A stretch of DNA of 64,000 nt, taken from the NCBI GenBank assembly GCA_050123155.1, contig JASFHP010000007.1, positions 32,032-96,031 on the forward strand, written 5' to 3'. This DNA comes from Candidatus Bathyarchaeota archaeon. Lineage in GTDB: Archaea > Thermoproteota > Bathyarchaeia > Bathyarchaeales > Bathyarchaeaceae. The notes under the pieces were generated by a model. That model searched no databases. It saw nothing but the letters and a program-made list of their open reading frames with translations, and had not been told where the DNA came from. Each line of letters starts with the position of its first letter. Position 1 is the stretch's first letter. The translations under genes and the position numbers were made by a program. Of the stretch, positions 1-64,000 are shown one piece after another.

Positions 1-34
1 GTTGAAGCGATTAAATGGAGAATGACGAGCACCC

Positions 35-217
35 ATGCAGACCTTGAGAGATATCCGGGAGAAGCTTGCGAAGCTGGAAAGCGAGAAGGCTGAACTTCTG
101 GCGGAAGTGGAGGAACTCAGAGAAAAGGCAGAAGCAAAAGCCGCATCTCTGGAAGAGGAAGTAGCCCAACTGCGAGAAGATGCAGAATCCCTGAAAGAAA
201 TGCTTGGCACTCTCTAA
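35..217 (+). CDS. Small pure coiled-coil protein (60 aa), paralog of 17220..17402
   Basis: Heptad-like E/K/L/A-rich sequence; 39/60 residues identical to the 17220..17402 product by manual alignment. Confidence 0.8.
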   Translation: MQTLRDIREKLAKLESEKAELLAEVEELREKAEAKAASLEEEVAQLREDAESLKEMLGTL

Positions 218-419
218 CCAAAACACCATCCCAACCTCAAAAGTTCCCCCAATGTTCAAAGACAGTCCATCCAAAAATTCTACAGACGAAATCCTGACTG
301 CCGAAAATGCCCACTCATATTTGAGGAATAATAACGGCGTGTTGGTGTAATTCATGGAAAAATTTTAAAGCTCTACAATCAAGTATAGGTTGGTAGAATA
401 AAGAAGAAGGGGTAAAAAA

Positions 420-1193
420 ATGAGAAGAAAATTTTCAGTGTTGATGCTGTGCAGTCTATTGCTGATGATGACCTTTGGAACCGTCATGGCAGGAAACTAT
501 GACTACTCAATCATAGAGTATACAGGAGGCATAACACCCGCCACTGTTGATGGAGAATGGACCACTGACGATGAATGGGACGACGCGCTAACGGTCCCAA
601 TATCTGACAACGCTATTTTCAGGTATTATGCGGACATTACTATATATTCCTGTGAATTCCTTGTCGAAATTTTCAATGACAATACCACTGACGTTGAAGA
701 CTACTGGCAATTTTGCTTTGATGACGGCAATTATGGGGGTTCTGCTCCTCAGTCCCACCAATACAGGGTAGACATTGTAGGACACACGGATGTAACAATT
801 TATACGGGCGATGGATCAAGCTGGGTTGAGTCCTCGTCAGATCCTTCCGACGTCGCATTAACATGGGCTGACTCGATAAGTGCTTCTCCGCTCAATAGCA
901 CTCCCCACTGGATTCTGGAATTCACTTTCATAAAGACGACCGCGATGATACCTAGCGCACCACCAACTGGATTGAGAGTTGCATATTACGACGCAAACAC
1001 CACCACACTTGAATCGTGGGCACCAGACAGTGACGTAAATGTTCCAGACGAGTGGGGATTGATCGAAACATATTCAGGAGACGCAATACCCGAAGGCTTA
1101 ACCTTCGGAGTCATGGCTTTGCTGTCATCGATTTCTCTGCTGGCTGGTTCACACTATCTGCACAAACGCTCAAAGAAAAGAGAAACAGTTTAA
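420..1193 (+). CDS. Secreted/surface protein, DOMON/CBM9-like domain, C-terminal IPE-TM-basic anchor (PEF-CTERM-like)
   Basis: N-terminal signal peptide; acidic beta-rich body with ATVDGEWTTDDEWDDA; C-terminal IPEG + hydrophobic helix + KRSKKR. Confidence 0.8.
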   Translation: MRRKFSVLMLCSLLLMMTFGTVMAGNYDYSIIEYTGGITPATVDGEWTTDDEWDDALTVPISDNAIFRYYADITIYSCEFLVEIFNDNTTDVEDYWQFCFDDGNYGGSAPQSHQYRVDIVGHTDVTIYTGDGSSWVESSSDPSDVALTWADSISASPLNSTPHWILEFTFIKTTAMIPSAPPTGLRVAYYDANTTTLESWAPDSDVNVPDEWGLIETYSGDAIPEGLTFGVMALLSSISLLAGSHYLHKRSKKRETV

Positions 1194-1195
1194 GA

Positions 1196-1220
1196 CCGAC
1201 GATGCGCTGAAGCATCTCGG
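1196..1220 (+). terminator. Conserved 3'-UTR stem-loop with bulged C, followed by a pyrimidine/T tract
   Basis: CCGA-C-GATGC/GCATC-TCGG stem; homologous copy at 2232..2256; T run at 1235..1240. Confidence 0.55.
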
Positions 1221-1447
1221 CTTAAACTCCCACCTTTTTTGTCGGATTTTAGGCTAAAACAGTAGCTTTTTGTCGAATCGATACTGAAACAGATAGAATG
1301 GTTTTCTAGGTTATACCCGAGTTTTTCAGGAGGGCTTTTTGTTGATTCTTAAAGGCGTTTTTCCCTCTGTTTTTATGTGCACAAAAAAGCTCTTAAGCCG
1401 AACTAGACGAATATATAGCCAGCAATATAGGAGAGGCTTTAGTTAAA

Positions 1448-2224
1448 ATGAAAAGAAAACTTTCAGTATTAATGCTATGCAGTCTACTAATGATCACAAC
1501 TATTGGAACAGTCATGGCACAAGACTCAATCACCGAGTACTGGGCTACCGAATCAGCCACTTTTGATGGAGTATGGACCAGTGACATGGAATGGGTCGCT
1601 GGACCACAAATCCCAATATCTGAAGACGCTATTTTCACGTACATGCTGAGCACACCTGGCGATATGTCCGTAATGAATGCACAATTCCTCATTGAAAATT
1701 TCGCTGACACAACCGACGACGCAGGAGATTACGTCCAAATTTGCTTCCAGTATGACAACTCTGGTGGCTCTGCTCCACAATCGGGCTGTGGCAGAATCGA
1801 CGTAATCGGACAAACAGACGTAGTCGCCTATGTAGGGGACGGATCAGCTTGGGTCGTAAATGAAGATGATCCTATAGAGTGGGCAGCTTCAATCAGCGAA
1901 TCTTACCTCGAAAGCACACCCCACGTGATTCTAGAACTACAGTTTGACAAGATCTCAGGCTCTCTGCAACTCGGTCAGCCACCAAACGGATTACGAATTG
2001 CCGTTTACGACGAAAGCACGGACACACTTGAAGTATGGCCAGAAGGAAGTGACGCAGACGATCCAGATAGTTGGGGAGCAATTGCAGACTTTTCACAAGA
2101 ACCATATTCAACTGAACCAATACCTGAGGGCTTAACCTTCGGAGTTATGGCTTTGCTGTCATCGATTTCTCTGCTGGCTGGTTCACACTATCTGCACAAA
2201 CGCTCAAAGAAAAGAGAACAATAG
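1448..2224 (+). CDS. Tandem paralog of 420..1193, surface protein with IPE-TM-basic anchor
   Basis: Same signal peptide pattern, ATFDGVWTSDMEW motif, near-identical C-terminal anchor. Confidence 0.8.
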   Translation: MKRKLSVLMLCSLLMITTIGTVMAQDSITEYWATESATFDGVWTSDMEWVAGPQIPISEDAIFTYMLSTPGDMSVMNAQFLIENFADTTDDAGDYVQICFQYDNSGGSAPQSGCGRIDVIGQTDVVAYVGDGSAWVVNEDDPIEWAASISESYLESTPHVILELQFDKISGSLQLGQPPNGLRIAVYDESTDTLEVWPEGSDADDPDSWGAIADFSQEPYSTEPIPEGLTFGVMALLSSISLLAGSHYLHKRSKKREQ

Positions 2225-2231
2225 TTCAAAA

Positions 2232-2256
2232 CCGACGATGCCTAGAGGTATCTCGG
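2232..2256 (+). terminator. Second copy of the bulged-C 3'-UTR stem-loop
   Basis: CCGA-C-GATGCC/GGTATC-TCGG, loop TAGA; T tract follows. Confidence 0.55.
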
Positions 2257-2572
2257 TTAAACCTCCCTTTTTTATAGGAAAACCGAAAAAGACAGCACTG
2301 TCAGGTTTCATTTCATCAATCATATTTGTAGTCTAATAGTGACCCATTGTTGAAAACAGCCTTTTCACAAATTTTTGCTAACATAAAAGCAGGTAAGCCG
2401 ACCCTATTAGGAGCCTAATAACAGTAGATTGTTGAAAAACATCTTTTTTCTGAAAATCAGCAGCACAACAGAAGATTCCTGTCTAAGGTTCACACTTTCA
2501 TTAGAGTATATTCCAATAGCGTCAACCGAAAACAGCTTTTTTCAGGAAAACCAAGAAAGAATAAAATAAAAT

Positions 2573-2650
2573 TGGTGCTCCGGCCGGGATTCGAACCCGG
2601 GTCGGCGGCTCGAGAGGCCGTCATACTTAACCGGACTATACTACCGGAGC
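2573..2650 (-). tRNA. tRNA-Glu (anticodon CTC), CCA encoded, no intron
   Basis: Reverse complement GCTCCGGTAGTATAGTCCGGTTAAGTATGACGGCCTCTCGAGCCGCCGACCCGGGTTCGAATCCCGGCCGGAGCACCA folds as a cloverleaf; T-loop GTTCGAATC; anticodon loop CTCTCGA. Confidence 0.96.
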
Positions 2651-3083
2651 CTGAACTGGTCTACTCATTTTCTTTTCAGGTATATAGCCACTTCGTTTTT
2701 GTCGCCTGCATGTGACCTACCAAAATCCGTGCAGGGTGGCTTTTAAACACATTTTACCAATTTCTATCCTTAACATGATATCTGGAGATTCATTAAACAA
2801 TTAATTTCTGTATCAAGAAAAAACCAACCATGTAAAAGTTAGAGGCTGATTTCTGTGTGAATATAGCCTTTCATGTATTCAAACCTTTAGTTCATGGCAA
2901 ACAGAATTATGTTGTGCTCTCACCGAAAAGAATGCCTGCTCTGCACGCGTAAATCCCATACCTGTAACATCTCAACAATGAGATACCCAAAATTTGAGCT
3001 TTCCTGGGTGGCGTGGCACAGACTATGGTGAGGGCACATCCCTTGTACAAATAAGATTTCTGCTACCAGCAAAAATGCAGATT

Positions 3084-3794
3084 TTACCTAAGTTTTGCGT
3101 TCGGAATTATCTCCTGTGCTGCAGCCAGAAACTTTTGCATTTCCTCATCTGTGAAAGGCTTCAGTTTCTTAAACTCGGGGTTTATGGTTTCTTTGCCGAG
3201 GCTGACATCAAACTTCTGCAAAACATATTTTCTGCACCCCACTAAGCTGCGGCATATCTGCTCTATGTCCTCTTTTTCATGTAGCCTAGGAACAACAGTG
3301 GTCCTGAATTCGTAATCCATGCTGGACCCCAACAACATTTCAACGCTTTCCTTCACGCTTTCCAACAATTTTTCTGCTTTGACACCAATTGCCTTGGAGT
3401 ATTTCTCCACGGTTAGTGGCGCCTTTACATCCATGGCTACGTAATCGATAAGCCCATTCTCCATGAGTTTCTTCAGCATAGAAGGGTTGGTTCCGTTCGA
3501 ATCCACTTTAACTAGGAACCTCATTTTCTTTAATCGGGAGCAGAGTTCAGGCAAGTCATTGTGAAGGGTTGGTTCCCCGCCTGTGATGCACACTCCATCG
3601 GTCCAGCCTCTCTGCCGCTCAAGCTGATTTTCCACATACTCAAACGGGATTGTGTCCATCTTTTCAGGATTAAAGACAAGATTCAAGTTGTGACAGAAAG
3701 GACAACGAAAGTTACAGTTTGGAAGGAAAATAACAGAGGAAATTTTGCCGTCCCAATCCACGAAACTAACATCGAGGAATCCTTTTATCTCCAT
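3084..3794 (-). CDS. nrdG: Anaerobic ribonucleoside-triphosphate reductase activating protein (NrdG-like radical SAM)
   Basis: CNFRCPFCHN CxxxCxxC motif, ITGGEPTL, KVDSNG, YVAMDVKAP, YEFRTTVVP. Confidence 0.85.
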   Translation of the reverse strand: MEIKGFLDVSFVDWDGKISSVIFLPNCNFRCPFCHNLNLVFNPEKMDTIPFEYVENQLERQRGWTDGVCITGGEPTLHNDLPELCSRLKKMRFLVKVDSNGTNPSMLKKLMENGLIDYVAMDVKAPLTVEKYSKAIGVKAEKLLESVKESVEMLLGSSMDYEFRTTVVPRLHEKEDIEQICRSLVGCRKYVLQKFDVSLGKETINPEFKKLKPFTDEEMQKFLAAAQEIIPNAKLR

Positions 3795-3956
3795 TTTGTA
3801 AACACTTTCTAACTCTCTGAGTAAATGTGCCTAGCACCTTAAGTTCTTTTATGTCAAAGAAGCCGATGGAACAAGAAGCTCCATAAAAAGGAAATCGTTA
3901 TTAAATCGCAACACCAAACCCCGAATATAACCACAAACATTCTTGAAGGTGATTTT

Positions 3957-4829
3957 ATGCAAGCATCAGCAGATACCAAAAACCGCGTACTTAACGAAGA
4001 GAACATCGTTCAGAAAAGAATGAAGAAGATCAAACATAAGATAGCAGTTATTAGCGGCAAGGGAGGAGTCGGCAAAACCGTCACCGCAGTCAACTTAGCC
4101 ATGGCTTTTGCCATGCAAGGACACGAAAACCGTGTCGGTCTTCTTGACGCTGACCTTCATGGTCCCTGCGTTCCGACGATGCTTGGCATGGAAGACGAGA
4201 AACTTAAGGTTGGACCGATAGGCGCTTTACCCGCTGTCGGTCCTCTCGGGGTGAAGGTTGTTTCTATGGCGTTTGTGCTTGCAGGCAAAGAAGTTCCGGT
4301 GATATGGCGGGGACCTCTGAAGATGAGGGCAATTCAACAGTTCTTGTCTGAGATAGCTTGGGGTGAACTTGACTTCCTGCTTATAGATTTGCCTCCTGGA
4401 ACCGGAGATGAACCCTTGAGTGTACTGAAGCTTCTTCCAGAAATGGATGGCGTTGTTATAGTAACTATCCCCTCCGAAGTCTCCCAGAACGTGGTGGGAA
4501 AAGCAATCACATTCTCTAGGCAACTGAAGGTCCCGGTGATCGGGATAGTTGAAAACATGAGCGGCTTCGTCTGCCCCGAGTGCGGCAAAGAAACACACAT
4601 CTTCAAGAGGGGAGGAGGCGAAAAAGTGGCTCAAGAATATTCTGTCCCCTTTCTGGGAAGTATACCTCTTGATCCAAGAGTCTGTGAAGCCTCAGATCTG
4701 GGGCACCCATTTGTTATGGAAAATCCTGATTCGCCTGCCTCAAAAGCCTTCATGGAAATAGTGGAAAAAATCAAGACGTACATCAAAGAAAAAGAAAGTC
4801 AGTCATCTAAAGAGACTGGCGACAAATAG
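3957..4829 (+). CDS. Mrp/NBP35 (ApbC) Fe-S cluster carrier ATPase
   Basis: SGKGGVGKT deviant Walker A, DADLHGP, WRGP, DLPPGTGD, ENMSGFVCPECG. Confidence 0.93.
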   Translation: MQASADTKNRVLNEENIVQKRMKKIKHKIAVISGKGGVGKTVTAVNLAMAFAMQGHENRVGLLDADLHGPCVPTMLGMEDEKLKVGPIGALPAVGPLGVKVVSMAFVLAGKEVPVIWRGPLKMRAIQQFLSEIAWGELDFLLIDLPPGTGDEPLSVLKLLPEMDGVVIVTIPSEVSQNVVGKAITFSRQLKVPVIGIVENMSGFVCPECGKETHIFKRGGGEKVAQEYSVPFLGSIPLDPRVCEASDLGHPFVMENPDSPASKAFMEIVEKIKTYIKEKESQSSKETGDK

Positions 4830-4847
4830 CCTCCAACTTTTGTATGC

Positions 4848-5705
4848 TTAAAATTCGATAATGTCTCCAGTGTGAAGAGGCTGGTAGCGGTCTCCGAATG
4901 CTTCAGCAATCTTTTTGACAGCTTTTTTGCCTGTGCAGTGGCACGGTCCAACGAATCCGAGGTCAAGTTTCTTTAGCTCGTTCACTGTCGCCTGAACTCT
5001 CTTATTATCGGCGCTTATGAGGTGGAAGCCCCCAAGAACCGCGTAGACCCTGCTGGTTCCTGTTATTTTTTGGGCATGCTTGATGGTGTTGATTATCCCA
5101 GCATGCGCACATCCAGCTACAACAACCAAACCCTTTCCTTCAACATCTATGACGAGGGATTGATCGTCCAGCATCACGTCATCGGCGAACCTTCCGTTGT
5201 GGACTGTCCAGAAACCTCTGACACTCTCGAAGGCTGTAATTCTGGGAACTTCTCCAGTTGTGGTAATTCCGTCAGCTATCTTCACGGGATCAGAAGCAGA
5301 AACAGGTACACCACCAACAGCTTCAACATCAGAGGCTTTGAATGGTGCGCCGATTAACCTTAGATGTGGCATTAGCGAGAGTTTCGGATCGAAAACAGTT
5401 GGATGCCCAATAACTGGAACACGTTTTTTCATCCGTTTCAGGGCTTCCAGCAAGCCGCCTGTGTGGTCGTAGTGACCATGACTAAGCGCAATTACGTCAA
5501 CATCTTCCAAATTTACGCCCATCGCATCCACATTGTGCAGCAGCGCTTCTGGTGATGCCCCCGTGTCCATCAACACAGTCACTTTGTTGTCGCCAATTTT
5601 CGCTTTTACGAAGAACGAGAGACCGTGTTTGCTTTTGAGTCTAGGCTTAGCTGGGTTTTTGGAGTCTTCAATCAGAACTGTTATCTGAACGTTCTTGACA
5701 GCCAT
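4848..5705 (-). CDS. MBL-fold metallo-hydrolase (COG1237-like)
   Basis: DTGAS, SHGHYDHTGG, GCAHAG, GGFHL, CHCTG motifs; ATG at 5705 chosen over the upstream TTG. Confidence 0.85.
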   Translation of the reverse strand: MAVKNVQITVLIEDSKNPAKPRLKSKHGLSFFVKAKIGDNKVTVLMDTGASPEALLHNVDAMGVNLEDVDVIALSHGHYDHTGGLLEALKRMKKRVPVIGHPTVFDPKLSLMPHLRLIGAPFKASDVEAVGGVPVSASDPVKIADGITTTGEVPRITAFESVRGFWTVHNGRFADDVMLDDQSLVIDVEGKGLVVVAGCAHAGIINTIKHAQKITGTSRVYAVLGGFHLISADNKRVQATVNELKKLDLGFVGPCHCTGKKAVKKIAEAFGDRYQPLHTGDIIEF

Positions 5706-5829
5706 TTTGTTTTCTACCTTGCTTTTCAATTTTAGAGTGCTTGTGCAGGTAATGTTATTTTTTGCTTCATAACTAAAGAGAGTTGTGTTTAGAAAATAAA
5801 CTGGCTAAAAAAAACTTGTGTGCACTCAT

Positions 5830-6237
5830 CTAGGGGGTGATTATAGTTGACCTGAGCTGTTTCACTCCCTTCCTTGTTGCCAGCTCTTGAGCCAGTTCTC
5901 TTATGTCTTCGGCGTCGCCTTTAACCGCAACAGCCTCAAGGCACTCTTTATCGCTTAGGTGAACATGGAGGACTGCGTTTATCACTTCCCGATGGTGATG
6001 CTGAGCGTCAATAAGATCATCTTCTAACCCTTTGACGTCATGGTCATAAACCATAACCAAAACACCAGCCTTTTTCCCCTTCTGCTTGCGAAGTACTCGC
6101 TGCTCGGTGATAAAAGACGTAACTGCGTCCTGAATAGCCTTCGATCGGCTCTCATAGCCCATCCCCTCAACCGTTTCATCCAGTTCCCTCAGTAAGTCTG
6201 GCGGAAAAGTGACGCCAACACGAACAATCTTGGTCAT
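5830..6237 (-). CDS. nikR: Nickel-responsive regulator NikR
   Basis: N-terminal ribbon-helix-helix (RVGVTFP...SRSKAIQDAV), YDH and HVHL...CLE Ni-site motif; ATG at 6237. Confidence 0.88.
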   Translation of the reverse strand: MTKIVRVGVTFPPDLLRELDETVEGMGYESRSKAIQDAVTSFITEQRVLRKQKGKKAGVLVMVYDHDVKGLEDDLIDAQHHHREVINAVLHVHLSDKECLEAVAVKGDAEDIRELAQELATRKGVKQLRSTIITP

Positions 6238-6339
6238 ATTGTTCTCCCACCTAACCGTTAGCGAACTAATCATAAAACCTTTGTCTCTTTCGAACTGTTG
6301 CACTTGCTCTTCGTTTTTTGTATACACGTTAGATTTGTG

Positions 6340-6361
6340 GAAGTAATGAGCCGATTACTTC
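6340..6361. promoter_or_regulatory. Perfect 8-6-8 inverted repeat, candidate operator in the divergent nikR / 6403 region
   Basis: GAAGTAAT-GAGCCG-ATTACTTC. Confidence 0.5.
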
Positions 6362-6402
6362 TAGAATAACCGTTTTAAATTCCAATCAAGAACTCATATC
6401 TG

Positions 6403-6744
6403 GTGGTTGAAATGGAACCTCAGAATCAACAAGACAAGAAGGACGTCGAAAAAATATCGGCACTGAACACGATATTCGAGGATTTGATTACTGACGCTTC
6501 AGACCTTGTTAAAGACCTTTTTTGGGGTGTAAAAAATTATCTTTTCTTTGGGCTTGTAACCCTTCTTTTTGGTGTACAAGAAATCCTATACAATATTGAG
6601 CTGATGCAAGAACGCCTTTATATTCCTCTGTTTATTGGGGGAGTTATGCTGTTTGCTGGGTCTGTCCAAATTCTAAATTATTTTAGGCTTAGGAGCAAAT
6701 ATTCAAGATTGTTTGAAGTTCAATCAAAACTTAAGGAATCATAG
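6403..6744 (+). CDS. Hypothetical membrane protein with 2 TM helices
   Basis: Two hydrophobic segments; followed by the 6757 gene after 12 bp. Confidence 0.7.
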   Translation: MVEMEPQNQQDKKDVEKISALNTIFEDLITDASDLVKDLFWGVKNYLFFGLVTLLFGVQEILYNIELMQERLYIPLFIGGVMLFAGSVQILNYFRLRSKYSRLFEVQSKLKES

Positions 6745-6756
6745 GATGAGTCAAGT

Positions 6757-7059
6757 TTGGCTTTTCCACGAAGAAAACCTGGCATCATTGCGTTGGAGTT
6801 ACTTAACTGTATAGACCAGAATAATGGAAAAGCTTCAAAATGGGATTTAATTAAAATTCTCGGTAACGAATCTCAATTCCGACATTGGATAACCGAATTT
6901 TTAATGAAAGACAGGTTCATCGAAGAAATTCAGGAATCTGAGCGCACTTTTTATCGCAAAACCGAAAATGGCGAATTCTTTCACAGGCTATTGAAGAATG
7001 GAAGGATAGTGCAGGCGCTGTTGCGGGTAAGTGGAAGAAGACTGCGACGAACCCGCTAA
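6757..7059 (+). CDS. Winged helix-turn-helix protein
   Basis: Helix pattern plus wing motif FYRKTENG. Confidence 0.65.
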   Translation: MAFPRRKPGIIALELLNCIDQNNGKASKWDLIKILGNESQFRHWITEFLMKDRFIEEIQESERTFYRKTENGEFFHRLLKNGRIVQALLRVSGRRLRRTR

Positions 7060-7079
7060 TCCACGAAACCGTCTAAGGC

Positions 7080-7340
7080 TTATCCGAACTTGTAGTGTTT
7101 TCTGATCTTCTTTTTTATTTCCCAAGTGCACTTGAGACCTTCAGGGAACACAACGTAGTCGCCTGCCCCAAACTCGATAGTTTCTTCAGGGGTTTTCACA
7201 ACAGCTTTCCCCTCTAATATCAGACAAGTTTCCTGCTCAAAATACTCCCAAGGAAACTCTGATTCCTCTTTCTCCCAGATTGCCCAAGACTCTGCTTCCT
7301 GCCGTTCTTTCTCAGTTGGCTTTTTAACTTTCGGCTTCAT
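7080..7340 (-). CDS. Cupin domain protein (DUF861/EutQ-like)
   Basis: WAIWEKE, ETCLILEGKAVV, FGAGDYVVFPEGLKCTWEI. Confidence 0.88.
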   Translation of the reverse strand: MKPKVKKPTEKERQEAESWAIWEKEESEFPWEYFEQETCLILEGKAVVKTPEETIEFGAGDYVVFPEGLKCTWEIKKKIRKHYKFG

Positions 7341-7371
7341 TTCCCATCACAGCTTCAGACTAAGCTTTCGC

Positions 7372-7941
7372 CTATAAACTTTTTCTGGGTGCTCCACAGA
7401 TGGGACACGAACTTGAGTTAGCAGGCATCAGAGCCCTGCAGTACTCGCAGGGTACCATCTCCACCTCTTCTTTGATTGCAACTGCTGCAGCCCTGATTAC
7501 CTGAAGCTCAATTGTGTCGCCGGTGGCGTCAGGGCGGTCGTCTACAGCCACCACTGCCTTGATGAACCATGACACATTTGCGTCTATGCCGTCAAGAGTT
7601 TCACGTCCACCTGCGGGAATGCTCACTTTCACGGGAAACTTCTTCTTGAATCCTGGCACAATATGCATTGAACCGCTTGCCTTCAAATCGTCTGAGAGAA
7701 GAGTGGCTGTATCCCAGTATAAGTGCCGCACATTACGTCGACGACGCTCATTGTAAACCCACCTTTCTCGCCTCTTTTTTTCGATGCATCGGAGCTCTGC
7801 CCTTATTTCGGTGGCATCAAATTCTTCCTTGGAGGACACCGTGATTGTTCCGTTTACGCTTGCCCCCAAAGCTATGATTCTTTTTGGAAGCTCAAGTTTG
7901 ACTGCAGTTTTTGGTTTCCTGAACCTTTTGAAGAAGCCCAA
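7372..7941 (-). CDS. Arrestin/Spo0M-like beta-sandwich protein with C-terminal zinc ribbon
   Basis: GASVNGTITV...IRAELRC and VSWFIKAVVAV strands; CEYC...CPICG at the C-terminus. Confidence 0.6.
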   Translation of the reverse strand: MGFFKRFRKPKTAVKLELPKRIIALGASVNGTITVSSKEEFDATEIRAELRCIEKKRRERWVYNERRRRNVRHLYWDTATLLSDDLKASGSMHIVPGFKKKFPVKVSIPAGGRETLDGIDANVSWFIKAVVAVDDRPDATGDTIELQVIRAAAVAIKEEVEMVPCEYCRALMPANSSSCPICGAPRKSL

Positions 7942-8081
7942 AGATTCCTATCTCCAGTTGGCTGTTATTTTGAAGATACGGTATCTATTTATGATTTGCG
8001 TGTCTCTCCTTCTGAACTGAAAATTTGGATTTTTAGGATAAAATCTGGGAAGTTTTTGAACTATTGTACGCGTGTTAGGTT

Positions 8082-8285
8082 TCATCGTTCTACAATGAAA
8101 GAGACTTTGACGTTTGCATTGTATTGCACAATCTTGTTATCTTTCACTTTGGCAGTGCATCGCTTAACATGAACTCCTTTGATGTTCTTAACTGTCTTCG
8201 CTGCCTCAGTCACAGCGTTTTGAGCTGCATCGCTCCAGCTTTTTGATGAACTGCCTATCAACTCGATAACTTTTACAACAGCCAT
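8082..8285 (-). CDS. Dodecin family protein
   Basis: KVIELIGSSSKSWSDAAQNAV...VKVSF signature. Confidence 0.9.
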   Translation of the reverse strand: MAVVKVIELIGSSSKSWSDAAQNAVTEAAKTVKNIKGVHVKRCTAKVKDNKIVQYNANVKVSFIVER

Positions 8286-8429
8286 GAAATCCACCTCCAC
8301 TAACAAGTGGTTTCATCATCACTTCAGCCTTTCGATGTAAATGCTCTCCAAAAAGCTATTGTTAATAAAATTAACGGACCCTTTTTATTGTAGCCCCAGT
8401 TAACCTTTGAAAGAAAAAGGGATTATCGG

Positions 8430-8951
8430 ATGACAATTATCATGGATGATGCAGGAACTGGTGACCTGCTTTTCGGCGTTATCATCAGCGCATTCCGCGA
8501 TTCAACCCAAGAATTCACATACGACATCATTGACGTGAAATATTTCAGACCCAGAGCTTTTGCGCGGAAAGCATACCTGAAGCAATGCTCAAAGATTGTG
8601 TCTAAGCTAATTGCTGGCATGAAACCAGAGCCCGAGGAAGAAATTCACATCTGCAGAGGCTACATCTTTGACGATGCTGTAGAGAAACTGAAACAGAAAT
8701 ATGGAGAAGACAGAATTCGCCGAGTCAAAGTGGTGGGAGAAACGCAGGACCTCACAGAAATTGCATACCTTGATGAAGTCAGGAATTTAGGTTATGAACC
8801 TCTTGAAGAAAGAGACAGCAAAAGGGCAAAAAGTTTTTTTCACATGATGAATTGGCTGAAGAAAAACCCAGACATGCTGAAATACGCAAAAACTGGTTGG
8901 CCACGATTACAAAGGTACAAATTATTCAGGTCAAAAAAGAAGCGCAACTAA
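8430..8951 (+). CDS. Conserved hypothetical protein with RNase HII-like N-terminal strand
   Basis: IIMDDAGTGDLLFGVII resembles the DEAGRG motif; remainder divergent. Confidence 0.55.
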   Translation: MTIIMDDAGTGDLLFGVIISAFRDSTQEFTYDIIDVKYFRPRAFARKAYLKQCSKIVSKLIAGMKPEPEEEIHICRGYIFDDAVEKLKQKYGEDRIRRVKVVGETQDLTEIAYLDEVRNLGYEPLEERDSKRAKSFFHMMNWLKKNPDMLKYAKTGWPRLQRYKLFRSKKKRN

Positions 8952-9064
8952 TTTTTTTGTCTTCGGTAACATGGCTCGACACGTTGCCGTTACATCCGAA
9001 TGCAGCTCTTCATGTTAAATGGAAGGTAAACGTTTTTTTTGAGGTTTTCATTGCTCACTTAGTG

Positions 9065-9526
9065 ATGAATATGAAAAACCAAGACTTAGAGTTTGCCAAG
9101 TTGAAGCTGATAAAGGAAGACCTGAGTTTGGTGATTGTGAAGAAAGGAAAAGTCATTTTTGAAGCAAAGAAGCAGGGAATAAGCGGATTTCTGCAAGCCA
9201 TCGAGAAACTGGACAAAATTTTGGTTGCAGCCTCAGCAGCTGACAAGATTGTTGGGGTGGCAGCAGCCAAGCTTTGCGTCTACGCTGGAGTGGCTTCTGT
9301 GTTTGCCTTGACCATCAGCGAGGAAGGGATCAAGGTGCTTGAAAACAACAATATTTTATGCAGATTTGAAAAGAAAGTTTCGAACATTCTGAACCGCGAC
9401 AAAAGTGATGTGTGTCCCTTCGAAAAACTGGCTATCTCCTCTAGAAACCCAGATGAGGCTTATGTGAAGTTGAAGTCCTTAGCGAGTCAAATAATGAGAA
9501 AATCAGAAAAAAATGATTGCTCTTAA
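9065..9526 (+). CDS. DUF1893 (TM1506-like) protein
   Basis: ADKIVGVAAA, SEEGIKVL, NRDKSDVCPFEK motifs; the longer ORF from 8852 overlaps the previous gene. Confidence 0.85.
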   Translation: MNMKNQDLEFAKLKLIKEDLSLVIVKKGKVIFEAKKQGISGFLQAIEKLDKILVAASAADKIVGVAAAKLCVYAGVASVFALTISEEGIKVLENNNILCRFEKKVSNILNRDKSDVCPFEKLAISSRNPDEAYVKLKSLASQIMRKSEKNDCS

Positions 9527-9578
9527 CTGCTTAGCAATCCTAGAAAAAAAATAAAAAAGGGGGGTTATTGGTTTGTTT

Positions 9579-10535
9579 TTAGCCTGTTGGGGATGGCAAC
9601 AGTATAGGCGTTCCGTCAGGAGCCATTATCAGCATGTCAATGTCCGGAGCTATCTTCTCTAGAGTTTGCACCACCAAGAAAAGTTCTGCAACTCTAGTTT
9701 CGTTGCTTGAATCTACTCCTGCAGCCTCAAGAACCATTTCTATAGCTTCCCTTGTTGCATTCGCCTCGATAACTGTGGCATTTGCTTTCGCTGCTGCTTC
9801 AATTGTTATTTTTTCAGCAGTTGCAGTTGCATTAATGATCACTCTTTGTTTCTCGAATTCTGCTTGAATCTTCTGTTGTTCCGCAACCAGTTTGTCCTCA
9901 ATTGCTGAAGTATATCTTGCAGGGTATCCTATGTTCCTGAGTTCAAACTCGAAGTCTATTAATGCTCCGGCTAGAGGCGCGGCTGTGCTAAGTTTGTTCC
10001 AGATGGCATCCCGTATTGTTTGAGCCACAAAATCTCTTCTTTCAATTGTTTCAATTGTGTTAAAATCTTTCGTGACTATTCTGACTTGCTCTCGTGCAAT
10101 AGATGCTACAACATCATTTTTCCAGTTCTTTTGGGGCAGATTCTCATACAGTTGCTTAACTCTCGCAGGGTCAAGCCTCCACCTCATCATGATGTCAATC
10201 TCCATCTCCATCTGGTCTTTTGAGAAGCTTCTTACGGTCTCAAAGTCTGCTGTGGGGTCGGTTCCGTCACCCCACATTCCCAACGTGTCTACCGCAACTT
10301 TGATTTGGACGGGGTTGACCCAAGGAGCTTTGATTGCCCAAGTTGGACCTAAGGTCGGTTCACCGATTGTGCCTGCTGCGGGGTCAACCATTAGGACTGC
10401 GTTGCCTACCGGAACGTTGACCCACATGGTTAACAAGAAGATTGCTGTGGAGAATGCTGCCACAACTAGAATTATTATCAAGGCTATTCCTATTTTGGGA
10501 TTGATTTGAAATTTAGGTTCATATTCAATACTCAT
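9579..10535 (-). CDS. SPFH/prohibitin (band 7) membrane protein
   Basis: N-terminal TM, SPFH-like core, coiled-coil tail (AIEDKLVAEQQKIQAEFEKQ); GGAGGTGA RBS upstream of ATG 10535. Confidence 0.88.
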   Translation of the reverse strand: MSIEYEPKFQINPKIGIALIIILVVAAFSTAIFLLTMWVNVPVGNAVLMVDPAAGTIGEPTLGPTWAIKAPWVNPVQIKVAVDTLGMWGDGTDPTADFETVRSFSKDQMEMEIDIMMRWRLDPARVKQLYENLPQKNWKNDVVASIAREQVRIVTKDFNTIETIERRDFVAQTIRDAIWNKLSTAAPLAGALIDFEFELRNIGYPARYTSAIEDKLVAEQQKIQAEFEKQRVIINATATAEKITIEAAAKANATVIEANATREAIEMVLEAAGVDSSNETRVAELFLVVQTLEKIAPDIDMLIMAPDGTPILLPSPTG

Positions 10536-10780
10536 GTTTTCACCTCCTCTATACATTTAAAACTAAACAGAAAAAATTTGCCGTTTGTGTTGTGTCACGG
10601 GGCTGAAAAGTCCACCTTATCTTACCCTTCGTTATGTGCACTTTCAGTATACTCAACTAAATGTAAATAGTTTTCTAAAATAGTATATGTGCCTCTATTG
10701 AATCTATATAGCCACAATTTGGCGTGCCAGATCTACCCCCGTCTCTATAGACCTCAAAGACGGGAGCGTCATCAAGCTTC

Positions 10781-11230
10781 CTAACTTAAACTTGTTTTCA
10801 CAATCTTCTCAGCAATAGTTTTTCCCAGTTTGCGGCACTCCTCTAAACCTTTTTCGTCTGGATTATATTTTATCCGTAGAGCGGGTTCTACGACATCCAT
10901 TTCAAATCGGTTCTTCATGATCTCCACCAGTATGTTTGGAGCTTCTCCGCTCCAGCCGTATGAGCCGAAGGCTGCTCCCGCCTTGCCTTTTAGGTCTATT
11001 TCCTCCTTGGATGCCGCTTCTAAAAGGTTCTTCATGTCTATGCCTATGTCATGGTAGTATGTGGGCATCCCCAAAATTATCGCATCTGCCTCTGCCAACT
11101 CCTCTGGTCTAACAAAATATTTCAGTTCTACGTTAACTCCTACAACTGACTTTGCACCCTCCTCAACCGCCATAGCCATCTTTTCAGTGTTACCGGTTTG
11201 GCTGTAATAGACGATAAGCAGTTTAAGCAT
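10781..11230 (-). CDS. Flavodoxin-like protein
   Basis: YYSQTGNTEKMA FMN-binding loop, GMPTY, FGSYGWSGEA. Confidence 0.92.
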   Translation of the reverse strand: MLKLLIVYYSQTGNTEKMAMAVEEGAKSVVGVNVELKYFVRPEELAEADAIILGMPTYYHDIGIDMKNLLEAASKEEIDLKGKAGAAFGSYGWSGEAPNILVEIMKNRFEMDVVEPALRIKYNPDEKGLEECRKLGKTIAEKIVKTSLS

Positions 11231-11381
11231 GTTCGCCAAGTTTCACTCCCTCAAATATGTAAATGTAGCCAATGAAAGATAACCTTTACGTGCACTACAA
11301 TAGACAATAGTTTCGAATGGCGAAATGATTTTTAAATGAATTCTTGATGTTATTAGTTTAGATAAGCTGGGAAGTGTTGGT

Positions 11382-12179
11382 ATGGGTGTAACAGAAACCG
11401 CTGATATAGGAATCATAGGTGGAACAGGCGTTTATGACCAAGAAAGCTTCGAGGATATCAAAGAAATTAAAGTGTTTACCCCTTTCGGTGAAACTTCAGA
11501 TCTGGTTTCGGTTGGCGTTTACAAGAACGTTAAGGTGGCATTTATACCTAGACACGGCAGAAACCACACGATTCCCCCTCACAGAGTCAATTATCGCGCT
11601 AACGTGTGGGCGCTAAAGCAGCTGGGCGTCAAAAGAATAATTGCTTCAGCAGCTGTAGGAAGTTTACGGGAGGATTATGGTCCAGGAACTTTTGTTATTC
11701 CAGACCAGTTTATTGACCGAACCAAAAAACGGTTAGACACTTTCTATGAGGGGGGACAAGTTTGTCACATATCCACTGCGGATCCCTTCTGTGAACAGCT
11801 TCGACCTTTGTTCATCAAAACTGCTCAGAAGCTTGGATTAGACGTTAAAAAAAGTGGAACATACGTTTGTATTGAGGGACCAAGGTTTTCAACTAGAGCA
11901 GAGTCCAGACTTTTTCAGATGTGGAAAGCGGACGTGGTGGGGATGACCCTTTATCCTGAGTGTGTTTTGGCTAGAGAAGCGGAACTGTGTTACGTTTCAA
12001 TTTCCATAGTTACCGATTATGATGTTTGGGCTGAAAGTCCAGTGTCTACAAAAGAGGTAATAGAAACAGCGCGCAAAAGTAATGAAGACCTGAAGAAGCT
12101 AATTTTGAAGACACTTCCACAAATACCAAAAACTAGAGATTGCAAATGCGGCTCAGCACTGAAAGATGCACTGATGTAA
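11382..12179 (+). CDS. mtnP: S-methyl-5'-thioadenosine phosphorylase
   Basis: IGIIGGTG, PRHGRNH, EGPRFSTRAES, VGMT, VTDYD. Confidence 0.93.
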   Translation: MGVTETADIGIIGGTGVYDQESFEDIKEIKVFTPFGETSDLVSVGVYKNVKVAFIPRHGRNHTIPPHRVNYRANVWALKQLGVKRIIASAAVGSLREDYGPGTFVIPDQFIDRTKKRLDTFYEGGQVCHISTADPFCEQLRPLFIKTAQKLGLDVKKSGTYVCIEGPRFSTRAESRLFQMWKADVVGMTLYPECVLAREAELCYVSISIVTDYDVWAESPVSTKEVIETARKSNEDLKKLILKTLPQIPKTRDCKCGSALKDALM

Positions 12180-12218
12180 ATTTGAAATCTGGTTAATCTC
12201 GAGTTTCCAAATTCTGGA

Positions 12219-12872
12219 TTATTTCTTTTTGTTCTGAATGAGGCTTCGCCGCTTAATCTCTTTCAGAATATCCGTCACGGTCTCTTCAGTCACATCAATG
12301 GTGTACAGTCGTTTCAGCTCATCTTTAATCTGTGTAACGTCAACATCACCGTCAAGATCTACTTTTAGGCACTTGCATGCTTTCGGAATCAGGGTGCACA
12401 TGTCTTCTGTGAAGTTCCAGGGAAATATAACCCATCTCCACGGCAGCACTTCGCCAACGTAGTCTGCCTTGAACTTGGCGCATGTTAGATGCTGCAGAGA
12501 GGCAGTTCGGATTTCGGATGGATTCAAAGATTTAAGGTATTCAACTGTCACGAGCATGCTTTCGCCAGTGTCTGTGATGTCGTCTACAACAAGCACCTTT
12601 TTTCCAGTCAAATCAACATTTAATGGATGTTTCAGTTTGGCTGTTCCGTCTGGTGTTGCTGTTACGCCCCAGTGCTCAACCTTTAAGCTGACAAGGTCTT
12701 TTACGCCCACGAAATCACAGAGAATGCGAGCTAGCACCCAGCCTCCCCGTGCTAAGCCAACAATTATGTCTGGTTTGTAGCCTGAACTGTTAATTTTGTT
12801 TGCTACCTCCCTAGCTAAGTTGTAGAAATAGTTCCAATCCATGAGTTGACATTCGAAACTTTCTGAATCCAT
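12219..12872 (-). CDS. Purine phosphoribosyltransferase (type I PRTase)
   Basis: GLARGG, VLVVDDITDTGES PRPP loop, WVIFPW. Confidence 0.9.
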   Translation of the reverse strand: MDSESFECQLMDWNYFYNLAREVANKINSSGYKPDIIVGLARGGWVLARILCDFVGVKDLVSLKVEHWGVTATPDGTAKLKHPLNVDLTGKKVLVVDDITDTGESMLVTVEYLKSLNPSEIRTASLQHLTCAKFKADYVGEVLPWRWVIFPWNFTEDMCTLIPKACKCLKVDLDGDVDVTQIKDELKRLYTIDVTEETVTDILKEIKRRSLIQNKKK

Positions 12873-12984
12873 AACAAGACCGCCCTTTCTGATTACGTCG
12901 TTACGTTAACAATATTATATTTTCGCCTTTTTCTCACCCACGATTCTAATCGTGCTTTATGTTCTTTTTCAGCCTAGGACAAAA

Positions 12985-14772
12985 TTACTTCGTACGCATG
13001 TAATAGTATTCGCCTATCTTCTTTTGTTCCCGGTCTAGTCTGGAGCCTTCCTTGTTCACTCTAGGTCTTTTGGTTTGAGGGTCTCTTCTGAAGGTGATTG
13101 CCATGTCCTCTAGAAAGCTGTTCATGCCATTACGAAGATCGGTGGGCTGATTAGCAAAACCTTGTAACCCCGGCTCTCCAGTGAAGATCATGAGGCGGTC
13201 AGCTATGAAATCTTGCGTCACTACATCATGCTCCACCACGAAAGCTGTCACTTGTCTGTTTTCTATTACATGTCGAATCGTACGCGCCACAGACAAGCGG
13301 TCCTCCACATCCAAGTAGGCGCTCGGCTCGTCGAGAAGATACAGCTCCGCCTCTCGGGATAGACAGGATGCGATGGCGACTCTCTGAAGTTCCCCTCCGC
13401 TGAGCTCAGTTACTTCGCGGTCTAAAAGAAGCTGCATTTTGAGGGGCTGCAGAATCTGACTATGATACAGACTTGTTTGAAAGTCTTTCTCAGCCGTCTC
13501 TTTCAGCAGTTCCTCAACGGTTCCGCTGTACTGCGGCGAAATGTATTGGGGCTTATAACTTACTTTCATGTCTTCCTCAGCGGACGTCTCTCCAGAATCT
13601 GCCTCCTCTATCCCCGCAAGTATCTTCACAAAGGTGGTTTTTCCAATCCCGTTGGGTCCAAACACTCCAACAACCTCTCCCCTCTTCACCTCCCCCGGCG
13701 CTGCCTGAAACTCAAACTCCCCGAAGGACTTCTTGATTTCACTCCACTGCAGCAGCGGCTCACCCACGGTTAATGAGGTTGATGGAGGCTTCACGTGAAA
13801 GATTATGGAATCCTTCCTGAAGCGCACATTCTCGTCAGGAATATAACCTTCAAGGTAAATGTTTATTCCAACTCTCACTCCGTGGACATGAGAGACTACC
13901 CCGTAAACTCCGGGGTCACCATAAAAAACGCAGATTTGATCGGACAGATAATCGAGAATCGCCAAGTCATGCTCTGCAACAATAACCGTTTTGCCGTCCT
14001 CTTTGAGTGTTCGAATAGCCCTGGCTACCTGCAGCCGCTGCTTCACATCCAAGTAGCTGGCGGGCTCGTCGAAGAGGTAAACGTCTGCTTCTCGGCAGAT
14101 AGATGCGGCGACAGCCACCCGCTGAAGCTCTCCGCCGCTCAAAACCTCCAGTTTTCTGTTCCAGATCGTCTCAAGTTGCAGCTTCTTGGTTAGCTGACTC
14201 AACTTGTTTCGCTCGTCGACGTTTTTAAGAAGCTCCCCTACCTTGCCAGAGACAACCCGTGAGATTCGGTCTACATACTGGGGCTTGTGCACCACTTTCA
14301 TGTTTCCTTCGCTTAGTCTCTGAAAATATTCTTGGAGAGTTGAGCCGCGGAAATGCTGAATCAGTTCTGTCCACTCTGGAGGCTCGTCATATTTTCCCAG
14401 ATTTGGCTTGATTTCGCCGGAAAGGATATGGAGTGCAGTGGTTTTTCCGATGCCATTCTGTCCCAGAAGCCCCAGAACTACGCCTGCGGATGGTGTGGGG
14501 AGACGAAAGAGTTTGAAGGTGTTGGGTCCGAAGCGGTGGCTGCAATCTTTCTCCAGTTCGTCCGCTAAGTTGACGATGGAGATGGCTTTGAATGGGCATT
14601 TCCTAACGCAGATGCCGCATCCTACGCATAGGCTTTCCACGATCTGAGGCTTGTCGCCCTCGAACATGACGGCTTCAATTTTGTTTCTAACTGGCGGACA
14701 GAAACGATAGCATGGTCTACCGCAACGTTTGGATTCGCATCGTTCCTCGTCGAGAACCGCTATCCGAACCAT
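12985..14772 (-). CDS. rli: ABCE1/Rli1 ribosome recycling ATPase
   Basis: N-terminal double 4Fe-4S (CVGCGICVRKCP), two NBDs (GQNGIGKT, GPNGIGKT), LSGGELQR twice, C-terminal RPRVNK. Confidence 0.97.
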   Translation of the reverse strand: MVRIAVLDEERCESKRCGRPCYRFCPPVRNKIEAVMFEGDKPQIVESLCVGCGICVRKCPFKAISIVNLADELEKDCSHRFGPNTFKLFRLPTPSAGVVLGLLGQNGIGKTTALHILSGEIKPNLGKYDEPPEWTELIQHFRGSTLQEYFQRLSEGNMKVVHKPQYVDRISRVVSGKVGELLKNVDERNKLSQLTKKLQLETIWNRKLEVLSGGELQRVAVAASICREADVYLFDEPASYLDVKQRLQVARAIRTLKEDGKTVIVAEHDLAILDYLSDQICVFYGDPGVYGVVSHVHGVRVGINIYLEGYIPDENVRFRKDSIIFHVKPPSTSLTVGEPLLQWSEIKKSFGEFEFQAAPGEVKRGEVVGVFGPNGIGKTTFVKILAGIEEADSGETSAEEDMKVSYKPQYISPQYSGTVEELLKETAEKDFQTSLYHSQILQPLKMQLLLDREVTELSGGELQRVAIASCLSREAELYLLDEPSAYLDVEDRLSVARTIRHVIENRQVTAFVVEHDVVTQDFIADRLMIFTGEPGLQGFANQPTDLRNGMNSFLEDMAITFRRDPQTKRPRVNKEGSRLDREQKKIGEYYYMRTK

Positions 14773-14945
14773 CTTCCATCAATACACCCGTTAATGTAGG
14801 ATAAGGGACGGCGAAATATTAACTTAAAACTCTTACTACTCTCCAGAAACTATTGAGGATACGTTTAAATCTGGACAATACAGAGATTTAGTTGCCTAGT
14901 TGCTTTGTGAAAAAATGTTTACCAGAATCTGGGCGGTGAATTAAA

Positions 14946-15641
14946 TTGGAGTACGAAATAAAGTATAAACCCTCATATTCGATGCTTGTTGTCAAATTGG
15001 AACCTAACGAAACTGTAACTGCAGAAGCCGGCGCCATGACCTACATGGAGCCCAACATAGATGTAAATACACGTAAAAGAGAAAAAAGCCTCTTAGGCAC
15101 TATAGGCCTTGCCCTGCTGGGGCGGCAATCCTTCTTTGTGAACGATTACAAAGCAAAAAGCACGCCCGGCGAAGTTGCCTTCGTTTCTGCTCCGGTTGGC
15201 GACATCGAAATATTGGAGGTGAAGCCAAACCAAGGCTACATCATACAGTCTGCCTCATACATTGCATCTACACAAAATGTTGAATTGGACATAAAATGGC
15301 AGGGATTCACGAAGGGGCTCTTCGGGCAGGGGCTCTTCATGATCAAGGTTTCAGGAGAAGGCAAACTCTTCATAAACACTTTCGGAGCCATCGACAAGCA
15401 CACCCTAGACGCAGGCAAATCATTGATTGTTGATAACTTCCATCTCGTGGCTTTCAGCGATAGCTGTGATTACGATGTCCGAAAGTTTGGCGGATTAAAA
15501 TCAACTATTCTAGGCGGCGAGGGACTGGTTACAAATATAAGAGGTCCCGGCGACGTGTACATACAAACAAAAAACCTAAGAGAATTCGTGGATTGGCTCT
15601 GGACACTCCTTGGACCCAGAGTTAATTCAAGGGCAAGATAA
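14946..15641 (+). CDS. TIGR00266/AIM24 family protein
   Basis: AEAGAM, GEGKLFINTFGAI, GGEGLV...GPGDVYIQT. Confidence 0.9.
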   Translation: MEYEIKYKPSYSMLVVKLEPNETVTAEAGAMTYMEPNIDVNTRKREKSLLGTIGLALLGRQSFFVNDYKAKSTPGEVAFVSAPVGDIEILEVKPNQGYIIQSASYIASTQNVELDIKWQGFTKGLFGQGLFMIKVSGEGKLFINTFGAIDKHTLDAGKSLIVDNFHLVAFSDSCDYDVRKFGGLKSTILGGEGLVTNIRGPGDVYIQTKNLREFVDWLWTLLGPRVNSRAR

Positions 15642-15764
15642 AAACTAAAGCCAAACAGCCAGTATCTTTCCGCTCCCCTTTTTTCTGGTAGACCTGTAAG
15701 GCAGAGCTAGAACGGTTGGGTAGAATCTTAATAGAACCTTCAGCATATTCGATTCGATGAAAAC

Positions 15765-16382
15765 ATGACAGTTCTGAAAGCAACGAAAGCCAATATTATG
15801 GCGGCAGCTCGGATTGTGAGAAGGGGCGGGTTGGTTGTCTATCCAACCGAAACTGTGTACGGTTTAGGATGCGACCCATTCAATGTTGAAGCCGTGAAGC
15901 GAATTCTGGAAGTGAAGGGCGAACGAAACATGCCTCTGCCCGTATTAGCAGCAAGCATTGTTGATGCCGATAAGATAGCCTTCATTTCCCTGAATGGGAA
16001 GCAACTTGCTGCAAAATTTTGGCCTGGACCGCTCACAATGGTTTTCCCCAAGAAGCCGAATTTTCCAGCTGTTGTTACTTTCGGCTTGGACTCTGTGGGC
16101 TTGAGAATACCCGGCAATGATGTAGCGCTTCAGTTAACTCGCTTGTGTGGGGGTCTTCTGGTTGGGTCAAGTGCCAACAGAACAGGAGAGGAGCCTCCGC
16201 GGCAGGTTCAGGAAATCTCTGGGGAGTTGAAGGAAATGGTGGATGTTGTTCTCGACGGTGGAGTTGCGGCTCAGGGAATGCCGTCGACAGTGGCTGATTT
16301 GACTTCAGAAAAACCGAGAATTCTTCGGGAGGGTCTCATAAGCCTCAAGGCGATTTTGGATGCTCTAGCTCTTGGTGCCTAG
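15765..16382 (+). CDS. tsaC: L-threonylcarbamoyladenylate synthase, short TsaC/YrdC type
   Basis: VYPTETVYGLGC, WPGPLT, SSANRTG, PSTV, ILREG; no C-terminal SUA5 domain. Confidence 0.92.
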   Translation: MTVLKATKANIMAAARIVRRGGLVVYPTETVYGLGCDPFNVEAVKRILEVKGERNMPLPVLAASIVDADKIAFISLNGKQLAAKFWPGPLTMVFPKKPNFPAVVTFGLDSVGLRIPGNDVALQLTRLCGGLLVGSSANRTGEEPPRQVQEISGELKEMVDVVLDGGVAAQGMPSTVADLTSEKPRILREGLISLKAILDALALGA

Positions 16383-16931
16383 CAGTGCCATGCGTTCGAT
16401 CACAAGGTCGGCTAACGCCTCTTTTTCTAACCCTTTTTTTTCCAGCTTAGCCTCGAATTCAAGTTCAGAAATTTTGAACAAGTTTTTGATGTTCTCGATT
16501 TTTTTGTCTGTTAGTTCTAGTATGCTGTCGTCTCGTTCGCCGGGAACTGTTTTGGTGACTAAGCTCAAGTAGTCAGATTTTTTGTGCCTGTTCTCTGTTA
16601 TTATCAGCGTTGCTACTTCTGAGGAGTCCTGTTTGATTCCCAGCGTCTTCACAGCCTTTTTTATCTGTCTTTGGGCAGAGGCGTAGAGTAGAGCCTCAAC
16701 CGCCAGATTGTTTGATATGTTTGTGTTTTTTTCGAAGGCGTTCAGCGCGTTTAAGGCTGCAAAATACAGGTGTTGGGGACCTGCCACGTGTTTGGCGTCA
16801 AAAAACTGAACCGAGATTCCCATGTTTTCTTTTCTGAAGTGTTCAAGAAAAGCGTTGATGTCCTCTATCTGGACGTTCCTGAAACCGACTATAGTGATGT
16901 GTTCGTTAGATTTTTCCGTTTTTTCGTTCAT
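16365..16931 (-). CDS. cgi121: KEOPS complex subunit Cgi121
   Basis: QFFDAKHVAGPQHL, SNNLAVEALLYASAQRQIKKA, LVIERMAL. Confidence 0.9.
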   Translation of the reverse strand: MNEKTEKSNEHITIVGFRNVQIEDINAFLEHFRKENMGISVQFFDAKHVAGPQHLYFAALNALNAFEKNTNISNNLAVEALLYASAQRQIKKAVKTLGIKQDSSEVATLIITENRHKKSDYLSLVTKTVPGERDDSILELTDKKIENIKNLFKISELEFEAKLEKKGLEKEALADLVIERMALLGTKS

Positions 16932-17219
16932 TGTTGTTCCCTGAAGATTTCTTTGGTGAACCGTTCCGCAAGTTCCCTGTTTAGCCCGGAACTGATTAGC
17001 TTTTCTTTTGCATCCTCGGAAGTTAACTTGCTGATTCAGAGTTAGCTGAGTTATTTGTTCATGCTGGTTAAGGCGATTTAAGAGTGTCTAACGTTGAGGT
17101 GCTTGTTTTAGGTTTCGGGGTTCTTTCTTCGGTGGATATATCGGATTCTGATTTATGTATTTGGCTGTAATAATGATTATATGAATTCGGAGCCGATTTC
17201 TGGTGTAGAGGCTCGACTA

Positions 17220-17402
17220 ATGGTAACTTTGAAGGATCTGCGGGAGAAGATCGAAAATCTGGAAAGCGAGAAAACTAAGCTTCTGGAAGAGGTAAAGACC
17301 CTTAGAAAAGAAGCAGAGGGAAAAGCTGCCGCACTAGAATGTGAGGTGGCTGTGCTTCGAGAAGAAGCGGAATCGTTGAAAGAAATGCTTGACAGCTTCT
17401 AG
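17220..17402 (+). CDS. Small coiled-coil protein (60 aa), paralog of 35..217
   Basis: ATG at 17220 gives exactly the same length as 35..217; 39/60 identity. Confidence 0.8.
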   Translation: MVTLKDLREKIENLESEKTKLLEEVKTLRKEAEGKAAALECEVAVLREEAESLKEMLDSF

Positions 17403-17505
17403 TTGCCGAAGCCCTTTCACTTGCTTAATTCGTGAATATTCAGCCCTTTTTAGGTTAAAGAAATAGAGAAAACCTGCTCTAAACTGCGAAGTTGGAAAGC
17501 CACAA

Positions 17506-18504
17506 TTAATCGAGTTCGTGGAGAGCCTTCAGCCTTTTAACAATGTTTGGGTGAGTGGAAAACACTTCCATAATCTTGTCGAAAGTAGTTACTTTTTTCC
17601 GCAGAACCTCTTCAACAAGTTTTCTGTCGCCCCCAACTCCCCCAAACTTGCTTAAGGCGGCTGCATCTGACTCTGCGCGATCTGGGTCAGAGATGAAGAG
17701 TGCCTTAAACGAGTTGGAACCGCCTGTGTTCTGTCGGTTGCGGCGGTTTCTTTTTACTACGTTTGTGTAATTCACTATCTTTGCCAGTCCTTCAGAGAGT
17801 TTGCGGGGTCCATCCTCGACGATGGAGGCGCTGTGGCGGTCAGCGAAGTATTCGCGTATTCGGCTCAGGTATAGTGTGAAGATGGTGAGTATCCAGTAGA
17901 CGAGTAGGCTTGCGATGCCGATGATTGCGGTTCCTCCGCTGTCTCGGCTGTCTCTGCTGCTATACATGGAGGAGAGAAGCATTGAGTAGCCTATGAAATA
18001 GAAGATTGCTGGCAGTATGGAGACGAACATCATGATTTGGACGTCTCTGTGTTTTAGGTGACCTAATTCGTGTCCTATTACGGCTTCCACTTCTTCGGTT
18101 TCAAGGGTTTCCAGCAGCCCGGTTGTTACTGCAACTTTGCTTCCTGTGAGTGGTGAACCGTATGCGAAGGCGTTAGGTATTGCCATTTTTGCTTTCATGA
18201 GTTTCGGGGTTTTGATTCTGCTCTTTTTGCTCAGTTTCTCCACCATACTATGCAACGCTGGGTCCTCTTGGGGCTTGACTTCCTTCACTCGGTACATGGC
18301 GTCTATTAGGTAGGGGGCTATGAGCCACTGGGCTATGTTGAAGATGACCACTATGAAGGGCAAAAGCATGAGACTGACGCCGGCTAAAGCCATAATAACT
18401 GTGAAGAATAGCGTGGATAATCCGATAATGAGTGCTAGGGTTCCTATCAGAGAGAAGCGAAGTTTCCATAAACTCACGAAATTATCCCCAATATTGCTGA
18501 GCAA
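17506..18504 (-). CDS. htpX: HtpX-like M48 zinc metalloprotease
   Basis: PNAFAYG, HELGH, SRIREYFAD, FSTHP. Confidence 0.93.
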   Translation of the reverse strand: MLSNIGDNFVSLWKLRFSLIGTLALIIGLSTLFFTVIMALAGVSLMLLPFIVVIFNIAQWLIAPYLIDAMYRVKEVKPQEDPALHSMVEKLSKKSRIKTPKLMKAKMAIPNAFAYGSPLTGSKVAVTTGLLETLETEEVEAVIGHELGHLKHRDVQIMMFVSILPAIFYFIGYSMLLSSMYSSRDSRDSGGTAIIGIASLLVYWILTIFTLYLSRIREYFADRHSASIVEDGPRKLSEGLAKIVNYTNVVKRNRRNRQNTGGSNSFKALFISDPDRAESDAAALSKFGGVGGDRKLVEEVLRKKVTTFDKIMEVFSTHPNIVKRLKALHELD

Positions 18505-18606
18505 GAAAGGCGGCTTATAACCATTTTGCTTTTTTGTTTCTTAACCATATCGAACAATTGCTACACAAATGTTATATTCGTTCCTTTATGATATACCCCA
18601 TAACAT

Positions 18607-19251
18607 ATGGAAAATATGAAAAATATGTGTGGGGAGATTGTTTTGAGTTCTAATAATGGAGTCTCAAAAGGAATTTTTGTTGCTGGAATTGTTGCTACGA
18701 TGATAGTATCGGTTGCTGTGTCAACTGTGCTTTGTTCGTTTTTTGCTGTAGGTCCACAAGGTGAACAGGGCATACAGGGAATACAAGGCATACAAGGACC
18801 TCAAGGCATACAAGGTGAAACTGGACCACAAGGACCAAAGGGCGACACAGGAGACACAGGTGCTCAGGGATTGCAAGGAGAACAAGGACAACAAGGAGAA
18901 ACTGGAGAACAGGGATCTAAAGGAGATACGGGCGATACAGGACCTATGGGATCTATGGGACCTGCGGGCGGATTTGGCGATCCTGATTATGACAGCGGTT
19001 GGATTCATCTAGCGGTTGGAGACTACACCGATTTCAAACACGATCTTGAGCAAGAAGATGATTTGTTCGTTTACATTATTGGAAGGTACTATTACGAAGG
19101 ATACTACTGGTACTGCCAAGACCCATATTATATCACATGGATTACTTTAGATGCAAACACACTTACAGTATTTAGGCTAAACGAAGACATCTATTATGAA
19201 CAGGCAAGAATGCTAATCTGGAAAATAGACGAAAACAACGAGTTATTTTAA
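18607..19251 (+). CDS. Membrane-anchored collagen-like protein (start uncertain)
   Basis: N-terminal TM, 24 uninterrupted Gly-X-Y triplets, then a PDYDSGW-led globular domain. Confidence 0.85.
18751..18966 (+). repeat. Gly-X-Y collagen repeat, 24 triplets with 9-bp periodicity
   Basis: GPQ GEQ GIQ ... GSM GPA counted directly. Confidence 0.9.
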
Positions 19252-19544
19252 CAACCTCAGAGACTCTTTGTGAACAACCTATCCGACGGATTTTGCAGTT
19301 TTATTTTCTGACGACAACTTTACAGAACCTGCTTTTTCAGTTAAATAATTGCCGTTCGCAGGCTACCGTTTCAGTTAGGGTCAGATTTCTTTGGTTGAGT
19401 TAGCTAAACACGCTTTTCTGGTTGCACAATCCCGTTATTGGGTTGACTCTGCAGTTTGTGAGGTTGAAAAGTCGGTACGTTTATTAGATATCAAATGTAT
19501 ATTGTGTATTAAGATTCAATCTCCTTTCCTGAGGGGGAAACAAA

Positions 19545-19721
19545 TTGTCCAACGAGAACAGAAAACAGGACCTGAAATCCCGAATAGAATTGATGGAAAA
19601 AGAAATTCTTCAACTCAAGGGAAGAAAAAGAGACGAAGCCAGAGTTGAGTATCTTAGGCTTCTGAAGTCCTGTGGCAAAGAATGTGGATTAGAGGAACCA
19701 ATCTACCTTAAGCGATGCTAG
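19545..19721 (+). CDS. Small protein (58 aa) missed by the ORF track: MSNENRKQDLKSRIELMEKEILQLKGRKRDEARVEYLRLLKSCGKECGLEEPIYLKRC
   Basis: TTG start with GAGGGG RBS at 19531; coiled-coil-like N-terminus; stop lies 8 bp from the convergent gene end. Confidence 0.6.
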   Translation: MSNENRKQDLKSRIELMEKEILQLKGRKRDEARVEYLRLLKSCGKECGLEEPIYLKRC

Positions 19722-19729
19722 CAGCAAAA

Positions 19730-19948
19730 TCAGCCACGCCTTTTTTTAACGTAAACTGTTCTGGATTTATTTCCATCGTTTTCGTAGCATCTTCTGCACT
19801 CTTCATCCATCTCCTCAAGATTCACTGGTTCCAGATGAACATCGAAGCCTAAAGCTTTGTACTCTTCAACTATCTCGCTTAGTCTTGGCTCTCCAATGGT
19901 GGTCCGCTTAACCCAACCTTGTTTCTTCAATTCCTCAGACTTTGTCAT
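19730..19948 (-). CDS. Small conserved hypothetical protein (72 aa)
   Basis: GWVKRTTIGEPRLSEIVEEYKALGFDVHLEP, CRRC; ATG 19948 just downstream of rtcA. Confidence 0.7.
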   Translation of the reverse strand: MTKSEELKKQGWVKRTTIGEPRLSEIVEEYKALGFDVHLEPVNLEEMDEECRRCYENDGNKSRTVYVKKRRG

Positions 19949-19983
19949 CCATCCACTTCCGCCTTTTTTGTAGGAAATTAGTG

Positions 19984-21018
19984 TCAACTCTTCTCTATTC
20001 TGTAGATGTCTCCAACTTTGTCTATTTGGAACTTTACGCCCAGAATCTTCTCCATTAACCAAATGTTGGTGTCCAAGTGGTCTGTTACCTTTCGAGTTAG
20101 ATATGTTGAGGCGCCGTCTGCCAGTGCAACGTAGGGCACAAGCATGTCCGCAAGATGAACGTCCACGGTAGCATGGGCTTCAATTTCCTTTAACAGATTT
20201 TCAGCCGCTTCTCTGCCCACCGCCTCGCTGGGCTTCCCCCGTTCTCCTATAGCATCCCCTGCAACTAGGGCGCCTTTGCTTGTTTTCGCCCATAACACTA
20301 TAGAACTGCCCTTCTGAAGAGGGTTAGACTGGTCATTAACGACATTAATCTCTGCGTCGTAACCGTGATTTCCAAGAACTTTCGCAGCCGCCTCAGCTTG
20401 CCTCTCTGCAACCCTCTGCTTCTCCAAGAAAGTGCAGACTGAAACTCCTTTGACCTCCTCTATTCTACCAAACTCTTCCATGGAAAGTGCGTTGATCTTA
20501 GAGCCATTGCTGACGTTCAAGACGACTTCACCCCTTCCCTTAGGATAATAGCCGAACCTTTTGACAGTTAAAGAAGCTTTCACACCCATCCGCTCAAGCA
20601 CAGGCAAAAGCACATATTTCATGTAATTAATCGTCGGAGCGTAACGAACGTCCGTGCCGCCATTAACAACATGAACTTTGACGTCGCCCTTAGCGTAGGC
20701 GCAGATGGGCAGAACCGTTAAAAGCAGCATGGATATGCTTCCCGCAGTGCCTATCTCAGCCCTCACCTCGCCGCTTACGATACTCTTTGGCTTGAACCAC
20801 AGTTCACGAGAACCCAGCTTTGCCCCCTCAGTTTCAGCGTTACAGAGCTTCGCTGCCGTCAGCACTGATTCAAGGTGCTGGGGGCGAAGTCCAGGTTGTC
20901 TGCGCCTATGGCGGATGTTATAGATGTGCATGGGCTTCTCTAGGATGCCTGCAAGGGCGATAGATAACCGTAATATTGTTCCGCTGCCGCTCTTCTGGTT
21001 GCCGTCAATCGTTAACAT
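19984..21018 (-). CDS. rtcA: RNA 3'-terminal phosphate cyclase
   Basis: IRHRRRQPGLRPQH, TAGSISM, GGTDV, GYYPKGRG, DVHLADML. Confidence 0.94.
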   Translation of the reverse strand: MLTIDGNQKSGSGTILRLSIALAGILEKPMHIYNIRHRRRQPGLRPQHLESVLTAAKLCNAETEGAKLGSRELWFKPKSIVSGEVRAEIGTAGSISMLLLTVLPICAYAKGDVKVHVVNGGTDVRYAPTINYMKYVLLPVLERMGVKASLTVKRFGYYPKGRGEVVLNVSNGSKINALSMEEFGRIEEVKGVSVCTFLEKQRVAERQAEAAAKVLGNHGYDAEINVVNDQSNPLQKGSSIVLWAKTSKGALVAGDAIGERGKPSEAVGREAAENLLKEIEAHATVDVHLADMLVPYVALADGASTYLTRKVTDHLDTNIWLMEKILGVKFQIDKVGDIYRIEKS

Positions 21019-21276
21019 TTCTGGTCTACAAAATATTGCCTCTCCGCATTTATTTAACCATAAGTGAGAGTAGCATAGAATTTTTGTTAAATTTTAACCA
21101 GAACCCCAGCAATCTACAAAAAGAAGCTACTGAGGGAGTCGCGGGGATTTGCACAGGGGACAAGTGTTGATGTCAACTGTAGAAAACCTCGTAACTCCCC
21201 TTTTTTATGAGTCGTGTTGTTAATCGATTTTTGGAAAAACATCACATTTAAATCAGTATTTCATGCTAAGAAAGTC

Positions 21277-22413
21277 ATGAAGAAGTTGTACTTTGTTGCA
21301 ATTTTTTGTTTGCTGCTGATCAGTTCACTCCTGTTCATTGCTACTTTTCTTTTCGATTCACCCAAAAGCGAGTCTCCAGACGTGTTCGTGGGCATCGATG
21401 TTGCTTATGACGGTATTGAGGAAATCAAAACCCTTGTTGACAGAGTGAGTTCTTACACTAACCTCTTTGTTATTGGAAGCACAGGAATATCCTATGACCA
21501 AATGAAGCTCGAAGAAACCTGTCAATATCTAACCGATCGCGATATGCAGTTCATAATTTATTCTGAACTCCCTTTTAGATTAGAATTGATACATAATGTG
21601 TCAAAAAACTACGAAGATAATTTCATGGGAATCTATTACCTTGATGAACAAGGAGGAAGACAACTCGACATTGCTGACTACAGATGGGTTGAGAATGCAG
21701 AAAATTATACTGACGCAGCCAACCAATTCGTTGAAGGCTTGAATTGGTGGTTAAACAGAAGGACTTACGGAAATATTACATTGCCATATGCAGCATCAGA
21801 TTTTCGTCTATTCACATCAGATTATTCACTTTACTGGTTTGACTACCAAGCAGGATATGATGTTGTTTTTGCAGAGTTTGGCTGGAACTACAGCCGACAA
21901 TTGAACGTAGCACTGTGCAGGGGAGCAGCGACAGTACAAAACAAGGAGTGGGGCGTAATGATTACATGGACCTACAATCATCCACCATACATCGCGTCAG
22001 GACCTGAACTATACGAGGATATGGTTCTTGCGTACGACAACGGAGCAAAATACATCCTCGTTTTTGACACCAACGAAAACTATACTGAAGGAATTTTAAA
22101 GGAAGAACATTTTGAAGCTTTAGAAGATTTTTGGCAATATGCCCAAACCCATCCCAGAGACAGTAATCAAGCTGAGAAGAGAGTTGCATTTGTTCTTCCA
22201 GAAGGCTACGGCTACGGTTTTCGTGGACCAGAAGACAAAATCTGGGGACTATGGGAAGACACCATCCTATCTCTTGAAATGAGCCATCATCTTGGCAGCT
22301 ATTTAGAAGAATACGGAATCAACTTGGACATAATCTACGGCAACAAAATAGAAACCAACGAAAACTACAAAAAATACATCTTCTGGAACGGAATAATCGT
22401 CACAGACCCATAG
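21277..22413 (+). CDS. Membrane-anchored extracellular protein, possible GH clan-A-like TIM barrel
   Basis: N-terminal TM; aromatic-rich; YYLDEQGG and VVFAEFGW motifs. Confidence 0.55.
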   Translation: MKKLYFVAIFCLLLISSLLFIATFLFDSPKSESPDVFVGIDVAYDGIEEIKTLVDRVSSYTNLFVIGSTGISYDQMKLEETCQYLTDRDMQFIIYSELPFRLELIHNVSKNYEDNFMGIYYLDEQGGRQLDIADYRWVENAENYTDAANQFVEGLNWWLNRRTYGNITLPYAASDFRLFTSDYSLYWFDYQAGYDVVFAEFGWNYSRQLNVALCRGAATVQNKEWGVMITWTYNHPPYIASGPELYEDMVLAYDNGAKYILVFDTNENYTEGILKEEHFEALEDFWQYAQTHPRDSNQAEKRVAFVLPEGYGYGFRGPEDKIWGLWEDTILSLEMSHHLGSYLEEYGINLDIIYGNKIETNENYKKYIFWNGIIVTDP

Positions 22414-22484
22414 GTTTTCTCCCATTTTTCAAAAGAATAAAAAAAGAAAATGGATTTTTAGGGGGCAGTTGAGGTTAGCTACGG

Positions 22485-23675
22485 CTATTTTTTTGGTGTG
22501 TGTTTTTTCTTGTAGGTGAATAATCCAAAAGCTGCGAACATAGTTGCGGCAGCCATTATGGATCCAATCGCAACTTCTGGAATTACGAAGAATCCGGCTG
22601 TAACCTCAATGTCGCTGTCATCTAAAGCGTCGATTCCCTCATCGTATATGCCATTGTTGTTAACGTCTACTATAATGTCGTATTTTCCTGGAGTTGCACC
22701 ATTCCACACTGGGTAAGCATCCATTATCGCTCCCCCACTATCTGTCATCACCGTAGTTTTAGCAACATAACTGGGTATTGTCATGCCGTCAGTCCAGTCT
22801 ACATCACTCACAACCTGCACCTCGTAAGATGTTTCTGGCGAAAAGCCGCTTCCCACAACGCATACCTCATCGCCTACGCCAAACGTATCCGTTGTCATCC
22901 AAGTAGTTGAATCAATAAGTATAGCACTCTCGATGGTCGGAGGACCTGATGCAATTATGATGTCGCCAAAGCCGCTTGCTGCATCCGCACTCCATCCAGT
23001 CATGTCAACGGGCCAATCGCCCAAATCGTGGCTGTCATCATAGGAGACTATGTTGAAACCTACTGTGTCTCCTAGAGCTAGGCTGAAGTCATGAGGACCA
23101 GTTTCTGTCTCTTCCGCGTTTACGTAGCCGTAGTCTCCGCTGTTTAGGGGATGCGAAAACTCAAAGATTCTGATTGTGCCGTCCGTGCCCATTGCCCCTT
23201 CGCCGTCAACGGTGCCTCCATAATTTTCGTCGTCTGTGGGCCAGCTTCCCATATTAAACATGTCTAGGAATTCTCCTTGTGCTGGGGTCGAACTAGTATG
23301 TCGGAGCTGTAGGACGTCGTCGCCGATTTCTAGTAACCCATCGTCGTCGTTGTCAAAAATGAAGGTTATCCAGTCCGCAGATCCAGCTGTGTAGTAGTCG
23401 TGTCTTTTGATTGCTAAGTACAAATTGTTTAGGTCATTCATGACGTAAAGGGTATGGCTAATGGGATCAGGTGAGCCTCCAGTGTGTGGAGCAACGAAGT
23501 CTATGGTGTCTGCGTCGTCCCACTCGCCTGCACTCATGATGCCATCTATGGTTGGCGGATTCGATGTGAAAGCCGACAATTCCACTCCTGAACCATTTGC
23601 TTTAACGAATGCAATCGGAATAATTGTAGCAAAAGTCAACAAAGTTAACAGTAAAAATGCCTTTTTTTCACTCAA
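22485..23675 (-). CDS. Secreted DOMON/CBM9-like surface protein with IPE-TM-basic anchor
   Basis: Signal peptide, PPTIDGIMSAGEWDDA, C-terminal IPEVAIG-TM-KKKH. Confidence 0.75.
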   Translation of the reverse strand: MSEKKAFLLLTLLTFATIIPIAFVKANGSGVELSAFTSNPPTIDGIMSAGEWDDADTIDFVAPHTGGSPDPISHTLYVMNDLNNLYLAIKRHDYYTAGSADWITFIFDNDDDGLLEIGDDVLQLRHTSSTPAQGEFLDMFNMGSWPTDDENYGGTVDGEGAMGTDGTIRIFEFSHPLNSGDYGYVNAEETETGPHDFSLALGDTVGFNIVSYDDSHDLGDWPVDMTGWSADAASGFGDIIIASGPPTIESAILIDSTTWMTTDTFGVGDEVCVVGSGFSPETSYEVQVVSDVDWTDGMTIPSYVAKTTVMTDSGGAIMDAYPVWNGATPGKYDIIVDVNNNGIYDEGIDALDDSDIEVTAGFFVIPEVAIGSIMAAATMFAAFGLFTYKKKHTPKK

Positions 23676-23829
23676 TTTGCTTTACCTTAACCAAAATTTT
23701 GGTTTAGTTATATTTAAATTGAATGAAAGTTGTTTATAGAAAAGTTGTTTTGTTTTTCTAAATGTTGGTTAGTGGGATAAAACAAATGAGTAAGTTATGT
23801 TAACGTATTCTTGTGTGGAGGTTAGGTTG

Positions 23830-24210
23830 ATGGGTGAAGAAAAGGTAGACATTCAAGAGTTAGCCCAAAAAGTTGATGAACTTCTTAATTTACTGAATGT
23901 AATCGCAGGGGACCTAGCTGAAGTTTCCAAGTCCCTCAAAGCGGTGAGTGGACCAGCCGTTGCTCCTGCAGTTTCTGCTGCATCCTCTGGAAAAAAGCGT
24001 GACGTCAACGATGTTAAGCAGGCGTTTTCTTCAGAGCTTGCAGGTATGTTACTCTTTGAGGAGAATGGAGCCTTCATTATTGTGAAGCCGCGGAGATTCT
24101 TGGGGTCAGACAATTTCGCTAAAATTGCGTCTATTGTACGCGACCTTGGTGGAGAATACATCAGTGCAGGAAGAAATTCCCATTTCAAGGTTCCGAAGGA
24201 AATGGGTTAA
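23830..24210 (+). CDS. Hypothetical protein
   Basis: Coiled-coil N-terminus, Ala/Pro linker, compact C-terminal domain (LGGEYISAG). Confidence 0.7.
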   Translation: MGEEKVDIQELAQKVDELLNLLNVIAGDLAEVSKSLKAVSGPAVAPAVSAASSGKKRDVNDVKQAFSSELAGMLLFEENGAFIIVKPRRFLGSDNFAKIASIVRDLGGEYISAGRNSHFKVPKEMG

Positions 24211-24348
24211 CAGTAAAAAAACTGTTTTCAACAATCTTCTGTTATTAGTCCTCTAATATGATTCCGCGTTAGAATGTTTACAGTTTGTTTGCTTGTGTTC
24301 GTTCACAGGACATATAGTACGTTGGAAGAGTGGAAAATAGGCTGTGAG

Positions 24349-24600
24349 TTAACGTTTGTTTGAGTGCGTTTTAGCCACTATTAATGTGGCTGTTTGGAAG
24401 ATGTCGGGTAGCACCCTCAGTTTATCTGTTAGGAACTGGTTCAGATCTTCCAGATTTTCGGTGCACACTTTTATGATGGCGTCGTATTCGCCGTACATCA
24501 TGCTTACTCTCTTTACTTCGTTGAAGTGAGAAACTTTTTCAAGTATATTCTTCTCGGTGCCCGGATTTAACGTAACCAACACGTAAGCTGAGACAGCCAT
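24349..24600 (-). CDS. Stand-alone Lrp/AsnC ligand-binding (RAM) domain protein
   Basis: AYVLV...MYGEYDAIIKV...TATLIV; no HTH. Confidence 0.88.
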   Translation of the reverse strand: MAVSAYVLVTLNPGTEKNILEKVSHFNEVKRVSMMYGEYDAIIKVCTENLEDLNQFLTDKLRVLPDIFQTATLIVAKTHSNKR

Positions 24601-24707
24601 CTGACTTCCTCGCCTAACAAACTTTTGCACGGAAGAACTTTAACCTTTTGCTTGCCCGCACAGAAAGGCAGGCAGGAAACATGGGTCAGACTATAGTTTA
24701 CAGCAGC

Positions 24708-25685
24708 TCACGAAGTTTTATCCAGCAAATCTTGAGCAAAAGCGGCTGCTCCGATTACTCCCGCATCAGCACCCAGCGAAGCCTTCACAATTTTCAGTTC
24801 TTCAACAGAAGCCTCTAACGCCATAGTTGGAACAATATCCTTCACTATCTGGACCAACTTAGGGATTCCCTCGATAACACCGCCTCCGAGAACCATAACA
24901 CAAGGATTAAAGGCGTTAACGATGCTGACCACTCCAGCAGCCAAGTATCGCCCAGTCTCCTTCACCAACAGCCGAGACAACAAATCGCCTTCACGGTAAG
25001 CTTGACTAACCGTAACCGCCGTAACTTGCTTAATGCCGCCTGCCAAAGCCAGCAAACGCCGCCCCTCATTCGACAAGGCTCTGATAGTCTCTTGCGCACG
25101 CTCAGCGATTGCCCAACCACCAACATAAGCCTCCAAGCAACCCTTGTTAGGGCAATGGCACTGTCGTCCATCAAAAACAATGGTGATGTGACCTAACTCG
25201 CCGCCACTGTTAGTGCAACCAGATAGAAGCTTTCCTCCAGTTATGACTCCCCCGCCTACGCCTGTGCCCACAAAAAGAACAGCCAAATCGTCTACGCCTC
25301 GCCCTGCACCGTAACGCCACTCACCCCAAGTAGCTGCATTAACATCGTTAGTCACAACTACAGGTAACCCATGCTGTTTCTCCAGTTTCTTCTTTAAGGG
25401 AACGTTCCGCCAACCCAAATTTTGAGAACCACGCACAACTCCTCTCAGGTCCACTTGGGCGGCTACGCCGATTCCAAGAGCTTTAGCTTCTTGACCAGAT
25501 TTGCTGAGACAAGCTTCCACACCAGCTGAAATGTCGGCGATAACCTTTCCTGGTTCCTTTGAGTCATGAATCACAGATTTGTGAGCAGACAAAAGGCACC
25601 CATCAGCATCCACTAGTCCCACATTAAGTTTGGTGCCTCCAAGGTCAACACCCAACGTAAGCGAATCCATCTTCTGCATCACCAT
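24708..25685 (-). CDS. ROK family sugar kinase (glucokinase-like)
   Basis: GVDLGGTK, TNDVNAA, GTGVGGG, GELGH, CHCPNKGCLE. Confidence 0.93.
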   Translation of the reverse strand: MVMQKMDSLTLGVDLGGTKLNVGLVDADGCLLSAHKSVIHDSKEPGKVIADISAGVEACLSKSGQEAKALGIGVAAQVDLRGVVRGSQNLGWRNVPLKKKLEKQHGLPVVVTNDVNAATWGEWRYGAGRGVDDLAVLFVGTGVGGGVITGGKLLSGCTNSGGELGHITIVFDGRQCHCPNKGCLEAYVGGWAIAERAQETIRALSNEGRRLLALAGGIKQVTAVTVSQAYREGDLLSRLLVKETGRYLAAGVVSIVNAFNPCVMVLGGGVIEGIPKLVQIVKDIVPTMALEASVEELKIVKASLGADAGVIGAAAFAQDLLDKTS

Positions 25686-25883
25686 TTTTCCATTTATACA
25701 CTACACTTAGCATGCAAGACATAAACTGCGTTAAACCTGTTTAACTCAGTTGCGACATTGAGCTAATGATTGATACTAAGAAAAGCAGATTAATTTTTCT
25801 ACAAAACAAAAAAACAATAGACACACGATTACGTGATGAACAAAAATTAGAAGAAAAAAGAAAAAGATTCCTTTATGGCATCA

Positions 25884-27515
25884 CTACATTGGAGGCATTC
25901 CGCCCGGAGGAGCACCTTCTTTTGGTTTCGTCGATGCAATAACATCGTCGATTCTCAGGATCATGGAGGCAACTTCTGCGGCTGACTTCATGGCCTGCTC
26001 CTTAACTTTCAGGGGCTCAACAACTCCTTTCTCGTAGCTGTTAACTATTTTGCCCTTGAAAACGTCAACGCCCATCAGATGACCGTTCTTCTTGTCATGA
26101 GCTGCTCTCAACCCGACAAGGATGTCTATGGACTCTAGACCCGCGTTTTCAGCCAGCGTCTTCGGCACTATTTCCAGCGAATCAGCGAACGCTTCTATAG
26201 CAAGCTGTTCCCTGCCGCCGACCTTTGTAGCGTAGCCGCGAAGAACTTTTGCGATTTCAGCTTCTGTTGCTCCTCCGCCAGCCACAATTTTGTTATCTTC
26301 AACCACATCAGCAACCACTGACAGAGCGTCGTTCATGGCTCTGTCCGCTTCGTCAACCATTCTTTCTAGGCCAGCGCGGATGAGAATAGCAACTGATCGG
26401 GGTTCTTTGCATTTCTCCACAAAGATCATTTTGTCATCCCCGACTTTACGTTCTTCCACGAGTCCTGCTTCTCCCAAGTCTTTACTGTTCAAGTCGTCCA
26501 GCTTTGTGATGACTTTTCCTCCAGTTGCTCTGGCCAGTTTCTCCATGTCTGATTGCTTTACTCTTCTTGCAGCCATGATTCCTTTCTTTGCTAGGAAGTG
26601 CTGAGCCATGTCGTCGATGCCCTTCTGACAGAATATAACTGTTGCACCCGAGGAGCTGATCTTTTGCACCATCTCTTTGAGCATGGTTGTTTCTTTGTCC
26701 AAAAAGGCCTGCATCTGAGTGGGGTCTCGTATCCTAATTTCTGATGAGAACTCGGTTTTTTCCACCTCTAGAGGAGAGTCGAGAAGCGCGATTTTCGCTT
26801 TTTCACTTCGTTTGGGCATGCCTGCGTGAACAATCTCTTTGTCGATGATTATGCCTCTGATAAGTTCTGTGTCGTAGAGGCTTTTTCCCTCTTTCTTAAC
26901 TCTCTGAATGTTATCAATGTCCGCTATCGTTTTATCGCCCCGTTTCTCAGCGATCAGTTTAACGGCATCAATGGTGATGTCAGACAGGTGACCACGAGCA
27001 TCACCCACAGCTTTGCTTCCCATAGAAGTCATGGAAACTTTCTTCAGGGCTGCACGATCATCAATGTCAACGGTTATCGCCAATTTGGCTAAAGCTTTCA
27101 CAGCCTGTTCAACGGCTTTTCTGTATCCCTGCACAATGATTGTTGGGTGAATATTCTGTTCCAGCAACCCCTCTGCTTTCTGTAGAAGCTCTCCAGACAA
27201 GATTACAGCAGTGGTGGTTCCGTCGCCCACCATGTCATCCTGGGTTTTGGCTACTTCCACCATCATCTTTGCAGCGGGATGCTGAACGTCTATCTCGTCC
27301 AGTATCGCTGCGCCGTCGTTGGTTATGGTTATGTCGCCTAGGCCGTCAATGAGCATTTTGTCCATGCCGCGAGGACCAAGAGTGCTCCTTAAAACTTCGG
27401 CGATGACTTTGGCAGCCATTATGTTATTTTTCTGTGCTTCTCTTCCACGTTTACGTGATGTTCCTTCTTTAAGGATAAGAACAGGTTGTCCACCCTGTGA
27501 GGTTAAATATGCCAT
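25884..27515 (-). CDS. ths: Thermosome (group II chaperonin) subunit
   Basis: [36 protein letters not shown]. Confidence 0.97.
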
Positions 27516-27746
27516 ACAAATCATTCCTATTTTGCAGCTGAATTTCTAGCTACTGCAACTTTCATCTGGAATATAAAGTTTACTAACTCATTTTTCTTTC
27601 CAAGGTTCTATGTTAAAAAACAGCGAAGAGAGAGCGAGTAACGTCATATTTGGGTCCCAAATTACATGCTGTGCTTCAGGTCAAAGGGAGTTGTGCAATA
27701 AAAGATAATAGGAGCCTGCAAAATTAACTCGGTGAGTGTTTAAACC

Positions 27747-28115
27747 ATGAGTGTTTCTCGCGTACCCATCAGATTCATTATTGAGAACGTTGGAAAAGCG
27801 GAAGGAGACCTTGTTCGCATCAGTTCTCCGCGGACTACAGATGCAATAATCAGGCAGCTTCCAATTGAGGGTCGCGCAGCCATCTGGCAACAAGAAGTTT
27901 ACTTTGAGATTCCCGTGAAAATGGGCAACGAAAAGGCTAAGCCAACAGTGGAAAAGGGAACCTTAGCCTACTGGCCTATGGGAAGCGCCCTCTGCATCTT
28001 CTACGGCGAAACCCAGCCATACAGCCCCGTCAACATAATCGGGCAAGTGACCGAAAATCTGGAACTGTTCGAACAAGTCAAAAGCGGAACAAAAATCATC
28101 GTAGAAAAAAGATAG
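27747..28115 (+). CDS. Cyclophilin-like fold protein (DUF369/TM1367-like)
   Basis: WQQEVYF, GTLAYWPMGSALCIFYG, PVNIIG. Confidence 0.88.
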   Translation: MSVSRVPIRFIIENVGKAEGDLVRISSPRTTDAIIRQLPIEGRAAIWQQEVYFEIPVKMGNEKAKPTVEKGTLAYWPMGSALCIFYGETQPYSPVNIIGQVTENLELFEQVKSGTKIIVEKR

Positions 28116-28350
28116 TTGCTTCACTATTCGGTGTTGAACCCACCACTAACGGAAGAGCTGAAAAACTCCAAAAGTTGATGAAATCAAAAGATTTTATAAA
28201 TTGAAAAAGGGCTCGCTGAGGCTTCTGCACAGGCGGTTTGGGGAATGAAAAATGAAACTTGGAAAGCAACTTAATAAGTTTCATTTTCCTGTGTCGAAGC
28301 CATTCAGCTTCCCTGTTCCTCCTAAATCAAACCAAAAGAAAAGCCTTTTT

Positions 28351-28400
28351 GTCAAGAAATCTTGACCAAAACATGGTTCGTTTTGTCAAGAAATCTTGAC
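28351..28400. promoter_or_regulatory. Two tandem palindromes GTCAAGA-AA-TCTTGAC, 34 bp apart
   Basis: Identical copies at 28351..28366 and 28385..28400. Confidence 0.75.
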
Positions 28401-28529
28401 TTGGACATAACCAAGCATTTTGAGTAGGTTAAAGAATCTTCACAAGAAAGAAGTGGTTTTGTGCACGCACACGCATCTCCCTCAACTTTCTTTTTGAGAG
28501 TTAAAAACTTAAACACAAACCCAAACGAA

Positions 28530-28564
28530 ATTTCTGTTAACGAGTAGCAAAATTTTAAAAACAA
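28530..28564 (+). promoter_or_regulatory. 35-bp promoter block (TATA-like TTTTAAAA), identical to 31290..31324
   Basis: ATTTCTGTTAACGAGTAGCAAAATTTTAAAAACAA occurs before both propeller genes. Confidence 0.75.
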
Positions 28565-28601
28565 CATAGGATATATGCTGTCTGCAATGGGTTCAAGGAG
28601 T

Positions 28602-28706
28602 CTTTGACAACTGGCTGCATAGCAAAGCAATGATTTGGGGATTAGAATGTCTGACAATCCTTTGCACAAACCACATGTTTCTGACTGATCGGTTGTCAAA
28701 GGCAAC
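28602..28706 (+). ncRNA. Candidate structured cis-regulatory 5' leader
   Basis: 28602..28614 pairs with 28689..28701 (13 bp including G-U); alternative local hairpin GTTGTC-AAA-GGCAAC; homolog at 31363..31417. Confidence 0.55.
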
Positions 28707-28740
28707 TAGAACTCAATAATGAAACAAAAAAGGAGAAAAA

Positions 28741-31224
28741 ATGAAAATGCTAAGAAATAGACACAAAGTTTCAACGATTATTTTGCTAACAGTTCTAACG
28801 CTTTCGTTGACTCTTACAATTCTTCCGATGGTCAATGCTCAGGGAACAAAAACCTACCCATATATCGATGCTGTACCTAATCCTGTACAAGTAAACCAAC
28901 CAGTGTTATTCCATGTTGGAATTTCAGCACAAACCTCCAATGTAGCAATGGGCTGGGAAGGCTTAAGCATAACAATCGAGAGACCTGACGGCCACACTGA
29001 AGTAATCAGTGACATCAGGACTGATTCGACTGGAGGAACTGGAGTTCCTTACACTCCCGATGTTATTGGAACATACATCGTACAAGGCCACTTCCCTGAA
29101 CAAGGTAATATGTTAGCTAGCGACAGTGATAAAATAGAACTCATAGTACAAGAAGAGCCACTAGAATACTATCCCGAACATGCACTTCCAGACGAATACT
29201 GGACTCGTCCAATAAACGCACAATTCTATACATGGAAAGAGATTTCCGGTGATTGGCTGAGACCCGCAGGAAGCTACACAATGCCGCCAATTCCAAAGTA
29301 TCATTCTGGCAACGCTGATGCACCTGAAACAGGGCACATTCTTTGGACAAAACCATACACGCAAGGAGGACTAGCCTCATACGACCTTGGTAACGTACAA
29401 TACGAAATGGGAGATGCATACGAGCTCAAATTTATGGGCTCAGTGATAATAAGCGGAGTACTATACTACAACAGCTACGAAAATCAAGGTAGCGATCCTG
29501 AACTAGAGCAAGATGTCATTGCAGTAGACTTAAAAACAGGTGAAGAACTTTGGGTAAGAAACTGGAATAATGAAAGACTGGCTTTCGGACAAACTTTCTT
29601 CTGGGACTCGTATAACTATCACGGAGTTTTCGGTTACCTCTGGACTGAGAGCGGTACAACATGGAAAGCATACGATCCATTAACTGGGCGCTGGGAATAT
29701 ACAATGACAAACGTTCCATCCGGCTGGAACATGTATGGACCAAAAGGCGAAATCTATCGATACACCGTAAACACTGGGGCAGGAACACTGTCATTATGGA
29801 ACTCGAGTAGTGTAGTTTCAGAAGCAGGTAGCTGGAGACCACAAGGAAATACTTACGACGCCTCAAGCGGAATCGAATGGACCAAGGACATACCAACAGA
29901 CCTGCCTGGACAAGTTTGCTCATACCATCTATTTGACAAAATAGTCGGCAGTAGTGCTGGCGGACTTTTCGGCGCCACATCTCCTGACGTCACCAATTGG
30001 GCAATCGACGTTTCTCCAGGAAATGAAGGAAACATTGTTTTCCGTAAAACTGAAACATTGCCAGTAAGCGGTTTGACTTTGGTTTACTGTGAAGCTGTTC
30101 CAGAGAATGATGTTCTGATATTATCAGCAAAAGAGAACATAAAATACTATGGTTTCTCCCTGACCACTGGTGACCTGAAATGGGAAACTGAACCAGAAGG
30201 CTACTTAGCTTTCTATGACAAATGGTATGGTCCTGCTTACGGTTATGGGAAATTCTTCACTGGCAGAGTTAGCGGAGTGGTAACTTGCTACGACCTTGAA
30301 ACTGGAGATGAACTGTGGCATTATGATGTGCTAGACAAGTACCATGAAAACACTTGGGGCCCCAATCACCAAATTGAATACCATTTCCTGGCTGATGGAA
30401 AAATCTGTTTATCCTATGGAGAGCATTCGCCAATTAATCCTCTGCCTAGAGGTGGACCGTTAGTCGTTCTTGATGTCGAAAATGGAACAGTAATCTGGGA
30501 ACTCAGTTGGGCAAACAACTGGTGGGGCGGACATGTGATGATCGGAGACAGCACGATGGTAGGATTAAACGCATACGATAACCGCTTATACGCCATGGGT
30601 AAAGGTCCAAGCTCAACCTCAGTTTCAATCCAAAACGACGTTATTTCACTCGGAAGCAGTGTTATGATAAAGGGCACAGTTATGGATGTTTCTCCAGGCA
30701 CAAAACAGGCAGCTCTACAATTACGATTCCCGAATGGTCTCCCAGCAGTAGCTGACGAGTCAATGACCGACTGGATGCAGTACGCCTACATGCAGTATGA
30801 GCGCCCAGAAGACGCTGAAGGCGTTGAAGTATTCCTGAAAATACAAGATCCTAATGGCGACTGGTACTCAGCCACTGTTACAGCCGATGAAAATGGCGTG
30901 TTCAGCCACATGTGGGCTCCTGCCATTGTCGGCGAGTACCAGGTCACTGCGATGTTCGAAGGCTCCGAATCATACTTCGCATCACAAGCAACAACCAGCT
31001 TTGGCGTAGACGAAGCAGCAGCAGTAGATGTTCCTAGCGCAGCAGAGATTGCTGATACCACTGCAAGCAGACTTCCAGCGTATCCAGCAGCTTCAGACAT
31101 AGCACAAGAAACAGTGAACAAACTGCCAGCATACCTGACAATCGACTTGATCGTCCTGATAATCGCTGTCGTAGTCTTGGTCATCGGCTTACTGGCCTAC
31201 ATGGCACTCAGAAAACAGAAATAA
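28741..31224 (+). CDS. Surface PQQ-like beta-propeller protein with C-terminal TM anchor
   Basis: Signal peptide; repeated A.D..TG..LW motifs (AVDLKTGEELW, CYDLETGDELW); C-terminal Ig-like domain, TM and RKQK. Confidence 0.85.
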   Translation: MKMLRNRHKVSTIILLTVLTLSLTLTILPMVNAQGTKTYPYIDAVPNPVQVNQPVLFHVGISAQTSNVAMGWEGLSITIERPDGHTEVISDIRTDSTGGTGVPYTPDVIGTYIVQGHFPEQGNMLASDSDKIELIVQEEPLEYYPEHALPDEYWTRPINAQFYTWKEISGDWLRPAGSYTMPPIPKYHSGNADAPETGHILWTKPYTQGGLASYDLGNVQYEMGDAYELKFMGSVIISGVLYYNSYENQGSDPELEQDVIAVDLKTGEELWVRNWNNERLAFGQTFFWDSYNYHGVFGYLWTESGTTWKAYDPLTGRWEYTMTNVPSGWNMYGPKGEIYRYTVNTGAGTLSLWNSSSVVSEAGSWRPQGNTYDASSGIEWTKDIPTDLPGQVCSYHLFDKIVGSSAGGLFGATSPDVTNWAIDVSPGNEGNIVFRKTETLPVSGLTLVYCEAVPENDVLILSAKENIKYYGFSLTTGDLKWETEPEGYLAFYDKWYGPAYGYGKFFTGRVSGVVTCYDLETGDELWHYDVLDKYHENTWGPNHQIEYHFLADGKICLSYGEHSPINPLPRGGPLVVLDVENGTVIWELSWANNWWGGHVMIGDSTMVGLNAYDNRLYAMGKGPSSTSVSIQNDVISLGSSVMIKGTVMDVSPGTKQAALQLRFPNGLPAVADESMTDWMQYAYMQYERPEDAEGVEVFLKIQDPNGDWYSATVTADENGVFSHMWAPAIVGEYQVTAMFEGSESYFASQATTSFGVDEAAAVDVPSAAEIADTTASRLPAYPAASDIAQETVNKLPAYLTIDLIVLIIAVVVLVIGLLAYMALRKQK

Positions 31225-31289
31225 ACCCACATATTCTCCCCCTTTTTCTTTTTTATGAAGCAAGAAAGGTTAAGGAAACAGAAAACATC

Positions 31290-31324
31290 ATTTCTGTTAA
31301 CGAGTAGCAAAATTTTAAAAACAA
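31290..31324 (+). promoter_or_regulatory. Second copy of the 35-bp promoter block
   Basis: Identical to 28530..28564. Confidence 0.75.
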
Positions 31325-31362
31325 AATGGGGGTATAGCTCTTTGCTATGAGTTTGTGGGGGT

Positions 31363-31417
31363 CTATGGCAGCTAGCTTATGCATGCACGTGCTGACCGAT
31401 CAGTTGTCAAAGGCAAC
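31363..31417 (+). ncRNA. Second, shorter copy of the candidate structured leader
   Basis: 31363..31373 pairs with 31402..31412 (10/11); 26-nt 3' motif differs from 28681..28706 at 2 positions. Confidence 0.5.
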
Positions 31418-31441
31418 CAAAACTCAACAAAAAATGAAGAG

Positions 31442-33871
31442 ATGAAAAAAATGAAAAAACTGTATTGTAAAACAAAACTTCTCACTATTGCATTAGTTCT
31501 AGCGTTAACTTTTGCTGCACTGACAGCGAGCATTTCATACGTTGTAGCTCAAGAAACTGCAACCCGTTGCTTTTTGTCTGTACAACCCAACCCTGTTGGA
31601 CGTGGACAAATTGTCACCGTTAGTGTGATGGTTCAACCTGTTCCTCCATCAATGAGTGACGTCTACCATGACGTGAAATTGGATATCACAAAACCTGACG
31701 GAACAATTGAAACAACTGTGAAGGACAGTTGGTCAACCGGAGGCTACTACATCCAATACATACCTGATATGGCTGGCATATACTACTTGCAGATGAGCTA
31801 TCCCGGCGAAACCTTTGCACAAAACCGAATTCGAAGTGCCAGTGAATCTCCTGTGACTGAGCTTGTTGTGCAAGAAGATCCAATACCAAGTTGGCCTGAA
31901 ACTCCACCTACTGGCGATTTCTGGGATCGTCCCGTAAGCGCTGACCTCAGAGAATGGGCTCATATTTCCGGAAACTGGTTACAGAGCGGCTATAACACTA
32001 CCTACCAAATGGGTCGAAGCCCTTCGGCTTATAATCCATACAGCACAGCACCGCGGTCTTCACATGTAGTGTGGACTGAGGAGTTGGGGTTAGGTGGTCT
32101 CGCCGGAGGAGAATTTGGTAGTGCATCATACTATGGAGGACTAGTATACGAAAACTATCTTAAGCCACCTATAGTCATGAACGGCCTGATTTATTACAAT
32201 CTGTACTTTGATTCGTCGCCTTTCAGTGCTTTCGTTTGTGTCGATTTGCGTACCGGAGAAGAGCTATGGCGTGTGGAGGGTGCAAATGTGGATGTCGGAC
32301 AGCTGTGGGATTACCGATCACCCAACCAATATGGAGTCATCCCGTTTCTGTGGGAGACCGGCTCTACCTATAATATGTATGATGCTTTCACAGGAAGATT
32401 CATATGCAATTTCACGGGCGCCTCGACAGGTCGTATTGTATTCGATGATGACGGGACAATGCTAGTGTACATGCTTAACGCACGAAGCGGTCAGGTGTCT
32501 ATGTGGAACTCAACCAAAGCCTTTGAAGAGAATGGTTTGATAAGCGGTTTCGGCGGCGTAGGGATGTTCAGATTCCGTACAGGGACGTATGATTGGCAGC
32601 GCGGAATCGAATGGGAGGTAACAACGGATATTGCGAGTATGACAGTAGGGGGCAGAACCTACTATCCAAATGCGTTCTCAGTTTCAGGCGATGTTATATT
32701 AGCTTCTGCAGGACTCGGATCAAGCCAAACAACATTACATGCTGGATATAGTGCAACGAACGGTTCATTATTGTGGTTTTATGCGCGCGACCCACCGGAT
32801 ATGCCACTTATCAGAACTGCTGTTGGAGACGGCGTCTTCGCCCTACACAACACGGTGAGTACAAGATTTCACGGTTACGATGTAGCTACAGGGGAGCCAC
32901 TATGGGAAAGTGATGAACTTGTGTATCCTTGGGGTACATACATTGGGCTTTCAATGCTGATTGCAGACGAGAAACTCCTCGCTGGTTCCTACGATGGATA
33001 CATGCACGCCTTTGACATTGACACAGGGAAGGAGTTGTGGAAGTACTCTAGCGGAGACGCTAACATCGAAACTGCTACGGGTACCTGGCCCTTCTTCTAT
33101 TCTTTCATGGCTGCTGACGGGGTGGTTTTTGCGCCCACCGGTGAACATTCTGCCTCACAGCCCTTGTACCGTGGGGCAAAGCTGCACGCAATCGACATGG
33201 AAACAGGAGAGGGTGTATGGAACCTGACAGGCTGGTATGTAAATGCTGCTCTTGTTGACGGTTACTTGCTGACACACAACGCCTACACCAATCAGATGTA
33301 TTGTATAGGAAAAGGACAAAGCGCCACGACAGTAACTGCACCCCAAACGGAAATAGAACTAGGAGAGAGCGTCATAATTAGAGGCACAGTCACTGACCAG
33401 AGTCCAGCGCTCAAGGACACACCAGCCATCTCAGATGAGTGCATGAGTGCATGGATGGAGTACAAGTTACTGCAGCATCCAATCCCTGAAGACGCAACAG
33501 GCGTTACAGTGAAGTTAACCGCTGTTTTCCCCAACGGTGAAACACAGGAGATAGGCACGGCTACAAGCGACATGTACGGCAACTTCGGAAAAAGCTGGAC
33601 TCCAGAAGTGGAAGGGGATTACCGGGTAATCGCCACTTTCGAGGGCACAGCATCGTACGGAAGCTCGTCAGACTCAACCTACCTGACAGTGGGTCCAGCA
33701 GCAGAAGAGGCTCCTAGCGCAGAAGAGATTGCTCAGACAACACTAACCCAGATGCCAGCATATCCAGAAATTCCCGCATACCTGCCAATAGACCTGATCA
33801 TACTGATAATCGCTGCCGTCGTCTTGGTCATAGGCTTACTGGCCTATGTGGCACTCAGAAAACAGAAATAA
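31442..33871 (+). CDS. Second PQQ-like beta-propeller surface protein
   Basis: Same architecture as 28741 (CVDLRTGEELW, AFDIDTGKELW); near-identical C-terminal anchor. Confidence 0.85.
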   Translation: MKKMKKLYCKTKLLTIALVLALTFAALTASISYVVAQETATRCFLSVQPNPVGRGQIVTVSVMVQPVPPSMSDVYHDVKLDITKPDGTIETTVKDSWSTGGYYIQYIPDMAGIYYLQMSYPGETFAQNRIRSASESPVTELVVQEDPIPSWPETPPTGDFWDRPVSADLREWAHISGNWLQSGYNTTYQMGRSPSAYNPYSTAPRSSHVVWTEELGLGGLAGGEFGSASYYGGLVYENYLKPPIVMNGLIYYNLYFDSSPFSAFVCVDLRTGEELWRVEGANVDVGQLWDYRSPNQYGVIPFLWETGSTYNMYDAFTGRFICNFTGASTGRIVFDDDGTMLVYMLNARSGQVSMWNSTKAFEENGLISGFGGVGMFRFRTGTYDWQRGIEWEVTTDIASMTVGGRTYYPNAFSVSGDVILASAGLGSSQTTLHAGYSATNGSLLWFYARDPPDMPLIRTAVGDGVFALHNTVSTRFHGYDVATGEPLWESDELVYPWGTYIGLSMLIADEKLLAGSYDGYMHAFDIDTGKELWKYSSGDANIETATGTWPFFYSFMAADGVVFAPTGEHSASQPLYRGAKLHAIDMETGEGVWNLTGWYVNAALVDGYLLTHNAYTNQMYCIGKGQSATTVTAPQTEIELGESVIIRGTVTDQSPALKDTPAISDECMSAWMEYKLLQHPIPEDATGVTVKLTAVFPNGETQEIGTATSDMYGNFGKSWTPEVEGDYRVIATFEGTASYGSSSDSTYLTVGPAAEEAPSAEEIAQTTLTQMPAYPEIPAYLPIDLIILIIAAVVLVIGLLAYVALRKQK

Positions 33872-34063
33872 ACCCACATAATCCCCCTTTTCTTTTTTAT
33901 GGACCAAGAAAGGTTAAGGAAGCAGTGTAAACATTGAAGGAAGTGCTGTTCTTTGTCGGCTGCCCCTCAATTCCAAATCTTATTGTATTTACAATCTTGA
34001 TCGTGTGTTCTGAAAGATTTTATTAGACCTGTGTTTTGACTTTCTTGAATGAGGGAAACATGA

Positions 34064-34255
34064 TTGCCGTCAGCTAATCCTGATAGACCCTTCGTCACTT
34101 TGAGTCATTCCATAAAGGAGAGAGAAGCAAAACAACTCAGGTTCGCCAAATGCCCAAATTGTGGACGTGTGACGCCCTATAGGCTCGGCTCCTTGAAAGG
34201 AAAACGCCTGATTTGTAAAACTTGTAAGAAGCCGATTGCATCAACCCGCCTATGA
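34064..34255 (+). CDS. Small zinc-ribbon protein
   Basis: CPNC...CKTC; GAGGGA RBS 7 nt before the TTG. Confidence 0.45.
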   Translation: MPSANPDRPFVTLSHSIKEREAKQLRFAKCPNCGRVTPYRLGSLKGKRLICKTCKKPIASTRL

Positions 34256-34428
34256 ACTGACTCAACACACGCTTAGATTTAGTTGTGCAGCCCAGAACAA
34301 TTGAGTGAGCAGTGCAAAGAGTCACGGAATTTGCTGTTCACTAGAGGCTGGAGATGTCTCCACATCTTACACAAACTCTCCCTTTTTGCGAGTTAAAATT
34401 TTGGTCCCAACCACAAAAATTGTCCCTA

Positions 34429-34444
34429 GTCAAGAATTCTTGAT
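34429..34444. promoter_or_regulatory. Single copy of the GTCAAG palindrome (GTCAAGAATTCTTGAT)
   Basis: Lies about 50 bp upstream of the 34493 gene. Confidence 0.65.
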
Positions 34445-34492
34445 AAAAAAGCTTTTCTATTCACCCGTTAAAGGACTTCATGGTGCCCACAA

Positions 34493-36118
34493 GTGCTGAA
34501 AAAGAAGGGCATGAAATCTAGGGCTTTCCTGTGCGTCATTTTCACAATTGCGGTTGCCTTGGTTTGTGCCGCAGTTTTTGTTTGTCAACCAGTTTCTAGC
34601 TGCTACGGTCCCCATATTACTGCTAGCATATCGGCGACTGAAATTTACATACACGAGAGCGTCACTGTGAACGGAACAGTTTGTCTTGGACTCGAAGATG
34701 ATGAAGGGCTGAACCTGACGGTAAGGGTGACCTTCGTTAAGCCAGACTACAATTGGATAGATCAGGTTGTTGAAGTTGACAACGTGACTGGAGAATTCTC
34801 GGCGACCCAGCAACTTGACATGGCAGGATACTGGAACATATTCCCAATATACGGTCACATAAATGACAGACTAGGCGTAACTGTGATTGATCCTTCAACT
34901 GACCCGTCCAGTCCACTGCCAACTGTTGAGTCGCCATTTAACCCGAACCTTCTAGTGCTGACTGCAGCCATAACAACAGTAAGCATCGGTGTAGTATGGG
35001 CAGTGACTGGACTACGGAAAAAGACCCGAAAAATCAGTTCTTGGAGGCTGTTCATCCAAATCTTGCTGGTATTCTTGATTTTCTTCGGCATATTCGTTGA
35101 TCACGAAATACTGCCGCGACCAGCCAGCAAAATTCCCGTACACGAACTTATAGTTGAACCCGAGATTTTTGGAGTAAAAATGGCTGATGGTCTTCCAGTT
35201 CCATTCTTTGGCTGCTACTATCCCTGCGGCAGAACCGTAACTTGTGCCCTCTGGGAAATTCAAACCTACATCTTTCCGTTCTGGGAAAACACCCGCGGCT
35301 GGGGTGTAGAATACAACTCCACTGGACCAGCCAGGTTGGCAATCGTTTTCGCAGCAATCATACTGTTGTCTGTTCTTCTGGGCAAATCCTTCTGTGGATG
35401 GGTCTGTCCCTTCGGCTTGTACATGGATTTGCTTTCATACCTGAGGAAAGCTTTGAAGATACCGCACCGAGATTTTTCAGAAAGCTTCAACAAAAAATTT
35501 TATCAGTTCGGGTACGTGATTCTGGCTCTCCTAATAGTGATAAGCGTCATTTTCGGCTCAGAAGCCATAGTGAATGCTCAGTTGGTTCCTGGAACAGAAG
35601 AAGGGGGTTTTGTTTACCAGTACTTCTCTGCGCCTTTCTGTCAAGTCTGCCCGATGAAACCATTTTGTGTGCTGCTAGAATCCTCAGTTGGATTGATACG
35701 TCCAGAGTGGATTTCCCAAGTAACAACAGGTGACTTCTATGAATTAGGTTATTACGTGACTTCAATAAATCTAATCGTGCTGGGCATAGTCACCGTCGTG
35801 TCATTCTTCTATAGACGTGCATGGTGCAGAATCTGCCCGCTAGGCGCCCTGATCGCTCTATTTAGTCGCTTTCCTCCATTCAAATGGGTGTCAGTTCTCC
35901 GCTTAAAAAAGATGGAAGAGAAATGTACAAAATGCGGAATCTGCAAGAGAGTTTGTCCAACGCAGGTCACTGAAGTGTATGATCAGAAGGGCGGAGACAT
36001 CATGTCATCCAACTGCATAATGTGCATGCGCTGTGTCGAAATGTGCCCTTATGAGGATGCTCTACAATTGAAAGCTGCAGGAAAAACCGTTTTGAGGTCG
36101 AGAAACTGGCTAGAATAA
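34493..36118 (+). CDS. Polytopic 4Fe-4S binding membrane protein (NapH/MauN-like) with an N-terminal extracellular Ig-like domain
   Basis: FCGWVCPFG, FCQVCP, WCRICPLG, CTKCGICKRVCP, CIMCMRCVEMCP; several TM helices. Confidence 0.85.
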   Translation: MLKKKGMKSRAFLCVIFTIAVALVCAAVFVCQPVSSCYGPHITASISATEIYIHESVTVNGTVCLGLEDDEGLNLTVRVTFVKPDYNWIDQVVEVDNVTGEFSATQQLDMAGYWNIFPIYGHINDRLGVTVIDPSTDPSSPLPTVESPFNPNLLVLTAAITTVSIGVVWAVTGLRKKTRKISSWRLFIQILLVFLIFFGIFVDHEILPRPASKIPVHELIVEPEIFGVKMADGLPVPFFGCYYPCGRTVTCALWEIQTYIFPFWENTRGWGVEYNSTGPARLAIVFAAIILLSVLLGKSFCGWVCPFGLYMDLLSYLRKALKIPHRDFSESFNKKFYQFGYVILALLIVISVIFGSEAIVNAQLVPGTEEGGFVYQYFSAPFCQVCPMKPFCVLLESSVGLIRPEWISQVTTGDFYELGYYVTSINLIVLGIVTVVSFFYRRAWCRICPLGALIALFSRFPPFKWVSVLRLKKMEEKCTKCGICKRVCPTQVTEVYDQKGGDIMSSNCIMCMRCVEMCPYEDALQLKAAGKTVLRSRNWLE

Positions 36119-36142
36119 AAACTGAAATGGGTTGAAAGTTCT

Positions 36143-37039
36143 GTGAAGCAAGCAAAAGCGATTTTTTTAACAATATTACCGCTAGTCAGCTATTTTTTGG
36201 TGCCTGTTTTGTTAGTTCACGGTTCTGGGCTCATTTTTATTAGAGCTGATGGAAGCATTGAAGGAACAAACATGATTCACCGTAGTGGAAACATTTACAG
36301 TTTCGCAGGCGACATCGACGAGTCATATGGAATAATTGTGGAAAAAAGCGACATCATAATTGATGGTAAAGGTCACACGCTGCAGTCAACCCCCAGAATT
36401 CTGCCAGTTGGTTCATGGGACTTTGGGATAGAGTTAGCGAACAGCACAAGTGGTCATGTAACAATCAAAAACTTGAAGATTCTGGGCTTCAACATTGGAG
36501 TCTACATTTGGACAACAAACAACACTGTGGAATGTAACACAATATTGGGCGGCAACGTGGGCATCTTTCTCGCCGAGTCCCCGAACACAGTTGTCGGCAA
36601 CTACATAGCGGATAACATCGAAGGCGTATTCTTGGGTCCGTTACCAGACACTCACAAAACTGTCTACAACATATTCTATCACAACAGTTTCGTTAACAAC
36701 ACAAGACAGGTCTATGACTGCGAATGCACTGACCCACACACCATCCAGCACCTTAACATCTGGGACAACGGCACAAGCGGCAATTACTGGAGCGACTATA
36801 ACGGAACCGACGCTGACGAAGATGGATTAGGCGATACTCCATACCAAGTCAGTAACGATGACAACGACACACATCCCCTCATGGCTCCCCCTGCATTTCC
36901 TTCAAACAGAAAAGATGGCTTCCTAGGCACAAACATACCACCAGAACTGGGTCTAGCCATCACCGCAGGAGCAGTTATCACAATATCAACAACAGCTTAT
37001 GTGGTTTTCAAGCGCAAAAAATCCAAAAACAACAAGTAA
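36143..37039 (+). CDS. NosD-like right-handed parallel beta-helix surface protein
   Basis: Signal peptide, N-rich repeats, GNYWSDYNGTDADEDGLGDTPY, C-terminal TM + basic tail. Confidence 0.8.
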   Translation: MKQAKAIFLTILPLVSYFLVPVLLVHGSGLIFIRADGSIEGTNMIHRSGNIYSFAGDIDESYGIIVEKSDIIIDGKGHTLQSTPRILPVGSWDFGIELANSTSGHVTIKNLKILGFNIGVYIWTTNNTVECNTILGGNVGIFLAESPNTVVGNYIADNIEGVFLGPLPDTHKTVYNIFYHNSFVNNTRQVYDCECTDPHTIQHLNIWDNGTSGNYWSDYNGTDADEDGLGDTPYQVSNDDNDTHPLMAPPAFPSNRKDGFLGTNIPPELGLAITAGAVITISTTAYVVFKRKKSKNNK

Positions 37040-37047
37040 CGCATCTG

Positions 37048-37743
37048 TCATGGCTGAAGAAACTCGATCAGCGTAAAAGCCAAAACTGAAATCCCAAGCA
37101 AAACAAGCACTGCTCCACCCAGAATTGATGTCCACTTTCTGAAGAGCGGAGCTTTTTCAAGAAGCCATCCAACTACTCCTGCAAGAATCAACATCGGAGA
37201 CAGCGCCGTTCCTAAACCAAAAAGAACAGCTAAAACAGTATAATTAGCTTGATAATTCGTAATGGCATACAAGAGAAAGGCAACAAGAGGAGGACACAAC
37301 ACAAAACCCCTACTTAAACCCATAAAAAAGGCTCGGACATCAAAGTTTTGCCTAAAATTCCCTAAGCCTCCTTGAGATTCAACGTTTTTTGGCATGCAAG
37401 TGTTGCAGGAAGCCTTTTTGAAGAAAGTGCTTATGCCGATGAAGATGACGACAAAACCGAAGATTATTGAAAAAATTGTCTGGTAAGTCTCGAAGAATGC
37501 GGCATTTACAAAAGTGCTCAGTAAACCTGCTATGCTTCCTATCACCGCATAGGCAACTATGCGACCTGAATTATAGATTACAGTGACAACGACTCCTCTA
37601 CGAAATCCTGCTTTGATTCCTGCAATGTAACTTGCCACATAGGGAAGGCAGGCTGATGTGCAGACTGTGAGTCCATACAATATCCCCAAAGTAAGAGAAG
37701 CAAGATAAGGGTTCGAAATCTGCTCTAACACAGTCATCTTCAA
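37048..37743 (-). CDS. DsbD_2 / TauE-SafE-like membrane protein
   Basis: GLTVCTSACLP and GFVLCPP cysteine motifs; about 6 TM helices. Confidence 0.75.
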   Translation of the reverse strand: MKMTVLEQISNPYLASLTLGILYGLTVCTSACLPYVASYIAGIKAGFRRGVVVTVIYNSGRIVAYAVIGSIAGLLSTFVNAAFFETYQTIFSIIFGFVVIFIGISTFFKKASCNTCMPKNVESQGGLGNFRQNFDVRAFFMGLSRGFVLCPPLVAFLLYAITNYQANYTVLAVLFGLGTALSPMLILAGVVGWLLEKAPLFRKWTSILGGAVLVLLGISVLAFTLIEFLQP

Positions 37744-37772
37744 AGACCTGCAAGTTTCTCTCGGATGCTTAT

Positions 37773-38489
37773 CTATACTGGCTCCTCAAACTCCTCTTGA
37801 GGTATCTGAGAAAGAAGCTTTCCATCCCTCATAAAAAGCAAACGGTCAGTGTATCTTCTGATATACGCTGCGTGGGTCACAGCCACAACGGTTTGACCCT
37901 GCTCTTTGCTTGCCCGGTGACAGATATTCAAAATCTCTTTTCCACTTTTAGTGTCCAAGTTTCCTGTAGGCTCATCAAAAAGAAGAACCCTAGGCTTGTT
38001 GGCAAATGCCCGAGCAATGGCTACTCTCTGCTGTTCCCCTGTGCTCAGTTCTGCAGGTAAATGATTGACCCGCTGTTCCAGTTTCACCAACTTAAGAAGT
38101 TCATTTGATCGTTCAAGCCGTTCATTCTTTGGCATACCTGTTGGAGCCAACGCAGCTTCCACATTCTCGAGGGCAGAAAAAGTGGGAATCAAATTGAATG
38201 CCTGAAACACAAACCCAATCTTCTCTCGTCTAACCCTAACCAACTCGCCTTCACTCAGCTTCGAAAGCTCTTGTCCATCCAGCATCACTGTGCCCCCAGT
38301 TGGGTTATCCAGTCCTCCCATCAGGTTAAGGAGCGTGGTTTTGCCGCTTCCAGATGGACCCAGAATAGTAAGAAATTCGCCCTCTGCAACTTCCAAGAAG
38401 ACATCATCTACAGCTTTCACTTCGCCGGCGCCTCCTTTCTGATATACTTTTGTCAGGTTTGACAGCTCGATCATGTTTTTTGTAACCAT
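37773..38489 (-). CDS. ABC transporter ATPase, LolD/MacB type
   Basis: [30 protein letters not shown]. Confidence 0.93.
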
Positions 38490-38505
38490 TTATCCATTTC
38501 TCCGT

Positions 38506-39663
38506 TTACACTGCTCTGATGGCTTTGACTGGCACCAATCTGGCTGCCCTCAAAGAAGCGAACAATCCTGCAGCAATCCCACTTGCTAATGCTATTCCGA
38601 ACCCTACGCTGAGGAGCACAGGGTCTACTGAAACAAATTTTAGTGCCCCACCAATTTCTCCGCCTATAGTGGAAAGAACGTAAGAGGCGAAAACGTAACC
38701 TAAAGCACAGCCTAACAATCCGCCTATGACCCCCTGTATTAACGACTCTGTGACAATCTGGTTGACAACATTACTGTTGCTCCAGCCTATAGCCTTCAGT
38801 ATTCCTATCTCCCTAGTGCGCTCCGCCACATTACCAAGCTGAGACTTGATCGTGAAAAGAATGGTGATAGCCGCTAAAGCAATCGAGACGCTCCACGCAG
38901 TCTCCTCACTCATCTGGATAACCCCAACCGCTGTCTCAGCCAAATCTGACCCAGTTAAAGTGCGTGCATCAGGCCACCTCTCTTCCAACTCTGCAGCAGT
39001 TTGTTTCACCTTGCCTGGGCTGCTTGTGCGGATGAGAGCCATATTCACTAGACCAATTGGTTTTTCCGGCAAGATCTCTTGGACAACTGGCAGATTCACG
39101 TATATGTGGGACTTCATGATGTTTGTTGCGCTAACCTCGACAATTCCCACAACCTCGAAATCTGCCGCGTAATTTACTGTTGACCCCAGAGTAAGATTGT
39201 TCAGCACAGCGTATTCTTTGTCAATGATTGCCACGTACTCATCGTCGGGTGTAAGGTATCTTCCCTCAATTATGGCGCTCGCCAGTACGGCGTTTGTTTC
39301 TGTTTCTGAGGGGTCTATTCCCGTAAACACCATAGCGCGTAGCCTGTGCATCATTATCGGTACAGCGCATTCAACATCGGGGACACTCTCGAATTCAGTT
39401 AGGAGGGTTTGGTTGAATGGGTACGAGAAAAGGTGGTTCACGATGTAGCATCCAGTGCCTGATGGTTTGAGTGGTGCTGTGTAGAATAAGATGATGTCTG
39501 TTCCTATGCTGTTCAGGGGAACTGTGGTGCAGGTTTCCCAGCCTCTCGCAGCCATAACTAATGTGATTAGGGTGCTGATGGCAATAACAAAGCCTGCGAT
39601 GTTTACTGCAGCTCTATATTTGCGTCTTCGAATTTCCCGTAAGGCATATGCAAGTGGTATCAA
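38506..39663 (-). CDS. ABC transporter permease, FtsX/MacB type
   Basis: ERTREIGILKAIGW; 1+3 TM layout with an extracellular domain. Confidence 0.9.
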   Translation of the reverse strand: MIPLAYALREIRRRKYRAAVNIAGFVIAISTLITLVMAARGWETCTTVPLNSIGTDIILFYTAPLKPSGTGCYIVNHLFSYPFNQTLLTEFESVPDVECAVPIMMHRLRAMVFTGIDPSETETNAVLASAIIEGRYLTPDDEYVAIIDKEYAVLNNLTLGSTVNYAADFEVVGIVEVSATNIMKSHIYVNLPVVQEILPEKPIGLVNMALIRTSSPGKVKQTAAELEERWPDARTLTGSDLAETAVGVIQMSEETAWSVSIALAAITILFTIKSQLGNVAERTREIGILKAIGWSNSNVVNQIVTESLIQGVIGGLLGCALGYVFASYVLSTIGGEIGGALKFVSVDPVLLSVGFGIALASGIAAGLFASLRAARLVPVKAIRAV

Positions 39664-39813
39664 CCTGTCAACCTCGCTTGATTCTCAACTGAGAGTGTTT
39701 CAGGAAGAGAAACAAATACACAACAAAGAACCGGCATCCGAATAAGACCTGTCAATGTTTTTCCCACCATGGACCCATCATTCTGTTTGGTGAGTGAACA
39801 AAAAAGGGTTTTT

Positions 39814-39863
39814 GTCAAGAAAGCTTGACTAAAATCTTGGTTGCTTGGTCAAGAAACCTTTAC
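39814..39863. promoter_or_regulatory. Two tandem GTCAAG palindromes, 34 bp apart, upstream of the ABC operon
   Basis: GTCAAGAAAGCTTGAC at 39814..39829 and GTCAAGAAACCTTTAC at 39848..39863. Confidence 0.7.
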
Positions 39864-39947
39864 AAAAATGTAAGCAGCTAGACACCACAATGTTGTATAC
39901 AGAACATCAAGAAAATCACCTGACATGAGACCACGCGTGCCAAAAAC

Positions 39948-40421
39948 TTACGGAAATGGCTGCTCTTTCCATTCCTTTATTTGTTGTTCGCATTTGTTTT
40001 TTATGTTTGGGTTGTCTGTTTTGTCTCTTAGGGTTTCGAGGAATTCGATGCGTTTGTTTACTGCCTTGATTTCCGCAGTTTCGTAGTAGAGTCGTCCTTC
40101 AATGAAGTCTTTCATCTGCTGTGTCTTCTGGATGATGAAGCCTGCGTCGTCAACTGGGTCGTCAAGCGCTTTCACGTGGAACCAGATGGCTGCTTCTTGT
40201 TCGCGGAGCTGGCTTAGTCCCTCGATTTCGCGGATGACCCTGATGTATGTTCGCAGGAACTCGTAGTATCCTGCTGTTTTGATCAATTTCAGGGCTTTTT
40301 CGACTTTGGTCACGAACTGTGGGCTTCCCTCTGTCTTCAGTTCGTGTTTGTAGCCGTTTTCGATGAGTTCTCGGGCTTTCTTCACTTCGGCTTTGGTGTA
40401 GACTCTTTCAGGAAAATCCAT
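39948..40421 (-). CDS. Hypothetical protein
   Basis: ATG-started 157-aa helical ORF co-oriented with rps25e. Confidence 0.7.
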   Translation of the reverse strand: MDFPERVYTKAEVKKARELIENGYKHELKTEGSPQFVTKVEKALKLIKTAGYYEFLRTYIRVIREIEGLSQLREQEAAIWFHVKALDDPVDDAGFIIQKTQQMKDFIEGRLYYETAEIKAVNKRIEFLETLRDKTDNPNIKNKCEQQIKEWKEQPFP

Positions 40422-40460
40422 TTTTTTCTAATCCCCCAACTGCAATACTGTACAGAAATT

Positions 40461-40781
40461 TTAGGCTGCCAGCTTATAGATTTTGAGGTTTTTTCCTCCG
40501 GAAACGTGTTCGATCATTTTCCGTTTTTCTAGTTCTTTAAGGAAAGCGTTGGCTAAACTCAGCCGTATGTTGAAGCGTGAAGCTACCGCAGAGGGGGTGA
40601 GAACTTTCATTCCTTGTAGTGTGCCCATGACTTTTTTGTTGTTGATGTCGGGCATGGTTAACCCGAGGGTCTTCTTTGCTGCTGGTGTTGCATCTTTTTT
40701 TGGTTCTTTATGTTTGGGTTCTTTGGGTTTCTTTGGTTTTGTCATTTGTTTGAGGGATTGTTTCTTTTTTCCGCCGCCCAT
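40461..40781 (-). CDS. rps25e: 30S ribosomal protein S25e
   Basis: Lys-rich N-terminus; KVLTPSAVASRFNIRLSLA...LKEL winged helix. Confidence 0.88.
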   Translation of the reverse strand: MGGGKKKQSLKQMTKPKKPKEPKHKEPKKDATPAAKKTLGLTMPDINNKKVMGTLQGMKVLTPSAVASRFNIRLSLANAFLKELEKRKMIEHVSGGKNLKIYKLAA

Positions 40782-40835
40782 AGTGTCTTCACCAGAGTTT
40801 TGAAGAAGAATGGCTCCTTATAGGCTTTCTCCCTG

Positions 40836-42323
40836 TTACTGGACTTCGCCGACTCCGATTTTGTGCTGTTTCTTCCATTCATCCAGTGGGATGCCCAGTT
40901 TTTCCTCTACTTTTGGTCTGTGGATGGAGTTCATGGTGCAGAATGGTATGATTCTGCCGTCGGGCACGGCGTAGTGGATGCAGCATCGTTGGACTCTTTC
41001 TAGGTCGAAGTTGTAGGGGTCCATGAAGTGCATGGAGGCGACGAGAAGCATCTTTCTGTGCAGCTCTCCCAAGGAGTTGTAGGAGCCGGTTCTGAGAATC
41101 GGCAGGAGGTATTTTCGTAGCAGACCGAACTTGATGTGGCGGAGCGCTCCGACCAGGCGTAGTTTGGCTTTTCTTTTGTGTCCATTTTTTGCTTCTTCGT
41201 AGACTTTCTGTAGGGTTTTGATGAATTTGTTGATGTTGCCGTATCTGGTGATGGGTATCATGTCGCCGTCTTCGATGAAGACGTAGGTTGCCATGCCGCA
41301 GTGTTGGTGGGCAGTGAATTCTACGTATCTTTTGTCTTTTAGCGAGGCGACTGCTTTGCTCATGGGTACGACTATGGGTACGGGGTAGAAGTCTGTGACT
41401 TTGATTTTTCCTTCTGTCTGTTCCTCTACGTCTTTCATGAAGTCGGGGATGGTGATTCTCATTTTTTCTCGTTCTTTTTGGTTGATTCTGCCGCAGATTG
41501 ATACTGGTTGGACGTTGACGCATCGGATTATGTCGAAGTTGTCTTTTGCGAAGTTGATGATGTCGCCTATTTGTTTGTCGTTGACGCCTTTAACCAATGT
41601 GACGACGAGTACGATGCTTAGTCCTACCTTGCGGCAGTTTTCTATGGCTTTCATTTTGATGTCGAGAAGGTCTAAGCCACGTGTGAACTTGTATACCTCG
41701 GGGGTTAGTCCGTCAAATTGCAGGTATATGGTGCTTAGTCCCGCGTCTACTAGGCTTTTGGCGAATTCCAGGTCTTTTGCTAGTCTGAGTCCGTTTGTGT
41801 TGACTTCTACGTGGTGGATGCCGAGTTCTTTTGCTTTTTTGATGAGTTCGGGCAGGTCTTTTCGTATTGTGGGTTCGCCGCCGCTGAATTGTAGGCCTGG
41901 CGGTTTCACTGGCTTGTTTTGGACAAGGTTTTCGAGCATGTCAAAGATTTGTTGTTTTGTGGGTTCGTATACGTATCCTGCGGTTGCTGCGTTGGCGAAG
42001 CAGACTGGGCATTTTAAGTTGCATCTGTTGGTTACGTCGATGATGGCGAGTCCGGTGTGGCTTTTGTGTTCTGGGCAGATTCCGCAGTCAAGGGGGCAGC
42101 CCAGTTTTGTTTCGGTTCTGGGGTTTTCTAGGCCTGTGCCTATTTCTTCGTATTTGTTTGCTTTTTGGTACAGGTCGTAGTCTGACCAGTAGATTTCTTT
42201 GACTTTTCCGTGTTGTGGGCACTCTTTTTGTATGTAGACTTTGTTGTCTTCTTCGAGTATGGTTGCGTCTAGGACTTGGAGGCATTCTGGGCATAGGCTC
42301 TTCGTTTGTTTGATGACATTCAT
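40836..42323 (-). CDS. tes: Radical SAM enzyme of the MJ0619 / tetraether synthase (Tes, GDGT-MAS) family
   Basis: N-terminal CPEC...CPQHG, CPLDCGICPEH, DVTNRCNLKCPVCFA, C-terminal FMDPYNFDLERVQRCCIHY...PFC. Confidence 0.85.
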   Translation of the reverse strand: MNVIKQTKSLCPECLQVLDATILEEDNKVYIQKECPQHGKVKEIYWSDYDLYQKANKYEEIGTGLENPRTETKLGCPLDCGICPEHKSHTGLAIIDVTNRCNLKCPVCFANAATAGYVYEPTKQQIFDMLENLVQNKPVKPPGLQFSGGEPTIRKDLPELIKKAKELGIHHVEVNTNGLRLAKDLEFAKSLVDAGLSTIYLQFDGLTPEVYKFTRGLDLLDIKMKAIENCRKVGLSIVLVVTLVKGVNDKQIGDIINFAKDNFDIIRCVNVQPVSICGRINQKEREKMRITIPDFMKDVEEQTEGKIKVTDFYPVPIVVPMSKAVASLKDKRYVEFTAHQHCGMATYVFIEDGDMIPITRYGNINKFIKTLQKVYEEAKNGHKRKAKLRLVGALRHIKFGLLRKYLLPILRTGSYNSLGELHRKMLLVASMHFMDPYNFDLERVQRCCIHYAVPDGRIIPFCTMNSIHRPKVEEKLGIPLDEWKKQHKIGVGEVQ

Positions 42324-42412
42324 TAATTTGACACCACTGTTGGGGGTAACATTTTTTATGTGGCTGGAGAGCATATAAGAAGGTTTCCAAACGTTTCATA
42401 AGGTGAAAAAGG

Positions 42413-43189
42413 TTGTCTACACCAGTCAGCGAGGACGCAAAGAAGGTTCTGCATGAGGTTGGGTTAACGGAGTATGAGACGCGGGCGTACCTGATTTTGC
42501 TGGAGCGGGGGGTTATGACTGCCAGCGAGGTCAGCGAGCATGGTGGTGTGCCGTATTCTAAGGTTTATGAGACTTTGAATTCTTTGGAGAGGAAGGGTTG
42601 GGTGGAGGTGGAGCGGGGTAGGCCCAGCAGGTATTTTCCGAAGGCTCCGTCTGAGGCGTTGGAGGCTGCGCGGCTGCGGTTGGAGGATATGGTGAATGGC
42701 TGGAGGGGTGTGGTGATGGGGGAGCTTCAGCCCTTGTATGAGAAGCGGGAGTTGCTGGAGAAGCCTGACATCTGGATTTTGCGTGGAGAGTTCAGTGTTA
42801 TGGCGAAGCTGCAGGAGATGATGGGCATCGTCAAGTCTGAGTTGTTGATTGCTGTGCCCGCGTTTGCGAAGCCGTTTGTTGACGCTTCCGTATCTGCTTT
42901 AGGGCAGGTGAGAGCCAGCGGGGTTAACGTGAAGGTTATGGTTGCGGGAAAGTGGACAGAAAAAGAGCTTGCCCTGCTAGGCGATGCACGTTTGAGGGAT
43001 ACGCTGTTTGGGGGCGGAGTGATTGTGGACGGCAAAGAGGCGCTGCTGTTTTTGGGTGAGGCAGACACGAAACGCAGCTACAGCGGACTGCTGGTCATAT
43101 GGAGCAACCACATCGGACTAGTAAAATTCGCACGAGAATACTTCCAACTCCTATGGGACACAGCAAAACCAACAAAAACAAACACTTAA
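42413..43189 (+). CDS. TrmB family transcriptional regulator
   Basis: GLTEYETRAY, VPYSKVYETLNSLERKGWV, GRPSRY wHTH, plus a C-terminal effector domain. Confidence 0.9.
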   Translation: MSTPVSEDAKKVLHEVGLTEYETRAYLILLERGVMTASEVSEHGGVPYSKVYETLNSLERKGWVEVERGRPSRYFPKAPSEALEAARLRLEDMVNGWRGVVMGELQPLYEKRELLEKPDIWILRGEFSVMAKLQEMMGIVKSELLIAVPAFAKPFVDASVSALGQVRASGVNVKVMVAGKWTEKELALLGDARLRDTLFGGGVIVDGKEALLFLGEADTKRSYSGLLVIWSNHIGLVKFAREYFQLLWDTAKPTKTNT

Positions 43190-43366
43190 CACTGATTAAC
43201 AAAGGGCTCTACTATTGGCTAAATTTTTGAAGAATGAACTAAAAAAAATGGAATCCACGGATTGTTGGTTTATTTAAGAAATAATTTATAGAAACAACCC
43301 AAAAGAATCCTAAATTGTATCTTATTCTAACCAAAATGATTTAAAGACTAGTAGTGAACTATCATT

Positions 43367-44476
43367 TTGAGAATATTTGAGGAATTACTATTGATATTTC
43401 TCGGTGCTGGAGCTTCAACAATTTATGATTTGAAAACATTACAGGGTCTTACTAGAGACCTAATTAATAAAATGAATAGTGCTGGGCATGGAGACATAAT
43501 TAAGGAAATACGAATGGCACTCAAATACTTTGGTTTAACCCCTGATTTTGAAAATCTATACACTATCATTGAAGCATTGCAGAACTTCAAACAAGGTGTA
43601 AAAAATAGTGGACCATTAGCTAGTTATATTGCATACAAATGTAGAAATTCTGTTAGCATTAAGTCACACCCTGATTTCAAAGAAATTCTTAGAGACTTCA
43701 GAAGGATCATTTTTGAAGAATGTTCAATTTCTCCTGAAAAAATTGAAAATCAGCATGCGATTTATGATGAGCTTTTCCATCTAACTGATGTAATTAGTGA
43801 GTCTAGAATTCTTTCTTCAACAATAGGGGAGACTGGAAAAAATATTGGAATACCTGCGTCTCGAACAATAGTTACAACCAACTATGATATGTCCATTGAA
43901 TTACATTTCGCTAACGCATCAATACAGATTGCCGATGGATTCTCGATATTAGGTGATCAATACATTAAGCATTTTGATCCTAAAAATTTCCTGAAACATG
44001 GGAATCAATCGAATTGGTTAATTAAATTACATGGGAGTATCTGGCAATTTCTCTATAAAAATCAGTTCTGCAAATCCCTTCTCGATCCTGAATTGTTACC
44101 ACATAGAAGACTCAAAATCAAAGAAAGAATGATGATATATCCAATCGGTGAAAAACCAATTCTTAAAGAACCTTACTACACTTTTTTTAAAATTTTCAAA
44201 GAGCAACCATGGCAAGTACTAGTAGCGATAGGGCATTCCTTTAGAGATTTGCCCGTAAATATTGCGATTGTAGAAAATTTACGAAGAGTATCTCAGTCTA
44301 TATTGATTATCGTAAATAAAGAACCTGAAAAAGCGTTTAATAACCTTGGAATTCAGGATTCTATTGCCCAAAAAGTTATACGGGTTAATGGATTGTTTGG
44401 AGAAAAGGAAACTTTCAGAAAACTACGAATAGCTCTTCAGTCAAGGAGTTTCAAACAGTACCAAGGAAGAATTTGA
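43367..44476 (+). CDS. SIR2-like (SIR2_2) protein
   Basis: FLGAGAS, TTNYD, KLHGS, GHSFRD motifs; AT-rich. Confidence 0.85.
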   Translation: MRIFEELLLIFLGAGASTIYDLKTLQGLTRDLINKMNSAGHGDIIKEIRMALKYFGLTPDFENLYTIIEALQNFKQGVKNSGPLASYIAYKCRNSVSIKSHPDFKEILRDFRRIIFEECSISPEKIENQHAIYDELFHLTDVISESRILSSTIGETGKNIGIPASRTIVTTNYDMSIELHFANASIQIADGFSILGDQYIKHFDPKNFLKHGNQSNWLIKLHGSIWQFLYKNQFCKSLLDPELLPHRRLKIKERMMIYPIGEKPILKEPYYTFFKIFKEQPWQVLVAIGHSFRDLPVNIAIVENLRRVSQSILIIVNKEPEKAFNNLGIQDSIAQKVIRVNGLFGEKETFRKLRIALQSRSFKQYQGRI

Positions 44477-44613
44477 TTTGATTCAATTTCCTTTGTGCGT
44501 GTGTGTTTTTTTCTTGTTTGTTTTTTTATAGAGAGGGTTAGTAGGAGAGTAGTAGTTATTGTTTGGGTTTGGGGTTAAATCTTAACTCACGTTTTTTGTT
44601 GTTTTGGTTGTTT

Positions 44614-45267
44614 TTATGGTTTGGTTGCGGCTAGGAGTGCTACTTCGAGCCATTTCCAGAAGCAGTCAACGTCTTTGAATCCAATTTGCCTCAGCCATCC
44701 GAGTTGAGTCTCCACATCCAACAATATGTTTGCGGGGTCATCAGTTTCTGGAGATAAACCAACAGCAACCAGAAACCGTTGATGCAGCGCCTCAGTTGCC
44801 GAAGCCACATGCTCAAGATTAAGAAAAACGCCACCTGAAGCCAACAAACCAAAAATTTCCGCATACAACTGTCTCTTGCGTTCATGACTCACGTGATGGA
44901 TAGCAAGACCCGAAATAACCAAATCAAAAGGCATCCACCTGTCTTTTGGTAGCGGCACATCAAGGTTATGCTTCACAACCTCCACTGAACTGTCTTCCGC
45001 AAACCTTTCTCTAGCAAGCTTCAGCATGGGGTCTGAAAAGTCTAGGGCAACTCCTTTTGCCTCCAGGTTCTTTTGCTTAACCAGCGCAAGCATTCTTCCG
45101 TCTCCGGTACCTAAATCAAGTGCATAATTCACGTTTGACGGAATCTGCTCCAACAAAACCGCCCTAACCTCTTCCCCATGCGGTCTATCATCAGCAATCG
45201 CCAAATACCTATCCACACGCTCAGCAGACCCCCACCTGTTAACACCAGACGAATTGTCCCCACTCAT
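44614..45267 (-). CDS. Class I SAM-dependent methyltransferase
   Basis: LDLGTGDG, DFSDPML, AIHH, GGVFLNLE. Confidence 0.9.
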   Translation of the reverse strand: MSGDNSSGVNRWGSAERVDRYLAIADDRPHGEEVRAVLLEQIPSNVNYALDLGTGDGRMLALVKQKNLEAKGVALDFSDPMLKLARERFAEDSSVEVVKHNLDVPLPKDRWMPFDLVISGLAIHHVSHERKRQLYAEIFGLLASGGVFLNLEHVASATEALHQRFLVAVGLSPETDDPANILLDVETQLGWLRQIGFKDVDCFWKWLEVALLAATKP

Positions 45268-45580
45268 TTCAAAATCCCTACTATTCCAAACAGCAATTTC
45301 CTAGTTAACCCATTCCCCTTTTTGGTTTTAGCGACTAAACATTCACTCCCAACAATTCACACAGACTTCGCTCATATTTGTATCCAAAATCTTCTCCTGA
45401 TCAATAAATTTTCTAACTAGCCCTAGACTTTCCTCATTAAAACGATACATGTGATTCTCCCAACGTTTCCCGTCAAATGAGGGATGCCTAATACATGTAT
45501 GTGGAAGTTTCATGTCGAAACAGCACAAATGTTATATTCATTTCAGTTTGGTATATGTTGATATCACCAAAATATTGGGA

Positions 45581-46561
45581 ATGGGAATCAGTTTGAAAAC
45601 TAAAATTCTTTGTCTATCTATTTTTCTGTTTTTAATTGTTGCAACTATGACTCCAGTTCATGGGGTTGGTCAGGGAGAGTGGATCGTGAATTATCGAGTG
45701 GAAGACTTGGAAACAGGAGAGCTCATTCTAGAAAGTGATTTTGAAACAGGAGAAATCAACGAATATGATTCGCTATTCATAGGATCAGAGTTACGTGTGA
45801 CAATCACGGTGAATGTAGTCATTACAGCCACCTACGCCAATTTGAAACTTACCACTAACTTGTCACCTTCAACCATCGAAGACAGATACTGGCAACTCGG
45901 ATCACAGGCTTACGAGTTTGTGGACTATAATCCTGCGCAGCACTATGTAGAGTTCCAGCAGGTTGCAGGAAATTTCACCATAATATGTTATGGAAGAATT
46001 CCTGTAGGGATTACTCAAGAAGGGATTGATGGGTATGTGCTACACAAAGCAGAGGAACTTACTCTAATCAAGTTAACCAGTCCCAGCGGCGAGCTTCTAG
46101 ATCACATCAAAAGTGATGTACTCGACGCTGAACTTGCTGAATACCGAAGCCTTCTCGAAAAAAGAGAAGACAAGTTGGAAACCCTTAAGGATTCGGGAAT
46201 TGCCCCGGGTTACATTGAAATTTATGGAGACGTTCTCGCACAAGCAGAAGCTCAAGCAGAGCTTGGATTCGTTGATGAAGCGATTGCTCTCTTAGACCTC
46301 CTTGTAGTCTCTCAAGAGCCTGTTTCGTCGACTGTTGAAGTTCTTTTCCTGCCAATAATGGCGGGTTTAGCGATTGCATTAGTTGCAGTAGGAGTCTTGT
46401 ACCTAAGAGCCAGAAGCAACAGGAACTATGTTTTATCCGTAATTGAAGATCAAATTAGGGATCTGGAAGGGGTAACGTTGAGAGCATCAAAGCTTGATAG
46501 AACTATTTCCTCAAGATTAGAGTCCATTAAAGAAAGACTGAAGAAACTGATCTGGGCGTAA
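45581..46561 (+). CDS. Single-pass membrane protein: signal peptide, extracellular beta + helical domain, TM, short cytoplasmic coiled coil
   Basis: Hydrophobic N-terminus from ATG 45581; TM LFLPIMAGLAIALVAVGVLYL; 6 bp from the next gene. Confidence 0.8.
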   Translation: MGISLKTKILCLSIFLFLIVATMTPVHGVGQGEWIVNYRVEDLETGELILESDFETGEINEYDSLFIGSELRVTITVNVVITATYANLKLTTNLSPSTIEDRYWQLGSQAYEFVDYNPAQHYVEFQQVAGNFTIICYGRIPVGITQEGIDGYVLHKAEELTLIKLTSPSGELLDHIKSDVLDAELAEYRSLLEKREDKLETLKDSGIAPGYIEIYGDVLAQAEAQAELGFVDEAIALLDLLVVSQEPVSSTVEVLFLPIMAGLAIALVAVGVLYLRARSNRNYVLSVIEDQIRDLEGVTLRASKLDRTISSRLESIKERLKKLIWA

Positions 46562-46567
46562 TTCAAA

Positions 46568-49249
46568 ATGAATCCATACCAAAATAGTGTGATGCTGATA
46601 GGGTTAGGTTCAGCAGGAACTAACATCGTAGAAGCTTTCATGAATCACAGAAAAACTAAGGAACTACTGAAGAGCGATATTACGCGAATTTCTCTTATGG
46701 CAGTTGACATAGCTGATCCAGAAATCAGGAAATTACAAGAAAGCACTGTGAAAATGACAGATGTTATGAAGAAGCATGGGATTCCAAGAGAAAGAATGAG
46801 GATAAATGCTCAATCAATAAAGTTTCCAACTGCCGAAGCAATGTTCGACTTCATCGACAAGAAATACAATGAGTATCTTCTGAGTGAAGGAGCCAAACTC
46901 AAAAACTTCAATCCATGGCTCCGCTCAACAAGAGCCATACCTCCCTTAGCTGGAGGCGCAGGCAGAAGAAGAGCACTAGCAAAGGCAGTATACGTTTTGA
47001 ACTACTACCAGCTTGGCATAATGAGAGGCTTAATAAATTCATTTAAAGAACAGGCTCTCTCATCGATAATCACTCCAACCGTCGTCTTGATATATGGATT
47101 AGGGGGAGGCACTGGAAGTGGACTATTCTGTGAGTTCACTAGACATCTAAGAAAAGTCTTGGGATCCAGTGTACCGATTATAGCTTTTGTAATCGCTCCA
47201 TGTGGCGGGGATGACCCGCCAGCAAAGGGAACCTCAGCCTTTACGGCTATGAACGAATTATCTCTATTGCTGAATAGAGATTACAATGAGTATATCAGCA
47301 AGTCGTATGGCGACATCTACCAAAACCCATTGAATGCCCTTGTTTGGTTGCCATTAAGACCTGCATACACAAATGTAGGCAACATCGTCACTGCCCGAAG
47401 AGACATGGATGAAATGATCGTTGATATGCTCTATGTTTTGATGGATTTCGATTTGGCTGACCTTTTGGGAGGAATAGGAACTGAGGTTGGACTCACAGAC
47501 AATTTCGTCCATACGTTAGGTATGCTCAAGATAATGTATTCGGTGGACGATTACATATTAGCCTTTAAGATATATTTCGAAAAACTTCAAGCATTATACG
47601 CGTTTAGAAAAGAGAAGCTTGAGATTTTTAAGGGAATCGAAAACATCATCAAAGTAAACCACGACATAACAAGGGAACTCTACAAGAAGTACCTGATAAA
47701 GTCGGGCACCTACGCTGAAGAGGAGTTTGACGAAAAAGTCAAGTCTATTATTTACGGAAATCCAATGCTTGAAGAAGACTATGAACTACATGTTAAATGT
47801 ATAGCGGAACAAGCAAAAAATTGGCTAAGCGATCTAATGAAGTTTCTATCAACCATCAGACTGAATACAGGCTGCGGACCACTAGAGCGGAAAATAACAA
47901 AATTGGTGCTCAGAAAAAAGAAATCCAGAAAAAAGGACAACCTAGAAACGTTGCTCACAGATCTTGCAAAAATACACCTCGACTTCTCTGCAAAGAAAGC
48001 TGCCATCTTTGAGCGCTTGAAGCAACTAATTCCCGGCTCACAAGTCTTCACCGTAAGGCAAAAGAAACTTTTAGAGGATTTAATGAATCTAACGGATCTT
48101 GTTGAAAACTCTCTCAAGATTCTCAAATTCTATGATGAAACTAGGATCTTTACTGAAGAAGTAATCAAATATTACGAGGGACTCCCAGACTCTGAGTCTG
48201 AATTGAAAGATTTGAAGAATATTCGAGCACAATTAGCAACTCTCTATTTAGTTGTCCAGTTAATGCTTAGAACACCATCCGATGAAGCAAAGATGATCGA
48301 TGATCACCTCAGCTACATAAATGAAGTCATGAACAAGATGATGGATAAACGTGGATCTATCGATAATGATCTTCTCATAGTACAGGAGGAAAAGCAGAGA
48401 AAAGAATTCGACAAATCAAAAATGGAGAAGCAGTTACGCAAGTTCTTAGGTTCAAAAAGATACGCCAGAGAACAGGTTAGAATGTATGAACGTGATCTAA
48501 CAAGAATATCGGAAGAAGAGGCTTACACCCTTGAAGAGCTTGAAAATCTTGAAAGTAACATCAAATTGTATGATCAGCTGGCTAAAAACCTTGAACTCAC
48601 TTCCGAATATCGTAAAAGATTGAACAAGATTGTTGATTTGTCTAAAGAATATGAAGAAATGCTCTCGCAGATAGTTGAACCCAAGAAATATTTTGAAAGA
48701 TCAACCGAACTCACTGAAGCAGAGCAAACGAAGATAATCTTCAAAATACTAGCCGAACAAGAAGACACGCTCTCCAGAGATGTAATAGTGAAAGAAATCA
48801 TTGACATGGAACACTTTACCGATTACATGAAGAGTATCATACGAGTTTTCAAAACACCAAGCATCATGGGATATAACCCAACCTATAAATCCGATTACAT
48901 TTGGGTAACTGTGGAGACCCCTCCGAAGCTATGGAATGAAGACCTAACACAAGAGCTGTACACTTCACTTGCAGGATACGTTACCAGCGAGGTGTCACGA
49001 ACAATAACTGTACGCGTAATCAATGCTCGGGACCCATGGACAACTCGAATCCTAGTTGTAGGTGGTAGAGGAAAGCCAGAAGACCTTGAAGCATTTGATG
49101 AAATGCAGCTCCTGTATAGTAAAGCTAACGATTTTGAGAAGAATTTCTCTCGTTCCTATCTCCTTGAGCATGGAGTTTCAGCAAAACAACTCGTTGACGA
49201 GATACGAAATAACAATCAGGAGAAGAAACAAAGCACCAGCGAGGATTAG
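46568..49249 (+). CDS. Tubulin/FtsZ-superfamily GTPase with a large coiled-coil insertion (FtsZ-like)
   Basis: LIGLGSAGTN, GAGRRR, GGGTGSG (47102..47122), T7-like DFDLAD (47444..47461), long E/K-rich helical region. Confidence 0.85.
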   Translation: MNPYQNSVMLIGLGSAGTNIVEAFMNHRKTKELLKSDITRISLMAVDIADPEIRKLQESTVKMTDVMKKHGIPRERMRINAQSIKFPTAEAMFDFIDKKYNEYLLSEGAKLKNFNPWLRSTRAIPPLAGGAGRRRALAKAVYVLNYYQLGIMRGLINSFKEQALSSIITPTVVLIYGLGGGTGSGLFCEFTRHLRKVLGSSVPIIAFVIAPCGGDDPPAKGTSAFTAMNELSLLLNRDYNEYISKSYGDIYQNPLNALVWLPLRPAYTNVGNIVTARRDMDEMIVDMLYVLMDFDLADLLGGIGTEVGLTDNFVHTLGMLKIMYSVDDYILAFKIYFEKLQALYAFRKEKLEIFKGIENIIKVNHDITRELYKKYLIKSGTYAEEEFDEKVKSIIYGNPMLEEDYELHVKCIAEQAKNWLSDLMKFLSTIRLNTGCGPLERKITKLVLRKKKSRKKDNLETLLTDLAKIHLDFSAKKAAIFERLKQLIPGSQVFTVRQKKLLEDLMNLTDLVENSLKILKFYDETRIFTEEVIKYYEGLPDSESELKDLKNIRAQLATLYLVVQLMLRTPSDEAKMIDDHLSYINEVMNKMMDKRGSIDNDLLIVQEEKQRKEFDKSKMEKQLRKFLGSKRYAREQVRMYERDLTRISEEEAYTLEELENLESNIKLYDQLAKNLELTSEYRKRLNKIVDLSKEYEEMLSQIVEPKKYFERSTELTEAEQTKIIFKILAEQEDTLSRDVIVKEIIDMEHFTDYMKSIIRVFKTPSIMGYNPTYKSDYIWVTVETPPKLWNEDLTQELYTSLAGYVTSEVSRTITVRVINARDPWTTRILVVGGRGKPEDLEAFDEMQLLYSKANDFEKNFSRSYLLEHGVSAKQLVDEIRNNNQEKKQSTSED

Positions 49250-49253
49250 CCCC

Positions 49254-50471
49254 TTAATCTTCTACTAAACTCTTAACGATTACTTGCCATTCTTCCGCAT
49301 TTATGAAGCCACGATCTATTGCGTCACCTTTTATCGCGTCTATATCTTTTTCCATCGAGGTGAACATCTCAGTTACATCGAAGCCTCCCACAAACATAAC
49401 AACATCTATTCTGTCACTGGTATCTTCTACGTATATGGGATCACTGAAGTAGATAGATTTGAGGCTGGCTTTGTCCTTAAACCAATTGACTATTGACAAC
49501 TCAATTTTTTCCCTTGGAAGTTTGGTCTTCAAGTGAGACGGAATGCGAAGGAGAACATAGAGCACCGATGCACTTGACAGGTCAAATGTTAAAAGAGGTC
49601 TGAGTAATGCGGCGGCGAGTACATTTTCTACTGAGCCATAAATTCTGAGGCTAGCCCCTGTGGCGGATAGAACCGTAAAAAGTTTGACACTGAAAGACCT
49701 CGACAATTCAGAGAGTTCCTGAACAAGTGTTTCTTTTGCCAAAAGTAACTCTAGCAGATAATTGAGGAACATGGTGCCCGTCATCTTGGTGCCTTTTCTG
49801 TTGGTTCCCACGTAATTTTCAAGATTTTCCCTGTTCATGAGTAAAACTGGTGTAGAATCCGTAGAGACGCTTATTCCAATGGACGAAAAGGCGTTAAAGT
49901 GAACATCTGGTGGCTGTAGTTTTGATGGCAAAACTGCTAATGATACCGAATTTATGTTCAATAGTTTCAACTGTGAACTTAATGAGGGCAATAGAGCACT
50001 GCCAACACCCTCCCATATAGAGGACACAATAATTGCTTGATGTACACTGTTTATGGGTTTGTTTTTTAGGCGAGCGATAAATGCGTCATTTTTTATGATG
50101 TTAGGGTAAACATGAAACCAAAAATATGTGTCAAGTTTTGTGTCTAGACCTAGAATGTTATATGGCTCAAGACGGGATTGGCTCCATTTTCTTATGTCCT
50201 TGCTTGATTTACCAACAAAGATGGGTAAAGCATCATCAGTTTTTTCTATGAAAGATCCTTTTAGAAGAATCTGGATGGGGTATTCACCGATACATATGAT
50301 GGCTTGCGAAGGGAACCATGGTTTTATTTGGTCAATGTGTTTTCTAATGCTCTCAACAACATCAAAATGATGCTGGTCTCTGCCAATAAGCAATTGGTCG
50401 ATGTGTTTTCCGATGCTTTCCATAACATCAAAATGGTGCTCACTGACCTCCATGAATACCCTCCACGACAA
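49254..50471 (-). CDS. Degenerate tubulin/FtsZ-like protein (putative pseudo-GTPase)
   Basis: IICIGEYP where IGxGGxG is expected; SSIWEGVGSA where GGGTGSG is expected; strand/helix order compatible with the fold. Confidence 0.55.
   Translation of the reverse strand: MSWRVFMEVSEHHFDVMESIGKHIDQLLIGRDQHHFDVVESIRKHIDQIKPWFPSQAIICIGEYPIQILLKGSFIEKTDDALPIFVGKSSKDIRKWSQSRLEPYNILGLDTKLDTYFWFHVYPNIIKNDAFIARLKNKPINSVHQAIIVSSIWEGVGSALLPSLSSQLKLLNINSVSLAVLPSKLQPPDVHFNAFSSIGISVSTDSTPVLLMNRENLENYVGTNRKGTKMTGTMFLNYLLELLLAKETLVQELSELSRSFSVKLFTVLSATGASLRIYGSVENVLAAALLRPLLTFDLSSASVLYVLLRIPSHLKTKLPREKIELSIVNWFKDKASLKSIYFSDPIYVEDTSDRIDVVMFVGGFDVTEMFTSMEKDIDAIKGDAIDRGFINAEEWQVIVKSLVED
50328..50440 (-). repeat. 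66-bp-period tandem duplication encoding HHFDVxESIxKHIDQ twice
   Basis: Copies at 50328..50374 and 50394..50440. Confidence 0.85.
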
Positions 50472-50516
50472 GCTTTAAGAACGGTTAAGCAAATTAAAGC
50501 TTTACATTGATTTGCC

Positions 50517-52934
50517 TTGAAATCTCTACGTGATTTGCCCATTTTTCATCTGCGAGAGTGGTACAGAACAAGAAAGCAACGAAAAAAAGAAGAGACGGAA
50601 CGTGCGCTTAAACAGAAATCGCTTAGGATATTGACGTTTGTAGTAACGCTAGTTGGCATGATGTTGGGGCTATCCTTGATCCCAATTTTTCCGCAGCCCT
50701 TACCACTGTTAATATCCTTTCTGATAGCTTTTGCTGCATTCATGAACCATGTGCGTAGTGGTATGACGGTGGGGTGCCTAATCCTTGGATTGGCAGTGGT
50801 ATACCACATGTCGCGGAATAATATTATATCGCAGATGAGTACGATGCCTTTAGCTCGTCTGGCCGTGATTGTTGCCATTCCAGCAGTGTTTTTCATCCTC
50901 CCGGCAATATTTCATCGCTATGAAGACGCTATCGCCATTAATCTAGGTATTATCGCAGCAACCCTTCTTTTCTTCAGTGAAGCCTATTATCTTGCCATAC
51001 CTTTAATCTTGGTTGTAGCGGCACTCTATAAAAAGACTAAATTGGGTCTCACTGTTTCATACTATGCCCTAATTTCATTACCACTTCAAATAATGTACTA
51101 TTTGAATTATGTTCTTGGTCTAAGTAATCCAGAATGGTGGGAAGACCCTGCTGCTGACCCATTTCTTTATGTTCCACTCACAGGGATTCTGAAAGGTATC
51201 CAAGAATCAATGAATCAACTCAGAATACTTGAGATAAACAAAATTCTGGAAACTATAGCAGGAGAGATCACATTCACAGCTCAGGACCACATATCGCAGA
51301 CTACGCAGATGGTTGTAAACAGATATTTCGATTCTCTTCCGGGCATAATTCTCTTTTTGGTCATAGTAGTTGGACTTGTTTCGGCTACTGCTTTATTAAC
51401 ACGAATGCTAGTAACGGAGGGTCATGCGACAAATTCGAAGTTGATCCTCCCCGCTTTAACATCGGCTAGCGCTACTGGGTTATTCTTTCTCTTCCTAATT
51501 GGTCTTCAAGAACCATTAGCTTTTAGGGCGCAAGTTGATCTTCTACAGATTTTAATCGGAGTTTCTGCAACTAGTTTAGTAACGGTAATTGCATCTTTGG
51601 TCAATTATGCGCCTAAGACAAGTTCAGAAATCGAAAAGCGCTCAAAAATGATAATTGAAAAGGCGCAAGAACTGTTGCAAGTGCGCCTACAAGTTATTGA
51701 ATGGTCACTGAACAAAGTGAAGAGCAGCATTTCCTTAGATGTTAGTTCTATTGAGGGAAGAACGTTGATAGTCAAAAGCAAACTTGATAATATTATCAGC
51801 AACGTTCAGGCCGAGTTATATGACCTATCTGAATTAAACGAGAAATTCGATGAAGTAGATAAGGACCTGAGAAATGAGATTGACAAACTAATGTCTGACC
51901 TAGAAGACTCAGTGGCACAATATCAAATATTCGTTTACAGTGAATACTCGTCATGGGTACGAAAACTTGAGGAAATTGGTTTAGCAGTTGGAACCACCGT
52001 AAAAACAGATTTTCAAAAAGAATTACCTCTGGAAATGAGGTTAGAGCTCATTAGGGAGATATTGGAATCAGGAAGGGCTCTTACCACCAAAGTCATACAG
52101 GTCGCCGAACAAAGTTATGACATTATCAGGTCCTTATACGATCCAAATCTTCCTGAGAAAAGCCTAGCCGTAACATTCGCTAAGAAAAAACTTGACGAAA
52201 CCACAGTTTCATGGACTGCTTTGAAAGCTCTTTTTGCTGCACTCCATAATTGGCAGAGGCAATACAGTGCCGAGATTTCCAAGTCTATGCACCGTCTTCA
52301 GAAATCACTGAATTCAATAGCTAATCTAAGCACTCAAAGTGAAAGATTGTTACCCGTCCTAGGCGATAATTTTCCGAAATTAATGGATCTCGTGAAAAGA
52401 GCTGAAGATGCCAGAGTTTACATGAAAAAAAAGACTCTGAACGTCATGAACATTCTAATCGTAAGAGAAGTACTCCAATCTTCATTAACAATTGCTAGAG
52501 ACGTATTTTTGATTGTTCAAGAAGAGTTAACGAGTAATGAGAAAGCAATCGAAAGTCTGCTACTCACGAAAGACTATTCATGGGAGAAAAACGTTGAGTG
52601 GAGGAAACAAATAACATCTGAAATGGAGATGGTAGTTAGCTCATCAAAGTATGGGCTGAGTAAAGTGATGGAAAATCTGCCCAAATCCCTATCCTATCTA
52701 GATGAGCTTGTGGATTCAATAGTGGCATACAATGAGAAAAAGGAAATTTTACTAAATTATCCGCTAGCAGAAATGGCCATTGAAGAGTTACTTAGGCAAA
52801 AGAAGCAGGTTTATGCCCAAGACCTACCATTCAACCTCAAGTATGCAGAAGAATATCTTAAACTGTTCTACAGCCAAAACTACCTCGAGTTTTCTTTTGA
52901 CAGAGAAAACAGGTCTCTCATGAAGAAAGCCTGA
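50517..52934 (+). CDS. Polytopic membrane protein (about 10 TM) with a ~440-aa C-terminal helical/coiled-coil domain
   Basis: Hydrophobic segments across roughly residues 35-360, then a charged helical tail. Confidence 0.8.
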   Translation: MKSLRDLPIFHLREWYRTRKQRKKEETERALKQKSLRILTFVVTLVGMMLGLSLIPIFPQPLPLLISFLIAFAAFMNHVRSGMTVGCLILGLAVVYHMSRNNIISQMSTMPLARLAVIVAIPAVFFILPAIFHRYEDAIAINLGIIAATLLFFSEAYYLAIPLILVVAALYKKTKLGLTVSYYALISLPLQIMYYLNYVLGLSNPEWWEDPAADPFLYVPLTGILKGIQESMNQLRILEINKILETIAGEITFTAQDHISQTTQMVVNRYFDSLPGIILFLVIVVGLVSATALLTRMLVTEGHATNSKLILPALTSASATGLFFLFLIGLQEPLAFRAQVDLLQILIGVSATSLVTVIASLVNYAPKTSSEIEKRSKMIIEKAQELLQVRLQVIEWSLNKVKSSISLDVSSIEGRTLIVKSKLDNIISNVQAELYDLSELNEKFDEVDKDLRNEIDKLMSDLEDSVAQYQIFVYSEYSSWVRKLEEIGLAVGTTVKTDFQKELPLEMRLELIREILESGRALTTKVIQVAEQSYDIIRSLYDPNLPEKSLAVTFAKKKLDETTVSWTALKALFAALHNWQRQYSAEISKSMHRLQKSLNSIANLSTQSERLLPVLGDNFPKLMDLVKRAEDARVYMKKKTLNVMNILIVREVLQSSLTIARDVFLIVQEELTSNEKAIESLLLTKDYSWEKNVEWRKQITSEMEMVVSSSKYGLSKVMENLPKSLSYLDELVDSIVAYNEKKEILLNYPLAEMAIEELLRQKKQVYAQDLPFNLKYAEEYLKLFYSQNYLEFSFDRENRSLMKKA

Positions 52935-53036
52935 AGGTGGCTTTCACACCCATCTACAGTTGACACAAAAATTGTGGAATCGTTCGTGTGCACTTTATTA
53001 AAGCTTATATCAAGTGAGGTTCAGTAGCTAGTTATC

Positions 53037-53972
53037 ATGAAAGCCGTGAAGCAGCAGACCGAAACAGAATTTTCAGAATCTGCCGTGAAAGCCTATCTAA
53101 TAGGTCTAGGTAGCGGTACGTTAGAGTTTATTGATGATACCATAAAGTTTCACGTAGAGAAAGGGCGCCTCAGAAAGCGGAAGAAACTTGTCAGAGAAAT
53201 ACCAATGGCTGACATAGAGGGAATGGACCTAGTTGGAAAAGAAATAAGCATTACCTGGAAAGGAACCACTGACATATTTGTTATAGAAGAGACGGAATCA
53301 GCTGAAACAATATTTAAGAGGATACCTAAGCCTTTTAGAGAACAAAAACAGGTGTTTGAAGATAAAGAAGTTGCAAAACAAAAAAGACACGAAATCAGTA
53401 GGACAGTTAGCATAACTATAGATATAGCTGATTCATTATTTGACATACTCAGAAGTTTACACGGATGGGTTGACTGGGATCGCGTTGAGGGTTTCTTGAA
53501 GAGTTCTGAGAAAAACGCGGCGAAACTAACCGATCAAAAGATGAAAACAATAGAATTGGATTTCACGAAGCTTTCATTAGCTATAAAGGAACACTTCCCA
53601 GAAGAAACCTCGAAAGAAGCCTATAATCTTTTGAAGTCGTTACATGGTTATTTTGATGGATTAGATTCAGAGAATGAGTTTCTTAAAGAAATTCATCCAA
53701 ACTATTACGATGCAAAAGCGACAATTCAAGCGCATTATCTGTTAAACGACATTGTATTAGGTACGCTAGTGGAAGATGAAGAAATTGGTAAAGAGCATAA
53801 CGAGCTTCTGATTACGCTAGAAGCCTTGTCAAAGGGAACAGGCTTAAAAATTAATATTGACGCCATCAAGAATGTTATCGCCAAATTAGGTGTCGATAAA
53901 GAAAAGGAAAAAGTTGTTAAGGAAAGTAGAGCGGTTTTCAGAAAGCAACTTGAAGATTTGACAAAAACCTGA
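53037..53972 (+). CDS. Protein with a PH-like N-terminal beta domain and helical C-terminus
   Basis: GTLEFIDDTIKF...REIPMADIEGMD...ISITW strand pattern typical of PH/GRAM-like folds. Confidence 0.55.
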   Translation: MKAVKQQTETEFSESAVKAYLIGLGSGTLEFIDDTIKFHVEKGRLRKRKKLVREIPMADIEGMDLVGKEISITWKGTTDIFVIEETESAETIFKRIPKPFREQKQVFEDKEVAKQKRHEISRTVSITIDIADSLFDILRSLHGWVDWDRVEGFLKSSEKNAAKLTDQKMKTIELDFTKLSLAIKEHFPEETSKEAYNLLKSLHGYFDGLDSENEFLKEIHPNYYDAKATIQAHYLLNDIVLGTLVEDEEIGKEHNELLITLEALSKGTGLKINIDAIKNVIAKLGVDKEKEKVVKESRAVFRKQLEDLTKT

Positions 53973-54046
53973 GTTTTGGATAACTTCACAACATCCAAAA
54001 AACGTTAAGGATATGGCTGTTTTCGTCCAGAAGACAATCAGAGTTT

Positions 54047-55339
54047 CTATTTTAGGTTGCTGAGTTTTGCTATTGCAAGCGGAACAAGCATCTCTTTTTC
54101 AGTTAGTCCTCCGTGGTGACCGAGCAGGTTAAATCTTATACCCTTAATGTGTTCAAACCAAACTGTCTCGTTTCTGTACGGCAGAATCAACAGGTTCCCC
54201 ACCCTATCAGAAAATTCACTTCTCACCTCTCCCAACCCAAACAAACCAGCTTTTATCGTCTCTTCAGTTTCAACAATCTTTGCCTTGTCCCCAATCTTCT
54301 GTGCTAGCAACTCTTTTGTCTCCCGCAACTTTTCCTCTCTAACATGAAGAAAAACGTCTCGGGGACTTCCAGTAGGCAAAATCCGCTTCCCACCCCTGCC
54401 ACACCGCAGATTCTTCACCACCTGCGGAAACTCGTTCAGATATGTCGTATCTTGGGGGACAACGCGCACGCCGCCATGATCCGAAGTCATCAACAACAAC
54501 GTCTCCTTTGCGGTTTGCTGGTCAATTTTTTCTACCAACTCTTTCTGCAACAGATAAGATATCACTGACAATTCTGTGCTGTACTCGTAGCTTTGCGGTC
54601 CATATTCATGAGCTATCGTGTCCAGATTGCTCAAATGCACAAAAAAATAGGCTGGCCCCTTCTCCTTCTCCAACGTCTTCCGCAAATTCACAACCAGATC
54701 TGACGACTTAAAGTTCGGCACAATTGTACTTCCATCAAAGATCACTTTCGAATAGGCGCTGTAAGTGTGCCTGACGTAGATGTGCACAAACGTCTTGACG
54801 CCCGCCTCTCTCAACGTATTCTGAATGGTGCCTCCTTTAAACAGAAGCTTCGGATCGAAACCCCTATCCACAAGCTCATTTCGACGCTTGTACCCCAGCG
54901 GCTCAAAACTTAAAGTGCTGACTATCCGGTCAACCTCCTTGAGATAAAGATAATACTCAAAAAGCCCATGCTCCTGGGGAGTCAAACCCGTATTCAACGT
55001 TGTAAGGGCATTAGTGGTCTGCGAAGGAAAAACACTGGTCACCGGAAACACCCCGCCCTTCTCAGCAAGATTAACTAAAAACCTGTTATCTCCACAGAAA
55101 CGCAAAAACTGATTATACCCAAAACCGTCCAAAACAAAAAGCACAACCTTATCCACCCCATCAACCTCCACACCAACCTCAACTGGAAGCCGCCTCTCAC
55201 TCTCAACACCAAACAACCCCAACACTGTTCCCGGAATGTTCGAGATACATTTCCCTTCATAACACGGAAAAACAAAATCGCCATCACCGCCCTGCCTTCT
55301 ACCCGAACCACCAGCTTCTTCATGTATCATAAAAACCAC
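54047..55339 (-). CDS. Alkaline phosphatase superfamily / nucleotide pyrophosphatase-phosphodiesterase
   Basis: FVLDGFG, VFPSQT, LDTIAHEYG, TSDHGG, GHHGG. Confidence 0.88.
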   Translation of the reverse strand: MVFMIHEEAGGSGRRQGGDGDFVFPCYEGKCISNIPGTVLGLFGVESERRLPVEVGVEVDGVDKVVLFVLDGFGYNQFLRFCGDNRFLVNLAEKGGVFPVTSVFPSQTTNALTTLNTGLTPQEHGLFEYYLYLKEVDRIVSTLSFEPLGYKRRNELVDRGFDPKLLFKGGTIQNTLREAGVKTFVHIYVRHTYSAYSKVIFDGSTIVPNFKSSDLVVNLRKTLEKEKGPAYFFVHLSNLDTIAHEYGPQSYEYSTELSVISYLLQKELVEKIDQQTAKETLLLMTSDHGGVRVVPQDTTYLNEFPQVVKNLRCGRGGKRILPTGSPRDVFLHVREEKLRETKELLAQKIGDKAKIVETEETIKAGLFGLGEVRSEFSDRVGNLLILPYRNETVWFEHIKGIRFNLLGHHGGLTEKEMLVPLAIAKLSNLK

Positions 55340-55598
55340 TAAGATTTGCGAAAAAATGGAGTAATGTCCGTACTATAAAAGACCTTCTCAACCTAACACA
55401 CACCAACAACAAGAAAAAAATGGCATTCATCACATCAGGAGACCAATAGAGGTTCACTGTTGAAAACAGCCTGCAACCGAATCAGAATTTATTTTTCTGG
55501 TAAATTTGATATACCTTCTAAGGGATTCATAAATTCTGCGGATGGATAATCCATCCATATATTTAAATATCGCCACAACAATTACCTAATTCTCCTGT

Positions 55599-55715
55599 GT
55601 TGCGTCAAAACCGCCGTCTGGAATTGAGCGTGAATACAACCGCCCGAATTGGCCTAACCATCCGGTAAGGTGGTTGTATTTTCACGCCAAGAGATGCTCT
55701 TTCAGAGGGTGCAGC
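55599..55715 (+). ncRNA. Candidate structured ncRNA (strand uncertain)
   Basis: Closing stem 55599..55606/55708..55715; long hairpin 55624..55690; small hairpin 55697..55707; TTTAAATA at 55562. Confidence 0.45.
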
Positions 55716-55731
55716 TATTTGAGGTTTTGTC

Positions 55732-58700
55732 TTACTTTGTTAGGCATATCGGATTTTTGATGTAGTCTTGGTTTCTGAGTTTCTTTACTCTTATGGACTT
55801 TCTGCATTCTAGGGGGTCTTCGGTTTGGGTAACCTCTATTTCGCCGTCAAAGAGGTTTAGAACTGTTGTTGCTTGATCTGTAGGGTGTTCTTTCGGGTCC
55901 ATAACAGCCAGCAATGTGAAGCCTTTAGATCCGAGATCGGTGATCAGTCCTGAAATCCACTCTCTTGCAGTTTTTGTCCCATACGCTACGAGAACGTCAG
56001 AAAGAATCCCAACACATATTCGTCTCTTGGTTATCGATTGGTCTATAGTTCGGTAAGCTTTAGCCAATGCAATACCGAGGTTTGTCAGATCTGTTGTACT
56101 CCGAAGTTTGTACACATTTGGACGATCAGGAACATCAACCTTAGGTTTGGGGTTGCACAAGAACAGAATGAAGTTTGGTTTAGCTAAAAGATCTTCTAAA
56201 TCACCAGCTTCTTTTGTGATGTAGAAAGTGATATCTTCTTCATCAACTCCAGCCTTCAAGAAATTTTTCATCATCATCTCTCGTTCATCACATGGAGGAC
56301 CAGACAAAACAACAGCGTACTCGTTTGGAATACCACCCAAAAACAGAGAGTCAAGTTCTATTGTTCCAGTAGAAATTCGATCTTCTAGAATGACTTCTTC
56401 AACTCTAATCTCCAAGGTTTTAAGTTGAAGGAATTTGTTTTGCCCCAGCTCATCCAAATATTGAACTTTAGGATTAAGGCTATACTCTCCTTTCTTTGAT
56501 GGCTGAAGAGTCAACTTCACCTCCACCAGCTTCAATGGAGCAAGCTGCTTACCCTTCATATTCAATGTAGTGTCTTCTATTCGGTAAATCTCAGGCTTCT
56601 TAACAACAACAAAATCTGGAGGAACAAAATCATCAACCCGCATAAGTAAGGCAGGTTCTCTTCCAGCATTCACAAACTCAACGGATAAACAGAATGATTC
56701 TCCAACCTTAACTTGCTCAAGAGTAGTGACTAAGTTGGCTTGGACGTTTGCATGCTCAAAGCTTTCCAGACCCACAGACACTTCGCTGGTTGGAGATGGT
56801 GCAGAAAATGAAACAGTGCTCGAAGCAATAGTAGGTGCTTTCATCACTTGACTCAAAGAAACAGCTAATGCTTTTTCCTCTCTAACATTAGCCAAAATCC
56901 CTTGCACCTGAGCTGTTTTCTCAGGTTGCTTAGCCTTCATGAACGACCCTGCAGCGATCTGAAGCAGATTCTCAGCCATCTGATACTGCTTTGCTCGTTT
57001 CTCCTGATTTGCTTCACTTTCAGCTTGATTCATAAACAAATATGCATCAAAAAGACGTTGAGTAGCCTTGGCATATTCGGAGGCTGCTTTATATCCCGCC
57101 TTTGCATAGTGTGTAGAGGCACTCTTCATGAAACTCTTAGCCTTGGCATGTTCCTCTAATTCTAAATTTGCTTGATATCTAGCTCCCGCAGCCAGACCCT
57201 TACAGAAATTGCTATTACCCAATGCCCAAAGACTCGCTTTGCTAGTATAGCAATATTCTTTTGTCTTCTCAAAAAGTTCTGCAGCCTCAAGATATGACTC
57301 AGAAGAAGTTGTCTCTTCTGCATCTGCCATCTTCCCCCATGCTTGGCACAGAATCGCAATGTATTCTGATTCTTTGCGTTCAGCTTCAACATCTATACCT
57401 TCGGTTATCGACGCAATTTTCTGTGCTGCCTCTCCATACCTTCTTGAACTCTGAAGATAATTACCTTCTCTGTCTAAAATTCTAGCTTCTTCCATCAGAA
57501 TTCTAGCTTGACAATACTTTCGTCTAAGATCAGAAGCCTTGAACAGCTTCTGGGTCATTTCTTTTTCGTCAGAAGAACTGATTTCTTCAAGTTTCTGTTT
57601 GAAAGAATCTTCTGCCTTGCAGAACTGTTCATGTGCTTTTTGGAATATTTCTTTGGCTTGTTGAGGATTCTCTTTTCTGCTTAAGCCTTCTGCTTCTTCC
57701 ACATTAGCCCAGGCGAAATAGTTTGGAGCCAGATAACCCCATAGGCCAGATTTCTTGTGAAGTTCTGCAGATTTCTTATAATGTTCTTTGGCTTTATCGT
57801 AATCCTCCATGGAATGGGAGTGTCTTGCTTGTTCTATTTGACTCCAAGCCCGCATATACAAAGAATAGTCATCATAGAATTCTTTGAGTTGTGGGATTTT
57901 TTCAGCTGCAAGTTTGTAGTTTTCGGATGCTAACTGATAGTTGTGTGCGGATTCAAGGCTGTCGCCGAGGCGGTCGTAGACTGTAGCCATTTGCCAGTAT
58001 GCTTCTGCTACTCGACTTCGTGTATTTGCTATAGTGTAGCTTTCGACGGCGCTCTTGTAAACTTCAATGGATTTGCTAAGGACCGTTATGTCCTTGGTTA
58101 AGGTATACAGTTCACTTAATGGTGTACCGAACCTGTAACAGAACGCCCCGTAGAGGGTGCTCATCCATGTTAAGTGATGTAATTGATTATCTTTGGCAAC
58201 AAGCTTGATAGTGTTCTCTATGGGTGCCAAAGAACTGTTGAGCAGTTCAATTTTCTTCTCTTTTTTTTGCTCGGTTTTTGCAAGTTCCGCGTAGATAGAG
58301 ACTTGGTTACTCTGGTTAGAAATACGCTCCAAGTTGATGAAAGGTGTTTCTCGTTCTAGAATTGCGTTCTCTTTCATGCAGTACTCTAAAGACTCTTCTA
58401 ATAATCGCCGCTTTTTGCTATTTTTTGTTTCCACGATGGCTCGAGCAGATAAAGCTTGGTTCAAAGCCTTTATCGCGTTTACGGTACGTCGTTCTATGTG
58501 CCCGTCTGTGTATTTTACGCCTTCACGTCCCACTTCAACAGCTTTATCAAGAATTTCTCTCGCTGATCTGCTGTCAGTTGCATTCTGCGCCAATATTGTT
58601 AGACATACAACAATATGTTTGTAATTCTGAAACATGGGACCTCCATAGAAAGCAATTGTGTGGTAATGGTCGATTGACTCTTGCGCCAATTTAATAGCTG

Positions 58701-59655
58701 TCTGGAACCCCTCTCTTCTTTTTTCAGGGTCTTCCTCCAGCATATTCAAAGTCATAATCCCCATACCTAATCCACCGATTGCTGAGGCTAAAATGCCGCG
58801 GTCTTTTGTGATTTTGGCGTATTTCAATGCCTTTTTGGAATGTTCTGCTGCAAGTACACTGTTACCTGCAATAAGGGACTGAATCATGGATGCTGTTCCG
58901 TGCGCTCCCCCTTTTATCCCAGAATCTGCAATCTTTTCAGAAAGCATTAACCCTTTTTGCGAATACTCAATGCTTCTTAATTGTGCTTCCTTAATTCTGT
59001 CTTTCATTCCACCAATCCACCATACAGCGACGCTATAGTAGAGTGCAGTAGAGATGTAGGCATGAGCCAGCTCATAATCGTCACCCAAATCGGAAAATAT
59101 CTTGATGGATTTTTCTCCAAGATTCAGTAGCTCATTCATCATCCTCTTGATATCTTGGAAATCCGTCGGAAGCCAAAATCTGATTCCTGCTGAAAGTTGC
59201 AGCAGGTTATTACACGTCTTTCCGATGTTGATTAGGTCCCCGTCTTTCTCGTATTCTTCTAAAGCCTCATTTTCAAGTCTCCACCATTCATCTAACAACT
59301 TGCCCTTCTTTGCCCTGTCCCTTTCAAGCCTTGCGCTTACGTAAGCAACCAAAGCTTTTGCATGACTGATTTTTGCGCGATTTCCATTTTTTTCTACGCT
59401 CTGAAGAAGCTCAGCGCCTCTTTTGTAGGCTTTGACAGCCAACTCCATTCTATCTCTAAAGATATCATTTGTATCAGCTTGCATTGCGGCTTTGAAAAAG
59501 CAAAATCCTATCCGCTCCCGAAGTTCAGCAGCTTTCATAAAATCTTCTGATACTAAACTGGATGCTTGCTCGTAGAAGTCTACGGCATCAAGCCAGTCAT
59601 ACTTCTTCTCCAGTTCTTTTGCTTTCTCTAAAAGAGGCTCCAATTTTTTTGGCAA
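55732..59655 (-). CDS. 1307-aa TPR-like solenoid + Ig-like domain + degenerate KaiC/RAD55-like domain
   Basis: Helical A/Y-rich repeats; beta-sandwich segment; RISTG..LD....GGIP...VLSGPPCDERE with altered Walker A. Confidence 0.75.
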   Translation of the reverse strand: MPKKLEPLLEKAKELEKKYDWLDAVDFYEQASSLVSEDFMKAAELRERIGFCFFKAAMQADTNDIFRDRMELAVKAYKRGAELLQSVEKNGNRAKISHAKALVAYVSARLERDRAKKGKLLDEWWRLENEALEEYEKDGDLINIGKTCNNLLQLSAGIRFWLPTDFQDIKRMMNELLNLGEKSIKIFSDLGDDYELAHAYISTALYYSVAVWWIGGMKDRIKEAQLRSIEYSQKGLMLSEKIADSGIKGGAHGTASMIQSLIAGNSVLAAEHSKKALKYAKITKDRGILASAIGGLGMGIMTLNMLEEDPEKRREGFQTAIKLAQESIDHYHTIAFYGGPMFQNYKHIVVCLTILAQNATDSRSAREILDKAVEVGREGVKYTDGHIERRTVNAIKALNQALSARAIVETKNSKKRRLLEESLEYCMKENAILERETPFINLERISNQSNQVSIYAELAKTEQKKEKKIELLNSSLAPIENTIKLVAKDNQLHHLTWMSTLYGAFCYRFGTPLSELYTLTKDITVLSKSIEVYKSAVESYTIANTRSRVAEAYWQMATVYDRLGDSLESAHNYQLASENYKLAAEKIPQLKEFYDDYSLYMRAWSQIEQARHSHSMEDYDKAKEHYKKSAELHKKSGLWGYLAPNYFAWANVEEAEGLSRKENPQQAKEIFQKAHEQFCKAEDSFKQKLEEISSSDEKEMTQKLFKASDLRRKYCQARILMEEARILDREGNYLQSSRRYGEAAQKIASITEGIDVEAERKESEYIAILCQAWGKMADAEETTSSESYLEAAELFEKTKEYCYTSKASLWALGNSNFCKGLAAGARYQANLELEEHAKAKSFMKSASTHYAKAGYKAASEYAKATQRLFDAYLFMNQAESEANQEKRAKQYQMAENLLQIAAGSFMKAKQPEKTAQVQGILANVREEKALAVSLSQVMKAPTIASSTVSFSAPSPTSEVSVGLESFEHANVQANLVTTLEQVKVGESFCLSVEFVNAGREPALLMRVDDFVPPDFVVVKKPEIYRIEDTTLNMKGKQLAPLKLVEVKLTLQPSKKGEYSLNPKVQYLDELGQNKFLQLKTLEIRVEEVILEDRISTGTIELDSLFLGGIPNEYAVVLSGPPCDEREMMMKNFLKAGVDEEDITFYITKEAGDLEDLLAKPNFILFLCNPKPKVDVPDRPNVYKLRSTTDLTNLGIALAKAYRTIDQSITKRRICVGILSDVLVAYGTKTAREWISGLITDLGSKGFTLLAVMDPKEHPTDQATTVLNLFDGEIEVTQTEDPLECRKSIRVKKLRNQDYIKNPICLTK

Positions 59656-59749
59656 ATTTACCTTCTCACAATGATTATCCTATGATGCATTGAAATAGCT
59701 TTGTATTTCAAACATTCGGAGAAACTGTTTTATCTTCTAGTGAACGATA

Positions 59750-61078
59750 ATGATTCAGTATGAGGGATTTAATTTGCCAAATTCCAGAGCATTAACAAAG
59801 ATTCAGTCAATAATTCTGATTGCCATAATTGTTGTTGCTGCAGTAGGTGGAGGAGCAGCATATGTTCTGTTGAGCGAAGAAGGGCAATCTTCTGAAATCA
59901 TAAAGGTTGGTGTCCTTGTGGATATGGATGGATTATATGGAAAGCTGATTTGGCAGGCTACAGTACTGGCTGCTGAACAGATGAACGTTGAAGGTGGTAT
60001 AATGGGGAAGCAAATTGAAGTAATTGGTGAGGATAGCGACGTTGAAAGCGGCTCGGATCCAGTAATAATCAATGCAGCCCTAACTAAACTGTTGACTATT
60101 CACAATGTTGACTTCGTTGTTGGAATGGCAGCAAACCAAGGATTCATGATTCAAGAATTAATTGCTCAACACAAGAAAATCTTCTTTGATATTGGCACAA
60201 CTGAGGATGCATATACTCAAAGAGTGCTAGATGATTATGACCAGTACAAGTATTATTTCAGAGTTACCTCCAACGCAAGCTCAACATATCAGGGATGGAA
60301 AAAAGGTTTATTGCACATGAAGGAATTGACCGGCTTAAACAAAGTTGGTTATCTGGCAGAAGATATTGGTTTTACCAAAGGAATTGCAGCAGTTTTGGAT
60401 GTTGTTGTGCCTGAGTTAGGTTTTGATCTAGTCTATAAAGAAACCAGTCCACTTAATGTAGTTGACTTCTCGAGTTACTTTGCGGCTGCTGAGGCGGCAG
60501 GAGTAGAAGTAATGGTTCCTCTGATTCTCTTCCAAGGAATCCCATTTGTAAAAGAATATCATGATCGGCAATCTCCTATGATTATTTATGGTGGATCTCT
60601 TGGTTCTTCAGTAGCAGGTTCAGAAGGTTGGGTTAACACAGATGGAAAATGTGAATACATTAATGTTGCCTCATATGCAATAGATGCAGCCTATCCTTTG
60701 ACCAGCAAAACATTACCATTCAGGGAAGCATACATAGAACGATGGAGTGAAATTCCGCTTTCAACTGCAGCTTTTGGATATGATATTTTGCGTTTCATAT
60801 TATATGATGCCATTGAAAGGGCTGGAACTCTTGAAGTTGATGCAGTTATAGATGCATTAGAAACTACCAGTGTAGAAACCATAAATAGTAAGAATTTTGT
60901 TTTCACCCCATCTCATGATCGGATGATTGGAAAAATTGATGACCCCGATTATGAACATGGTCCAGGTCTAGGATTTCAATGGCAAAATGGCGAACTGGTT
61001 CCTATGCACCCAAAGTGGCTTATGGAGGAAGCAGGTTCATCCTACATTTTTCCTGATTGGCCTGGACCATGGGATTAG
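59750..61078 (+). CDS. Orphan LivJ-like (type 1 periplasmic-binding fold) solute-binding protein with an N-terminal TM anchor
   Basis: IKVGVL, LAAEQMNVEGGIMGKQIEVIGED, YKYYFRV; probable start TTG at 59774. Confidence 0.85.
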   Translation: MIQYEGFNLPNSRALTKIQSIILIAIIVVAAVGGGAAYVLLSEEGQSSEIIKVGVLVDMDGLYGKLIWQATVLAAEQMNVEGGIMGKQIEVIGEDSDVESGSDPVIINAALTKLLTIHNVDFVVGMAANQGFMIQELIAQHKKIFFDIGTTEDAYTQRVLDDYDQYKYYFRVTSNASSTYQGWKKGLLHMKELTGLNKVGYLAEDIGFTKGIAAVLDVVVPELGFDLVYKETSPLNVVDFSSYFAAAEAAGVEVMVPLILFQGIPFVKEYHDRQSPMIIYGGSLGSSVAGSEGWVNTDGKCEYINVASYAIDAAYPLTSKTLPFREAYIERWSEIPLSTAAFGYDILRFILYDAIERAGTLEVDAVIDALETTSVETINSKNFVFTPSHDRMIGKIDDPDYEHGPGLGFQWQNGELVPMHPKWLMEEAGSSYIFPDWPGPWD

Positions 61079-61102
61079 CGTGTGTCAGGGTGCTGATGCT
61101 TG

Positions 61103-64000
61103 TTAGGTTAGGCATATCGGATTTTTTATGTAGTCTTGGCTTCTTAGCTTTTTGACTCGAATTGATTTTTTGCATTCTAGTGGGTCTTCGGTTTGGGTAA
61201 CCTCTATTTCGCCGTCAAAGAGGTTGAGAACGGTTGTTGCTTGATCTGTAGGGTGTTCTTTCGGGTCCATAACAGCCAGCAATGTGAAGCCTTTAGATCC
61301 GAGATCGGTGATCAGTCCTGACATCCACTCTCTTGCAGTTTTTGTCCCATACTCTACGAGAACGTCGGAAAGAATTTCAACACAAACCCGTCTCTTAGCC
61401 ACAGACTTGCCTATGCCTCGATAGGCTTTAGCTAACGCAATACCGAGGTTTGTCAGATCTGTTGTACCCCGAAGTTTGTACACGTTTGGAAAATCAGGAA
61501 CCTGAGCCTTAGGTTTGGGATTACACAAAAACAGAATGAAGTTGCGGTTATCCAACAGATCTTCTAAACCAACAACTTCTTTTGATATGTAGAAAGTGGT
61601 CTCCTCATCTTTGGTTCCAGCTTTCAAGAAATTCTTTACCATCATATCTCTTTCATCACATGGAGGACCAGCCAAAACAACAGCATACTCCTCCGGAATA
61701 CCACCCAACAACAAAGAATCCAGCTCTTCCGTTCCAGTAGAAACACGATCTCCTAGAACGACTTCTTCGACCTTGATCTCAACTGACTTAAGTTCAAGAG
61801 ACCTGTTTTGTCCAAGCTCATCCAGATAGTGAACTCTAGGCTTCAGTTTGTACTCGCCTTTCTTTGAAGGTTGAAGAGTCAACTTCACTTCCACCAACTT
61901 TAAGGGCGCTAGTTGTTTTCCCTTCATATTAAGACAAGTTTCTTCTATTCGGTAGATTTCAGGCTTCTTTACTACCACAAAATCTGATGGAATGAAATCT
62001 TCAACTCTGGTTAATAGTGCAGGTTCTTTGCCGGCATTAACAAACTCTACTGACAAACAGAAAGATTGCCCAACCTTAACTTCCCTAACACTAGCGATCA
62101 AGTTTGCTTGGACATTGGCGTGTTCAAAGCTTTCCAGACCCACTGATGCCTCATTGGTTGGGGCTGGAGCAGTAAATGACGAAGTACTTGAAGTTATTGT
62201 GGGTGCGTGCATAACATCATTCAATGATACAGCAAGCGCTTTCTCTTCTCTAACCGTCTTCAGAACTTGCTGTACTTGAGCCGTCTTCTCAGGCTGCTTA
62301 GCTTTCATGAATGAGCCTGCAGAGATTTGAAGCAGATTTTCAGCCATCTGATACTGCTTAGCCTTTTTGTCAGGGTCAACCTCACTCTCAGCCTGATTCA
62401 TGAAAACATAAGCATCAAAAAGACGTTGCATAGCCTTTGCATGTTCTGAAGCATTCTTGAATCCCGCCTGCAAATAGCTGGAGGCAGCTCTTTTCATGTG
62501 GCGTTTAGCCATGGCATTTTCTTTCAAATCCATGCTGCCTTGATATCTTGTTCCAGCTGCTAAACCCTTACAGAAGCTACTGTTACCCAACGCCCATAGA
62601 CTTGTCTGTTTGGTGAAACAGAAATCATTCGCTTTTTCAAATAGTGCTGCAGCCTCCATATAAGATCCGGAAGAAGTTGTTTCCTCAGCGGTAGCCATCT
62701 TCTCCCAAGCTTGACACAGAATTGAAATATATTCCAGCTCTTTTCGGTCAGTTTCAATATCTATCTTATCAACAATTGCGGTGATTTTCTGTGCCGCTTC
62801 ACCATAATTTTTTGAGCTCTGAAGATACTTGCCTTGCCGGTCCAACAGTTTTGCTTCTTCTAAAAGGATTCTAGCTTGGCAATACTTCCGTCTATGCTCA
62901 GAAGCCATGAGTAGCTTCTGTGTCATTTCTTTTTCGTCTGCTGATGTGATTTTATCCATTTTTTGTTTGATGGATTTTTCTGCGTTGCTGAATTGCTCTA
63001 CTGCTTTTTGGAATGCCTGATTTGCTTGTTGGGTTTTTTCGTTCCTGCTTAAGCTTTCAGCTTCTTCCATATTAGCCCAAGCAAGATAGTTAGGTGTTAG
63101 ATAACTCCAAAAATCGGTTGATTCATGAAGCCTTGCAGCTTTCTCATAGTGCTGTTGAGATTTTTGGTAATCCTCTATTGAATGATGATATCTTGCTTGC
63201 TCTATTTGACTCCAAGCACGCATATAGTTTGCGTAATTGCTATAGAACTCTGATAATTGGGATATCTTTTTTGAACTTAGATCAAATGCTTTAGCTGCCA
63301 ATTCATAGTTTTCAGAGGCTTTTTGGTATTCATCTAGCCTATCATGCAGTTGGGCTAGATGCCAGTGTGACTCAGCTATCTGTGTGGGCATTTCTGCTTT
63401 TTCAAAGTATAGAGATGCTTTTTGGTACGAGTCTATAGCATTGAGAAGTGTATTCTCTTGTTTAGATATCACGTTAATTTGCACTAAGAGACTACCAAGA
63501 AAATCATAAGACATTCCATGAGAATTTAGTAATATTTTGTTACTAAAATGGATTAGAACTTTTTTTCTTAGTTCAATGGACTTCTCTACGGAACAAACTG
63601 CACGCTTTAATATCTCAATTTTTGAATTGCCATCAGTCTCAATCGTAGCCACTTCATTTTGCACTTGAGCCAACTGATAATAACCACGAGCTGCAAAACC
63701 GTATTGAAAAGGAAACATTTCTTTATGTATAACTAAAAAATCTTTCATGTAACACTTAGATTTTTGAAGTAGCTTTCTTTTTTCTTCGATTTCATTTTTA
63801 GTTTTTGAAATTAATTGCAGGGTATCACTCATAAACCATAAAAAGAAAACAGAGAGCATTTTCAAGCCCTGTAATTTTTGCATCCCCTCTTGGTTTAATT
63901 CAGTTGCCAGCTCTAAGAGTTCTTGTTTTATTTTGGGATCGGTTTCAATGGAAGCTAAATTGTTTACTGCATTAGTGTAGTCTCGATAAGCAACCCAAAA
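61103..64000 (-). CDS. Paralog of 55732..59655, 5'-truncated by the window edge
   Basis: Frame stays open from 63883 to 64000; same TPR-Ig-KaiC-like architecture. Confidence 0.8.
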   Translation of the reverse strand, partial: FWVAYRDYTNAVNNLASIETDPKIKQELLELATELNQEGMQKLQGLKMLSVFFLWFMSDTLQLISKTKNEIEEKRKLLQKSKCYMKDFLVIHKEMFPFQYGFAARGYYQLAQVQNEVATIETDGNSKIEILKRAVCSVEKSIELRKKVLIHFSNKILLNSHGMSYDFLGSLLVQINVISKQENTLLNAIDSYQKASLYFEKAEMPTQIAESHWHLAQLHDRLDEYQKASENYELAAKAFDLSSKKISQLSEFYSNYANYMRAWSQIEQARYHHSIEDYQKSQQHYEKAARLHESTDFWSYLTPNYLAWANMEEAESLSRNEKTQQANQAFQKAVEQFSNAEKSIKQKMDKITSADEKEMTQKLLMASEHRRKYCQARILLEEAKLLDRQGKYLQSSKNYGEAAQKITAIVDKIDIETDRKELEYISILCQAWEKMATAEETTSSGSYMEAAALFEKANDFCFTKQTSLWALGNSSFCKGLAAGTRYQGSMDLKENAMAKRHMKRAASSYLQAGFKNASEHAKAMQRLFDAYVFMNQAESEVDPDKKAKQYQMAENLLQISAGSFMKAKQPEKTAQVQQVLKTVREEKALAVSLNDVMHAPTITSSTSSFTAPAPTNEASVGLESFEHANVQANLIASVREVKVGQSFCLSVEFVNAGKEPALLTRVEDFIPSDFVVVKKPEIYRIEETCLNMKGKQLAPLKLVEVKLTLQPSKKGEYKLKPRVHYLDELGQNRSLELKSVEIKVEEVVLGDRVSTGTEELDSLLLGGIPEEYAVVLAGPPCDERDMMVKNFLKAGTKDEETTFYISKEVVGLEDLLDNRNFILFLCNPKPKAQVPDFPNVYKLRGTTDLTNLGIALAKAYRGIGKSVAKRRVCVEILSDVLVEYGTKTAREWMSGLITDLGSKGFTLLAVMDPKEHPTDQATTVLNLFDGEIEVTQTEDPLECKKSIRVKKLRSQDYIKNPICLT

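What the first reader, a model, noticed from the sequence alone, without database searches (positions are those of the whole stretch)
28530..31417. Switch-like structured 5' leader conserved before both PQQ-propeller genes
Seen: an identical 35-bp promoter block is followed by homologous leaders. Leader 1: CTTTGACAACTGG (28602..28614) pairs with TCGGTTGTCAAAG (28689..28701). Leader 2: CTATGGCAGCT (31363..31373) pairs with AGTTGTCAAAG (31402..31412); its substitutions mostly keep pairing (A-U to G-U twice, U-G to U-A, one mismatch). The enclosed region differs in length and is itself paired in leader 1 (GCAAAG/CTTTGC, GGATT/AATCC). The same 3' strand can instead form a mutually exclusive local hairpin, GTTGTC-AAA-GGCAAC, conserved in both, 25-35 nt before the start codon. 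I recognise no known riboswitch. Inference: a novel archaeal riboswitch or attenuator-like RNA.
Basis: partly seen in the sequence, partly recalled or inferred. Interest (0 to 1): 0.72.

Follow-up and report, generated by a model that had tools for sequence, protein, structure and literature searches.

The report
Conserved 5' hairpin leader, Bathyarchaeia surface genes
Two neighbouring genes for membrane-anchored propeller surface proteins of an uncultured Bathyarchaeia archaeon are each preceded by a transcribed leader that folds into one long hairpin starting at the very 5' end of the mRNA; it is a real, conserved and undescribed RNA element, but it looks like an mRNA-protecting 5' stem-loop, not a riboswitch.

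Summary
Each leader folds into one long, imperfect hairpin of about 22-25 bp, and the rest of the leader is its apical part. Its 5' arm begins 30-35 nt after a BRE/TATA box, which is the predicted transcription start. Its 3' arm ends 20-35 nt before the start codon. The Shine-Dalgarno sequence and AUG stay in an A-rich, unpaired tail.

I found about 25 homologous leaders. All lie upstream of paralogues of this propeller family (42-100% amino-acid identity) in Bathyarchaeia genomes and metagenomes. Every one folds the same way, with compensatory changes. In a sequence-only alignment, 81.5% of cells pair, against 23-53% when partners are slid, and 12 of 25 pairs change on both sides.

Metatranscriptome contigs cover leader 1 from 28602 onward and nothing upstream. 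Both genes dominate RNA coverage across 20 kb. No Rfam family matches.

The "switch" is not supported. The local hairpin shows no covariation, costs 6.5-9.5 kcal/mol and never touches the ribosome-binding site. The apical region is deleted in short forms. A conserved upstream ORF is rejected. The identical 35-bp block is best explained by promoter gene conversion.

Most likely function is a 5'-terminal stabilising stem-loop for highly expressed surface-protein mRNAs. This function is inferred, not shown.

The parts
28530..28564 (+). Promoter block of gene 1. BRE/TATA-like GCAAAA-TTTTAAAA, with the TATA at 28553-28560, preceded by a conserved upstream element TTCTGTTAAC..TAGC.
   Evidence: Exact duplicate of 31290-31324. 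Homologous promoters are found in relatives. The TATA lies 30-35 nt before the first paired base in 22 of 23 leaders.
28584..28587 (+). Predicted transcription start of gene 1 (plus or minus 3 nt). Inferred, not mapped.
   Evidence: Inferred from TATA spacing and my own knowledge that the archaeal TATA centre lies near -26/-27. RNA contigs begin at 28602, 28640, 28650 and 28693, and none lies upstream.
28588..28613 (+). Leader 1, 5' arm of the closing stem: P1 28588-28594, P2 28596-28597, P3/P4 28600-28613.
   Evidence: RNAfold MFE and centroid. Pair counts on alignments A4 and A6.
28614..28689 (+). Leader 1, variable apical region. Contains local helices GCAAAG/CTTTGC and GGATT/AATCC, the motif UUUGGGGA at 28634-28641 and the run GUUUCUGAC at 28677-28685.
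   Evidence: No consensus structure appears across long forms. The region is absent from short forms.
28690..28715 (+). Leader 1, 3' arm of the closing stem, which is the more conserved strand. It includes the local-hairpin sequence GTTGTCAAAGGCAAC at 28692-28706.
   Evidence: Identity is 86% on the 3' strand against 76% on the 5' strand.
28716..28740 (+). A-rich unpaired linker with the Shine-Dalgarno GGAG at 28732-28735.
   Evidence: The same layout is seen in all relatives.
28741..31224 (+). Gene 1: an 827-aa protein with signal peptide, Ig-like domain, PQQ_2/BamB-like beta-propeller, Big_3_5 Ig domain and a C-terminal transmembrane anchor.
   Evidence: The closest named homologues are from Candidatus Bathyarchaeota or Bathyarchaeum.
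31225..31281 (+). Region after the gene 1 stop codon, with the T-rich tract CCCCTTTTTCTTTTTTAT (a likely terminator). It is 85-91% identical to 33872-33925.
   Evidence: D4, D14. RNA coverage falls to zero at 31225 in four runs.
31290..31324 (+). Promoter block of gene 2, with the TATA at 31313-31320. It is a chimera: like leader 1 up to the TATA, and like the short-form leaders after it.
   Evidence: plus comparison with L085, L084, L092 and L104.
31348..31373 (+). Leader 2, 5' arm: P1 31348-31354, P2 31356-31358, P3 31361-31364, P4 31366-31373.
   Evidence: CM score 73.9 bits.
31374..31401 (+). Leader 2, short apical region with a small hairpin (GCAUGCACGUGC).
31402..31426 (+). Leader 2, 3' arm: P4 31402-31409, P3 31411-31414, P2 31417-31419, P1 31420-31426.
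31427..31450 (+). A-rich linker with the SD-like GAAGAG at 31436-31441. In-frame ATGs lie at 31442 and 31451.
   Evidence: The ORF listing extends to an upstream in-frame ATG at 31379, which lies inside the hairpin and is unlikely to be the real start.
31451..33871 (+). Gene 2: an 806-aa paralogue with the same architecture, 33% identical to gene 1.

Best explanation
This is a family of cis-acting 5' untranslated leaders, 85-200 nt long. They belong to a subfamily of Bathyarchaeia genes for membrane-anchored Ig/beta-propeller surface proteins. A canonical BRE/TATA promoter starts transcription 0-5 nt before the 5' arm (inferred). The transcript then folds into one long imperfect hairpin made of P1 UGRGUUN/NAACUCA, P2 GG/CC, P3 GYCU/AGGC and P4 of about 8-12 bp, so the 5' end of the mRNA is base-paired. 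The hairpin ends 20-35 nt before the start codon, and the SD and AUG stay open in an A-rich tail. The most likely role is that of a 5'-terminal protective stem-loop. It would shield the mRNA from 5'-end-dependent decay and present a free ribosome-binding site, supporting high, steady expression of an abundant envelope protein. Shown here: the sequence family, the conserved fold with compensatory changes, its strand and position, and transcription of the leader. Inferred: the exact 5' end and the stabilising function. The 100% identity of the 35-bp block is best explained by gene conversion between the two tandem promoters, not by the RNA.
For: 1. Fold: all 24 leaders fold by MFE into a hairpin whose first paired base is nt 1-6 and whose closing pair spans the whole piece. 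The mean z-score is -2.7.
2. Covariation on a sequence-only MAFFT alignment of 22 leaders: 81.5% of cells are paired, against 23.5-52.7% with slid partners. Twelve of 25 pairs change on both sides. The covariation score is 0.224 against 0.187, with 0/500 shuffles as high.
3. The CM-fitted alignment agrees: 82.9% paired and 11 pairs with both-side changes.
4. Cognate 5'/3' arms pair better than swapped ones: -27.2 against -22.8 +/- 0.74 kcal/mol, 0/10,000 permutations.
5. 14% of paired cells are G-U, which fits RNA on the sense strand. The CM scores the + strand at 39-77 bits and the - strand at 37 bits or less.
6. All nhmmer and CM hits in 1.31 Mb lie just upstream of propeller genes, on the + strand.
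7. The TATA-to-stem distance is 30-35 nt in 22 of 23 leaders.
8. Four metatranscriptome assemblies cover leader 1 from 28602, 28640, 28650 and 28693 with no coverage upstream.
9. Within 20 kb, RNA contigs map almost only to the two genes, and the thermosome gene has almost none.
10. The SD and AUG are never paired.
11. Precedent: 5' stem-loops stabilise ompA and aprE mRNAs (PMC7509114), and the slpA S-layer mRNA has a stabilising 5'-UTR stem-loop that leaves the RBS exposed (PMC10221546). Cultivated Bathyarchaeum has an S-layer (PMC10477458).
Against: No 5' end has been mapped. The longest exact RNA contig starts at 28602, so the P1-P3 5' arm (28588-28601) is not shown to be transcribed. No half-life or expression measurement exists, and contig depth is a poor proxy for expression. 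The covariation support is moderate, and the sequences are related: pairs with both-side changes are 12 against 7.9 expected (7/500 shuffles), and further pair types reach 36/500. The 3' arm is more conserved than the 5' arm (86% against 76% identity). Long forms also share unpaired-looking motifs (UUUGGGGA; AAACCAUnGAUUUCU) that a plain stabiliser does not explain. Nothing is known about 5'-end-dependent mRNA decay in Bathyarchaeia. It is not shown that these proteins are the S-layer or otherwise abundant. A published structure-prediction survey lists Bathyarchaeota S-layer proteins of similar length, but I could not compare them.
Confidence: 0.5

Rival explanations
1. Regulatory protein-binding leader. 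An RNA-binding protein, possibly the gene product's own regulator or a global factor, recognises the conserved 3' arm, the purine-rich internal loop or the long-form interior motifs. It would control translation or decay, in the way ribosomal-protein leaders or the Thermus slpA 5' UTR are autoregulated.
For: The 3' arm is more conserved than pairing alone requires (86% against 76% identity). Unpaired A's are invariant at alignment columns 50, 66, 78 and 80. Long forms share the stretches UUUGGGGA and AAACCAUnGAUUUCU.
Against: No known protein-binding motif was seen on inspection. The P2/P3 internal loop is a symmetric 2x2 loop, not a K-turn or a bulge-helix-bulge. The short forms lack the interior motifs yet are conserved in at least six contigs. 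Part of the strand asymmetry is explained by G-U tolerance: 40 G(5')-U(3') cells against 20 U-G cells.
Confidence: 0.2
2. Riboswitch or attenuator. A ligand bound in the enclosed region would shift the 3' arm between the long stem and the local hairpin GUUGUC-AAA-GGCAAC.
For: It is a conserved structured leader with no Rfam match. The local hairpin can be drawn in 84% of cells. Long forms have some conserved interior sequence.
Against: The local hairpin shows no covariation, and its pair 55-67 is broken in 13 of 22 leaders while column 55 covaries with column 28 of the long stem. The energy penalty is 6.5-9.5 kcal/mol. There is no SD sequestration and no U-tract terminator. The interior has no consensus fold and is deleted in short forms.
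Confidence: 0.08
3. No RNA function. The similarity would be a by-product of tandem duplication and gene conversion, or the inverted repeat would be a DNA-level operator.
For: The leader 2 promoter is a chimera. It matches leader 1 up to the TATA and matches the short-form leaders after it, so conversion does occur here. The 3' gene ends and terminators are also homogenised. A TF-type palindrome family, GTCAAGAAATCTTGAC, is present nearby (D9).
Against: The fold is kept in leaders whose two arms both differ in sequence (L089, L123, L168, L121, L086, L091). There are both-side compensatory changes. 14% of pairs are G-U. The arms lie 60-190 bp apart at variable distances, which does not fit an operator. 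The region is transcribed.
Confidence: 0.07
4. The leader encodes a small upstream peptide (for example ...LTDQLSKATKTQ) whose translation regulates the downstream gene.
For: An ATG-initiated ORF in one frame runs through the 3' arm in about half of the leaders, including both window leaders.
Against: Variable columns by codon position are 13, 8 and 5, so there is no third-position excess. There are 1-nt indels in L092 and L090 and a stop codon inside the 'peptide' in L104. The ORF falls in another frame or has no ATG at all in L082a, L030, L168 and L121.
Confidence: 0.03
5. The hairpin is cut off and persists as a stable 5'-UTR-derived small RNA acting in trans.
For: It is a very stable, conserved hairpin directly after a strong promoter. 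RNA contigs over the leader are short.
Against: There is no U-tract or processing motif after the stem. RNA contigs run continuously from the leader into the coding region, at 28602-28857 and 28640-29086. No copies occur away from propeller genes.
Confidence: 0.05

Closest known systems
5'-terminal stabiliser stem-loops of bacterial mRNAs (E. coli ompA 5' UTR, B. subtilis aprE leader; reviewed in PMC7509114)
   Same: The hairpin sits at the extreme 5' end of a long leader. A single-stranded ribosome-binding region lies downstream. The downstream genes encode abundant exported or envelope proteins.
   Different: The host is an archaeon. The stem is much longer (about 22-25 bp plus a variable apical part of 30-150 nt). 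There is no sequence relationship. The stabilising effect has not been tested here.
S-layer gene 5' UTRs (Lactobacillus slpA; PMC10221546)
   Same: A strong promoter is followed by a long 5' UTR whose stable stem-loop stabilises the transcript and leaves the RBS exposed. The gene encodes a cell-surface protein.
   Different: It is not shown that the propeller proteins are S-layer proteins. The domain of life is different and the sequences are unrelated.
Riboswitches (Rfam families, including the few found in archaea such as TPP and fluoride)
   Same: It is a conserved, structured cis leader upstream of a coding gene.
   Different: No Rfam match. No conserved ligand-binding core is shared by all members. 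There is no expression platform. The alternative hairpin is not conserved by covariation.
Protein-bound autoregulatory leaders (ribosomal-protein leaders; archaeal L7Ae K-turn leaders; my own knowledge)
   Same: One strand and a purine-rich internal loop are more conserved than pairing requires.
   Different: No K-turn or other recognised protein-binding motif was seen, and no candidate binder is known.

Membership tests
Any Rfam 15 family | Score at or above the family's gathering threshold in cmscan | tested here: not met
   Across the whole window, only a tRNA passes. A permissive scan of 28450-31500 gives two chance-level hits, at E 4.2 and 8.7, with scores of 19 and 16 bits against thresholds of 51 and 44.
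Riboswitch | A conserved aptamer core, meaning invariant junction or loop nucleotides and a conserved fold in the enclosed region in all members | tested here: not met
   RNAalifold on 12 long forms recovers only the closing stem. Short forms lack about 50 nt of the interior.
Riboswitch | An expression platform, meaning an alternative fold that hides the SD/AUG or forms a terminator | tested here: not met
   The SD and AUG are unpaired both in the MFE and with the local hairpin forced. An A-rich tract, not a U-rich one, follows the stem.
Riboswitch | Mutually exclusive helices that are both evolutionarily maintained | tested here: not met
   The long stem covaries. The local hairpin does not, and it is broken at pair 55-67 in 13 of 22 leaders.
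Riboswitch | Specific ligand binding | not testable with these tools
   This needs in-line probing, SHAPE or ITC.
5'-terminal stabiliser stem-loop | The stem begins within a few nucleotides of the transcript's 5' end | tested here: inconclusive
   TATA-to-stem spacing is 30-35 nt in 22 of 23 leaders, which predicts 0-5 unpaired nt. RNA contigs reach only to 28602, and no 5'-end mapping exists.
5'-terminal stabiliser stem-loop | The structure, more than the sequence, is conserved | tested here: met
5'-terminal stabiliser stem-loop | The ribosome-binding site is left accessible downstream | tested here: met
5'-terminal stabiliser stem-loop | Removing or disrupting the stem shortens the mRNA half-life | not testable with these tools
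   There is only indirect support: the two genes dominate metatranscriptome contigs within 20 kb.
Upstream ORF / leader peptide | A conserved reading frame with a coding substitution pattern | tested here: not met
   Variable columns by codon position are 13/8/5. There are frameshift indels, and the ATG is missing in several members.
Archaeal bulge-helix-bulge processing stem / K-turn | A 3-nt bulge, 4-bp helix and 3-nt bulge, or a 3-nt bulge followed by tandem sheared G-A pairs | tested here: not met
   By inspection of the folds, the internal loops are 1x0-1, 2x2 and 1x1, and none has this geometry.

The most novel reading that the evidence does not exclude
The long-form leaders (leader 1 and its relatives) could be a true regulatory RNA. 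The conserved interior motifs (UUUGGGGA, AAACCAUnGAUUUCU) and the purine-rich internal loop would bind a metabolite or a dedicated protein, and so tune production of a major Bathyarchaeia envelope protein. The short forms would then be constitutive, degenerate derivatives. That would be the first lineage-specific riboregulator described in this abundant, nearly uncultured archaeal class.
Probability: 0.12. Interest if true: 0.75.

Novelty: new member of a known kind. Interest (0 to 1): 0.42.

Why it matters
Bathyarchaeia are among the most abundant archaea in sediments, and almost nothing is known about how they control gene expression. This leader is a conserved, expressed RNA element with some covariation support, and it is absent from Rfam. 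It marks a set of highly transcribed surface-protein genes. Together with its promoter, it gives a defined candidate "high-expression cassette": BRE/TATA, a 5' hairpin, an A-rich linker and an SD. If the stabiliser role holds, it would be one of the few documented cases of 5'-end protection by structure in archaeal mRNAs, and it could be useful for expression tools. It also corrects an over-reading: conserved alternative pairings drawn from two paralogues are not evidence for a switch.

Tried and rejected
1. Rfam at gathering and permissive thresholds found nothing.
2. Exact-motif search for the 3' arm and the promoter in 80 distant genome loci found nothing. The family is confined to a subclade, and the CM (R1) found no further members among 170 sources. 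The CM also missed some seed long forms, presumably because of their long loop insertions.
3. The upstream-ORF idea is rejected.
4. Comparing MFE of the plus and minus strands is not decisive. The plus strand is more stable in only 15 of 24 leaders. G-U content and CM scores were used instead.
5. A full-length MAFFT alignment misplaced the 5' arm of the short forms (A3). I therefore aligned 'mini-leaders' made of the first 33 and last 40 nt (A4). This is a manipulation, but it uses sequence only.
6. A pairing between the interior GGGGA run and the UUUCU run was considered. It holds in some leaders (the L002 MFE) but not in others (by inspection of the sequences), so it is not claimed.
7. A crude TATA-based scan for analogous hairpins before other paralogues was uninformative. 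94 of 163 regions had no motif match, and the two extra 'hits' did not look comparable.
8. Sequence search of gene 1 against the PDB found no relative.
9. Metatranscriptome coverage of leader 2 showed only cross-mapping pieces and one related contig, so there is no direct evidence for leader 2 itself.
Full report
**What is in the window.** The two ORFs at 28741-31224 and 31451-33871 (+ strand) are tandem paralogues. Each has a signal peptide, an Ig-like domain, a PQQ_2/BamB-like beta-propeller, a Big_3_5 Ig domain and a C-terminal transmembrane anchor. They are only 33% identical as protein. Homologues number over a thousand, and those that carry a name are from Candidatus Bathyarchaeota, Bathyarchaeia or Bathyarchaeum. 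The neighbouring genes are a thermosome, a ROK kinase and a cyclophilin-like protein. No other propeller gene lies in the window.

**Checking the observation.**
- The 35-bp block is present exactly twice, with none in shuffles. It contains a BRE/TATA-like GCAAAA-TTTTAAAA.
- The 3' segment CTGACnGATCrGTTGTCAAAGGCAAC is shared by both leaders.
Each leader is one long hairpin.
- Leader 1 pairs 28588-28613 with 28690-28715 (-41.7 kcal/mol, z = -3.06). Leader 2 pairs 31348-31373 with 31402-31426 (-29.9 kcal/mol, z = -2.90).
- The stem has four helices separated by small internal loops: P1 UGRGUUN/NAACUCA (7 bp), P2 (2-3 bp), P3 GYCU/AGGC (4 bp) and P4 (8-12 bp).

**Relatives.** I fetched DNA around close homologues and ran protein-guided scans of genome and metagenome contigs. 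Together with the window, this gave 170 sequences (169 fetched loci plus the window; 1.31 Mb) and about 196 propeller gene starts, of which 176 had enough upstream DNA to extract.
- Homologous leaders precede about 25 of these genes, whose products are 42-100% identical to gene 1 or 2.
- There are short forms of about 85 nt, such as leader 2, L084, L085, L090, L092 and L104.
- There are long forms of 120-200 nt, such as leader 1, L081, L082a, L089, L001, L095, L098, L106, L018, L152, L153, L030, L123, L168, L002 and L121.
- L086 and L091 are more remote.
- An HMM of the 3' arm and a covariance model of the stem hit only these places. All are on the coding strand, just upstream of a propeller gene, and nowhere else in 1.31 Mb.

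**Is the stem an RNA structure?**
- All 24 leaders fold on their own into the same closing hairpin. The first paired base is nt 1-6, the closing pair spans essentially the whole piece, and the mean z-score is -2.7.
- On a sequence-only MAFFT alignment of 22 leaders (first 33 plus last 40 nt, A4), the 25-pair stem is paired in 81.5% of cells. With partners slid by 1-3 columns the figure is 23.5-52.7%.
- Twelve pairs carry changes on both sides, against 7.9 +/- 1.6 in shuffles (7/500). The covariation score is 0.224 against 0.187 (0/500).
- An Infernal-fitted alignment gives the same picture: 82.9% paired and 11 both-side pairs. It includes one minus-strand row.
- Examples of compensation: the seventh P1 pair occurs as C-G, U-A, G-C and U-G, and column 28/55 occurs as G-C (11), A-U (5) and G-U (3).
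- In L123, UAAGU/ACUUA replaces UGAGU/ACUCA. In L115, L089, L168, L121, L086 and L091 both arms have different sequences yet still pair.
- Cognate arms pair better than swapped arms: -27.2 against -22.8 +/- 0.74 kcal/mol, 0/10,000 permutations.
- 14% of paired cells are G-U. The model scores the sense strand at 39-77 bits and the antisense strand at 37 bits or less.
- The statistics are moderate, because the sequences are related and the shuffle counts are not probabilities. Several independent lines agree, however.

**Is it transcribed, and where does the RNA start?**
- Four independent metatranscriptome assemblies contain contigs running from the leader into gene 1. They cover 28602-28857 (100% identical), 28640-29086, 28650-28799 and 28693 onward. 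There is no coverage between 28200 and 28601.
- Coverage is also zero across the gene 1 / gene 2 intergenic promoter region, 31226-31351.
- Within 20000-39999, RNA contigs map almost only to the two propeller genes. The thermosome gene has next to none. Contig depth is a poor measure, but the contrast points to abundant transcripts.
- No 5' end is mapped.
- The inference that the RNA begins at the base of the stem rests on geometry. The TATA-like heptamer starts 30-35 nt before the first paired base in 22 of 23 leaders. From my own knowledge, archaeal TATA boxes are centred near -26/-27.

**Why it is not a switch.**
- The local hairpin GUUGYC-AAA-GGCAAC can be drawn in 84% of cells but shows no covariation, with one both-side change and 103/500 shuffles as good.
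- Its second pair is broken in 13 of 22 leaders by a U-to-C change. That same change is compensated by A-to-G in the long-range partner.
- On its own the hairpin is worth -3.8 kcal/mol. Forcing it costs +9.5 kcal/mol in leader 1 and +6.5 in leader 2, and its equilibrium probability is 1e-7 to 4e-5.
- Neither conformation touches the SD or the start codon. These lie in an A-rich unpaired tail in every member, and no U-tract follows the stem.
- The enclosed region has no consensus fold and is largely deleted in the short forms.
- No Rfam family matches.

**Other readings.**
- Upstream ORF: one running through the 3' arm exists in about half of the leaders. It lacks a coding substitution pattern (variable columns 13/8/5 by codon position), suffers 1-nt indels and an internal stop, and some leaders contain no ATG at all.
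- DNA operator: this does not fit arms 60-190 bp apart, the G-U pairs or the transcription evidence.
- Protein-binding role: this cannot be excluded. The 3' arm is more conserved than the 5' arm (86% against 76%), four unpaired A's are nearly invariant, and long forms share UUUGGGGA and AAACCAUnGAUUUCU stretches.

**The identical 35 bp.** The promoter of leader 2 is a chimera. Up to the TATA box it equals leader 1. From the TATA box onward it matches the short-form leaders of other genomes (L085, L084, L092, L104), whose own upstream halves differ from it at about seven positions. The 90%-identical orthologue of gene 2 in L082 and L083 carries a different, long-form leader. The 3' gene ends and terminator regions of the two window genes are also 85-91% identical. 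Gene conversion between the tandem units is therefore the simplest explanation for the perfect block. Selection on a strong promoter may also contribute.

**Most likely mechanism.** The layout is a strong promoter, a hairpin that sequesters the 5' end, an open A-rich linker with an SD, and a gene for an exported, membrane-anchored protein. This is the layout of the bacterial 5' stabilisers ompA and aprE (PMC7509114) and of S-layer gene leaders such as Lactobacillus slpA. In slpA the stem-loop stabilises the mRNA and leaves the RBS exposed (PMC10221546). A cultivated Bathyarchaeum has an S-layer (PMC10477458). Whether these propeller proteins belong to it is unknown. I therefore favour a cis-acting 5'-terminal protective stem-loop, with confidence about 0.5. 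A protein-bound regulatory leader is the main rival at about 0.2, and a riboswitch stands at about 0.08.

**Verdict.** The element is real and conserved, and it is absent from Rfam. It is a new member of a known kind (a structured 5'-UTR stem-loop) in a poorly studied archaeal class.

Noticed in passing
window 28334-28400; also 39797-39863 and 34428-34445; L081 3600-3660; L085 1099-1150: There are pairs of perfect palindromes, TTTGTCAAGAAATCTTGAC (GTCAAGA-AA-TCTTGAC), 150-250 bp upstream of the leader promoter. A similar pair lies 11.5 kb away (78% identical) and a related GTCAAGAATTCTTGA lies before the 4Fe-4S gene. The 2-nt spacer rules out an RNA hairpin, so this looks like the operator of a dimeric transcription factor. 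It is conserved in two related contigs.
   Followed up: partly
window 31121-31281 vs 33768-33925: The last ~100 nt of both genes (the transmembrane anchor ...LRKQK) and the T-rich terminator region after them are 85-91% identical, although the proteins are 33% identical overall. This points to homogenisation (gene conversion) or strong constraint at the 3' ends as well. RNA contigs end at 31224-31225 and at 33898.
   Followed up: partly
window 31290-31345 compared with L085 1365-1420 and window 28530-28585: The gene 2 promoter and leader are a recombinant. Upstream of the TATA they match leader 1, and downstream they match the short-form leaders found before gene-1-like genes in other genomes. 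The 90% orthologue of gene 2 (L082/L083) has a different, long-form leader. Leaders appear to be exchanged between paralogues as modules.
   Followed up: partly
window 28536-28552 and homologous promoters (L084, L085, L089, L090, L092): A conserved element, TTCTGTTAA(N4-5)TAG(C/A)A, lies directly upstream of the BRE/TATA. It could be an imperfect inverted repeat (TTCTGTT / TTCTAAC) and an activator site.
   Followed up: no
window 31379-31450: The mechanical ORF of gene 2 starts at an in-frame ATG at 31379, inside the hairpin. The likely real starts are 31442 or 31451, after the SD-like GAAGAG. Automated annotation of relatives shows the same over-extension; P0003, for example, is called at 858 aa.
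   Followed up: partly
window 28659-28693 (metatranscriptome run X25): One RNA-derived contig joins the reverse complement of the leader interior (about 28659-28679, from a close relative) directly to 28693 onward. This is a fold-back junction of the kind made by cDNA snap-back or assembly at a hairpin.
   Followed up: no
L064 about 7300-7390 (a paralogue 30% identical): An unrelated short hairpin, GUUGAACGA...UCGUUCAA, sits about 25 nt after a TATA-like box and before an A-rich linker with GGAG and the ATG. This is the same architecture without sequence homology. It hints that a 5'-proximal stem-loop may be a general feature of this gene family.
   Followed up: no
window 55739-57715 vs 61107-63083; 540-625 vs 1556-1641; 1065-1184 vs 2099-2218: There are further large direct repeats, 78-93% identical with spacings of 5368 and about 1020 nt. 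They indicate other tandemly duplicated genes in the window.
   Followed up: no
window 28634-28641 and 28668-28685; long-form leaders in L001, L089, L095, L098, L106, L115, L123, L152, L002: Two stretches inside the hairpin of long forms are conserved in sequence but have no consensus pairing: UUUGGGGA(W) and AAACCAUnGAUUUCUrnC. They pair with each other in some leaders (L002) but not in others. They remain unexplained.
   Followed up: partly

Follow-up and report, generated by a model that had tools for sequence, protein, structure and literature searches.

A conserved gene block of Bathyarchaeia encoding an FtsZl1-type protein, a probable degenerate tubulin-like partner and predicted membrane proteins

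The closest described relatives of the system analyzed here are the FtsZl1 operons, whose FtsZl1 proteins are predicted to remodel membranes (Makarova and Koonin 2010); the Pfam family Tubulin_2 (PF13809) equals the FtsZ-like family (PMC9871819). In bacteria the FtsZl1 operon carries a linked vWA gene and often a Ser/Thr kinase, diverged P-loop GTPase or OmpA-like gene, and in euryarchaea the order is A2 > FtsZl1 > membrane GTPase > A1 (Makarova and Koonin 2010). In the 2010 description the T6-H7 region of FtsZl1 was not identifiable, and the C-domain was called “mostly alpha-helical” from PSIPRED predictions on a different subfamily. A later reading takes the bacterial neighborhoods to be conflict systems (PMC7159879). 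We found no experimental study of any FtsZl1/Tubulin_2 system in the searchable literature. An earlier note on the present locus had drawn on the operons of both FtsZl1 and FtsZl2 as background; for FtsZl2 this has to be corrected, as its genes are without conserved neighbors in the source paper (Makarova and Koonin 2010).

Here we describe a block of five ORFs, O1 to O5, in a window of 64,000 nucleotides (the whole stretch of DNA that was analyzed). The block is a new variant of the uncharacterised FtsZl1-type system and differs from the published FtsZl1 operons. Its ORFs are arranged > > < > > with gaps of 6, 4, 45 and 102 bp by their coordinates, as the earlier note had described, and the Pfam search of O1–O5 likewise agrees with that note in finding no vWA or kinase domain in the block. 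O3 lies on the strand opposite to the rest, convergent with O2 and divergent from O4. The ATG at 45581 is the start used by the O1 orthologs in an alignment of 15 sequences. For O3 the probable start is Met7 (nt 50453), the start of most orthologs, which gives a protein of 399 amino acids. The divergent region between O3 and O4 contains a CTTTAAG box and a AAATTAAAG box, which we regard as candidate promoter elements only. A sigma-70 promoter scan was discarded, since it returned fewer sites than shuffled sequence and its model is irrelevant for an archaeon. In the window, a SIR2_2 gene with PADLOC SIR2 matches lies 1.1 kb upstream of the block; it is found in 0 of 83 related loci. In Table 1, we list the features of the block.

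Table 1. Features of the O1–O5 block, with nucleotide positions in the window and residue numbers in the respective protein
Feature	Position	Strand	Description and basis
O1	45581..46561 (ORF 45512/45581-46561)	+	326 aa; predicted type-I membrane protein
O2	46568..49249	+	893 aa; assigned to Tubulin_2 (FtsZl1)
O2 N-terminal GTPase domain	46568..47542	+	res 1-325; tubulin/FtsZ-type
O2 T1-like motif GLGSAGTN	res 12-19	+	sequence
O2 T4 motif GGGTGSG	res 179-185, nt 47102-47122	+	sequence
O2 T7-like motif DFDLADL	res 293-299, nt 47444-47464	+	sequence; FtsZ-like
O2 helical insertion	47543..48676	+	res 326-703; seven long helices of 24-56 residues, E/K/L-rich; AF2 secondary structure and composition
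O2 C-terminal globular domain	48677..49249	+	res 704-893; AF2 secondary structure
O3	49254..50471	-	405-aa ORF; assigned to the tubulin/FtsZ superfamily, degenerate
O3-O4 divergent intergenic region	50472..50516	.	45 bp (63 bp with the O3 Met7 start); AT-rich; sequence read
O4	50517..52934	+	805 aa; predicted membrane domain and helical tail
O4 membrane domain	50517..51611	+	res 1-365; about 9-11 hydrophobic spans; hydropathy of single sequence and family average
O4 cytoplasmic helical tail	51612..52934	+	res 366-805; E/K/L/S-rich; composition
O5	53037..53972	+	311 aa; soluble; facultative fifth component

The genes O1-O2-O3-O4 form a fixed block across 83 Bathyarchaeia loci, which come from independently assembled, representative GTDB genomes. 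Per-gene tblastn over these loci finds O2 in 83, O3 in 81, O1 in 80 (directly upstream of O2 in 80 of the 83) and O4 in 77; order and orientation are constant, and genes are missed only where contigs end. Relatives are present in at least 203 GTDB species, with a cross-species median identity of 67% for O2 and 50% for O3. The genes flanking the block are unrelated, and the housekeeping neighbors vary. O5 follows another pattern: it lies within 10 kb of the block in only 11 of the 83 loci, directly abutting it in each. A search of metagenome contigs centered on O5, with a narrow O5 alignment as the query, found the block touching O5 in 21 of 21 informative contigs. The unit is thus a core of four genes that a fifth joins facultatively, and of the five-gene system proposed in the earlier note O1–O4 stand as a fixed set while O5 does not. 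In some loci the spacing between O3 and O4 is 700–900 bp longer; the extra gene considered there is really a low-complexity N-terminal extension of O3 or O4.

Family HMMs show that the five families also recur together, reshuffled, in distant operons, for example in the order O1>O2>O4>O5>O3 in L084 and O2>O4>O3>O5 in L119, so the co-occurrence anticipated by the earlier note extends from every informative Bathyarchaeia locus (for O1–O4) to these operons. The O1 HMM matches the upstream gene in L084–L087 and L120 (E-values 1e-17 to 1e-35), and the O4 HMM matches the gene downstream of O2 in L084–L087, L119 and L120. The O3 HMM matches the second tubulin of L084 (1e-28), L119 (4e-20) and L085 (2e-16); in all three operons the O3 homolog lies inside the operon on the same strand as its neighbors. 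The O5 HMM matches in-operon genes of L119 (8e-15) and L084 (5e-6). The L119 operon is adjoined by fn3 and SlaA-like surface proteins, a type of neighbor that is not kept among related loci, and an FHA protein and a kinase are encoded upstream in L087 only. A mobile-element origin was rejected: no phage homologs of the block proteins were found, and the Tubulin_2 genes carried by plasmids are those of a separate, coiled-coil-less group in a metabolic gene context.

Judged by its sequence, O2 is an FtsZl1/Tubulin_2 member with intact nucleotide-binding loops. It matches Tubulin_2 (PF13809) over residues 10–214 (E = 3.5e-14; 53.3 bits against a cut-off of 27) and PF00091 at E = 2e-7. The earlier note had described an 893-amino acid GTPase with a GGGTGSG motif, which is what we find; the PF13809 match places this protein inside FtsZl1. 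All 84 O2 family members have the GGGTGSG motif, and 82 of them have DFDLADL; in an alignment of 70 sequences with 25–87% identity, residues G12, G14, G17, G177, G179–181, G183 and D295 are invariant. The AF2 model of O2 has a pLDDT of 90.3, and its top 50 Foldseek matches are all TubZ, CetZ, FtsZ or tubulin with probability 1.0, the best being TubZ (E = 1.2e-6). To judge from the column counts, these alignments probably cover the N-domain alone, since at about 340 columns they are too short to span the insertion of about 380 residues. The Pfam match, the model and its Foldseek matches point the same way, and with the invariant residues they make it likely that the GTPase is active.

Both the model and the homologs support the view that the helical region of about 380 residues is inserted between two conserved globular parts. 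Homologs of 500–590 amino acids are without it, and the O2 HMM matches a 568-amino acid Rhodococcus homolog in two pieces (HMM positions 1–253 and 755–864) that lie about 110 residues apart in the homolog. The C-terminal domain, which carries a conserved “S.LLEHG” motif and aligns with the coiled-coil-less homologs, has the AF2-predicted order beta strand (778–784), helix (791–804), beta strand (813–819), beta strand (825–835), then helices. Because of this beta-alpha-beta-beta order and its “VVGG”-type strands, we hypothesize that this domain might complete the tubulin fold. Its profile gave no FtsZ or tubulin match in the PDB, and hhalign against the C-terminal part of O3 matched 6 residues only.

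In O3, the T4 position reads WEGVGSA (residues 153–159, nt 49995–50015). The family signature is W(D/E)G(V/I)GSA, within a wider pattern W(D/E/N)G(V/I/L)G(S)(A/G) across 74 sequences: the first glycine position is W in 70 of the 74 and the second D or E in 70, and GGGTGSG occurs in 0 of 74. The T1 position reads C-I-G-E-Y-P, conserved in the same 74 sequences, and is not a glycine-rich loop. In the distant operons, by comparison, the O3 homologs of L084 and L119 retain GGGTGSG and that of L085 has GGGIGSA. What O3 does keep is an acidic pair, E252/E255 (nt 49707–49718), at the start of a predicted H8-equivalent helix; E or D stands at position 252 in all 74 sequences and at position 255 in 71, the assignment to T7 being made from a by-eye register and predicted secondary structure. 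The active/inactive pair of tubulin-like proteins proposed in the earlier note is therefore supported at the level of these motifs. O3 also has a tandem repeat, HHFDV.ESI.KHIDQ, at residues 12 and 34, and no transmembrane segment by hydropathy. Among distant O3 homologs there is an N-terminal zinc ribbon, a possible nucleic-acid binder; the bathyarchaeal O3 proteins are without it.

That O3 has tubulin-like ancestry emerges at the family level. The O3 protein of the window has no Pfam match by itself, while 30 of 47 family members match PF00091 (best E = 2e-5). The best PDB match of the family profile is AtubB2 (E = 0.0022), with CetZ at 0.12; the L084 homolog matches FtsZ at 4e-7, with BtubB and CetZ also matched (4e-7 to 9e-5), and O3 relatives match the CetZ structures 4b45 (9e-5) and 3zid (0.0016). 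The AF2 model is poor (pLDDT 46, from an alignment of 47 sequences with 62–100% identity), and the top 11 Foldseek matches of this low-confidence model are only tubulin, FtsZ, TubZ and CetZ, with TubZ the best (probability 0.87–1.0, TM 0.3–0.4). On these profile and HMM matches O3 is a tubulin/FtsZ-superfamily protein, as the earlier note had supposed. The profiles of O2 and O3 match each other at E of about 0.1 by hhalign, at the T4 region, and this weak similarity indicates distant paralogs and not a recent duplicate pair.

The two membrane proteins have predicted topologies in keeping with the earlier note, which had O1 as a single-pass protein and O4 with about ten transmembrane segments and a helical tail. 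By hydropathy, O1 would consist of a signal-like N-terminus (residues 1–28), an extracellular part of about 225 amino acids, one transmembrane segment (residues 254–272) and a cytoplasmic amphipathic tail of about 54 amino acids. The tail holds the best-conserved segment, “VEDQIKDLEGLTLRASKIDR..LES.KDRLKRL”, in the 15-sequence alignment. Searches with O1 returned nothing in Pfam, NCBIfam, PADLOC or the PDB. In O4, the hydrophobic spans fall in residues 33–365, with a loop of about 70 amino acids at residues 195–268. Its tail has generic amphipathic-helix matches only (apolipoprotein A-I, E = 0.007; lamin, E = 0.02); Pfam, NCBIfam, PADLOC and the PDB gave nothing else, and no transporter, glycosyltransferase or secretion family was among the matches.

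For O5, the alignment shows a beta-rich N-terminal module of about 95 amino acids followed by a helical C-terminal part. None of 9 members has a Pfam match, and the best PDB match of the profile, the PH domain of centaurin-delta 1 over residues 45–107, is not significant (E = 0.5). The PH-like label given by the earlier note is thus unconfirmed, and we would call the N-terminal module possibly PH-like.

We lean, by a modest degree, towards the reading that the block encodes one membrane-tethered machine of the tubulin superfamily, a vertically inherited housekeeping feature of Bathyarchaeia. O2 would bind GTP and hydrolyze it through head-to-tail contacts, forming a filament or at any rate an oligomer. 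O3 would be unable to bind nucleotide and would retain its acidic pair at the place where FtsZ has its catalytic T7/H8 residues, so that O3 would dock on the nucleotide face of O2. It may then serve as a fixed partner, cap or activator of O2, a division of labor reminiscent of alpha/beta-tubulin. Two tails would tie the assembly to the membrane, the conserved cytoplasmic one of O1 and the long helical one of O4, possibly through the helical insertion of O2, while the O1 ectodomain would connect it to the cell surface, with O5 as an accessory adaptor. The trans-envelope cytoskeletal or membrane-remodeling function proposed in the earlier note is putative in our reading too; the output would most likely be local shaping or remodeling of the membrane or envelope (cell shape, an accessory role in division, or vesicle formation) and not immunity. 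A more specific version, which we offer tentatively and hold to be rather doubtful, is an obligate two-subunit tubulin-like polymer of an active FtsZl1-type GTPase and a nucleotide-free subunit keeping only the activating T7-type acidic residues. In it the alpha/beta-tubulin division of labor would have been invented independently; its core would be split by a helical arm of about 380 residues that plugs into a dedicated O1/O4 trans-membrane complex, and it would be a housekeeping system found in Bathyarchaeia and, by transfer, in some Dehalococcoidia-labelled and Nitrososphaerales-labelled lineages.

Could the block instead act in defense, the other possibility named in the earlier note? Such a system would be of the GTPase/tubulin type of Kaur et al. 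(2020), with the tubulin-like assembly as infection threshold or effector and O1 and O4 as membrane sensors or effectors. In bacteria, Tubulin_2 proteins are found alongside vWA and GAP1-type GTPases in what are predicted to be conflict systems, and at times these have two tubulin genes (PMC7159879). The SIR2_2 gene near the block points the same way, but that gene does not recur in the related loci, the PADLOC-DB v2 models give 0 families for O1–O5 at E ≤ 1, and we recognize neither an effector domain in the block nor phage homologs. Fixed composition, high conservation over at least 203 species and changing housekeeping neighbors are the opposite of patchy, variable defense islands, and for this reason we disfavor a conflict system, which we judge unlikely; a housekeeping membrane-tethered cytoskeletal or remodeling role is likelier. 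Somewhat less unlikely than defense, though still improbable, is a platform for assembling the envelope or a surface structure, in which the tubulin-like pair would position or power an O4 complex that inserts, secretes or organizes a surface component including the O1 ectodomain, and would not bend membranes. FtsZ and CetZ guide envelope synthesis or shape elsewhere, and the predicted signal peptide and extracellular domain of O1, the large polytopic O4 with its external loop, and the surface proteins beside the L119 operon would all suit such a platform. However, O4 matches none of the families expected of a transporter, glycosyltransferase or secretion component, and the surface-protein neighbors are not conserved.

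The TubZ matches of the O2 and O3 models, together with the zinc ribbon of the distant O3 homologs, might suggest a membrane-anchored system for DNA or plasmid segregation of the TubZ type. We give this little credence, as the block has no TubR-like gene and Pfam shows no HTH or other DNA-binding domain in it, the locus is single, conserved and on the chromosome, the bathyarchaeal O3 is without the ribbon, and the related Tubulin_2 genes that plasmids carry are of the different, coiled-coil-less group. Least probable of all is that these are conserved neighbors that share no function, with O3 especially unrelated to O1, O2 and O4. The orientation of O3 and its weak profile similarity to O2 would be expected in that case, but O3 co-occurs in 81 of 83 loci with gaps of only 4 and 45 bp, and its homologs in L084, L085 and L119 lie on the same strand within the operon.

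Bathyarchaeia are among the most abundant archaea of anoxic sediments. To our knowledge they have no genetically tractable cultured representative, and their cell biology is therefore almost unknown. No branch of the tubulin superfamily is more divergent than FtsZl1/Tubulin_2, for which membrane remodeling was predicted in 2010; the present block, with about five proteins, is a compact form of the system whose conservation is unusually good, and one of its proteins can be modeled at high confidence. With such a compact block, a putative active/degenerate pair and candidate membrane anchors, the 2010 prediction becomes directly testable. The series from GGGTGSG through GGGIGSA to W(D/E)G(V/I)GSA in the partner across related operons offers a case for studying the evolution of heteromeric tubulin-like pairs. 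If the two-subunit reading is true, it would represent a type of archaeal housekeeping cytoskeleton that has not been seen before.

Compared with known systems, O2 shares with FtsZl1 the PF13809 match, the GGGTGSG motif and a central helical region with a globular domain C-terminal to it, and membrane proteins are common to both operons. Even so, none of the FtsZl1 operons that Makarova and Koonin list matches the block, consistent with the earlier note. Classical FtsZl1 proteins (1040–1155 amino acids) match the N-domain of O2 with E-values of only 1e-16 to 1e-4, and whereas T6-H7 went unrecognized in 2010, O2 has a recognizable T7-like motif; its C-domain is predicted to be mixed alpha/beta, with three or four beta strands and helices, and may thereby depart from the mostly helical one described in 2010. 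The vWA, Ser/Thr kinase, OmpA and P-loop GTPase partners of bacterial operons are found neither in O1 and O3–O5 nor among conserved neighbors. In the euryarchaeal operon a small membrane protein (A2) stands directly upstream, which O1 resembles in position and size alone, and the downstream slot of the P-loop membrane-associated GTPase is here taken by O3, tubulin-like and without a transmembrane segment. The O4 and O5 families are new relative to published operons.

TubZ is the best Foldseek match of both models, yet with TM-scores of only 0.4–0.46 on the target, and it works in segregation with TubR and a centromere, unlike the O1–O5 block with its housekeeping chromosomal context. CetZ keeps the GTP signature that bathyarchaeal O3 lacks, and CetZ genes are not reported alongside such an operon. 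The “CetZ-like” proteins of Chloroflexota-Dehalococcoidia were noted by Santana-Molina et al. (2023; PMC9871819), and the Dehalococcoidia-labelled O3 homologs may be this group. There is a conceptual likeness to SepF and CdpA, in that a membrane protein tethers and organizes filaments of a tubulin homolog; in haloarchaea (Haloferax) the membrane protein CdpA serves as an anchor for FtsZ rings (PMC12126565), whereas O1 and O4 have no detectable sequence similarity to any known protein and their partnership is read from gene linkage only. In alpha/beta-tubulin, BtubA/B and the Asgard AtubA/B, whose AtubB2 is the best PDB match of the O3 profile, there are likewise two co-encoded paralogs with unequal nucleotide chemistry, although O2 and O3 are very distant from tubulins and from each other and their heterodimer is putative. 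Alpha/beta-tubulin holds a non-exchangeable GTP, while O3 seems to have lost nucleotide binding entirely. To the two-paralog plan of the tubulin heterodimers, O2 adds its insertion of about 380 residues and the O1–O5 system adds predicted membrane anchors.

The genes O1 to O4 constitute a real, strongly conserved module (hereafter, the block). The ORF list reproduces the five ORFs of the earlier note with their gaps of 6, 4, 45 and 102 bp. Database relatives of O2, the GTPase, number more than 700, and the top 120, at 67-95% identity, are all approximately 880-900 amino acids long. Scanning GTDB with one genome for each species places them in at least 203 species; the best 80 of these 203 loci are from Bathyarchaeia, save two evidently mis-binned contigs. 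Across 83 loci, comprising these 80 and three long contigs, tblastn detects O2 in 83, O3 in 81, O1 in 80 and O4 in 77; the order is always O1>O2>O3<O4>, all missing genes fall at contig ends, and the flanking genes vary. Identity to the window proteins has a median of 67% for O2, 50% for O3, 41% for O4 and 38% for O1. An additional gene in the wider O3-O4 gaps was ruled out, the surplus DNA coding for low-complexity sequence that lengthens the N-terminus of O3 or O4. The compact five-gene cluster proposed earlier stands for O1-O4, whose order is constant, but not for O5, which lies within 10 kb of the block in only 11/83 loci. There it always abuts the block, after O4 or before O1; a metagenome search with O5 alone gave 30 contigs, with O5 directly beside O4 or O1 in 21/21 that had enough flank.

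The window is archaeal, with genes for a thermosome, a TrmB regulator and a single tRNA, and its closest relatives are metagenome contigs of Bathyarchaeia. Typical Bathyarchaeia blocks (65-93% identity) labeled Candidatus Sulfotelmatobacter, Limnocylindrales and Promethearchaeota (L014, DATGZD010000090.1; L060, DATHCJ010000009.1; protein P0131) probably reflect binning contamination of those MAGs. The O5 homolog of L003 and the O1 homolog of L001 are each broken into two reading frames, through frameshifts or errors of assembly. The convergent genes O2 and O3 have only 4 bp between their stops, so that transcripts from each would run on into the other without very tight termination; a terminator-like hairpin was looked for between them (49249-49254) and not found.

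Coordinates of the genes discussed (in the window, unless a related locus is named)
Feature	Coordinates	Strand	Remarks
O1	45581-46561	+	ORF list; longer ORF from 45512, orthologs start at the 45581 Met
O2	46568-49249	+	893 aa; ORF list
O3	49254-50471	-	405 aa; 399 aa from Met7, the usual ortholog length
O3 tandem repeat	50320-50440	-	residues 12-50
O4	50517-52934	+	805 aa; ORF list
O5	53037-53972	+	311 aa; ORF list
SIR2_2-domain gene	43367-44476	+	directly upstream of block
Putative methyltransferase	44614-45267	-	beside SIR2_2 gene, opposite strand
Tandem proteins	28741-31224, 31379-33871	+	~830 aa each
Large paralogs	55732-59655, 61103-63883	-	1307 and 926 aa
Distant O3 homolog, L084	16073-17455		O1-like > O2 > O4-like > ~320 aa > second tubulin (PF00091)
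Distant O3 homolog, L085			order as in L084
Distant O3 homolog, L086	14894-15940		O1 > O2 > O4 > zinc-ribbon protein
Distant O3 homolog, L119	7551-8834		O2 > O4 > tubulin > 303 aa
Distant O3 homolog, L120	12492-14072		order as in L086
Kinase/FHA pair, L087	2983-5835
Split O5 homolog, L003	8049-8946
Split O1 homolog, L001	9372-9958
Tubulin_2 pair, L121	NC_008270.1 163335-166915		514 and 568 aa

O2 matches Pfam Tubulin_2 (PF13809), the FtsZ-like family of Makarova and Koonin (PMC9871819), above cut-off and PF00091 more weakly. Its AlphaFold2 model (pLDDT 90.3, pTM 0.78; alignment of 70 sequences, 25-87% identity) has as its 50 best PDB matches only TubZ, CetZ, FtsZ, BtubA or tubulin, all with probability 1.0. 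The family conserves a T1-like GLGSAGTN, the GGGTGSG loop and, at the H7/H8 junction, DFDLADL, which we take to parallel NVDFADV of FtsZ; all 70 sequences share the G residues and D295, and at least 90% keep D298. In the model, a strand (314-324) is followed by seven long helices (326-703) and a compact beta/alpha domain (704-893). Relatives of 500-590 amino acids have the N- and C-parts and lack the helices, and a 568-aa Rhodococcus plasmid protein matches the O2 HMM in two segments (HMM 1-253 and 755-864) only approximately 110 residues apart, which indicates that the helical region is an insertion between two conserved globular parts. Neither the C-part profile against the PDB nor alignment to O3 supports identity of the C-part with the tubulin C-terminal domain. 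The Rhodococcus protein is one of two coiled-coil-less Tubulin_2 paralogs on Rhodococcus jostii RHA1 plasmid pRHL2 (L121), both with a GGTGSG loop, with a 99-aa ORF between them and an aliphatic amidase and a nickel transporter alongside. The same pair is shared by 12 Rhodococcus plasmids and by plasmids of Agrobacterium and Brucella, making it a paired tubulin-like system in metabolic surroundings.

Single-sequence searches with O3 of the window, including Pfam, gave no match. At the family level, four lines agree with the earlier proposal of a tubulin-like protein: PF00091 is matched by 30/47 family members; the family profile matches the Asgard tubulin AtubB2 (E = 0.0022) and CetZ at the T4-H5 region; the top 11 structural matches of a low-confidence model are all of the tubulin/FtsZ superfamily; and HMMs link O3 to tubulins of distant loci L084 and L119, the former matching FtsZ (4e-7), BtubB and CetZ in the PDB. 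Distant homologs carry GGGTGSG (L084, L119) or GGGIGSA (L085). The bathyarchaeal proteins never have GGGTGSG, showing S-S-x-W-(D/E)-G-(V/I)-G-S-A at the T4 position and C-I-G-E-Y-P at T1. These replacement residues are themselves kept in 70-73 of 74 sequences, so that the change is a fixed, selected state and not decay. The acidic pair E252/E255 is kept in 71-74 of the 74, and in our register would sit at the start of the H8-equivalent helix; in FtsZ the catalytic aspartates are at the start of H8. The O3 N-terminus has a tandem repeat, HHFDV(M/V)ESI(G/R)KHIDQ, at residues 12 and 34, in place of which the distant homologs carry a CxxxH...CxxC zinc ribbon.

In O1, a signal-like N-terminus precedes an ectodomain, one transmembrane segment and a cytoplasmic tail, the best-conserved part of the protein; O4 has approximately 9-11 hydrophobic spans and a helical tail of approximately 440 residues. 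Against Pfam, NCBIfam, PADLOC and PDB, both gave nothing beyond generic amphipathic helices. O5 shows a beta-rich pattern over its first approximately 95 residues; the best PDB match of its profile is a PH domain at E = 0.5, so that "PH-like" stays a guess for this module.

The gene families recur in distant relatives. Querying 1.84 billion representative proteins exhaustively with residues 1-350 of O2 yielded no more than 105 matches, among them about 16 full-length relatives (858-916 aa) and the separate 500-590-aa group; classical FtsZl1 proteins (1064-1155 aa) match this region only at E 1e-16 to 1e-4. P0256, the most distant full-length relative, finds proteins of MAGs labeled Nitrososphaerales or, in four separate records, Dehalococcoidia/Chloroflexi, some distant loci being bacterial according to their database labels. 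HMMs built solely from Bathyarchaeia families recognize genes of the distant operons for O1 (E 1e-17 to 1e-35), O4 (2e-23 to 7e-4), O3 (1e-28 in L084, 4e-20 in L119, 2e-16 in L085) and O5 (8e-15 in L119, 5e-6 in L084). All five families therefore travel together in reshuffled orders, bearing out the expected co-occurrence elsewhere. In the distant archaeal locus L087, the O1-like gene is directly preceded by genes for a Ser/Thr protein kinase and an FHA-domain protein, recalling the kinase association of FtsZl1 in Halorhabdus.

Most likely, the block encodes a membrane-tethered tubulin-like assembly. O2 would be the subunit that polymerises, driven by GTP; O3 would serve as its partner, cap or activator without nucleotide; and O1 and O4 would be membrane anchors acting through conserved cytoplasmic helices, with O5 as an accessory. 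The output would be shaping of the membrane or envelope. The analysis establishes gene linkage, family membership and motif states; we infer all the contacts and activities. Haloarchaeal CdpA, a membrane anchor of FtsZ rings, is a precedent (PMC12126565). The earlier note also allowed a conflict system, and bacterial tubulin/vWA/GTPase neighborhoods have been interpreted in this way (Kaur et al., PMC7159879). We disfavor a defence role: the block is fixed in composition and highly conserved while its chromosomal neighbors differ locus by locus, and it has no PADLOC or phage matches. The SIR2_2 gene upstream has many PADLOC SIR2/Aga_SIR2 matches (best E = 3e-15), but neither it nor the putative methyltransferase is near the block in any of the 83 related loci, so the two look like a separate small defence-like insertion.

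Elsewhere in the window, two very large paralogs carry TPR-like repeats and, at the C-terminus, a KaiC-like/DUF7504 ATPase domain; similar C-terminal domains lie near the block in two related loci (L062, L073). The tandem proteins contain domains of the PQQ-type beta-propeller and Ig-like (Big_3_5/Filamin) kinds and are probably surface proteins.

The block is of real interest both for the cell biology of archaea and for how tubulin-like pairs evolve. We found no published description of the bathyarchaeal block in the literature searched; the Culexarchaeia paper mentions uncharacterised non-canonical FtsZ-like genes in Bathyarchaeia, beside canonical FtsZ, and the "CetZ-like" proteins of Dehalococcoidia (Santana-Molina et al., PMC9871819) may be O3 homologs. 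By definition, FtsZl1 joins an FtsZ-like domain to a coiled coil and a C-terminal domain. Its bacterial operons include vWA, Ser/Thr kinase, diverged P-loop GTPase and OmpA-like genes, and its euryarchaeal operons run A2 (small membrane protein) > FtsZl1 > membrane-associated P-loop GTPase > A1, whereas conserved neighbors are lacking for FtsZl2 (Makarova and Koonin, PMC2875224). O2 belongs to this family and O1 occupies the A2 position. In contrast, the vWA, kinase (the first two as noted earlier) and P-loop partners are missing from the bathyarchaeal block, where O2 is instead accompanied by another protein of the tubulin superfamily and by O4 and O5; the latter two occur in none of the neighborhoods listed there. 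The cluster is thus, as anticipated, not an already listed FtsZl operon; the block is a previously undescribed version of the known, uncharacterised FtsZl1 kind.
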